From assembly GCA_964035545.1 (NCBI GenBank), contig OZ037765.1, positions 11,356,698-11,420,697 on the forward strand: 64,000 nucleotides of DNA, written 5' to 3'. Under the pieces are notes generated by a model, which made no database searches, had not been told where the DNA came from, and was given only the letters and a program-made list of their open reading frames with translations. Origin of the DNA: Bugula neritina (taxonomy: Eukaryota > Animalia > Bryozoa). Position 1 is the first letter of the stretch. Every line of letters starts with the position of its first letter. Of this stretch, positions 1 through 64,000 are shown one piece after another. The translations under genes and the position numbers were made by a program.

Positions 1-206
1 GTTTAAAATCCAATATAATGAATATGAATGAACTTATCATCATCAAGCAATAAAATATACTTTATAAAAGTACAATTGTAACATTGGAAGACATGCAGCA
101 AACTTTCTAAAATAGGGAAATATTTTCAGGCAACTTGTAGTAGGGTCTATAAAAGTGCTCAACTAACTGTAGTGTGACAAGAAAAAACCATGCGGCAGAA
201 GCTTAC

Positions 207-245
207 CGTCAGGGTCACAAACCAATGCATTTGTACCAAAGGGAC
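207..245 (-). CDS. CaMKII: CaMKII linker cassette exon (39 nt)
   Basis: tatgtttag|39 nt|gtaagc; symmetric phase 1, xPFGTNALVCDPD, loosely like the vertebrate linker exon EPQTTVIHNPD. Confidence 0.6.
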
Positions 246-1694
246 CTAAACATAACCGAACCAATCTCAACATTTATAAAGAATAAATGTTTCAAGACGT
301 CCACGTGTGAAAAAATTAAGAAATCAGTAGCATGGGGTACAGGTGGATCAACAAATAGAAACATCAAACACGTGGTAGAATTGATGCCAGTATGAAACAT
401 TTAAAACCTGTAATACACAAATTTGTATAAGCAGATCCTACACAAAGGTAAAGGAAAATTGTTTAAACTTAGTATGAATACTTCTTTACAATCAACATGC
501 GTAATAAAAACATGATTCACATTGACAACTGGAAAAGAAAAGATGAGAAATTTGGTTGTTGATAAAAGAGGTTATATCCAACACTTAATTCACTTATATT
601 ACAACTGTGTTTTTTATAATTACCAATACTTTACATTTATTAGTAACTAAATAAATACCCACCTAAGTGATAGTGTAACTATTTTTAACAACGATATCAA
701 TGTAGTATATTTTACAATTATTACTACAACAAAATCTTGAAATTGAATAAAACATTAGTTTAAATTTTAATTGAAATGTTTGTTTTTAAAGATTAATCAT
801 CTGTTACAAAATTTGCTACAAAACTGATCTTAAAAATTGAGAAGACAACCCACAAATATATATGTATATTATGTATGTACTGCACGTACGTCATTAGGCC
901 TAATTTTAATACTCAAACTATTTAATAAAATAATTATATACTGGTATAATACCATTAAATAATTAAAAGAGACTAAACAGAGAAGAATGAGATTGCTTAC
1001 ACTATGCACATCTTTATTTGAAATGAAAACCATAGGTTTAAAGGATTGCTCAATCTTAGTTTATTACAATCACATTATAATTATGAACTATAATCTAATG
1101 TGTATGCAAACAATTGTGACTTTGCAAAGGGATATGTGCCTAGAAAACAGCTTTTCAAAATTCCAATTTTGAGGGAGGTAAAATTTTCAGCCATGAAAAA
1201 GAATAGCCTAATACGTGACGCCAGTAACTATGCTGCACGTGCAAACTATAACGCTAGTATTCAAGGTTGCTGAGCACAACATCAACCAATAACGCTCAAG
1301 CAGTTACAGTGCGCTATATAGGTCAGCTTTGGTGTGCCCGTAATATTGCACAATCTGACCTAGTTTAGATCGATCGCAGGCATTCATCCTAAAGAATGCA
1401 TGTTTTTGCAATGCTTTTTTCTAATGTTTACAAGCAAAATATGGCCTAATGTTATCACATACATGTTATTTAAAATGTCAAAAAACTATAGATTGAGATA
1501 ATTCACATTTGCACTTCTATAAATATACAAATTACGAGCTGAAAGATCACATCTCACAGTCATATTTCTATAGTTATTCATTTGTATAGTCACGTGACCA
1601 GCAGGAATGCTGGCGCTGTTACGTCACATTTCCCAGCTCATTTCAAAATCGGCGTTTTGGCTGTTACCAATCTACACCCTCAACTTCAACTAAC

Positions 1695-1733
1695 TTTTTC
1701 TACCTTCGGTCAAATGCTTTTTGTCAATGCATG
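1695..1733 (-). CDS. CaMKII: Candidate CaMKII linker cassette exon (39 nt)
   Basis: gtgtttttctaag|39 nt|gttagt; symmetric phase 1, xCIDKKHLTEGRK. Confidence 0.45.
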
Positions 1734-2425
1734 CTTAGAAAAACACAATATTATGTGTGTTTGACCTAAATGGCCATTTATTAGACAAGATAGAGCAATC
1801 CCAATTATTCTAATATATTATATAAAAATTACCCTTTTTACTGAATGTCTGAAATACTTGTTCAAGATCCTGTTTTTGACCCAAAACCATGTTATTGTTA
1901 AACACATGGAGGGACAAAGCGTCCTGCACATGTAAACGGGACTGTGTATAGATAGATAGAGAGACGAAATAGACATATGCGTTAGAATGCACAGTAGATT
2001 TAAACCAGACAGCTTGAGCAAGCATTATCCTTCTCTCATATCAACAGAGCTTGGCACTTTTTCACCGACAGCAGAGGTAGAAAATGCAAAGATTAGGCGG
2101 TCATAGCAGTCTTGACAACAGAAGAGAGGTAAAGAAACTGTTTTCTAGAGTGATTGGGCACATGTTCAACATAGTGATTGGGTTTTATAATAAATTATAT
2201 TTAATCTAATTTGAAATCATGCCTACAGTAAATTAAGCTACTCTAACTTATGAATTCTTGAACAACACCAAGAACGGACAGCTATATATATTTCAGTCAA
2301 TTAATTAGCTAGGCTATGGGCTCAATGGCTTCTCAGATAGATGGTTTGAAAACTGATGATAAATCTATTTGTACCAGGCATAGGCAGGGGATATTTTCCG
2401 ATATGTGTTTTGACATGCAACTTAC

Positions 2426-2461
2426 TGTCTTTAGCTGAGTCTTTGTTCCCAGTTAGCGTAC
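2426..2461 (-). CDS. CaMKII: CaMKII variable-linker cassette exon (36 nt)
   Basis: ctaat branch-like motif, tataag|36 nt|gtaagt followed by tgcatg; symmetric phase 1, STLTGNKDSAKD. Confidence 0.65.
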
Positions 2462-3076
2462 CTTATACAGACAATTAGTGCAATAAGCAAAATCAAAACC
2501 ACCTATACATTTCCAAAACTATCTTAACTTTCTGCATGAATTCCAAACTTGTATAATATATTGTGGTTCCAATTAATTAATGGTGACATTTATTAAAATA
2601 TAATATAAATTTAAATAAATTTAAACAAAGGAGCCTTAAATCTTAGAAAATCTATAGACCGGTCATATCAATAAAATATATATCACTATAGAAAATATTT
2701 CTATTTTCTTGTGATACTCTGTTAAGTTGAACACTATCACCCCAGGCACCAGGATGTTTTCATTAAAGTATTAACAGCACTAGAGTTATACCAAACTATC
2801 TTTTTATGCATTTCAAACAAAAATCCACCAATTTGTAAAACCCTATGCAACGTGTCATTATTCAAAATTTACAGAGCTGCAATTGGTATTCACCAGCACA
2901 GTGCACACCATCAGTTATATTGTAATACTGTTTAAGAAAAATATTTAAAAAAGTTCCCACTTTCATCTGAGGAAAAGAGAAGGTGAATTAAAGGAGTTAT
3001 TGGGCATTTTGTGAGAGAAAACGTTCTCATTTTTATAAATTTGCTAGACAGTCCAGCAACTAAAATGACTACTCAC

Positions 3077-16044
<12,968 letters not shown>

Positions 16045-16801
16045 GATTTTTTTTTGGAATGAAGTTTATAACATGGGCATACCGATATCACAACAGAATT
16101 TATTGTTAATTGATAATAACGAACGTTAATTGAAACTTACACAAAATGGGGAAACTCAAACTATCAATATCAATACGAAAGTCGATATGCAATGTTACTA
16201 GTAATAGTATGCAACCAATGGTAAAACATTATCATGCAACACTCATGCAGAGGGCAAACGTTTCAAAACTTCGTATAGTTGTATTAATATTACGTTTTAT
16301 GTACGTTTAATGTTTTGCTAGCAAATATGCAATTAAGATTGAGATAGCAACTCCGACATTGTAATAATTTTGAACATGGCAATTTAGCTGACCTATTTTT
16401 ATAGTTATCCCTGTTGGGCCCGGTGTAGCATATATGCTACATCAACTTTTAATGCAAATATTATATGTAATGGAAATGATAAAAAGTTTTAAAATACATC
16501 TGTAAAGTTTACTTTTAGGCATGTTCTTACAAATTACAACCTTTACAAGATAACTCTTACAGCACGATTTTTATTTTAGAGAATTGATAGTTTCCAATCA
16601 AATCTTTTAATGTGAATTGCTTCAAATTATAATTTTGAAAGATTGGAAGTTTTTATTGTGTGGCTCATTTGCGTTAGCTAATGAAATAACTGATTTATAA
16701 AAAACATTGACAATAGTAAACTGCCTTAAAATTGTGCTATATAGTGAGTCATGTCAGACTATCTCTGTTTTATCACTTTCTCTTTTATACTATATAAAAT
16801 G

Positions 16802-16913
<112 letters not shown>

Positions 16914-17185
16914 TATAATTTGAAGCTTGCAAAATCATTGAACTTTAATTACTAACTTTTCTTTGTTCACTGCACATGTCATGCTTAATTTTTAATCAGT
17001 CTGTACTAGTCATCTGTAGAACTTGGAAGACTATATAAATAATTAAATTATAATTACAGTGTTAAAATATTGCTTTGTTTTTAAGTTTGCATTTATAAAG
17101 CTGTAGCAGAATTTATTTGTATGTCATATTGTTTAAATAGATCTCAGGGAAGCTAGGTCAACAATTAATATATGCTTAATATAAC

Positions 17186-18938
17186 CAGGGATGTAGTGGC
17201 AAAAATATTCTAGGCCATACTCTCAGGCCGGGGGTCCAGGGGGCCGCCCAGGCCCCTGGCGGGGTCCGGGGCAGCGCCCCGGCTGCCGAAGCCCTCAGAG
17301 CTCTTCTGATGCAAATTTATGCAATTTAAAGCCATTGTGAATTCTAATTCTTCTGAAAAAATCTGTGTTGAAATGTGCACCTCACTATTATTTTCATACC
17401 ATACCAGCTACATGACGACTGGGCATTGCTGCAAACTATATACATATTCAGTAATGTCCCATACTTGTTGACTGTAATTTTAAATGTAGTCTTACTCAAC
17501 TGCAGTTAGGTTTGTTCTGACATGCACCAAGTCCAAACTGTACAGAAAAATTGCTGAAGATCTCAAAAAGATGGAAGGATAGAGGCAGGTAACAAGGGCT
17601 CTCCAAATACAACCTGATTATTTTATTAATAACTAATAGACTGACGTGCCCAGAAAAAGAATAATAGATCAGAAGAGAGGCAGATTGCAAATCAGAAAAT
17701 GTGTGTTTGTTATTTATAAAGAGCAATTTGAATTGATAACTCATTGGCAAGCAGAAATTGGTTAAAAACCTATTTGGAGTTTATTAGAGTATTAGTCTAA
17801 ACTCTAAACCATAAGGAGATACCACCACACCTCCTTACACACAATAAAGCACACCCAAGAAGAGTATGTTAACTTGGTTTTAAAATAAAACCCCTGAACC
17901 TTCACTAGCCACATCAAGGCAACATACCCCAAATGAAAAAAATTGACAGGTTTAATATGTGTTAACCTAGAAGATGATTAACTATAAAGCCAGATGTTAG
18001 TTAGTACAATCAAACATAAACGGTTACTTATGGTGGTGTACAGTTTGCAAAACCTCATTGCATTGATAATTAACATGCAATAACGCTAGGTTTTTGAGCA
18101 AAATGTGGACATCGTACCTGTAGACCTCAGTGATAAATTTTCGTTAACCTCTCCTACACAACTGGTACTGTTTCTTGAAGACATTTTGATTTTATTTCTA
18201 GATTTCATGTTGGTTTTTTTAAATTCCATTGCTTATTGACAAAATACAAGTCCACACAAGATAGATAAGGGCAACCTTCTTGCTGTCACTGCCTAATCGT
18301 GCTAGAATAAAAATTTAAAAACTATGTTGTAGATCTTCCTGTTCCTCAGAGCACCTGCTTTTTCAAGTTTTCAATATTTTTCTTTGCAAAGTTATAGACA
18401 AAAAACTACTCATTCTGGCCAATTTTATCTGAAAAGTTTATTTTTCAAAATCTGCCAAATATCTCAGCAGGAAAGTATGGTATTGGAATAGAACAAACAC
18501 TGTCGGAAACCTGAGAAATTTATGTATAGCAAATTTTTTGATCCTTTCAATAGCCTTATTCATAGATTTTTTACAAATTAGTGATTTACACACTGAAATG
18601 AAATATTTTTTCCTTAGCAATCACCAATGCACAGCACTTCGCGCTTCAGTGAACACGTAAAGATGAGAAGACGGAATGTTGATAGCTCTTATTATTCATA
18701 CTGTAATCTCAGGCTAAACAATTACAAGTAGGCAACACGCATGCCACCCACATAGCATCAACATAACAAGAACTTAAACTAGATTGTGAGCGAAATTCTC
18801 AGTGAGAATGCTCCAACTATCCTGTGCACTAATCATCTTTCAAAAATATTATGCCCATACGGGCGTATGGCCTAGAACAGTCTATTTTCTTCTAGGCCAT
18901 ACGGCGTATGGGACCGTATGGGTACCACTACATCCCTG
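17186..18938. mobile_element. Non-autonomous hAT-like DNA transposon (1753 bp)
   Basis: Perfect 14-bp TIRs CAGGGATGTAGTGG / CCACTACATCCCTG; 8-bp TSD AATATAAC at 17178-17185 and 18939-18946; GC-rich subterminal hairpin; no transposase ORF. Confidence 0.92.
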
Positions 18939-19047
18939 AATATAACCATAAGTTTCTACCATTGCGAAGGTGTGGGCCATGGCACTGAACTGAAACTATA
19001 ACCCTATATATAGTTCTATTATAGTTCAATGGGCCATGGTACTTTAT

Positions 19048-19095
19048 TCTGCGCTGATGAGGGGACAAATCCCGATACAGCTGCTGTACACAGAT
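19048..19095 (+). ncRNA. Degenerate type I hammerhead ribozyme, copy 1
   Basis: tctgcg-CTGATGA-ggg(gacaaat)ccc-GATA-cagc t gctgt-A-cacaga: core, stems I/II/III present; GAAA changed to GATA. Confidence 0.65.
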
Positions 19096-19310
19096 TGAGA
19101 TATAATTCTCTCACTTTATGTTCAGCAATGACATTCAGTGATTGAGCTCTCTAACCATGGTCACAAACGTAAGCTGCTAGGATTTTGCAAGGCTCGTGAC
19201 TTCTAGAGTCTCTTGAGCTCTCTGGCTTGAGTTTACACACCTTTTAAATATGCTTTAGTAGAAACATATTATGTTTTCACTATTGCGAAGGCGTGGGCTG
19301 TGATACTTTG

Positions 19311-19352
19311 TTCTAATGAGGGGTCAAATCCCAAAACACCTGCTGTCCACAG
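19311..19352 (+). ncRNA. Degenerate hammerhead ribozyme, copy 2
   Basis: CTAATGA-ggg(gtcaaat)ccc-AAAA-cacc t gctgt-C-cacag; same repeat unit ~260 nt downstream of copy 1. Confidence 0.55.
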
Positions 19353-19473
19353 TTAGAGATAATATATCTAGAGGATATTTCATATATACATGTGCCTGCG
19401 TGACTGGTACTTTGATCAGTTGCTTTTTTGCATAAATAAATTGTTATTTCAGCTTTTTTGACAAAAATTTCTA

Positions 19474-19479
19474 TTTATT
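19474..19479 (-). terminator. Candidate polyadenylation signal of Cav3
   Basis: AATAAA on the minus strand ~670 nt after the Cav3 stop; position only. Confidence 0.3.
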
Positions 19480-20151
19480 CTAAATATGTACTTTTTTTGG
19501 TCAGCAAAAATTTAATTTTTAATAACTAACTTGCATGCTATGTCATCCATAATATAGTAATGTAAGTGAAGATTCTTATAAGCTTTATATTCCATATATA
19601 TAAGATTTCTCTTGTCATCTAATTAAGTTTATCATTTAGGGTAAAATACTTCAAGATATTGAGGTACAATTCTAATTTAATAAGCTTGAAAATAGGGATA
19701 CGATAATTGGTATAACACTAAAGAGCTAAAGAACTATAAAATGAATAATTAAGTCAGAAATAAGCAATGCAGTTTTAGTTTAAGTTTATAACCATGATAA
19801 TGCTGCTGTCACCTTTGGCTGATTTGGCATGTGTTGATTACAACTAGGCAATGCACTCTTTACTATGACTGATAAGTATATATACTTCCCTAAAGAACAT
19901 CACATTGGCTATTAAATTGCACTAATTATACAAACCCCATATTCATATAAATGCAGCATGGGCTAAAAATAAAAAGAGTAAAAACTAAATTAGTTATAGG
20001 AAAATAAAATTGATTGCCCTAAGCAATAACAATATAATAAAACTGCAAGGGCTGTTTTTTAAAAGTAGTTGTATAACAAAAAAAACCAACACAATTTCGA
20101 CTAACAACATAAATTCACCATGACAGTTTCGTTCAATAGATTCAACGACCG

Positions 20152-23100
20152 TTACGTATCATCTTTTGATTCAATAACAATAGGATTAATTTTAAAGTTA
20201 TATGGTAAAGAACAATGTTTCAACAATGGCTTATGTTGATTAATAAATTTTTCTTGTGGTTTATTTTCCTCAGTTTCTAAATCTACACAAGCCGACTCTT
20301 GAGGTAAACTTTTCTTTTGTTCAACGTCAGAAGAATTGGCGTTATTATTATCATCATCATCGTCACCCATTAAGTATACATTTTCAGCAGCATGCTTCTC
20401 CATTTTTGCTTCCTGCAGAATAGAAATCAAAAAATGTTACTGAATGTAAAATGCACACGAATCATCACACATATTGTTAATTGGTATGCCAGACAAAAAC
20501 AATCCCAATAAACTATCTACATAAAAACCTACTAACTACCGAAAAGAAATTATCAAGCTTAATAATACATAAAAAATAATATGATGAGAGAAGAACATTT
20601 TAGTTGGTAAAATGAGAGTGCTTGAGAAGAAACTAAAAAAGTAAGTGTAAGAAAAGAATTGTGAGACAGAGCGCAATCATTTGACACACAGTGAGAACAC
20701 AACAGCTTGATGAGTGCAAGGGAGATAACAACCAGCACCTGACTACTAGTTTGAATCAAATTATGCTGCTGGGCAGAAGTTAGGCTAGGAATTTCTTCTG
20801 CTTTCAATGGCTGAAAAGCCATCGTTCTGCCGTATAGAATGTCTTCCACAGAAAAATGTGCATCCTAAAGAATAGTAGTGAACATTCTAAATATTCCAAC
20901 TACAAGTTGAGGCAATGTGATGCAAGTTGAAACAAGTCACCAACTACCTATGCACATTCATAAAATTGCATTTCTAATAGTAAAGCGTGTTTTTTTCACA
21001 AATAACGATTCACACCTACTCTATTAATGATTATTTTCTATACATGCATCATATGCATCAAGTATAATTATATAAAACACAGGATTAAAAAAAATTAACA
21101 GACTTGCAAAGAACGTCAGGATCAACATCACTAAATGGGCGAAACAACATCAAGTTACAAAAATAAATAAAAGTTTAGTAGTCCTATGGGTCTACATTCA
21201 ATTGAAATTTAGCTACTTTACCGAATAAATATAATACAATACTAAGTAACACATTTTTAACACTCAGGCTTTCAAAATGCACACACACTCTGAAGAAATA
21301 GAACATTTTCTAGCACTATATACGTATATAAACAAAAGTAAGAAGGTTAATTAAGAAACCGATAAACTCTACATTTGTCTACCCTGAGTTGCATGCTTAT
21401 GTTATAATATATATATAATATGCATTACATATACCGGGTCACATCAAACTAACATGCAGAGAATAATATGCTTCAGGAAGATTTACCAGGCACATTAAGT
21501 TTGTGCAATAAATTGCAAATGTTGTTGGATTTTCCAGCCAATTGCTAGAAAATTTCAATAATATTGTTAATATCAAGAAGATTGCTCCATATATCCAGAG
21601 TTGCTCATTATATGTAAAAATACTTTTCAAGCTGAAACAAATTTAGAAATTCCGACCCTAACAATTTGATTTTCAAGTAATATCATATTTCAAACATTTT
21701 GAAATAATGAATCTAAAGAGTAAAATTAATTTATATGACCAAATGACTGCATATAACACAGAAAAAAATTTGATTGTCCCATTAGTTCACTTACTTATTT
21801 TATAACTATGTGTAATTTTGTTTGCTAAAGCAAAAGAGCTTTCTTATAATTGTTGTATTAAAGATATAGGCTAAATGACTTTTGGACAATTTAAGCAAGT
21901 CAAGAACATGCCTATAGTACACAACATAACTTAGCGAAAGAAAATAGATTATTCGGCATTATATTAGCAATGAAAAATACAAATTTATAAAAAAATGTTT
22001 CAAGGTGTTTTCTCAACTGCATTTTGTGAAAATCACACCAAAAAGTTTATTATTAAACTTGATCTGCTTTTAGCTTATGATGAGATTAAAGAAAATACTG
22101 CATTTATGGAAAAGACACCTTGTAATAAAGTAGCATTCAACATTATAACCACAATAAAAATAAGATTGATAAAATTTAGCATTCTAATTTATGACAGACA
22201 TAAAGAGACATTACAACATCTCAATAAACTTGTTAGCAATTTCCATGTACCTGAATTGTATGAATACCATATACACTTTCGTTCTACATCAAACAAATAG
22301 AATGCTGTTGTTAGTTACAACTAAGAATACTAATATGAAAATTTAAAACTATATTTTTCAGTTTTTTTAAACAATTGTAAAGAAATTTTTGAACTATTCA
22401 ATTGATCATTCAACATAACACAAGCTTAGACGTAAAACCTTTTTGAAAGTATTCTTTCTAATAAGAATAGTTTACACTTAAGCAGGTATAGTAGATGCTA
22501 ATTTTCCTACAAAAAATGGTTAAAATAATGGACTTGCCAAATTTTTGTTTTCTTTTTCTGTAATATATGCTATCGATGAATTATAAGAAAAATCTACTTA
22601 TTTGAAATTTTAGAATGCTCCAAAACTCTAAGCACCATATTGACTCCATAGTGTTCAACTATTAAATTTTACGACAAATTGGTAGCTATTCATTTATTTG
22701 GCTTAGCTTACTAGTTTGGCTTGGATACAACAAAATGTTGTAAAATGACAAAAAAATGCATATATGCATTCAGCAAAACACACATTTAATCTATGGCACA
22801 ATGGCATGCTTAAACAATATACCTGTTCTCGAAGCAAGACCTGTTGAATATAATTAATGTTGCAGCAAACAATAAAAGCAATGTGCTGAGAGACTATCAT
22901 GCAATTTGGACATTAATTCAATGGTTAAAAATCCAATATCTTTAATTAAATTATCAATAACATAATCAATAAAATAATCACTTTAAAAAAGACCTAGTAC
23001 TTAACAACATATAATCAGAAAAATGAGTTTTTGTTCTAAATTGTTGAAGCACAACAGTGGAGCTGGTGAGAAACAATCTGCTTTGTGATATCATTCTTCT

Positions 23101-26100
23101 AGGTGTGTATATTTACATAATGTGTAATGTTCACATACCTAGCTACGAAATTTAGTATAAATTAAAGAGATATTTGGTACTTTCTAGTTTTAAACAAAAT
23201 TATTTGATCATGCCTGAACATACAAAACAGAGATAATGGAGCAGAAATAAATATTTAATATAATCAAAAGCCAAGACACTGAGGTCTAAGGAAAATAATT
23301 ATGCAGTGCTCATCAATGGATTTAGATATTCAAATTTCAATCAATGTAATTATTCGTTTACCTTATTTTCCCATAATTTTTTCTAAACATAATTGCAGGA
23401 AGAAGATGCAAATGTAGCAAAAGACAGTAGATAAATATTCAAGAGATAGATATACAGCACAGTGAAACATGACAATATTTTGAGAAAGCTTCATTGAAAC
23501 GTTAACTAAATTATGCTCTAAGCATTTGATGAATGACAAGACTCTAGCGAAAAGCTCAGCATCATCCATGGATCATAAAAATGCATTGGATAACTAATAC
23601 GTACAAAACTACAGTGACATACAGCTTTTTACATTGCTACACTATTCTTCATTCCTTAATTTTATTTGCTTACTAATTCAATTCGCATTATGACGCATGT
23701 TGAACAAAGTTAACAAATAAGCTAGTGTAGAAGTGTGAGCATCTTCTTAGCAATGACATATACTGTTTAAATGAACAAACCTCTAGATGTTTCATCAGGA
23801 CCGCCACCACGACATTGACTAGAACGAATTGGGCAGTCAAAACGAAGACAACAAAGTAGATCGGAGTGACAACCTTGTTGACGCAGCAGTTTCGTATGCA
23901 GTCAATACTGTTATCACAGTTGGTTCTTAAAGCATCCTGTAAAATCAATACATATGTGTTTTATATGATCTCTACTTTACATAAAATATTTTTCACTGAA
24001 TTGAGAAAAATAAACAAGATTATATCAACAATTTTTAAAGAATAGATATTTAAAAATGTAGAGATCTTAGCATATTATGCTGTAAAAAGGAAAAGTTTAG
24101 CAGCACTATTATTTTTTTCAATGTAAATAACTTAAAAACTAAACTTTGCATGCCGTTTGCTCATCAGATGCTTATGGACATACAACCATAAGCTATTATG
24201 GTATTCTTACCTTCATGATGCCATTCCAATTATCACCAGTCGCAATTCTAAACAATGTAAGAAAGGCAGCTCCTGAGTTCTCAAAGTTTGCATGGACACC
24301 CATACCTTCACAGGGATTCTTGTTGGAGCATTCTACAAACGATTTGTATTATATGTTATGATATGTATTCTATGTTATGTATTATATGTTATGATATGTA
24401 TTATATGTTATGTATTATATGTTATGATATGTATTCTATGTTATAAGTATTATATGTTATGATGTGTATTCTATGTTATAAGTATTATATGTTATGTTAT
24501 GTATTCTATGTTATGATATGTATTCTATGTTATAAGTATTATATGTTATGATATATATTCTATGATACGATGTGTATTCTATGTTATGGCATCTATTCTA
24601 TGTTATGATAATATATATTCTAGGTTATGACATGTATTCTATGTTACAATATGTATTCTATGTTATGATATGTATTCTATGTTACAATATGTATTTTATG
24701 TTATGATATGTATTCTATGTTATAAGTATTCAATGTTATTGCATATATTCCATGTTATGATAATATTATATATTCTAGGTTATGATATGCATTCTATGTT
24801 AAAAAGTGAACAGTATAAAACAACAATAAGGAATTAAAATTATCAACAAAAAATCTATACACTCCTTGTTTATATTACATATTTGGACCTACTCGTATAC
24901 AAGTGTATAATAACTTAATTTTAAGCTCCAAAGGATAATTTTTTTGCATTCTAGTTTCAAAATATGAGTTTTACTGCATAGAGTTTTGTCTAAAAATGAA
25001 ACTATTTACTAACCTATTCGACCAAATAATTCCACACCGAGTGCAGCAAATATAAAGAAAAGCAGGAAGAAAAGAAGTCCCAGATTGGCAACTTGAGGCA
25101 GAGCCACCAGTACGGTGTCTAGCAATGCCCGGATTCCTTTGGCAACTTTCAGCAATTTGAGAACTAAAACAAATAATTAGTTTTATTTTTCATAAAATTT
25201 TGAAAAAATGTCTAATTCACGATATGAGCGTATATTATGAAAGTGATTCAATAAGTTCATAGTATATTTTATAAAATGCACAAAAGTGGAACTGGCAGTT
25301 TTTGCAATAAGCGAAATTGATTTTATGTAAAATATTTATGTTAATTTAAAGTGCTCTCATAGCTTAGCTTGGCTCGTGAAGGAAATACAGTTGATTTTTA
25401 AATATACCTCTCGCAATTCTTAGAATTCTCATCACTCTCATAATCGTTGGATTGATCGGAATGACATCATTTTGAACTTTTTCTAACACTATACCAACTA
25501 TTGATAGTATTATAATCAACATGTCTAGCTGATTCCACCTGTAAACAAATTAATTACTAGCAGTCAAAATAACAGTATCCTATCGCATTTAAGAGACCAG
25601 TATTTGATTACAACAGTTAATACAAAGTTTATTTAGTCTGAGACATCAGTGTACTTCCAAAGCAAAACAACTTGACATTGCTGCAAGTTGTATTATAAAA
25701 AAAATAAATATATACAATACTGCATAATATTTTTTTCTAACTTGAATGTTATGTAGAGACTGTAAAATGATGCAGGTGAAGTAGTTGTTTACGTACTATA
25801 TATTCTACTTCAACCTAACAGATCAACAATACTAACCTTTCTTTAATATATCGGACAAATCCGTAAGCAATGATCTTAAATGCAGCTTCGAGAATGAAAA
25901 TGAATGTGAAAACATAGTTCATGATATCTAAAGCAAATATCATCTCCTACAACAAAAAGTACAAGAAACTTGTTCATACTTCAAAAAAATATTTCAGCTC
26001 TCTATTGTAACACACATTTTATAAAACACATGTAACTTAAAAACTTAATGCTTATAACATTATAACATTATAAGTAAATGGGGTGCGCATGGCTGTGTAG

Positions 26101-29100
26101 TTCACAAACAAGAAATTGGATATCTACTTGGTAAGATAAATCTCCATGTTTCAACGTGCTAGATAAATATAATAACATTTTCAATAATTTATACAGCATG
26201 TTTAGTTTGAAGTACACTAGCCTAGGATAAAGTGAAAAGATACCTCCATTATTGTCTCACCTTGGACATGTTATGATGTTCCACCGCCATTGAAATTACA
26301 TTGCAGAATATTATTATGGACACAGCTATGTCGAAGAACTTATTGACAACAATGTGGTACACCCATTTCCTTGCCTTGCCGTATTTTGCATGATAAGGTT
26401 CTTGATTCAACTCTGCCAATAATAAGTTTTTGTTGTTAAGACTATCAACTACCATGAACCAGGTAGCCTGTTGACTACGATTGCCAAACCTTGGCCTAAT
26501 GGTGTAGAGCTATGGTGCCCAAACACAATAATTGTTGATCAACATATAAGATACCTTTTCAAATAAACTTTTTACCTCAAAACAAAATTAAGTTGCTTAG
26601 GCAAATTGCAAGTCTAATAAAGAGAACTGATAAAAACCAACAGCATCATAACTGTAAATTTATACTAACTCATAGCCAACTCTAAAAATAAGAAAAAATA
26701 AAAACTACCCTCTACGTGAGAGTGACATTTAGAGTAGAGTTTGCTGAATATTCCAATGTGGTTGAAAATCATAGAACTTTCAGATAAAACTACAAAATAA
26801 TCTATTAAAAAATTGGCACTTTAGCTTACCATCACTAGATGCAAAGGAGTCGTCTGCACAATAAAACACATGCATAGTATTACTGTGCTTTTCATTATTT
26901 GAGTAGGTACTATACCACTGAATTCACACTTTTGGTTATATTTTAATATATTAGACATTATGTTTAAAAAGGAATTAGTATAGTGAAATAGAAAGAAATA
27001 AATTTGAACAAAGAAAAAATGCAAGTGCATACAAAGCCAGCCAAGCTTAGTCTGTAGAAATTTACATCCTCGAAACAGAAAAGATAGAATTATAGAAGCA
27101 AATGATAGTGATTTCACTCAATACTAAATCATAATGATGTAGTTACACACCGTCAGCTTTTGACTTTTTCTTTTTAGCTGTATTGGCTCCTTTTATTTCC
27201 TCCTCAAATTTAGCTATTTCAGCGGCTGATTGTAGCATTATAGCAGTTACATTAAGCGCTGTGTAGAAATTAAATAAAGGAGTGGTTTACAACATACAAT
27301 CAATAAATAACAATAGAGTTGATTCCGTAAGAAATAATGAAATAAAACCTCATAGACCACTGCCACACTGGATATATTTCCTGGTGAGAAAATTTCTTAA
27401 TGCTGTTTTATAATCACTCTATAATTTTAGCCAATATTTCTGACTTAATTTCATTCTCAAAATCAGTTGACGTAAATATATAAATATTTTAGATAAAAAA
27501 TAAAGTATTGACGTGTCTTGGAGTTAACCAATGGTACAGTGTATTTGTTCTCAAATCACTAACGAATACCACTGCGGAGGTCTATTGTTGAGAGTTTTAC
27601 AACATATAAAGCCTGTTAACACACAGTGAGTGCTGCACAAACAACACTGTAGCTCAGATTCACAGAACATCCAAAAGACTGATTATTCACAATTAAAAAG
27701 TATTAATCAAATAAAGATTGCTCAATCAAAACATGCAGTTGTTAGCCAACTCTTTACTAAATTAAAACAAAAAAATTACAGTAGATTTAAACTGTAGATA
27801 TGTTGTTCTTTTTATATCATAGTTTTATAACTTCTATTTCCTAAAACATTTATGTATTTTAAAAACATTATTGAAAGATTTTCTCTCTGCACTGTAAGCT
27901 ATCAACTATCATTTCAACAACCTTCATAATAAAAATGAATTCAAGCAAAATTCAAACTTAGAATATGGTGATAATTACATTGCAGTACATAAGTTTGTAA
28001 TACCAATATTCTTAATACCTCCATTTCCACCTATTGAACTTTTGCATAAAAAACAACTATCAAAAGGCTGTGAAAGTTAAACTTTTTTGAGCGTTACAAA
28101 AAATAAGCTATTTTACAAACATATGCTTAAAAATAGACTCACTTGTTAATTTTTTCGTGAGTTTCTTTTGCCTTCTCTTCTCTCGTTTTTCTTTCTCTTC
28201 CTTTTCATGAGCCTCTCTGCAGCGATGGAAGTTCTCCACAACCACACCCACAAACATGTTGAGCACAAAGAAACCCACCAGCAACAGGAATGATATGAAA
28301 AACAGCAATCTCCATTCCTTGTAATTTTCAATAGGCTAAAATAACAGGTCATTCAAGTGTGTTAAATAATAAACATAGATACAAAAAAATGAGCAATAAA
28401 GTTGTTATCAAGTAATTAGGATATGTTGAGGGTTTTAGTTAAAAATGGCACAGGTAATACTGGCACAGGTAAAAATGGCACAGCTAAAAATGGCACAGCT
28501 AAAAATGGCGCATGTAATAATGGCACAGGTAATAATGGCCCAAATGGAAAAGTAGGTAAAAATGACACACTGATGTTAAATTTTCCCAAACTCACACCTT
28601 AAACTCAAACCCCCACCTCCAAACTTAAACCCCCATCTCCAAGCTTAAACCCCCACCACAAACGCAAGCACCCAACCCTCCCCCCGCCCCAATATTGAAA
28701 ATGTGACACTTTTACCTACTTCTTCATTTGTGCCATTATTACCTGTGCCATTATTACCTGTGCCATTATTACCTGTGCCATTATTACCTGTGCCATTATT
28801 ACTGTGTCATTTTACCTGGCACCATGTTGAGGATTAAGATTAAATGAAAAATATGATTTGATCTATTACTAAGTTTTACAATCTTAATTTCAATAAATTA
28901 AAAACAGCTTATAATTTTTGATGAATAAAAATTTTTTCTGTTAAAATATTTCATTTCTCAATACCAAAAGATAGATTTTTCTTAGTAGCAACTTATATTT
29001 AGTTATCAGACAGAAATCTAATAGGCCATAGTTAGGAAGCAAAAGACAATCAAAGCAAGTTTGTATTTCAAATTGTTAGAAATATTTGTGCTTATAGTTA

Positions 29101-32100
29101 ATAATGCAAAAACTAGCAATTTTGCTGACATGTGCACATGTCAAAAAAATTGCTTGGCATGTTAAAAGTATATTTTTCCATGGAAAAATATACTTTTAAC
29201 ATGCCAAGCAATTTTTCTACATTTTTTGTACTTAGAAATGATATATGACAAAAATAACTTATAGCATTTTAAACTACTGAAAATAACCAAAAGTACTATA
29301 TACATCATAAGGTACATACATACATGTATACCCTACTTACAGTACTTAAAAATATTATGCTAAAAATAATTCACCTGCAAATCTATTCCCACCGCATCTA
29401 AACCTTGATACATGATCATCACCCATCCATCTTTAGATGCCAAGACGAATAGTGATATTAAAGCATTCCCCAAGTTATCAAAGTTGTATCGGTGGTTTGT
29501 CCATTCATATCCTCTATCCAAACAGTCTGCTTTGGTCACTACCCCTTTCACATCTTCACCATCACAGTAATGGAATATTCCTCGGAAAAGCTAACCAATA
29601 AAGATATCTTAGAGTTTTAAATTTTATTACAACTACGGCATTTTTTAGCAAAATAACGATTGCATATATGTGTTACGTACAATAAGCTCTACCAAACCTC
29701 ACTGGCCTCAAATCAGTTTTCAAGAGGTGATTAAAAACAGCTTATTACTGTAATGCATTTTCTTTTACAAAAAAGTACAGAAAATGAGCAGGGAGAGAAC
29801 AGTTGTTAGCATGGCAATGTTTATAACATTCTCTCACCTGAACCCCAAGAATTCCAAAGATCAAGAAGAAAGTCAGGCAGATGAGAACAATGTTACCAAT
29901 TGGCCGTAGCGAAGAGAGCAGAGTTTCTACTACTAGCTTCAGTCCAGGAGCTCTGCTAATCACCCTGAAACACATGTTTGACTCAGTAAATAAGACACGT
30001 TTCTTAGACTTCAAAATTATTTGGTGTTCAGATGCAAATGCTTTTTAACAGTAAGCATTTATTTAAAGTTGCATCCAATAAACAGAGATAACATATCATG
30101 CATTATGTTTAAGATATATAGCACATCTCACTTTCAAATTAATTTTTAGCAATACAATAAATGCACTGTTGAAGTAAAATCCTAGCAGTTTATTTTTATG
30201 TGGTGTTGAATTTAGTAAACAGGGAGCAGCCGTGGTCTAGGGGTTAGAGCGTTTGCCTATTAAGCACGAAGTCATGGGTTCGAGCCCGGACAAAGGCCAT
30301 TGGTGATGTTAGGAAGAGCATCCAGTCATAATTGCTCTTGTGCCTCATCTCATTAAGTCCTTAGCCCGATTTAACAAAAACCCCCTTTTTCAGGGGTTTT
30401 CTCACAGGGATAGTGACTATAAACTTGTGTGATTTATTGAGTTTAGTAAATGTAGTACTGCTAGTTCACAGTATTTATTCAATTTAGTTTGTACAATAGA
30501 GCAGCATTCGTGAGTAGTGCGTCAGACTGTAACCCTAGTTATTATTAGACACCATTATCTCCACTTTATCATTCTTCTAAATATTTGCTTGCCATTAACT
30601 ATTGATAATTATTTCCTAATTTTGACATAAAATTGATTTGTGAACACAGCAAAAAATTTAAAAATGCCAAAAATTTTAATATTTTTGCCAAATTGAGATT
30701 TTTAATTTATTTTTTAGCAGGTGAAAAGTTGGTAGATCATGTTGAGTCCGAGAAGAGAGAGAAACTAACATTGCAAATAATACTTGAGAAACTAAAACTG
30801 CAGGTAATACCTGAGTGGACGGAGGGCTCTGAGTAATCTTAGCACTCGCAACACGCCAAATATCTTAGGACTCTCAGCGTTAGAGAATGTTATACTGGCA
30901 TCTATGACAGAGACGAGAACTAGAAATCCATCATTGATGTTCCAGCCATCTTTCAAGTACGTGTCTGCACCAATAATCAGTCCTTTAGCCGAGATCTGAA
31001 ATTATTCATTTCATACACTGAAATCTGAAATTGTACAATGACTTTGATAGAATTTTCAGATGAATTGAAAAACACATATACCTAACATTAAAGTTTGAGC
31101 ATTTTAAATAAATTAATGTCATTTTCTAGTTTAAGAACTTATTGTATGCAAAAAATAATGAAATTTAATTTCAAATACAAATAACAAAACTGTGCTTAAA
31201 TTATAAAACTCAAAATTTTGCCAAGACAAGGCTACAGCCAATCTATTGCCTATTTTTGAATTTGCATGCTTTTGAAATTGTAATAAAAACATTCAACTTT
31301 TACTTTAAGTTAGATTTCATTAAAATAGAAAGCCTTATTTTGTTACCAAGATAGTAGACATCAAGAAATTACATATTTTATAATGGATTACAAAAAATTG
31401 CTAAAAAATATTCTGGAACCTAAAATAATAATACTGAATAATCTGTAATATCAAACTTTTAAAAAATACACGAGTACCTGATGTTGAGCATCTATTCCAG
31501 TGATTTGGACAAATAATAACAAACCTTTATCAACATCTCCAGGAGAAATAGGAGAGTGAAAACGTAGTTGGCAATGGTTAGAACCTCTCGCTCCTACAAC
31601 ATTGAACAGGATTTTTAGTACATTTCTTAATACAAAAGTGCTAGTAATTTTAGTAAACATAATATGTATATAAAATGCTGTGCAACATATCTGTATTACA
31701 TAAACCAATTGTAATGCTTACTCATACCATTTTGTTCAAGATCTGATCACTAGAAAGCTATTAAATAAAAAAACTCAAATAGGCAAGAGTAATTTTGCTC
31801 AATGATTACAGCGCACACACAGTTGGTAACGGCAAAATGAGATAGAAATTTTGTGCATTGTCATCAGCAAAATCAACTCAACAGTTTTGTATTTTTCAAC
31901 AAAATATACTTACTACACTATCTTGAGGTATACTTGGTCTCTCAACAGCAAGCCCTATGCAGTTCAGACCAATCAACACGAGTATGCAATAGTCAAACCA
32001 TTTTCTAGATGACAGCCATTTACAGAATCTTCTATAACGGTTATTAGGAGATAATACATATAATGAGTAGTTTTCCCTCGTTTGTAGACATCCTCTTGGT

Positions 32101-35100
32101 CTGCATGCATGTCCTAGTTTCTACAATTTACATTTTCAATTAAATTCCATGGCAGAATGCAAACTTATATATTTTGGATGCTTACAAAATTTTGTATGCC
32201 TAAAGTCACTGATATTAAATATCACCGAGATCAGAAATCTTCATTAAGTAAAGTTTGAAAAACGATTTTATAGATCAAATGTAGAAACCAAAAGGCTTCA
32301 ATTTGAAGATGAAGTAACTCTATTCAAATTTATTGCGACGGTAGACTTCTATTACTTAGATATAAGGATACCTACAACAAATTTCACATTACAATTTACC
32401 TGGAAAAATGATCGGTCTTTACTTTGACACGTTTCATCGGTTTTAGTATCTGATTTTTGCTGGTCCGAATACGGGAATTGTTTTTCCTTGTCATTAACTA
32501 AACGCATTAAAAATACAGGTTAAAACTTTTTAAATAATAGTAAACGTAATAGTCACAGGCTTAGAAGTACAACACTAATTTTATTTAGTTTTTTTGTTAA
32601 ATGATGTTAATAAGATTGGGTTGGCAATATAACTACCTTCTAAATAGCTAGCAAAGCCCATAACACTATTACAATTTAATAAACATTTTGTAACACTAAA
32701 AGACAAGTTTTATTAAACCTACCATTTACACAGTTGTACAATGAGCCATTGCTGATTTTTGACTGATGTTTCTTTGAGTCACAAGCCAATTCCTCATTCT
32801 CTCTTATATCTATGCTAGAAGTTGAAAATGTTTGAATTTTGTCTTTTGGTCGTTGTATAGTTAGTAATGGCGAGCTTTCACCATGTTTTTGAGAGTTGCC
32901 ATTCATTTGGACAAAAGGAGGGTGGAGCATTGCATTACCATTGCAGTTTTTATTAACCTCAGGTAGAGAAATAGGTTCAGGTATCTGGACAGATAACTGA
33001 GTCCATGACTTATGTTTCGGTTCTTCTAGCTGATCGTTTAACGAGCTACAGACTTGACTTTCGGTGGTGATGGGCACTTCTGGCAGCGATGATGTCATTG
33101 GCTGTCTCCCAGGTACTTGCAGCAAATCAAAATTTTTAATTGAACCATTTCTACTTCTACTGTCAGCACTGCTTATCGTCAGCCTGCACAGATCAGTTGT
33201 GTCTACTTCGTCATCTGAGGAGGACAACTCCATTAAACTAACTTTATCTTCCGACTTTGGTTTTCGACTGCTACTACTATTCTTTCTAACAAATCTTGGT
33301 GAGCTGCTGTTAGAATGTCTATTGCCTGGTGACATGTTTTTCCCATTCTAAAAAAAATGCAAGCAAAATATCATGCAAAAATTTAAAAAAAAGTTAGCGG
33401 TTGACAGATGAGTAAATAAGTAAACATTCCACTTAATATAAAACGTTATTAAATTTACACAAATAAATTAAATTATAACTTTTTAAAACATTAGAATTAC
33501 CTCTATACTGAGATTGTCTTGTTCATGCATCGATTGAAAATGAGATGACAAAATAACCTCAGATTTAGGAGAGCCTCTAGGGGTGGCTGCGGTATGTGTT
33601 ATTATAGGTGGCATCTTTAGCTTAAGCTCTTTGCTATGAACATCTGCGTGGTCTGTGATTATAGATGGGAGAATTCCTCCAGTTTCTAGATTATTGAAAA
33701 AATAAAACAAAGAGTAATAAATTACTAGCACTAGCTTTTGATTTGTCAAAGTCACTGCAGTGCAATAGCTGGGAAGCCAATCATAACTTATTTTAACAAT
33801 AAACGCCAATGGCGGTGGCTTTATAGATTATTGATTATTGGAGTAGCTTAGAACTTACATCGCTATTTTTTATTTTCAATTCATATCATAGCTAACTGTT
33901 CATTACTAATCAATGGGTTACACAGTTAGCTAGTCAATGAAGTATGATAAATCAAAGTTTTTTGTTATTGAGAAATTTCATTTCTTTCTCTTACAGTTCA
34001 GATAATACACAATGCTTATTCCAACTCCTGCCCCTTCAATTCCAATTTCCATATACAAAGTTGTGTAGACTCTCTCTATGCATTGAGGCTAGATAGCTTT
34101 GCAGTTGCTTCATGCATAACAATGTAGAGAATGTATGTCCATATTAATGCTAGTTTATCCAACAACCCAAGATTCAAGGAAAAGTCAAATAAGCAAGCTT
34201 ATTGGAGCCGGTATTATACTTAGTATTATTTTTAATAATATTAATATTATCATTATTACTTAGGCTACTAACAAATTGCAACAAATAGAGCACAACTCTT
34301 CAACTACCGCAATATGACGCTGAGCCAGGTCTACTAGATCAGCAGTGACATTGAGACAGTGTAGTTCCTTTATCAAACAAGAGCTGTTAGTAAATGCGAG
34401 AGAGAGAACTCTCTGTTAATCGACAGAGAAAGTCACCTTACCTGTTACAACAGGCTTCTCTGTCGGCTCATCTCCTGTTTTCTCTATTTTAGCATTGACA
34501 GTTTTAGCAGCTAAGTGAGCAGTTTGGCCTCTCTAAAAGAATAATTTAAGGAAAAATAATGCAAAATTAAACAAAGCAGATAAGAAAAACAATATTAAAT
34601 GTCATGTTTTAATAAAAATAAAACAAAATAACTCACTGTTTGGTAAAAATTTTTTAAAGAAAACTGGTGATAAGCAAATAATTTGTTATAAAGCTTTATA
34701 ACTTGCAAAGCTAACCCTACTTTAATTATTCTATAATAAGTTTTCCAGCAAAAGCAGCAAAGTGGCGAAATAATAATCAATAAGCAAAAATCTTTCACTC
34801 GATTCAAACCTGATACAGGAACTTGTTTATACTCTTAAAAAAAAGGTATTCAAAAATGTATTTTACAAACGTAATATTATAATAATAAATAATATTATTA
34901 AAACAGCAATTTTAATGTGGGTTAGCAGTATAAAGTTTGCCAGTTAATATTACATTCAATGCTGCATACATTAGCAACTAGCAGAAGTTACTCAGAAAGT
35001 AGAAAGCGTTGAAAAACAGTTTTCTATATGAACATTCAAAGCCTTGCATATGAAGCCACATACATACAAGCAGGAGAAGGTATGAAGAATAGCAGAAGCA

Positions 35101-38100
35101 AAGGAATTGGTACAACAGGACAGGTCTTCAAAGATGTTTGCAATTTTCAGAACAGAAAGCTCTTGGATCATCACAGTTTTTCAATGGCCATAGTTAGCAT
35201 AGTCTAACTACATGCATCGTTATGAGTACACTTACATCACGGTCAATGTATACAGATTTGTGTGCTGCATCAGCACGTAACAGTATTGAACAACTACAGG
35301 TATAAGATTTGCCACATATTTGGCATGGACCCTCCAGCTGCAAAGATTATAAATAATGGAAATGAATTAGTGGGGGAGGTATTTAGTAGGTGACTGTTAT
35401 ACAACACTGGGGTTTATGAATTTTAGGGTTGCTAGCAGGAAAACCAAAAAATATTCTTGAATTTTAATAAATGCTCTATTATGATGTAGAAATCAGTTAA
35501 CACAAGAACTTCAAGTAGCATGCAAAATCATTCCAAATCAAATTAGATGCTCAATTAATAATAAACTATGTAAACCAGCAACACTATGAGCAAATGCTGT
35601 GCAATTAAAACTACACTTAATATGCTAAGATTTAACATTAAACTTCAAAAGTAATGAAATAAATAAATTTTATGGAATGATTTTTTTCAATTACTATATT
35701 AGCATAAGTGGCTATAAGCAATATTAAAGTTCAGTTAAAGTTTATTATTGATCATAAAATAGATTTTACTTGAAAGAAATGGATATTTTCAACTGATAGC
35801 AAAGAAGTTTGATTTTAATTTTTCAACAATTGTTATTAATGTTTAGATTATCCTAATGTTAGAGGCTATATTGGTATCATCTATTTTAGTGCTGAAAATT
35901 GCAAATGAAATACAACTTTGTTTCAATACAAATAGATTGCTAAAACCTAAAAAAATTCTTTTTATTAATGTCACAATTGGAACTTTGCTTTAAAAATGAT
36001 GGAAGTAGAAAAAAGGGTTAGTCGGGTGAAAACTGGTAATGAGCAAGGTTTTTTATAACCAACAAAGTTTAAATTGTAGCGACTTGAGGCATATAATATG
36101 AAGGAGAAAAAAGAGAAATACATAAAGAGGCACATAAAGGTGCCTGGGTATATTTGAGGGTATATAAGAATACCTGAAGATGCGTGTAAGTGAGGGTACA
36201 TGAGAATATTTAAAGGTATTTAATGCTTATGTATGAGTTTGTGGTTAAAATCTAGAGAAATGTTACATGGAATATGTTACTTTAGAGCATGATATGTAAA
36301 ATGCCAGTTCTAGCAATATACCATCTACCCAATAGAATGCATTCACCGGTCAAGTAAGTTTTGGTTAGTGTTAGAGCACCAGCTTATCAAAGTTGAGTCT
36401 TCAATAAACTGAAAGCAGCATTACTTACATCCTTACTCATTTTTTCAACTCGTTTTCGAAGAAAATTGTTTAATTTCTTTTTTGACTAAAACATGATTGT
36501 AGAACAAACCAAATTAAATAACAATATTGCTGATGAAAGCATATTATAATATACACTAAACATAGACAATTTAATATGATGGAGTTACGAACAACATGAG
36601 GTAATATTGACTTGGAAGTGTATTAATAGCAGCTTAGAAATGGCGGAACTGGTAAATAATACATACCACCGATGAAAAACCTTCTACTAGTATAGCCACT
36701 AGCAAGTTAAAAAGCACATAATTTCCAATAGTCATAAGTGCAACAAAGTACAGAGCTGCCCAAGGAGATGTCTTAGCCATTCCATCATACATAATAATAT
36801 TCCAATCTTCTTGTGTCAATATCTGAGACAAAAAGAAAAAAATTAGTATTATAATATTATGGTTAATGACCTGAAATATTTGAGCCAATAATAGATTTAA
36901 TTTACAAAAGAAATAAAAAATGAACCACTGTTTGATATATTAGTTGAATGATTTACAAACAGATAAATCGAAGAATAATATTGTTATTTTGTATATTGGT
37001 ATCTAACAAACTAATGAAAAAGCTGTTAACCTACTGAAAAAAAAAGTTTACAAAAATTAAAATACACAAATATGTTTAAAAATGCTGGAGCACAAAGTAT
37101 TTGTTCTTGTCATATAGTAACAGAGCACATCTTGAAGAAAAGTGAAACCAATTAATGAGCATGTTTTAATAAGCTTACCCAACACCAGATATCTACAGCT
37201 CCTAATGTTTTTACTCAACATTAAAATGATGTAACACTTTTACTTATATGCCTATATTTTTCATGTAATTCATAAAATTCATCTAGTTAAGATGCTATTA
37301 TAATCAGAAACCTGAAATACTGTGATGAGAGACCAAAGAAGAGAGTCAAAGTTTCTTCTGCTACAATACGTTGTCCCATCTTCTTGCTCCTCACAGAAAA
37401 GACAGCCAAAAAGATTCATACCAAGTACACTGTAAAACCCATGTAAGTTAGTAAAACTATGTCATATATAGAATACATAACATATTTTAGAAATTGTATA
37501 TTAAAGACACACATGTATTTCAATCTTTTAATTTTAGTAAAAGAGTGTGCATAAAGCGTATTCATATGTTGTTCACTGTAGGACTTTGTGTCTGTGACTA
37601 AGTGTATGAATGACTGTGACTGAATGTATGAATAACTGTGACTGAGTGTATATATGACTGTGACTGAGTGTATAAGTGACTGTGACTGAGTGTATAAATG
37701 ACTGTGAATAAATATCGAGATCTCAATCAAAAACCCTGATATACAAACCTGAAAATGAACATGAAGAGTATGAGAAGGCCAAAGAATGACGCCACATTGT
37801 CCAGAGTTCTAACCATCACAATGAATTGTTGCTGGAGAGCTGGCAAAAACCGGATAAGTTTAAGAATTCTTAGAAGACGGAACGTTCGTAAGACGGATAA
37901 ACCACTGTTTTCTCCCATACCGATTTCCACAAAACTGTAAATAAAAATGAAAATAGGTCTTCAATTAAAACTAAATAGAATTAAACCTAGTAAAAAGGAA
38001 AATGTTGAACATATAAAAGCCTCTAACAGATATAGTACTAGTAGAAGCCACTGACCTTAAAATGACAATAATTCCATCAAATACATTGAAAATATCTTTA

Positions 38101-41100
38101 ATGTACTGTAGACCTCCTTCTGCCACCAGTTTGAAGACCATTTCTATGGTGAATATCCCAATAAACAAGTAATTGCTTTTCTCAACAATTTCTGTCAGTA
38201 TGTCAGGCTGTAAGTTTATATAAATAATAACTGCACTCAAAAATATAGATAGAAGCCATATATAGCATTTAATAACAAATTAAGCTTACTATTCAAATAA
38301 ACTTTTAGATGCTCTAAATAATGATTAAGTAGTAAATAATTTAATAAAAAAACATCCTTCTTCACATTTTGCATTCTATTATGTTTAAAATAATGTGTTG
38401 CTCTTTTAACTTGATGTTTTCACAATACAATGAAGTTTGTTAAAGTTAATTAAGTCATCAATAAACTATAGATATAAAAAGCAAGCATATAGTTTCAATT
38501 ATTTTTTTATTTGTGTCAAATTTATTAACGGTGATTTTTTGCACTATCATTGCCTTCATATGAATAGCTTAACTTCCTTCTTTGCAAATAATTCATAATT
38601 AACTCTTATATCACTATTTCATTAATGTTTAAAGTACAGAGCAATACTCTATTCATTAGAATTTTGCCGCAAGCAAGCTGGTCTACTTCAATCTTGAATA
38701 ACATTAGTTAAATATATTAGATTTTTCCTGCAAGCCAATTTCAGCTTTGATAAAATCAATTGATTGTAATTACAACATGCAGCCATCATTAAACATTAAA
38801 TTTTTGAGCTCATTTATGGAGGCTGCAGGCAATAAAATATTGAACGCAACTTTTATCAAAACATGCATACAGAAAAATAAACTTCGTATAATTTAGAAGA
38901 ACTTATTGAGCCCTTTCGCAATTGAAAAACGCAAAACTTTTCTGAATAAATTGGAAAGTAATTCATTTTAATTTAACAAAACTATGTCCAGTTTGAAGTA
39001 AACAAGATGTATAAATGTTATAAAACTAAACAGCGAAGATGGAAGCAAATGATGCTCTGCATTAATGATACAGTTCAGTTGAATTTAGCATTTTATATGA
39101 TTTGTTGTTGAAAACATCATGAAGTGGCTATATAATAGAGTTTGCACAAACATTGGACATAATTGAATATTGGCAGCACAAGAAGTTGTCTACCCTAAAG
39201 CTGAAGGCTAATAATTGAGAACTCGAGCAAAACAGACGAGTTTACCTGCAAATGGTTTATTAGAAGGTTTTATTCGCTATGTAAAAATATTCAGTACCAG
39301 AAAATGCATTCTTTTTTAGATGCTAGATTATAAGTTGTGCTTTTTTCTAGAAATTCTCTGTTTGAGACCACTCACTCAGAAGGTTTCACTACATAATACT
39401 CAATATTCAATAACATTGCATCTGTTTTTTTTGTACTAAAAAGTTATTTAAAATGCATGTATTAGACACTTGGCCATTTATTCTTCACTTGTGAAATAGG
39501 CCTGTTTACTGGAGTATATACAATTCAATAAACTAACATGCAAAGTAATATATTGAAGCATTTTTTTTAAATAATAAATCTCTAATAATAAACCTATAAG
39601 CTTATAAATTAAAATTCTATAAACCTGATTGTGATGCTCTACTCCCATCATGACTGTGTTAACCAAGATAGCTATCATGATGAAGTTCCGGAAAGCTCTG
39701 CTATTCACTATAACCTGCATACGACTCCTCATTTTTGACAATTTTTCTACAAAAAGAGCAATTGGTCAGTAACCATTTAAGTATGCGATGCTTCTTTCAT
39801 TTTTGTCGCCATTATTTTCAGCTAAATCTACACACCACCAGTATAAACGCTGTAGTCCTATAGCAGCAGGTATTTGTGTGCATTCCTCATCAATTATTTA
39901 TTGTATCACCCACAACGTGTAAAACAAATATACTAAATTATTGCAGTTGAATTAAAAATGGCAACTTAACAAGTCCACCTACATAGAAGAAAACATGAAA
40001 ATCAGTCAAACATATATTTAAAGTATGTGGCTAATAATCTATCTTAAAAGCAACTAGCAAAGAGTTTCACACTTTTCAGCTTTCAGCATAGCAAAATGAG
40101 GTAAGTCATATATGCATACAGTTTTTGCAGTTGCTCACAATAAACTATGTGAAATACATCTGTAATTCTAAAGCCAATGTTGTGTTGGGTAAATGATTTC
40201 AATGATGAATAGAACATCTCATAGCATATGAATAGTGCTTCACTTGACTGTATGGTGTTTACTCCATTATATTGATGCATAAAATTACTTAATCTAAAGG
40301 AAATTAAGCCGTCCTTCAATGTCCGATGATAATAGGATGAGCTGAATGATGCCAACAGCACAGTAAACAGGTATTGATCAGCTAAGACTGCAAAGCGACA
40401 GTAAAATAATGCTGACTCAGTCTGCTGAATCTAATCTAAAATTCAGCGGATCTTCAGTACACAGTTACTAGTCAGTGTAGAAGGCTTACACTGCGTCTGG
40501 GTTCGGCATTCTCTACTGTCATTAATCATTTTGCAGCCAATTTCTAGGTTAAAAAATGCCATTAGCTATGATTTAGAAGCAATTTATTTTCAAAGTGAAT
40601 TCAATTTACTAGGTCAATGAAATGAAAAAGTCTTCATCAAAGTATGCCCAAAGGTTATTTCTGATTTAAATTTATTATCGTCCTACGCGCAAATGTTTGT
40701 TTCTCTGATTCTGCAGACGCTTGAACACCATTTGATATAAATTTCCTGTTGACAGGCAATAAATATTTCTCCACTACTATAAGTCTATAACCAATCTACT
40801 GTTTATTACCAACATTATAACTTAAGTAACAAATTTACAATCTTTCACTTTAAAAGAACTTGGGGGGGGGGAAGAGGTGGGACAACGATTATAATACAGC
40901 TGTTTAAAATTGAAAAACAAGTATGAACCAATCATTTACTTTCCCTGGCAGGGCACTTCTACACTTGATACTGTGTTACAAACTTTTAGTAGTTGATAGA
41001 CCTGAATAATACCTATGAGCTAAATTTGAGCACAAAATCTCAGGAAAAGATACCATTACTGTGGCATAGCAAAGCTCCAATGATATAATGGTTATATGAC

Positions 41101-44100
41101 AAGCAAAAAAATTTCAGGCCTACATATTCACCATTCTCAAAGACATTAATCGCGGAGAAAAAATTTAACAGTGCAAAAAACCATGTAAAAGTAAAAAATA
41201 ACTAAATTTAAATTTAGTTTAGAGCACTGTCGAAGTTTATACACACAACAGTTACGGTAATCGCATACACACAGTAAAACTTTTACTTTTAAGAGTTGCC
41301 TTTTCTTTCACACAAAAACTACCTCAAAACAGCCTACGCTTTGCTATCAATACTGTAAAGGGCAAATAAATCTACAAATAAATAATACTCTCTTTCATAA
41401 CATGGAGATTGACCACAGGGGTTGTAGCGAGATGTGAGCTTGAAGTTAACCATAACCAAACCATACACCGAGTTACAGAGAAGATTCCAGATGATATCAG
41501 CCATTACATACCCAGTATTGAGCCCATAGCAATATATCAGGATTAGCAAAAGCCATTTTAAAAGCTTTATTACATTCGCAGCAACAAGTAATACATAATT
41601 GCAGCCTCCCATAAAGTTTAATGAGTATATTCAGATTGATATGTATGAAATCAAGCAAGTAACTAGCATAATATTGCTAGGATAGAAAGGATAGCATCTT
41701 TACCAAAGGACATGTAGAATATTTGCTAAAAGTTAAATTACCATTTTCTGGATTTTCTACAACAATGTTATAAAAAATTAGTGTAGATTTGACACAAATT
41801 GCAAGCGCAGAGAAGAAATTTAGTACAAAATTACTGTCATACTTAGAAAGTTAGAAATTTTCATTTTGAGGTTATAGATTTAGTTTTCTAAACTTAAAAA
41901 ACTATAACACCAAGTTAATCTGTAGTTTAGCTAAATAGTTATTTAAATTCATCAGTTGAACCAAAGGTCTAGAAAATCACTTTCCGGCAGATTGTCTCTT
42001 ATTAAACAATCTGCAGAAAGGTTCTGATAATTAATAACATTTTATTTATTTACTGATTCACAAAATTAAATTTTATTTTAGCATGCAAAAACCAACCTCT
42101 GGCAATGCCAAATCTGCTCACGGCCTTCGTCTTGTCTTCAGCTTTCTTTTTCTGATTCTCCACACACAAATGCTGACACTCGGGGCAACATAGACCACAA
42201 ATGTTTTGCAAGTAACTAAACTGTGAAAAGCTTGATCTCTGCTTTTCAGCTGAAAAAGAAACAAACTATTCTTAATAAATGGCAGTATTTTCTTGATCTA
42301 TTTTCAGGGTGTGGCTTAGAGAGTGCTGAAATAGAAAATAAGAAACAATACAATGCTGATAGTGGCAATCAAACCCACTCAGCTAAAATTGAAAACTACT
42401 TAGCAAAATTTATTTATTATACAGACTTGAGTTCCATTTTTACATTAGCATTATGATTATTATTAAATACAGAAATGGCATGATTATTCTCCAACACATA
42501 TGTGGTCTGAACTCAAGGACATAATGGTATATATTAGAATATTATGAATGAAAAGCCAGTTTTCTACTCAAACAGTGTTTTATCAATAAAAACAATTTCA
42601 GTCTGTCTTTGACCTCAAACATTTTTTCCATTAAACAGAACATTGAATTGAGTAGTAACTATCATTAACAATATAATTTGTGGTTTTAACATACATTTTA
42701 TAAATAAAATTTATACATTATAGTTAAAAAGTATAAAATTTGCATGATGATACTGACTGCATTTACTAAAGTAGTAGTTACTATGACACTTGAAAAACTT
42801 GCGTTTGTATCATTACAGCTCTTTTGGAACTTTGTACTACTTTGCTCATTGGGTACAAGAAACATACTCGCAATGACAATTGAGTTAGTAGTACACCAAG
42901 AGCAAAATGTACAAGAATTTGATTTCCATCTTTAGACATTTGCTCAAGCATGCAATAACACAGACTAATAATTTTATTTAGATTATTGCTGATAAAAATA
43001 ATCGTGACTTACGTAATGATGGTTTAAAATGGTTAACTCCATTACTAATCATTCCACCGGATAATGCATAGCTGTGAGAACGAGGTGCACTAGTATAAGA
43101 GCTGCGTGATTGGATAGAATGAACACTTCCCATATCACCTGGTACTCTTAGTCTATTTGAGAGAGTAGGTGAAGGAAAACCTAGACTACCATGAGGTACC
43201 ATCAGGTGATTGCCTTGACTTGATGACCTGCAAATAAAATATTTACTTTTCTAATAAACGAGAAAGATATTTGTTTTTGAGTTAATATTTGAAAACCAAA
43301 TTTTAATTCAAAAATTGTGAAATGCATTTAGTAGGTAATTCTTTTAAGGAGATGAAATCAGAAGCGCCAATATCTGGTATTACTGAAATCTGGACTTTAG
43401 AGTTTATAAATAAATCCTGTATCTATACTCTAGCTACTCTCTCATTTTTGAAATTTGATAAATGTTTCAAAAGCAATTACCTACATGGGCCAAGTTTAAG
43501 ATTTATTTAAATTCAGGTATTGGAAGGCTTATCATTTATTCAACTTCTGCGATTACTCAGCCATCAAAATGTGTCACAGCTAATTGGCTATCATTTAGTA
43601 TAGGCTACACAGTTTAAATGTACATTGTACCAATTGGATCTAGCAGTTGCATGCCTTATAAACTTGAAAAAAAGTTTAATGGGCTAGTATATTCCAATAG
43701 TTTATTCTGACATTTGCTTCACACTAAAGTTAGTTAAACTTACATTGTTTATAAAATAAAACTAAAAGGAAAATTTCACTGCCTGCAGTGAGCAAGCCAA
43801 GAGAATAGAACAACAGTTACAGCAACAAGCTGCAGAAAAAAAGTCTGCAGTGAAGATTTGAGTTTTTTCATCGTGGCTTTAAAATGAGGGCCGTTGAATT
43901 TACTTTTGACATGGATCCAATTTTCAAAAAGGCTAGGATTTTTGCCTGATGGAAACATTTATACTATACATGCAAAATACAGTATAAAACTAGCCATTGA
44001 TCATGAATAGCTAACGCCTGAGATCAAAAACATTGCTATCACAAATATATATCAACAAATCTCGAAATGTCTATACCCAACATGCTGGCACCATCAACAT

Positions 44101-47100
44101 ATGATATGAAAGAGAAAACGCAAATATCTGCCAGGCTAGTAAAGGTACTTCCTAGTAGACTTCATGAAATTCATAGCATTGCTGATTCCACAAGAACATA
44201 AGCTATAAATATTCATGAACAGGTAATTCTGAATACAATTAATAGATATACTGACAGCTGATTATGTAGAGAAATTGGAGAACACTTGCCTAAAGAGAGG
44301 AGGATGACTGTCTGTGAGTGATTTGTGTTCACACAGACTTTGGGGAGAGTGCAGAGCTGGTTTCACTTGTCTATATGAGAGTTGAGGAGACGAGAGTGGT
44401 GAAGGATACACGGAGGGCGGTCTACTTCCACTAGTAATGCTATGAGATGACAGACTTGCTCTCTGAGGCAGCACATGCAACAACGCTGCATTCTCTGGCC
44501 CTTCATTGGCATCAACAATTACCTGGCAAAAAATTTAATGATTTCAACATATTCTAAACCCCAGGTATCTATTGTTTAACAAATCTGCTGTTCAAACAGC
44601 TAGTTTATATTTTTTCAGCAAAATATAGAAGATTTACTCATTTGTATTACATACATTTATTCCACCATTTTTCACGCTGTTTGAGTTAGCAGGAATGGCA
44701 CTGGAGTTGAATGAAGTTTCATCTTGTTCAGAAGAAACTAAGATTACAGGATCTAAACTAATGGGGCTTGTTTTGCTACTTCTTCTAAAAAACCTGGGAC
44801 TGGCATTCATTTGCTTTGTAAGTCCAAAATATGATATGGTATCTATGTCACTGGGTTCTGGCGAGGCAATCGGCGCTGTCGTCGTATTCTCCATTAAAGC
44901 AGTCACGTGATAGCATGGTCTACAATGGACGTGGTCTGAAAAGACGTTAAGTTTTATATCAGTAGATGCGTTTTCGTCAGCTTCCGGTGGATTTGGATTA
45001 CGTTTATTTAACCAATTCCTGTAAGACCGCTTAATCTTTCTTCCTGTTTTTCTGCATAAATATATTACATATTTCAGCATTTGGTTGTAACATCCATCGT
45101 TTTCTGTTTTAGTGCTGGTAAGCGTAGTGGAAGACTTGTAACGTTTTCGCTCTTCTGCTATTTTCTCCGTTTCTCGGCGCTTAGTTTCGGAGAACTGAGT
45201 GGCAATGACCACCAGGAATAAGTTAACCATAAAGAATGAGCCAATCTGTGCAAAAAATAGATAAAACAGATTTTAATTCTGCCCTGGCATCAAAAATTGT
45301 GGATAGCATACCATCATTTTTATGCCTCAAGGGCCACCAGACAATATGGAAATGGTAGTTAACCTCAACCTTTCCAGTCAGTTTTGGCAATCACTAATAA
45401 GTAATTGAATGCATCAAATACAATACCATTAGAAATTATTTATGCATGGTATTTCAGTGTCCTGAAGCACAGTCTAGCACTATACGAGTGACATGACCTT
45501 AAACTAACTGGGAATTGAGTTGATGATGTCATAGATTCACCAGTATCACCAGAAATGATTCTTTGTCCTGACTTAGATAAATTTCTATAGTAATTCAAAG
45601 ATAACTAGACTGCCAAATATACTTCATGAAATTAGTTAATATAACCAACAAGAAACTGTATCAAAAGATTAAAGTCAAAACTATATTTAGCTTTTTATGC
45701 TCTAACTGGTTTACAAATGTACTGCTACAATTATGATTTAAAATTAATTATAATAGAAACCTCTGTTTTACACCCAGGTTTTTGTCGAACATTAAGCTAC
45801 AAATAAAATCAAAGTGAAATTAAATGTGCAAAAGTAGGAGTCTTATATTTATTGGGTAGTACTGTTGTTATACATAAATATAAAATAATTTCTATATTTG
45901 AAAAGTAATCCAGGTTATCAATAATGCTACATACACAGATATAATACACATCTTTAAAGAAAACTCACTCACGCAAGTTTATAGTCGCTATCTCTGTGAG
46001 AAACCCCTGGTGTAAAGGGGTTTTTTTTGTTAAAGCAGGCTAAAAATTTATTTAAATGAAGCACAGGAGCAATTATGACTGGATGCTCTTCCTAACATCA
46101 CCAATGGCCTTTGTCCAGACTCGGATCAATGACCTCGTGTTTACTAGGCAAACGCTCTAACCCCTACAGAGTCTAGACCAACCCAATTTCCATCTCCTCT
46201 CCCTAGTCTTTACTATCTCTTTCAAAATGATAATTTCGCAATCATATTGTACTTACCACTATTAGAGCTAGGAAGTAGACCCACACCCAGAAGGAATGCA
46301 CATCTTGAATATAGTACATGATATCCACCCATCCTTCCATACTAATTACCTACAAGAGCAATGACTGGAGATGACAACAGAGGCCATGATATTCTTTGAC
46401 CACCTGTATCTATATTAAAAGTCTACAATCACTTTTTAGTAAAATCTACTTCTTCTTTTGTGGTATCAATCGGGGACTATCATTTAAAATACAACCTAAG
46501 ATTTTGTTAATGTCTATATTATTGTAGAAAAGTTCCAAAGATCAATTCTGTAAAGTTAAAACTAATGGGCACTTTGAAAGATCCACTCTTCGTTGAGTAC
46601 TTTCAACATCTTATACAAACAAAGTGCTATCAGAAAGTTGTGTTAATTGAGCTCTTTAGAATAAGTAATGAAACAATGAACTGTTATGATGTCTAGACTA
46701 TATAGAGTAAAGATAGCTTCAGCCAACAGCAATAATGTTATTTCACCTCATTGCTTATATAAAATTATCATATAATAGCATCATTAACCATATTCAAATT
46801 CAAGTTTGCAATAGGAAGTAGTAGACAAGTAATACCTGGAATATTGCTATCCAAGCACTCGCTATGTTATCAAAAGAAATAGCCTCCTGGAAGGGGTTAG
46901 GCCCTTCAGGTTTGCACTCCGTATAGTACTGATTGATGTTTATACAACTTCCGTTTTCTTTAGGTAGATAGTCAGGATCTAATAGTTCTGGGGAGAATGG
47001 CTCGGTGCAAGGGATTTCATTCTCAAGAGTAGGTTCTATTGCATCACATGACAACATACCATTGTTTTCAGGACCAGAACAAATGAACTCTAAGCTAGAC

Positions 47101-50100
47101 CATGATCCAGTGTAGTATGGATTTACATCATTTGTTCTGAAAAGCAACAATGTATGTTATTATTTAGGAAAACAAAATATAAAACAGATATCATGTTTAG
47201 GCAACAAACCAAGTGCTCTTTATCAGTCAAGACAACATGTAGAGTAATTTCTGTTCCTGCAAATTTACTTTATACTGCCACTAACTCTGCTAGCTAAAGT
47301 CCATTATGGTATATGCTTGTTTTGTTTACTTTCAGGGGCTGAGAAATATGTTCTGCAAAACTTTTATAGCTACGCTGAAAGTTTGGCATGTACCGGTGAA
47401 TTGAAAATAAGCATTTTTAGTTTTTGCAAAGTTGTAATAGTTGTTAGAGAATATTATCCAATAAGCACAACGTGTAGAAGAAACTAGCTAAACACTTTTT
47501 TTAATTATCAAACTTGTATTGTAGAGTTATAAAAATGAATGCATAGCCACCATGTTTTGGAAAAAAGATTAATTATTGATAAGATATATTGATAGTAGAA
47601 AGCTTAAAAGGCTGGGCTACAAATTTGCATAAATAATGCAAGTGTGAATATTATTGAAATGATATTGTCCACTTATATGCCAAAATCAATGCCATTGAGA
47701 TCAAATATAGTATTATGATACATATTTGCCATATAAAAATAAGGCTTTGAATAAAATTATATGTGGAGATACAATGTTTGACGCGTCATTAGTAACAATG
47801 GTCTTCATTGCTTATATTCATTTTGAAACATTACGGCAGCTTCATATTTTTATGAGCCTGAGCTACTTCTTCATATTTGTTGAGGCTGTTTTAAGTAGCA
47901 ACAACTCAATTTACCTCCTGACTTAGTTTGCTGATACAGCAGCAAAATTATGTTATTCTGATCTCATGCTGTTAAAATCATATTGATTTTTAACCATAAA
48001 GCTGTGAAAAGTTTTTAGAATAAAACTGCAACTAGGAATTAAAGTTGAAGTTCATTTAAAAACAAACTGTCAATGTATTGTAATGGCATCAAACAATATG
48101 CTGTTCTCAATCATGGTCAGTTTGAGCTAGTATTTTGTAACCATGTGTGTAGGAGCTGATCAATGCTATAGGACTAGTTTGAAAATAGCAAACATCCATT
48201 GCCTTGGTTAAACCCTTATTAAAAATCAAAAAGTGGCAATGCAGAAGAACAAGAACTTATGTTTAAAAATACTAAAATGACAACTTTTGCATAAAATTAG
48301 CATTTGCCTATTGAAAGCTAAAAATGTAGATTACCAAGCACAAATTTAAGTAAAAATAAACCACAATTATGGGGGTTTTTGTCAAAGAAAAAGGGTATTT
48401 TATCTGATTTGACTAGTGGTCATTTAGAATACCAGATAATTGAAATAATTTGGCTTTTCAAGTAATATGTGGGTGGTGTGAATCATTTTTACTGCACAAC
48501 CAGATTGGGCAAAACCAACGAATCATTCATTCTGTACTTGTCTCGCCAGAGATTGTTAAATTAAATTCTCAACAGCTCAAAGTTCGGCAACAACAAAATA
48601 AGAAAAATAGATTAGATTCTCACCTATTATACATAAGGTAGACATCGCTGATACGTTGCGTCATATTTTCAGACATGAAGCACCTCTGCTTGAGCATCCC
48701 TGCCCAAAGCTGAACACCGAGAATACCGAAGATAAAGAATACAAAGAAGCATATAAGTAGCACATTGCCCAACATAGGCAGCGTGTCAAGCAGCAACATC
48801 ACTAGGATTCGTAAATCTACAACAGAGTAAAAAGTACAAAATGTCAGACACGGTTTGAGGATAGCAACGTAATGAGTTACCTGCAGGTTTCAAATCTGGT
48901 TGAGCACATCACACAGATCAAATCAATATTATGCTGCCAGTAGCAGCAGCAGCAGCAGCAGAATACTAGTACAATTTAGTAGGTGATGGATGACACAATG
49001 GGGAATTCACAGCACAGCGCTGAGGTATTGCCTCTACTGACCTTGTTATTGCATAATAAATTGCTATTGTTGGTTGTTATTATTGCAAATTGAATAGAAA
49101 AATTCCTAGTATATGATAGAGACATCCTGGAAAGCTTGCAAACAGGGGAGGACTTCCAGTTTTGCAGAACATTAATCCTAACAAAATTTTTAGCCCAAGA
49201 ATTTATTTGTCCTTGAGATGTTACAAGTCTAGTTGCTAAACTAAACATTAACTGCATTGCCAAAAGTATCTCAGTCTGTGTCATGTACCAGTCATGCATG
49301 TGAGTTATGTGAGTCCTGTGAGTTATGCGCTATACCAGTAATAGGTCACATGTACTTACTTGGAATTCGGTTTATTGCGCGAAGTGGTCTCAAGACTCTA
49401 ATAGTTCTAATTGCAGAGAGGTTGATTTCACCATTTCCCATACCATATTCAGCAGCACTGTAGCAAAAATATCAAAAACTTGTTCTAGAATAATAGTGCC
49501 AGTCTTGCCGTTTGTTCAAAGATTTACCGCAAATATAAAACAAGTAATTTGTTTATAGCTGGTAGACATTTTCATGTTTACTTAGGGACAATTTGGCAGC
49601 ACATGGGAACAGGGTTATTTACAGAACTATCCTACACTCTTCTGTGAAACTAACCTAACACCAATAATTTACAAAATTGAATCAATTGCTTTTATTTCAA
49701 CAACAGAAGCCCAAAGTTAACTTAGTGAGCAGCACAGAAGTATATTTATATACTCCAAAGTCCAAGGAAACTTTGTGAAGTTTTTCAATAAAAAATTGTG
49801 TTTAAAGCTCCATCACCACTGACATGAGTCCACCAATTATAAAATTTGGTAGCTACGAGCTTGTTAAAAATAAACCTATGAAGAAAAGATTAGTTTCAAC
49901 TAATCAACAAGCCATTTCACTTATACTTAGCTGAGCACTAGCAATATGGCATCCAATATGGCATCCAATATGGCAGTCTAGCAGCCAAGTGCTGACAGTA
50001 TGAAGGTGAAAGCATCACTCACTCAACCTTTTAGCTACCAAATTGCTGCAAACAGTCCCAGCCTAGACCACTACACACATTTACCTCTATACGACGGTAC

Positions 50101-53025
50101 ATAGTTACACCACCAGGCCCTTATTCCAGCATTGCTAAGTAGCATTAACACACCCCTAATTCCATCCCAAGTGACAAAAATCATAGCCCAAAGTTAAAAC
50201 AGGGTAGTTGAAACATGCCAAGGTAGCATAGAATACAATCATAAGTGCAAAAAGCATATTAGGATTGACTAGGAGTTGAAACAAGCTATGAGCAATGAAA
50301 TTTAACTTCTATCAGCATACATATTCAGTTACATAATGAAATTTATCAACGTTGATGTGTGCCTGGCACTTTGTAAAATGAAACTTTAAAGAATTTCACC
50401 AAAGAACAGGTATGAAGCCAGTATTAGCTATCAATGTTGATAAAGCCTCATCGTGTCTATTAAAAATTATATTTAATCTTACGCTGAATAAATCATATCC
50501 ACTGTTCTGGAACACAAAATATATAATCATATTTACTACTGGTGAAATTTCTATACTATAACATATATATTAAACAGCAATAACAAACAGCAGAAAAATT
50601 AGATAAAGTTACATAAAAATATTAGTAAAAGCTCTTGAAACTTTTCATTATTAAATACGAGGGAAATATTGATTTTCATGCGATTTGCTAGTACCTTGGC
50701 CTGTTTATCTGCCTGCATATTGAATAATAACTACCAAACTAGTGCTATTTCAAGATTTTCAAGATTTTTCTTCTAATAACTGTTTCTCAAGTTTTAATGA
50801 TTTCAGCAGTTATTTCAGTTCACAACATCCAAGTTATATAAGTTATCAATACTAACACATCTACTAGATACTTAATAGTCTATAATGGAACATACGGTAG
50901 GTTGAATAATTTCATCTTCTATATATTAGTAATATTTTCGTATTAAACTAATTATATTAATCTTTGTTGGGAAAAAGGTGTACCATGAGAAGGAAAACTG
51001 CAGCCTATTTTATAATTTATTGCAGTTATGGTTGAATTATTCCAAATTATAAATTAATTTTGGAGTCAAGTTCATCATTTAAACAAAAAAAAACATTTTA
51101 CTATTAGCAAATCTTAGCATTCACCATTTAGACTAATAACCTTTGTTAGCAGGACTTTACAGAAACTGAAAACTCATAACTGGGTGAGCATACTATTACA
51201 TCCACGAGCAGTGTCTATATGCTAGATTAGGGTAAACAATAAATTGCATACACGTACAAGTTCCATTGTAAACAATAATATATTTGTAGTTATGGTTACC
51301 CAGCCACTATGATGAACATATCAAGCTTGTTCCAGGTCTCTGCTAAATAGCCTTTCTTCCCCAGAAAGCCCATGGCTATAACTTTGATGATCATTTCAAG
51401 CACAAAGAATGCATAGATGACGTTATCAGAGACACTGAGGATTTCACATCTGGTGTCCTGACATTTTTCTGCATCTTTACATGGCTGGTACATTCCCAGG
51501 GTGAGACAATTGAGCAAGATTACTATGATGACGAGTTTCTCAAACCATGTGTGAAGGAGTTAAGGATTAAATTCTATGCAGCATTGAAATATTCTAAATA
51601 TATTACTGATTACAACTTAGCATATATTAGAAATAGTATCATGTCACTAAGCAATACAACTTTATTGATTTAATACCAGCTGGCATGCAAAATTTAGGTT
51701 AGAAAAACATCATCTTATAAGTTTCCCAATGACATTCTATCACTAACCAACAAGATGCCTATCTGTAGAAACTCTTGAATTTAACGGATGGAAATTTTGT
51801 TAATGTAATCACATTGAAATTTCCTCAAAATTCACAAAACTTCTCTTTAAAGAATGACAAACTTTGTTCCTAATTTTTAAAATTAGTTAAAAAATAAAGT
51901 TTATCTTCTAATTTGCATTCACTTATGTTTATAGGAATAAGGTACAACAGGATAGAGATATAATTATTTGTTAAAACTAAAAACATGTGGGTGTTTTTAA
52001 TAGACTCTTAACGTAAACCTCTACTGACTTTTAGGCACAATGAGTATCCTGATATTATTTATAGTTCACAAACATCTGTTGGCACTTTCTGCAAGCATAG
52101 AAATGAATTAATACAGCTAGTTCGGCCTGTGCCAAGGTTGTCAACTTGCCCTATGGGCTGTCAAATTGCAGTGGCATGTTAAACAAGTGCCCACTAGGTT
52201 AACAGGCAGCTAAAAGAGCAAATTTACATTACAAAATTTGAACTTTAACGGGTTCAATTAAAACTATTAGTCTGTAAAAAAACTAAGCCAATTTGTAAAA
52301 TCTGCCATGTGATTTGTAGATAACTACATTGACATATTTAGTGGCAGTCTCACAAGAATGTGAGTTTAGATATGCTCTTTTCATGTGAATATGGGTAACT
52401 TTTTTGTGAAATGTAGGCTAGCTGTTGGATATTTACTGCTTTTAAACAAGCTTGTAGCAACACTAGAAATTTATGTAAATAGCTGGTTGCCATAACAATT
52501 AATCAGATTCGTTTTAAATGATATTAAAAATACCAATTTCAGGTCATTGAACTCGAGAGCCCTTATCAAATAACCGCCATTACCTTTTTTAAAATATACT
52601 TTTAAGCTGAAATTTACTGTAAAACTAGTTTTAATATACAAGAAGCCGGTAATCAAAAGAACAATTTGTGGGCAGACAGGTTTGCCTGCATAAAACAAAA
52701 GTGTTGCAAAAGGATATGGTGATGTGATGAGGTGCAGACAAATGAGTCTCAGTCTGTGAGTTTGAGGTAGACATTTGAAAACTATCCTTTCAAATCCCGG
52801 GTATGGGATTTCTGCTGATGGTTCATCATCTCCATCATCACCATTCCTGTTAACCATTGAGCTATCCGAGTCAGATTCGTGTCCATCTGGCGCGGCAGTA
52901 AAGTCAGCCTCAGCTGCTCTCTCACCCTCTGCTGCCTTACTAGCTCTTTCTTCATATTGGGATTCACATTGTGTTGTCAGGTTAGAAGACTGGTGTGGTT
53001 CTGATGACGTTGAGTGCTCCAGCAT
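20152..53025 (-). CDS. Cav3: Voltage-gated T-type calcium channel alpha-1 subunit (Cav3), ~2212 aa with all cassette exons
   Basis: Exons: 52718-53025, 51300-51548, 49360-49457, 48624-48816, 46836-47136, 46257-46349, 44655-45245, 44290-44522, 43013-43227, 42097-42249, 39625-39746, 38056-38207, 37749-37934, 37312-37429, 36667-36822, 36429-36485, 35236-35337, 34442-34532, 33501-33685, 32723-33347, 32400-32497, 31914-32120, 31525-31593, 30811-30995, 29838-29964, 29375-29590, 28143-28335, 27151-27258, 26261-26412, 25837-25946, 25408-25538, 25014-25163, 24211-24332, 23781-23936, 20739-20864, 20152-20412 (6639 nt, in frame). Four intact S4 segments; filter SMEGW / TQEDW / SKDGW / TGDNW = EEDD; gating brake after IS6. 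Start codon and linker cassettes are less certain than the transmembrane exons. Confidence 0.96.
20739..20864 (-). CDS. Cav3: Candidate Cav3 proximal C-tail cassette exon (42 aa)
   Basis: ttctttag|126 nt|gtgctg (weak donor), phase 0-0, [42 protein letters not shown]. Confidence 0.5.
24346..24801. repeat. Minisatellite, ~19-bp unit (ATGTTATGATATGTATTCT)
   Basis: More than 20 degenerate tandem copies abutting the acceptor of the domain IV P-loop exon. Confidence 0.93.
27151..27258 (-). CDS. Cav3: Cav3 III-IV linker cassette exon (36 aa)
   Basis: ttctacacag|108 nt|gtgtgt, phase 1-1, [36 protein letters not shown]. Confidence 0.7.
28431..28823. mobile_element. Foldback-type MITE with 15-bp tandem subrepeats in long inverted arms
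   Basis: Left arm (GGCACAGGTAATAAT)n, right arm (ATTATTACCTGTGCC)n, C-rich spacer, TSD ATGTTGAG(G) at 28423 and 28824. Confidence 0.88.
29145..29216. repeat. 72-bp perfect spacerless palindrome
   Basis: 36-bp arms centred on CCA|TGG (29180/29181). Confidence 0.95.
30222..30436 (+). mobile_element. tRNA-derived SINE, full length
   Basis: A-box TGGTCTAGGGG, B-box GGTTCGAGCCC, core GGTGATGTTAGGAAGAGCATCCAGTC, ~14-bp TSD TTGA(A/G)TTTAGTAAA at 30206 and 30437. Confidence 0.88.
35236..35337 (-). CDS. Cav3: Cav3 II-III linker Cys-rich cassette exon (34 aa)
   Basis: ctttgcag|102 nt|gtaagt, phase 0-0, [34 protein letters not shown]; TGCATG ~20 nt into the downstream intron. Confidence 0.65.
37312..37429 (-). 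CDS. Cav3: Cav3 domain II S5-P turret exon, 12a-type
   Basis: tttacag|118 nt|gtttct; (S)[39 protein letters not shown], 39 aa, CxxC...C. Confidence 0.93.
37588..37708. repeat. 22-bp tandem repeat (TGACTGTGACTGAGTGTATAAA-like) x ~5
   Basis: Direct reading; explains the ORF 37416-37730. Confidence 0.85.
43228..44289 (-). other. GC-AG intron in the Cav3 I-II linker
   Basis: TTTAG|GCAAGT donor gives the phase 2 required by the next exon (ttgcag|G TCA TCA). Confidence 0.75.
45965..46180 (-). mobile_element. tRNA-derived SINE, same family as 30222, inverted
   Basis: Reverse complement aligns along the whole 30222 copy (GGGGTTAGAGCGTTTGCCTA..GGCCATTGGTGATGTTAGGAAGAGCATCCAGTCATAATTGCTC..GATAG(C/T)GACTATAAACTTG). 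Confidence 0.88.
51549..52717 (-). other. U12-type (minor spliceosome) AT-AC intron in Cav3
   Basis: 5' site ATATCCTTT, branch point TCCTTAAC about 10 nt before the AC 3' end; splicing restores ITSP-WFE. Confidence 0.95.
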
Positions 53026-53472
53026 TACTCCACTGGTGCCAGGTACAGAAATGGAGTTGAAGCTAATGCCAAGTCCATTAACAACTTTGATCTGCAAAAG
53101 TATGCATGAATTTTCAGCAACTAAATTTTAAAATTTAAAGGTACAATAGTCAGAATTAAATATTTCTCAATCACTACGTTCCCATGCTTTAAATGGATGA
53201 GATTTTTGTGGAATTATCGAGTTAGGGTAACCTATAGTGGTGGTTTCATTCCATTGACGCTATCCCTAGGATCAAATGAATTAGAGTGAACTAGTTGCAA
53301 AAGACCCAACAGCTCAGATAATTATTTTATTTCTGCATCAAAACAGGAAGTCACATCTTGACAAAATTGTTTTAAATGAATTGCAGTTTAAACTTTCATT
53401 ACAATTAGATATAATACAAACCCTCAATTACTGCAACTTGGTAGAGACCCATTTAAAACAGTATCATACTAC

Positions 53473-53530
53473 ATAGCACATGGTTAGAATACCTGTATAG
53501 CACATGGTTAGAATACCTGTATAGCACATG
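53473..53530. repeat. 24-bp tandem duplication (ATAGCACATGGTTAGAATACCTGT) x ~2.4
   Basis: Direct reading. Confidence 0.8.
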
Positions 53531-56500
53531 TGTGGTCTAAATACCCAGTGATCAAATGTCCCAGTTGTAGGTCTAAGCAAGTAATTCAAACACTGGAAAT
53601 GATTATAGACTCTAGAAGTTTCTAAGAATAATTACTAGAAAAATTAACATAGATCAACTAGAAATAACTTCGTGCGTAACATTTGACTAAAATAGCTCAA
53701 ATAAATCAATTAGATTTAAAAGTTATTTGTTCAAACTTTAATTAGATACAGCTCTGGTAAATATGTTTCAACAAGGGAAAGTACTAACCAGCTTTTTAAA
53801 CTGTCCAACAAACCAAAAGTATCGTAGAAAACTCTGCAACAGAGGGTATGCACCTACTAAAAATTCGCAGCATTAGGCAGGTAGTTGTAACAATTCCATT
53901 TGGCATAGATCCAACGACAGCTTTGACCAGTATCTAGCAAATACCTCAATAACTTTTTTACTCAACTTGTTCTAGAATGCCGCCATATTATAATCAATAA
54001 ACCATTTCACTTTGCAACAAAATGTTGTAACTTTAGTTCTCTAGGGAAGTCATTCACCTGCACTGAGGTTACAGTCAAAGGCTAGACACTACGGGATGTA
54101 ATTATACAGTATATGCAGAAAATATTACAATCAGCAATCACTAATTAATGGTCAGTCAAAGGTATATGCAGTGATACAAAATATTGTTACAGAGTACCAA
54201 GTGTAATGAAAGTATATTGATTGCCCATATCAACAGTCATAGGAATAGAAGCGGTGGCTATTGAACCATTATTCTAAGGGTTATTTGTCTCTATAATGCG
54301 CATTTATCAACACAATAAGCTACATTATGCAAGTATAGTAGTCAGTGACAGCAACAGTATCTTCTCGCTGCCTCCTTAGCTGCCAACTACTAAATACTTG
54401 CTATTCATGCATACAGTATGTCAATTGCTAATCCTTAGCCCACCATTAATCACTGCAAGATGCCCATCATCGCTTAGGTTAATGGTAGATTGAAAAAATA
54501 TAGCCAAAATTGATAAAAATTATCTAAAGCTGCAATATCCGGTGTCAAACAGTTTTGGATTTTGTTGTTATTTGAAAAGAATATCGTGTTTTTTAAACAA
54601 ACATTGGTCTCCAGAAGTAATTACGCTGAAAGACTAAAGTGACATTTCACTATTCTATACAGTTTATATTAGTTTCAACTATTGCTATTGGAGCTTTTTA
54701 CAATAATGGATAACGCCCATTAATTTATATCCTTATCAGAAGTAAGTGGGTTATCTATCAGTGGGCTGGGGTTGCTAAAGGACAATAACATAAATATTTT
54801 AATTATCTTAACATTGTACTGGAACATCGAACTTTTTATATAAATCATTTTTGACAGTCTTTGGCTGACAGAAGATTACATTAGCCTAAATGTAATTGGC
54901 TAATGTAAAGCTCTTGAGCAGACTTTTCAGTTAGTGATGATTAGTTTTACTAGTGATTAATGTTTCTAAATTCTTGCAAAAAAGTTAGTCTTTTAGTTTC
55001 TAGGCTATTTTAGTTGAGGGAAAAGAGCGGCTTTTTCAGTTCCGTTTGCCTAAAGAGTACAAGCACAATAGAGCTAGTTGTAACTAGGCATCTCTGAATA
55101 AGTTTAACTACGCAGGTTGTCACCTAGAATAAAACTTCAACAAGTTCAACCTCTAGAATGTCCTCATTCAATTAGCAGATAATCAGTTCCAGAATAGTCA
55201 CACCAGCTTTACTGCTACTCTTGAAAAAACAAAAATAATAGTTACTACAACTTAAGCAAGAAGCAAAGAAATCAGGAAGAAACCTAGGTAGAGGTTAGAA
55301 TCACTTGGTAGAAGCTAAATTTTCAGCAATTATGAAAAATGTTGAGCTTCCTTGACTCATTTAAGAGTTGCATATCCCTATGTTTTACTAGAACTGCCCT
55401 GATGTAGTTCATCAAGTGCATCAGGTGCCCTGCAGCAGCTAAAGCCTTAGTCCACATATCACTCTACCAGCTTCTCATAATTTTATGATGTACTATACTG
55501 CTCAGCTTATACAGATCGGTCACATTGAAATCTCATTTTACAATTACAGCAGTTGCTACAGATTCACGAAGACAGGTCTCTGGGACAGTTATGAGCAAAC
55601 TATAGCCATGCAGATATGATCATGTAGACAGTATGCTAGGTAGTAGCATGGATAATAAGGCTTGCCGAACAAAATGTAAGGCAGTCTAGATCTCAACAGC
55701 AGGCTCACTTTTTCGTCATGAAACTACTCTACTACTTCATTCAGAGAATTCTGAATTTTAAGCAATAATGCTACATTTACAGCTTTATGAGACTCAACAT
55801 TGAGTTATTCAAGCACTCAATTTTTAAAGACTTCCTTCAAAAGCATCAACAGATCAAAGACAATTTATACTTCAGTCCAAATATTGACAAGTACTTTACT
55901 ATTTTTAGGCAATTTTACAATGTTAAAATATGCTAAAGCAAGCTAATTTTCATAAAGCAGTAGGCAACCTCTGTATAATGCGAGTGATATGATTTATTAG
56001 CGATAAGTTGTCCAACAACCGTTTAGTTATTTCAATTTTCAATAACTCCAGCAACTGTATTCTTATGAATTGCATTCCCAATTTTTTAAATTTGCCGTAA
56101 CTTATAGAAAATGAAGTAAGTTTACAGTAAATCGCTAATGACAGCATTAGTATAGTCCTGAGGTTCACTGTTATGTCCCCAGATTCCAGCAGTTTGACTA
56201 TTGCTCACCAAAGTTTGATATGAAAATAATGGAAAAAATTCTAGTGGGTTTTTGTGGTTTTCAAAAGTTGCAAGATTTGTAAACTTGTTGGGTGTACACA
56301 CAGTTGTTAGTAAACAACTTTACTTCCCAGCTGTGACCAATAAACGCAATAAACCACACACAAACAATAAACCCAAGACTTACCCAGTCATAGCTCAAAT
56401 ATAAACAGCTCTAAAGATGCTCCAAAAACATACATTTTAGTGTACCCTTGACAAGTTTCCTAAAATAGTAGCTGCACACAATTTATTTCAAATTATCAAC

Positions 56501-59086
56501 TTCAATGTTAGAAAAGGAGCAAAATTAGTCAGCAAGTTAATATTTTTATTAACTTGCAGTAAGATAATTAACCGCAAGTCATAAATTGGTTTTAGGCAGC
56601 TATTGCTGAGCCTTTAATATCTGTCAAGTAAATCAAAACTCCCACCACTTCCAGTCCTCTTCAATGTTTTAAATTTGTTCTCATTCAACACTATGTTCAG
56701 CAAATTAGTGGTATAGGCTAAATAGCTAAATTATGAAGATTAATGAAGAGTTTACACCTAATTGCTGAACATAGCATATAATTTCACTGTGCTGTTAGCA
56801 CATTAAGTTGAGATTAAAGTTCCAGTGAGACTTAATTAAAACTCGGGAGAAACAAGCAAGTAAGGTAGAGTCCATTATCTAAGGTGCTTTGCAGCCGGCA
56901 TTCCTCTGCGTAATACTAATAGTTTAGTAGACTTGGGCTATAACCATATTAAAACTACGTGCTCCTAGTGAAGCTCACCTTGCTTCTAGATCAATGAAGA
57001 GTCAACAATTTGATCCAGTGAGAATATTGGAGAAAGTAGAGTTTATATATTATCAATAATATTAATATGTTGACTGTTAGGTACGCTATAGCAATTGGCA
57101 TTCACTGAGGGAAGCTGCAACACACAGCTTGACTAGCATAATAGAAGTTACCATAGAAAACAAGCATCCTGTTTCTGGAGCAAAGCAAAGCTTTTGGCGT
57201 CAGCGATTCACGATAAAACCTTAATATTTTTTGACTGCAAGGTCATGCGGGCAGCGCAGCAGTATAATGTGTATTTTAGTAAGAGAAATATTTACACTGA
57301 TTGTATATGGAACATAATATTAAGAACAGACATTACAACAAGACAAAATCAAAAACAGAACGTGTTTTTCTCAAACGTGGCTGCATTTTAGCAGCCTTTT
57401 TCTATTTAATTTAAAAGGGCAGCGCTTACTACAATAAGCAAATCAAAACATACAGCCCAAAATCTGCTATAATGTTGCTCAACATTGCACTTTAAAACCA
57501 AACTAAAGGGAAGAACAAGCCATCTTTAGATGATTATGCAATAAAAACAGGGTCTAATGGGCTGCATCTATTGTTAGGTAATTATGCCAAATAAAGGCAA
57601 AATGCTATTAGGAAATAAGCATGTTTCGGGCCTATAGGCTTCGCACTTTAGCATCAAATATTTCAGGTAAAAGGTTCAACTAGGCCATTGATTACATATT
57701 TATGGGTAATCCTTTTAATTATTAGCATCAGTCATTAGCTAGGTAATAAAATGCACAATGGCTACTAGTGAAAACAAAAGCTCTTATATCTACACTCAGA
57801 TATCTATATGATGATGCCCCTCTTTCAAATCATTAATAGATTATTCCATGCCAGTCTATACACAACTTAATTTACGGTAGTTGCCAGTAATACATGCAGT
57901 ATTATTTTCAGACAACTGAATCTTAAATAGTGTTTTATATGTAGCTTTATTATGAATAACCCTTGGGTCGAACTTATGACATGCAGAGAAATTGTCTATT
58001 GATAAAATGTAACACTATTCTCACGAGACTATTATTTCATTCATTAATAACAAACACCACTCACAGTAAGTTGCGGCTTTGGATTGTGAATTTTAGATTT
58101 AGACAAGCAGTGTTGTCATCACCATTGCATTAATTAAATTGTACCATAAGTGTAGTTGAAGTAAAGTAAATATGTGAAAATGTAAACTGAACCATCATTG
58201 AAACATCTTTATTGCAAGAATTAAACTTCTAGGTTATTAGTAGTGAGAAAACATTTACAAATTACATTTTATTGCTAACTTATTATGGAATGAATTGTAT
58301 TTTGGTTCTATTGTCCTTTTCGTAATCAAATAAGCAACACCTTGCAGTGCCATTTTCATAATTTAAAGTGAACTTTTCAAGAAAGAGTATGAATACTGGT
58401 ATGAGGCTACAACACTAATAACACCATAATGTTGCATCACGAGTAACCCCCCCCCCTCCCACTTTTGGAGCTTATTTTATGTTGGAGTGAGAGCCTCCCT
58501 ATATTTGGCAACAGCAACCAGTCTTCTACTTTACAAATACAAGATACAGATACAGATTGAGATACAGATTGAGATACTTTACAGTACTGAAAAAGTTAGC
58601 TAGCTTATATGAAAACATTAAATTTGAAGAATTGAAAAGGCTTTTCAATCATCAACAACAGTCAGTGCAAGTTAAAACATGAAACATAAATATCCAGTTT
58701 CACAAATGGAATCTCTGATGGATTAACATTACTGCATTAGCATTAAGACAAAATAACTTCGAAAATTCAGAAACAAATTAAAATATGGCTCTGACATACT
58801 ACTCCATATGTTGAGAAGCACATAAGCTCCACAAGCCAAAATTTGGTTTTAAATTGTATGTGACATGATTATAATCAAAATTGTAATATAGCACTAATAC
58901 TAATAGCAAAACTAATATTATCATTATGCAGTAAATGTAAGAATAGTAATACTAATATTAATGCTAATGGCCTTGTAAAATTAAAACTAAATAGTAATAC
59001 TAATAGATTGGTTAAAAACAATTATTATATATAAATTGTTGATAATATAGATACTGTTATAAAGCACTTAAGCAGTTTTAACTTAC

Positions 59087-59260
59087 CAGTGATTGAAGAT
59101 GACTCACGTGCTAGCACTAAAAGTAAAAAACGCTAAACAGAAGTTTTCAATGTTTCTATAATCGCTACATTCGCATATCTAACCAAACCTGCCAGTCACT
59201 TGAACAATGATAATGTATAATAATGAGCCCAAGATTTGATCAAGCATGCTTGATCACATG
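59087..59260 (-). promoter_or_regulatory. Candidate Cav3 non-coding first exon / promoter region
   Basis: Strong donor CTG|GTAAGT at 59087, E-box motifs (CACGTG, CACATG), CCAAT and a 20-bp palindrome nearby; no transcript evidence. Confidence 0.3.
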
Positions 59261-59667
59261 ACCAAGCTCCAATCAATAATGAACATGGTAAAATAACTCT
59301 TAAAACAATAAACAATTTAAGTTCTTAGTCAATTTTTATGGCTCTATAATAGGACATAGTTTCAAAACTTAAACAGGGATCTATTGTCAGAAAAGGGACA
59401 ATATTTACTTTTCAATTATATAGAGTTATATAGAATTTATTTAACTTACGTTGTATTATATAATATTTTGTTGTGGTAATAATTGCGTAAGCTATATAGG
59501 ATATAGTGTGTGCATATACCAAAACGGCAATTAACCTGATGAGTATAGTAACTAGTGATCTTTCTGAATCAGTTGAAACATAAAATGTTGTTTGTAAACA
59601 CTCTAGTAGGACAGCTTGTAGAATGTAACTATCTCAAAACAGTTTCCCACATATATTATATTTCTAG

Positions 59668-61077
59668 AGAGCCCCTGATGCACCAGTAATTACTCCAATA
59701 GAGTGCAACCCTGAGACTTATACTGCAGTCAATATTATGGTTTTCTGGGCCCGATGTTCAATGCATGACTTTATCCCCCTATTTATAATGCATTAGTAAG
59801 TCCCAATCTCTAGTAATACTTTGATGTTAATTGGAAATATACATACAGATAACCTTATTTTAATGCTATGGTTATCATTAGCATTAGGCAACTGGGTATT
59901 GGGGCCAAGAGTTGCTAATATATTATAAGTTACAATAAAAGCTAAAATTGACCAGTGAATATACAATATGTGCATCTAGTGGTTACCCTCAAGCATATGA
60001 ATAAAAAGTATGTCAGTTGGTAAATTCATAAAAGCTAATAGTTTTTAACAATAAACTATAATACAATTATCAAACACTGAATACATAGTGTACATATAAT
60101 GCCTATACACACAGATAAATAATCTTCATAAATAGTACATAGTATCGAGTAGTAAAATGTTAAAGCAATAGTTAAAATTACAGCAAGAATCAAGTTGCTA
60201 AACCTTATAGTAAACAGGGAAATAAGAACATATGCATTCATGATATTTCTACAAAGTTCTTCTTGGTGTTTTCTTGATGTTTGGTATTTTAGTGCCCATT
60301 AGATGTGTAGGCATGCTATTTTTAACCATTTAATAGTCTTACATACTACACTACTATTCTTTATAGCACATAAAGTGAGGTCAGAGGCAAGAGTAAGATA
60401 AAATTCTTAGAATAAATAAACAAAATTTGTGGGATTTTTATCACTGATCTCACAAACACAAAGTATATATCCACTAGGTTAAGGTCGATCAAAGGTCATA
60501 TTTTAAATAAATTGTTTCTTTGACTTGCCTCTAAGGTTAAAGAGCAAGAATCATTTCTGAGGAATATGTACAACACTAATATATTGCCCGGCAAAAAGGG
60601 ATATACCTAAGCACAATAACTACATCCTCTGGACTAGCAATGAAATTATTGATAAACATTAATAACAGTTATGAAGGTTAAGTAATAGAAAACAAAATAT
60701 GTATAAAGGTTAATCATTAATCCATTAGATTATGATCACAGAGCATGGGAATAAACTACTAGTTGGTGCCAGGATTTGCTTACACTACAAATAATTCTTG
60801 ATAATATTGATAATAGGCAATTAGTCTATTACATGCAGAGAACTTTGAAATGCGAGTCATTTCATTATTAGATCAACAACCAAATTAATTATGAGTGCAA
60901 TTAGTTTATCTTACAGTTGTAATCTTTGACTCAGATGTGGATGTGAGAAGGTTGTAGTATGGAGTTGCTTGTGCATAGGATTTATGAAGCAATATCTATA
61001 AAATTGTGGTATATAACAAAGTGGAAATATATGAGCTAGCGCTTCAAGTTGTGTTATTTGCAACTTAACTGTGGCAG
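59668..61077 (+). pseudogene. Possible decayed fibronectin type III domain exons (L1/neuroglian-like)
   Basis: 59668-59795: PDAPVITPIECNPETYTAV/ILW.. ; 60917-61077: ..YKIVVYNKVEIYEL/ASSCVIC.. ; both AG/GT flanked, with stops and frameshifts; similarity judged by eye. Confidence 0.35.
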
Positions 61078-64000
61078 GTGAAGTGATATGATAGCAATTA
61101 TTGAAGAGATTGAAAGTTCAAACTGCAAAGATAGCAGAAACAGAAATAAATAAAATTATTGTAAAATGATATCAGCTGCAACATATTAAAACCCTGTTTT
61201 GGCTTAGAATAGCAGATAGTTTGTTTTGCTCATCGCTTACCAAATCACTCCTGTGAGTATGGTACTAAGAGCATTTAAGATTATATAAACAAATTTAAAA
61301 TATAAGTGCACAGCATTGTGACTATATGACTAAAATAATGTATAACTTGTTAAAAAATTTTAAAAAAAGATTAGCATGATGTCAACATCACCACTTTGCT
61401 TAGTGCTTGTATAGATGTAAATTTAGCTTTTATAGAATTCTGAGAGAATTGTTAGCACCCAGATTAAGATGACACTGTGTCATAAATGACATATATGCTT
61501 AGCCTTTGTTAGGGGCTTGTTAAAAAACAAAAGCACAAAATGTAAAGAATATAGCTGACTAAACAATCTAAATAATATACATTGTGAAGTAACGATTGAA
61601 TACAAGTTCACTGCAGTACTTTCCAGCACTAATTGGCTCATAGAAATATCAGGCAAAATTATGTGCATGGCACTACATGAATTGTGACCACATTCTGTTT
61701 TTGAGAAAATAATGAAGAAGTCTCAATACCCTAAGCTCTTTAAATATTTTGACTTAGAATGAGGGTTGCAATTTTATGGAAACATAACTTCTCTGCAGAC
61801 ACTTTTCTCTAAGATACACCTCGAGGGAAAGCAACATTATATGGCAGCTTAGACTGCACAGGTCTGATATGTCTGCCTCCGTTGCTTTATAAACACTAAT
61901 GTTTTGCTAAAAAATAGTGAACCTAGCATTTTAACAACCTCAGCCACTGGGTGACCCAAGTTTAACATCAGCCAGGACTCTGTGGTTTTAGGTCAGCCTC
62001 TCAGCAACAATCATTTGCTAGACAGGAATATAAACAACAGCAGCAATAGAAAACTTATTTTAAGACCATTTACTACTGTTTTGTGGCTATGACGTCAGTA
62101 ATTAGATTATAGTCAAGTTAATAGTTCGTGGTCACGTATAGAGCAAACTATAAACAGGGCCAACAGTAAATTTATACCCACATATTAGTAGCATGCAATT
62201 TATTAAAAAAATATTATAGCTTTGGTTTTGTCAACTTTTTACAAACTTAATCATTTATTAGTTATCATCAAATTGTAAAACAAATCTTAATCTGTAAATG
62301 TAAATGTATATATTTCTTTGCATAATAGAAGCTGCAACTACATCATGATATAGTTTTTAGTTTTCATTTGGGATCCAACCTCATTCGCATGTTGAGCTTT
62401 CTCATATTCTCGTATTTAGAAATAAGTGTAGATTTCCATCATCTTTCTCTAACCTCTGTTTGATCTAGAGAATACATTTTGCAGTGTGACAAGTTACCAT
62501 TTTTGAAATTAAATTCGTTTCAATTTTGTAATCCTAACCAAAAAAGGTAGAAGTAAACAAAAAATTGTATATTTGTCATCAGTTGAAACACTGAGTTACA
62601 TGTAGTACTTTTACATTTCAAGCACACGATTATATCAAAAACCTAACTGTATGAGACTATTGATAAAGGCTAATTCGAGTGATTTCTTACGAAACTTCAT
62701 AACTACCATGATCTCTGCTGCGTATTAGAGAATTTACTAGTACACACAAGTATATATCTCATAAAAATATTTATAAGCTGTGTGTGTTGCACACCAACAC
62801 CAAGCTGTGCTACCCAATTCTGCCTGTAAAATAGTAAAAAAGCTGGCAAAGCCTAACAAATTTACCCTTTTATGATCTCCATCTTATATTTCCTAACCAA
62901 TAATGGTAGACAATGTAACTAAACACTGAGTATATAACACTGACCTAGGGCTAGTTGGAGATTTCTTATTTATTGTATTATGCATAGACTATGATTATAT
63001 ATAGAGCAGAAAGACTCATACACCGAAAGGTTACTGTGGTGGTTCAGGGGATAGCTAAAATGAGCAGTTGCCAGTATAAGCTAAATATTTATAACACAGA
63101 TTATTTCTTGAAAATTAACAGGTTACAAGCAAGCCTGCTGCTAAATTGTTGATATTTGAACCTAACTGAACGAATTTGTGCTGTAAATAGAATTTGCTGG
63201 CAGTCAGCTTTGCAAAGTAAAATATGAGAATTGGCGTCAAATGACTAGAGTTATCAGCAACAGACTTTATGGGAACTGGAATAATATAGAGCCTATACAG
63301 TTTATATCACATGCTTTATATGAATTAAAATAGCTACAAGCAAGCTTTTACACATGTGTATGGTCTACATGAAGTAGTGTTCACACTAATAGCAACTTAT
63401 TCATTACTATTAATCACTATAAGTTATATACAGATAAAAGTTACAGTAAAAAATATGTAAGAATATTATTCACCATTATATGTCATTTTGTTTGTTCATG
63501 CTGCATATAGATGCTGTAAATAAGTTATAGTCATGTAATATTATATTGAGAAAAAAGTTGGCAGCAATAGATCACATGCATGGTTCTTAGAACAGCAAAG
63601 GTTATAGAATATTACTTAATAACTATCTATTTGTGTAATATCCTTTAATAAATATTAAAACCCTGAATTTTTATTGTCTTTTTAAATCTTGATAATCATG
63701 ATTTTCAAAATTGCCATCTCTGTGAGAATCCCAATGGTAAGAGCTTTTATGCTGACTTCAAACTGTACCTCAAACTATGCCACTAACTGGCTTTAAATAT
63801 AGATTTAGAACGCTGCAAAGTTAATAATTTAGAAATTATTAAAGTTTTATTGTTGATTTTCATGTTGTTTAATTCAACAGTTTTATTGTTGGCTGTAATT
63901 TTTGTTGCTGAATAGTAAATGCATCAGTACTAGAAATTAGCTGGGCTTTAGAATAGCCTACTGTAGCAATAAAACTTTAAAGTCTGCAGAGGAGCATGCA

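What the first reader, a model, noticed from the sequence alone, without database searches (positions are those of the whole stretch)
36823..37748. Only the sodium-permissive 12a-type turret exon is present: a T-type channel possibly hard-wired as a Na+ channel
Seen: between IIS5 and the TQEDW exon there is one 39-aa exon with CxxC...C. The flanking introns (319 and 489 nt) contain no second S(I/V)LGM..NFDS..FQ exon. Established: protostome Cav3 genes (Lymnaea, Drosophila, C. elegans) typically carry mutually exclusive 12a (short, tri-Cys, highly Na+-permeable) and 12b (longer, penta-Cys, more Ca2+-selective) with an unchanged EEDD filter. Inference: 12b was lost, or the splice choice was resolved by gene duplication with a 12b paralogue elsewhere, making this gene a constitutive low-threshold Na+-passing channel.
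Basis: partly seen in the sequence, partly recalled or inferred. Interest (0 to 1): 0.8.

Follow-up and report, generated by a model that had tools for sequence, protein, structure and literature searches.

The report
Bryozoan T-type channel, single 12a turret
The only T-type calcium-channel gene of this bryozoan carries just the short 'sodium-permissive' version of one pore-loop exon, a state already reported in a leech and a nematode, and the single residue shown in snails to confer sodium permeability is arginine here instead of lysine, so whether the channel prefers sodium is still untested.

Summary
Observation confirmed. On the minus strand, a single-copy Cav3 (EEDD) gene has one 118-nt, 39-aa domain II turret exon (37429..37312; CxxC-9-C). 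Its flanking introns are exactly 319 and 489 nt.

No 12b-type exon exists in those introns, in the window or in the 216-Mb assembly. No second Cav3 gene exists. The same procedure did find 12a+12b pairs in control contigs. Two diverged relatives share the single-exon layout, so the loss is lineage-wide.

The genome length matches the published Bugula neritina assembly (216.00 Mb), so the host is very probably this bryozoan, a protostome.

Interpretation only partly supported:
- '12b lost' fits. 'Resolved by a paralogue' is rejected.
- 12a-only protostome Cav3 genes are already published (Helobdella, Brugia).
- In Lymnaea, Na+ permeability of 12a depends on one lysine (K1067), and K1067A behaves like 12b. 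That site is Arg here, Arg in one relative and Asn in another, but Lys in 71 of 72 other 12a-type turrets.
- The other requirements of the model (tri-Cys loop, four-Cys domain IV loop) are met.

So 'hard-wired Na+ channel' is plausible (about 0.4) but not shown.

No RNA evidence could be obtained. Exons were never joined for a search or fold. The scan had not reported this gene before.

Verdict: new member of a known kind.

The parts
23691..53030 (-). Cav3 (T-type) four-domain channel gene; approximate extent of the recognised coding exons, with C-terminal exons probably continuing to about 20150
   Evidence: Stop-free exon stretches for all four domains. Filter residues are MEGW (46337), QEDW (36816), KDGW (29431) and GDNW (24240), giving EEDD. 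The best homologues are named voltage-dependent T-type calcium channel.
37749..37934 (-). IIS4-S5 exon (..[61 protein letters not shown] + AG of the split Ser codon)
   Evidence: Single copy in the genome.
37430..37748 (-). Intron 1, 319 nt, GT..AG; holds no coding-like turret exon
37592..37707 (.). 22-nt tandem repeat, 5.3 copies, inside intron 1
37312..37429 (-). Sole domain II turret exon, 12a type: 118 nt, 39 aa, [14 protein letters not shown], with Arg (AGA) at the position of Lymnaea Lys1067 in CSRRNFD
   Evidence: It differs from relative L015 at 16 synonymous and 5 non-synonymous codons.
36823..37311 (-). Intron 2, 489 nt, GT..AG; this is where 12b lies in species that have it, and no 12b-like sequence is present
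   Evidence: The 12a-then-12b order is seen in Lymnaea P0003 and in L048/L049.
36670..36822 (-). Domain II pore helix, selectivity filter and IIS6 exon ([21 protein letters not shown]); the Asp of QED is the proposed partner of the turret Lys/Arg
23691..23960 (-). Domain IV L6 loop and IVS6 exon with four Cys (C..C..CC), the invertebrate-type L6IV loop
   Evidence: compared with Lymnaea, tick, nemertean and sea urchin (4 Cys) and a vertebrate (2 Cys).
51299..51559 (-). IS1-S2 exon with three loop cysteines ([15 protein letters not shown]), including the presumed disulfide partner of the turret

Best explanation
This is the single Cav3 (T-type, EEDD) gene of a cheilostome bryozoan, very probably Bugula neritina. 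Its domain II S5-P1 turret is encoded by one obligatory exon of the 12a type. The alternative 12b exon found in most protostomes is absent from this lineage, most simply by secondary loss, and no paralogue replaces it, so every channel molecule carries the same turret. Shown here: the gene structure, the absence of 12b and of a paralogue, the 12a scaffold (39 aa, CxxC-9-C), the four-Cys domain IV loop, and purifying selection on the exon. Inferred: how it conducts. In the published snail model, a positive residue at the loop apex salt-bridges the Asp next to the domain II filter Glu and lets Na+ dominate. Here that residue is Arg rather than the almost universal Lys. Arg has been kept across two diverged species, so a positive charge probably still reaches the Asp. 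I lean towards a Na+-permissive channel (about 0.4 that Na+ carries most of the inward current). A mixed, Ca2+-leaning channel is nearly as likely. The sequence cannot decide between them.
For: Exon and intron boundaries. Only one turret exon in the window. No 12b exon in the genome with a Lymnaea query (an arthropod 12b query returned no candidates at all and is uninformative). The method finds 12a and 12b in control contigs. Each Cav3 exon hits only its own locus in the 216-Mb assembly. The weaker hits are HVA Cav, NALCN-like and Nav genes. Relatives with the same single-exon layout: L013 (623-nt intron 2) and L015 (both introns complete). 12a classification. Register of the Lys site fixed by Lymnaea P0003 (12a CDRKNFD, 12b CDRANFD) and by K1067/D1087 in PMC9694082. 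Lys-site census (71 Lys and 1 Arg among 72 12a-type turrets). Arg codons AGA and CGT, and 16 synonymous against 5 non-synonymous codon differences. Four-Cys L6IV loop and three-Cys IS1-S2 loop. Host identity: 216,009,554 bases against the published 216.00 Mb.
Against: Arg at this site has never been tested in any Cav3. A relative has Asn at the site; by analogy with K1067A that predicts Ca2+ preference, and it shows the charge is not indispensable in this clade. Lys at the same site coexists with Ca2+-preferring currents in vertebrates; sea-urchin turrets in my sample also carry Lys, and echinoderm T-type currents are reported as mainly Ca2+-carried in starfish eggs. Many 12b exons also carry Lys there. 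The animal has a Nav1-type gene, so it has no obvious need for a surrogate Na+ channel. 'Secondary loss' assumes a single origin of 12b at the base of the protostomes, which I did not test.
Confidence: 0.75

Rival explanations
1. One reading: because only the 12a turret exists, the channel is a constitutive, predominantly Na+-passing low-threshold channel.
For: The 12a scaffold has the same length and Cys spacing as Na+-permeant 12a exons. A positive charge is kept at the switch site and conserved as Arg in two species. The four-Cys L6IV loop that the snail model also requires is present.
Against: The tested determinant is Lys, not Arg. A relative has Asn. The Lys-bearing turrets of vertebrates give mainly Ca2+ currents, as is reported for echinoderm (starfish-egg) T-type currents, while sea-urchin turrets in my sample carry the same Lys. 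The animal would then have no Ca2+-conducting T-type isoform at all. A Nav1-type gene is present.
Confidence: 0.4
2. After 12b was lost, the remaining 12a-scaffold exon was re-tuned towards Ca2+ preference. The switch residue drifted away from Lys (to Arg or Asn), and the Lys inside CxxC was replaced by Leu.
For: This clade is the only 12a-type group in the sample without Lys at the site (0 of 3 against 71 of 72). It is also the only one with Leu in CxFC. Asn in L013 is neutral, like the K1067A mutant that behaves as 12b.
Against: Arg is conserved between the window and L015 through synonymous codon change, which suggests selection for a positive charge. The turret net charge of -2 lies within the range of other 12a loops.
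Confidence: 0.3
3. The lineage never had 12b: the single short tri-Cys exon is the retained ancestral state, and 12b arose elsewhere, or more than once, in protostomes.
For: Tri-Cys single exons occur in the annotated products of sea urchins and a nemertean. Single-exon intervals are common in raw animal contigs (7 with 12a only, 6 with 12b only). No remnant of 12b is detectable in three species.
Against: The literature reports 12a/12b pairs in flatworms, nematodes, arthropods, molluscs and annelids. Those groups bracket bryozoans within protostomes, so never having had 12b would need several independent origins.
Confidence: 0.15
4. A 12b exon or a 12b-bearing paralogue exists but was missed, because of an assembly gap, extreme divergence or a location elsewhere.
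For: Only one assembly was searched. The arthropod 12b query returned no candidates at all, which by itself says nothing.
Against: The window has no N and both introns are fully read. The Lymnaea 12b query did detect the turret exon through its shared flanks and found nothing else. Three independent assemblies of three species agree. The positive controls worked.
Confidence: 0.03

Closest known systems
Lymnaea stagnalis LCav3 exon 12a isoform (Senatore et al. 2014; Guan et al. 2022, PMC9694082)
   Same: Same position between the IIS5 exon and the pore-helix exon. Same 39-aa length, same CxxC...C scaffold and same NFDSLLW..TVFQ descending helix. EEDD filter and four-Cys L6IV loop.
   Different: The snail has Lys (CDRKNFD) where this gene has Arg (CSRRNFD). 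The snail has CKFC where this gene has CLFC. The snail gene also carries the mutually exclusive 12b, which this gene lacks. The snail isoform's Na+ permeability is measured; this channel's is not.
12a-only protostome Cav3 genes reported for Helobdella (leech) and Brugia (nematode) (PMC4436565)
   Same: A protostome Cav3 with only the short tri-Cys exon 12 and no 12b.
   Different: A different phylum (Bryozoa), for which I found no paper on Cav3. I did not examine the residue at the lysine site in those two species.
LCav3-12a K1067A mutant (PMC9694082)
   Same: A 12a scaffold without Lys at the apex. It is the nearest experimental analogue of the relative that has Asn.
   Different: The mutant has Ala. 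The window has Arg, which keeps the charge, so the mutant's Ca2+-selective phenotype cannot simply be transferred.
Single-exon Cav3 turrets of echinoderms and vertebrates
   Same: One constitutive exon 12 of about 39-40 aa with a positive residue at the same site. Echinoderms also have three Cys.
   Different: They have Lys, not Arg. Their T-type currents are reported as mainly Ca2+-carried (PMC5379919). Vertebrates have one Cys in the turret and a two-Cys L6IV loop.

Membership tests
[quoted passage not shown] | Four homologous domains with an EEDD selectivity filter | tested here: met
   MEGW, QEDW, KDGW and GDNW at 46337, 36816, 29431 and 24240. Exons for all four domains are present.
[quoted passage not shown] | Closest homologues are Cav3 channels, not Cav1/2, Nav or NALCN | tested here: met
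   The top hits of the pore exon include products named T-type alpha-1G/H/I-like. The genome's HVA Cav exons read ILTGEDW and are at most 49% identical.
[quoted passage not shown] | Gating-brake helix-loop-helix in the I-II linker; low-voltage activation | not tested
   The I-II linker exon (44637-45272) was seen but not analysed. The electrophysiology cannot be tested with these tools.
Exon 12a-type domain II turret | Length 38-46 aa, lying between the IIS5 exon and the pore-helix exon | tested here: met
   39 aa at 37429..37312. The definition comes from PMC7382465.
Exon 12a-type domain II turret | Tri-cysteine pattern CxxC...C | tested here: met
   CLFC-9 aa-C. The exon scores 82.8 bits against a 12a profile and 48.2 bits against a 12b profile.
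Exon 12a-type domain II turret | Lys at the loop apex, 20 residues before the filter-adjacent Asp (K1067 in LCav3-12a), the tested Na+ determinant | tested here: not met
   Arg (AGA) is at that position, Arg (CGT) in L015 and Asn (AAC) in L013. 71 of 72 other 12a-type turrets have Lys.
Exon 12a-type domain II turret | A mutually exclusive 12b partner (48-55 aa, five Cys) in the same gene | tested here: not met
   There is none in the introns, the window or the genome, and none in two relatives. The controls were positive.
Na+-permeant invertebrate Cav3 (functional class) | Invertebrate-type L6IV loop with four Cys (two disulfides) | tested here: met
   [21 protein letters not shown] has four Cys, as in Lymnaea, tick, nemertean and sea urchin. 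The requirement comes from PMC9694082.
Na+-permeant invertebrate Cav3 (functional class) | Na+ carries most of the inward current (about a 15-fold increase when Na+ replaces NMDG+) | not testable with these tools
   This needs heterologous expression and patch clamp.
12a-only protostome Cav3 genes (Helobdella, Brugia) | Protostome host, single Cav3 gene, only the 12a-type exon | tested here: met
   The host is a bryozoan by genome-size match and by earlier notes. Single gene. Single exon.

The most novel reading that the evidence does not exclude
In bryozoans, which lost the 12a/12b splice switch, the Na+/Ca2+ preference of the sole T-type channel is set by point substitution at the switch residue itself: Arg in Bugula and one relative, Asn in another. 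Related species would then differ in T-type ion selectivity without any splicing. That would be a natural mutagenesis series at the Lys1067 position and the first test of whether Arg can replace Lys in neutralising the filter-adjacent Asp.
Probability: 0.25. Interest if true: 0.55.

Novelty: new member of a known kind. Interest (0 to 1): 0.33.

Why it matters
The result extends the known set of protostomes with a single exon 12 to a new phylum. It shows the state is lineage-wide, not an assembly accident. Its main value is as a caution and as a test case: exon type alone does not predict ion selectivity. This clade is the only 12a-type group in my sample in which the experimentally defined switch residue is not lysine. 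Expressing the Arg and Asn forms would directly test the lysine-aspartate salt-bridge model of Na+ permeation in T-type channels. It does not open a new kind of mechanism.

Tried and rejected
2. Spliced model. I never joined exons for any search or fold, so I made no structural model of the Arg-Asp contact.
3. Second Cav3 candidate at G000:C3:3614434 (46% identical to the domain III turret). It is a Nav1-type gene with CGEWIE and TYKGWIE.
4. A 60-aa open frame with five Cys in intron 2 (37060-37239). It has no LGM..NFD..FQ pattern and no tblastn support. The introns are not conserved in the relatives.
5. Turret net charge as a distinguishing feature. The value of -2 lies inside the range for 12a loops, -3 to +6.
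6. An arthropod 12b query against the genome returned no candidates, which is uninformative by itself.
The 77-aa query found 53 metagenome loci, but none was a close relative.
8. Literature searches for the source runs of the relatives and for bryozoan Cav3 found nothing. The relatives L013 and L015 remain taxonomically unnamed.

Full report
THE OBSERVATION. The finding's interval (36823-37748) lies inside a gene on the minus strand. Read in that orientation, the order of features is as follows. The IIS4-S5 exon ends at 37749 with the first two bases of a split Ser codon. Intron 1 follows (37748..37430, 319 nt, GT..AG). The turret exon is 118 nt (37429..37312) and encodes (S)[39 protein letters not shown]. 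Intron 2 follows (37311..36823, 489 nt, GT..AG). The pore exon starts at 36822 with ILTQEDW. The gene runs from about 53,000 down to at least 23,700. Its filter reads MEGW / QEDW / KDGW / GDNW, which is EEDD. Because 118 is not a multiple of three, the exon cannot be skipped without a frameshift.

IS THERE A HIDDEN 12b? I extracted 40 turret peptides of both types from homologues found with the neighbouring pore exon. I ran a deliberately permissive tblastn against the whole window. The only hit is the known exon (E 5e-19, 72.5% identical to a tick 12a), and everything inside the two introns has E > 1. Intron 1 is partly a 22-nt tandem repeat. Genome-wide, the Lymnaea 12b peptide finds only this same exon, through the shared flanking residues. 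An arthropod 12b finds nothing. The method does work on raw genomic DNA. In 53 metagenome-derived animal contigs it recovered 12a and 12b exons, including two contigs (L048, L049) with 12a followed by 12b.

IS THERE A PARALOGUE? The turret exon, the domain II pore exon, the IIS4-S5 exon, the domain I turret exon and the domain III pore exon each hit only their own locus strongly in the 216-Mb assembly. The weaker hits are ILTGEDW exons of high-voltage Cav genes, a NALCN-like gene and Nav genes. The best of them (C3:3614434) is a Nav1-type gene with Lys in domain III. 'Splice choice resolved by duplication' is therefore rejected for this genome.

HOST. Earlier notes of this scan name Bugula neritina. 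That was a lead only. The assembly length of 216,009,554 bases matches the published Darwin Tree of Life assembly of 216.00 Mb with 9 chromosomes (PMC11480708), and my hits fell on contigs C1-C8. I take the host to be this cheilostome bryozoan, a lophotrochozoan protostome. I did not verify this with a marker gene.

RELATIVES. Two independent sets of public contigs carry clear orthologues.
- L015/L016/L017 (GC 40%) have the IIS4-S5 exon, a ~260-nt intron, one turret exon ([40 protein letters not shown]), a ~440-nt intron and then the pore exon.
- L013/L014 (GC 38%) have one turret exon (..CLFCGEVDGKKDCNRNNFD.., one residue shorter), a 623-nt intron and then the pore exon. Only 140 nt lie upstream of the turret exon.
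Neither set has a second turret exon. The exons are about 75% identical to the window's in DNA, and the introns do not align. These are diverged species, and the single-exon layout is a property of the lineage. Between the window and L015 the exon differs at 16 synonymous and 5 non-synonymous codons, all five within the variable loop. That indicates purifying selection. The species behind these contigs could not be named.

WHAT KIND OF EXON IS IT? By the published definition (12a: 38-46 aa, CxxC...C; 12b: 48-55 aa, five Cys; PMC7382465) it is 12a. Profiles built from 58 12a-type and 12 12b-type turrets score it at 82.8 and 48.2 bits respectively.

DOES 12a MEAN SODIUM? This is where the interpretation weakens.
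- Guan et al. 2022 (PMC9694082) showed that in Lymnaea the Na+ phenotype of 12a rests on one lysine, K1067, predicted to salt-bridge the Asp that follows the domain II filter Glu (D1087).
- K1067A behaves like 12b (2.2-fold against 15.6-fold Na+ effect), and A-to-K in 12b does the reverse.
- The Lymnaea genome product P0003 (CAL1528277.1) carries both exons in tandem and fixes the register: 12a reads CDRKNFD and 12b reads CDRANFD, with the site 20 residues before the Asp.
- In the window that position is the second Arg of CSRRNFD. L015 also has Arg and L013 has Asn.
- In my sample, 71 of 72 12a-type turrets have Lys, and the one exception is the window's own relative. All 61 one-Cys vertebrate turrets have Lys. 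The 12b turrets have Ala, Lys, Met or Thr. All further 12a and 12b exons in the metagenome contigs have Lys.
- The two Arg codons (AGA, CGT) differ only by synonymous steps, so Arg is old and maintained.
- The other two ingredients of the model, the extra disulfide of the tri-Cys loop and the four-Cys L6 loop of domain IV, are present.

WEIGHING. For a Na+-permissive channel: the correct scaffold, a conserved positive charge at the switch site and the correct domain IV loop. Against: Arg is untested. A relative tolerates Asn. Lys at the same site coexists with mainly Ca2+ currents in vertebrates, and echinoderm T-type currents are also reported as mainly Ca2+-carried (starfish eggs; PMC5379919). 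Many 12b exons also have Lys. The animal has a Nav1-type gene. I put 'Na+ carries most of the current' at about 0.4 and 'a re-tuned, Ca2+-leaning channel' at about 0.3.

NOVELTY. The 2015 review by the same laboratory states that a few protostomes have only 12a (Brugia, Helobdella) or only 12b (Capitella) (PMC4436565). Among raw animal contigs with a complete IIS4-to-pore interval, I found 7 with only 12a and 6 with only 12b. A 12a-only Cav3 is therefore a known state, and the bryozoan is a new member. I found no paper on bryozoan Cav3. The unusual part is the replacement of the otherwise almost invariant lysine.

LIMITS.
- The spliced protein was never assembled. All searches were done exon by exon by reference, and no fold of the joined domain was attempted, so the Arg-Asp contact was not modelled.
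- The relatives are unnamed.
- Secondary loss, as opposed to primitive absence, rests on the published distribution of 12b, not on a test made here.

Noticed in passing
window 37592-37707: A 22-nt tandem repeat (consensus CTGTGACTGAGTGTATAAATGA, 5.3 copies, 89% matches) makes up about a third of intron 1. It is not conserved in the relatives.
   Followed up: partly
window 3499-7200, minus strand: A CaMKII-like kinase gene lies just downstream of the Cav3 gene on the same strand (exons such as ..[57 protein letters not shown]..). Another note of this scan (s1-478717) flags a duplicated exon there.
   Followed up: no
G000:C3:3604434-3620900 (L011, L012): A Nav1-type sodium channel gene with Glu in the domain II filter (CGEWIE) and Lys in the domain III filter (TYKGWIE). 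A second Nav-like domain I exon (LITLDFWE) lies at C2:1660955. The animal therefore has conventional Nav genes alongside its single Cav3.
   Followed up: partly
L019, L055 against L029, L031, L034, L043, L066 (JGI metagenome contigs): In one group of metagenome contigs, loci with only a 12a exon (CWRKNFD; pore [17 protein letters not shown]) and loci with only a 12b exon (C[NS]RKNFD; pore ILTQEDWQEVLYNGMSMTS) have different pore exons. That looks like two paralogous Cav3 genes, which is the 'splice choice resolved by duplication' scenario in some unidentified animal.
   Followed up: partly
P0003 (Lymnaea CAL1528277.1), P0184 (Mytilus), P0188 (Magallana), P0194 (Saccostrea), P0195 (Elysia), P0167 (Oedothorax), P0011 (Pectinophora): Public gene models include both the 12a and the 12b exon in one product, in tandem or with intervening residues. 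These are annotation errors for a mutually exclusive pair, though they are convenient for fixing the order as 12a then 12b.
   Followed up: partly
P0008, P0132, P0214 and the 12b exons in L025, L027, L029, L039, L048, L049: Many 12b-type (five-Cys) turrets, in insects and in unidentified metagenome animals, carry Lys at the 'switch' site (CDRKHFN, C[NSE]RKNFD). The rule 'neutral residue in 12b' described for molluscs and nematodes is therefore not general.
   Followed up: partly
window 37419-37421 and relatives (CLFC): The residue between the first two turret cysteines is Leu in the window and both relatives. It is Lys in 48 and Arg in 5 of 57 unique 12a-type loops. This is a second clade-specific loss of a positive charge in the turret.
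   Followed up: partly
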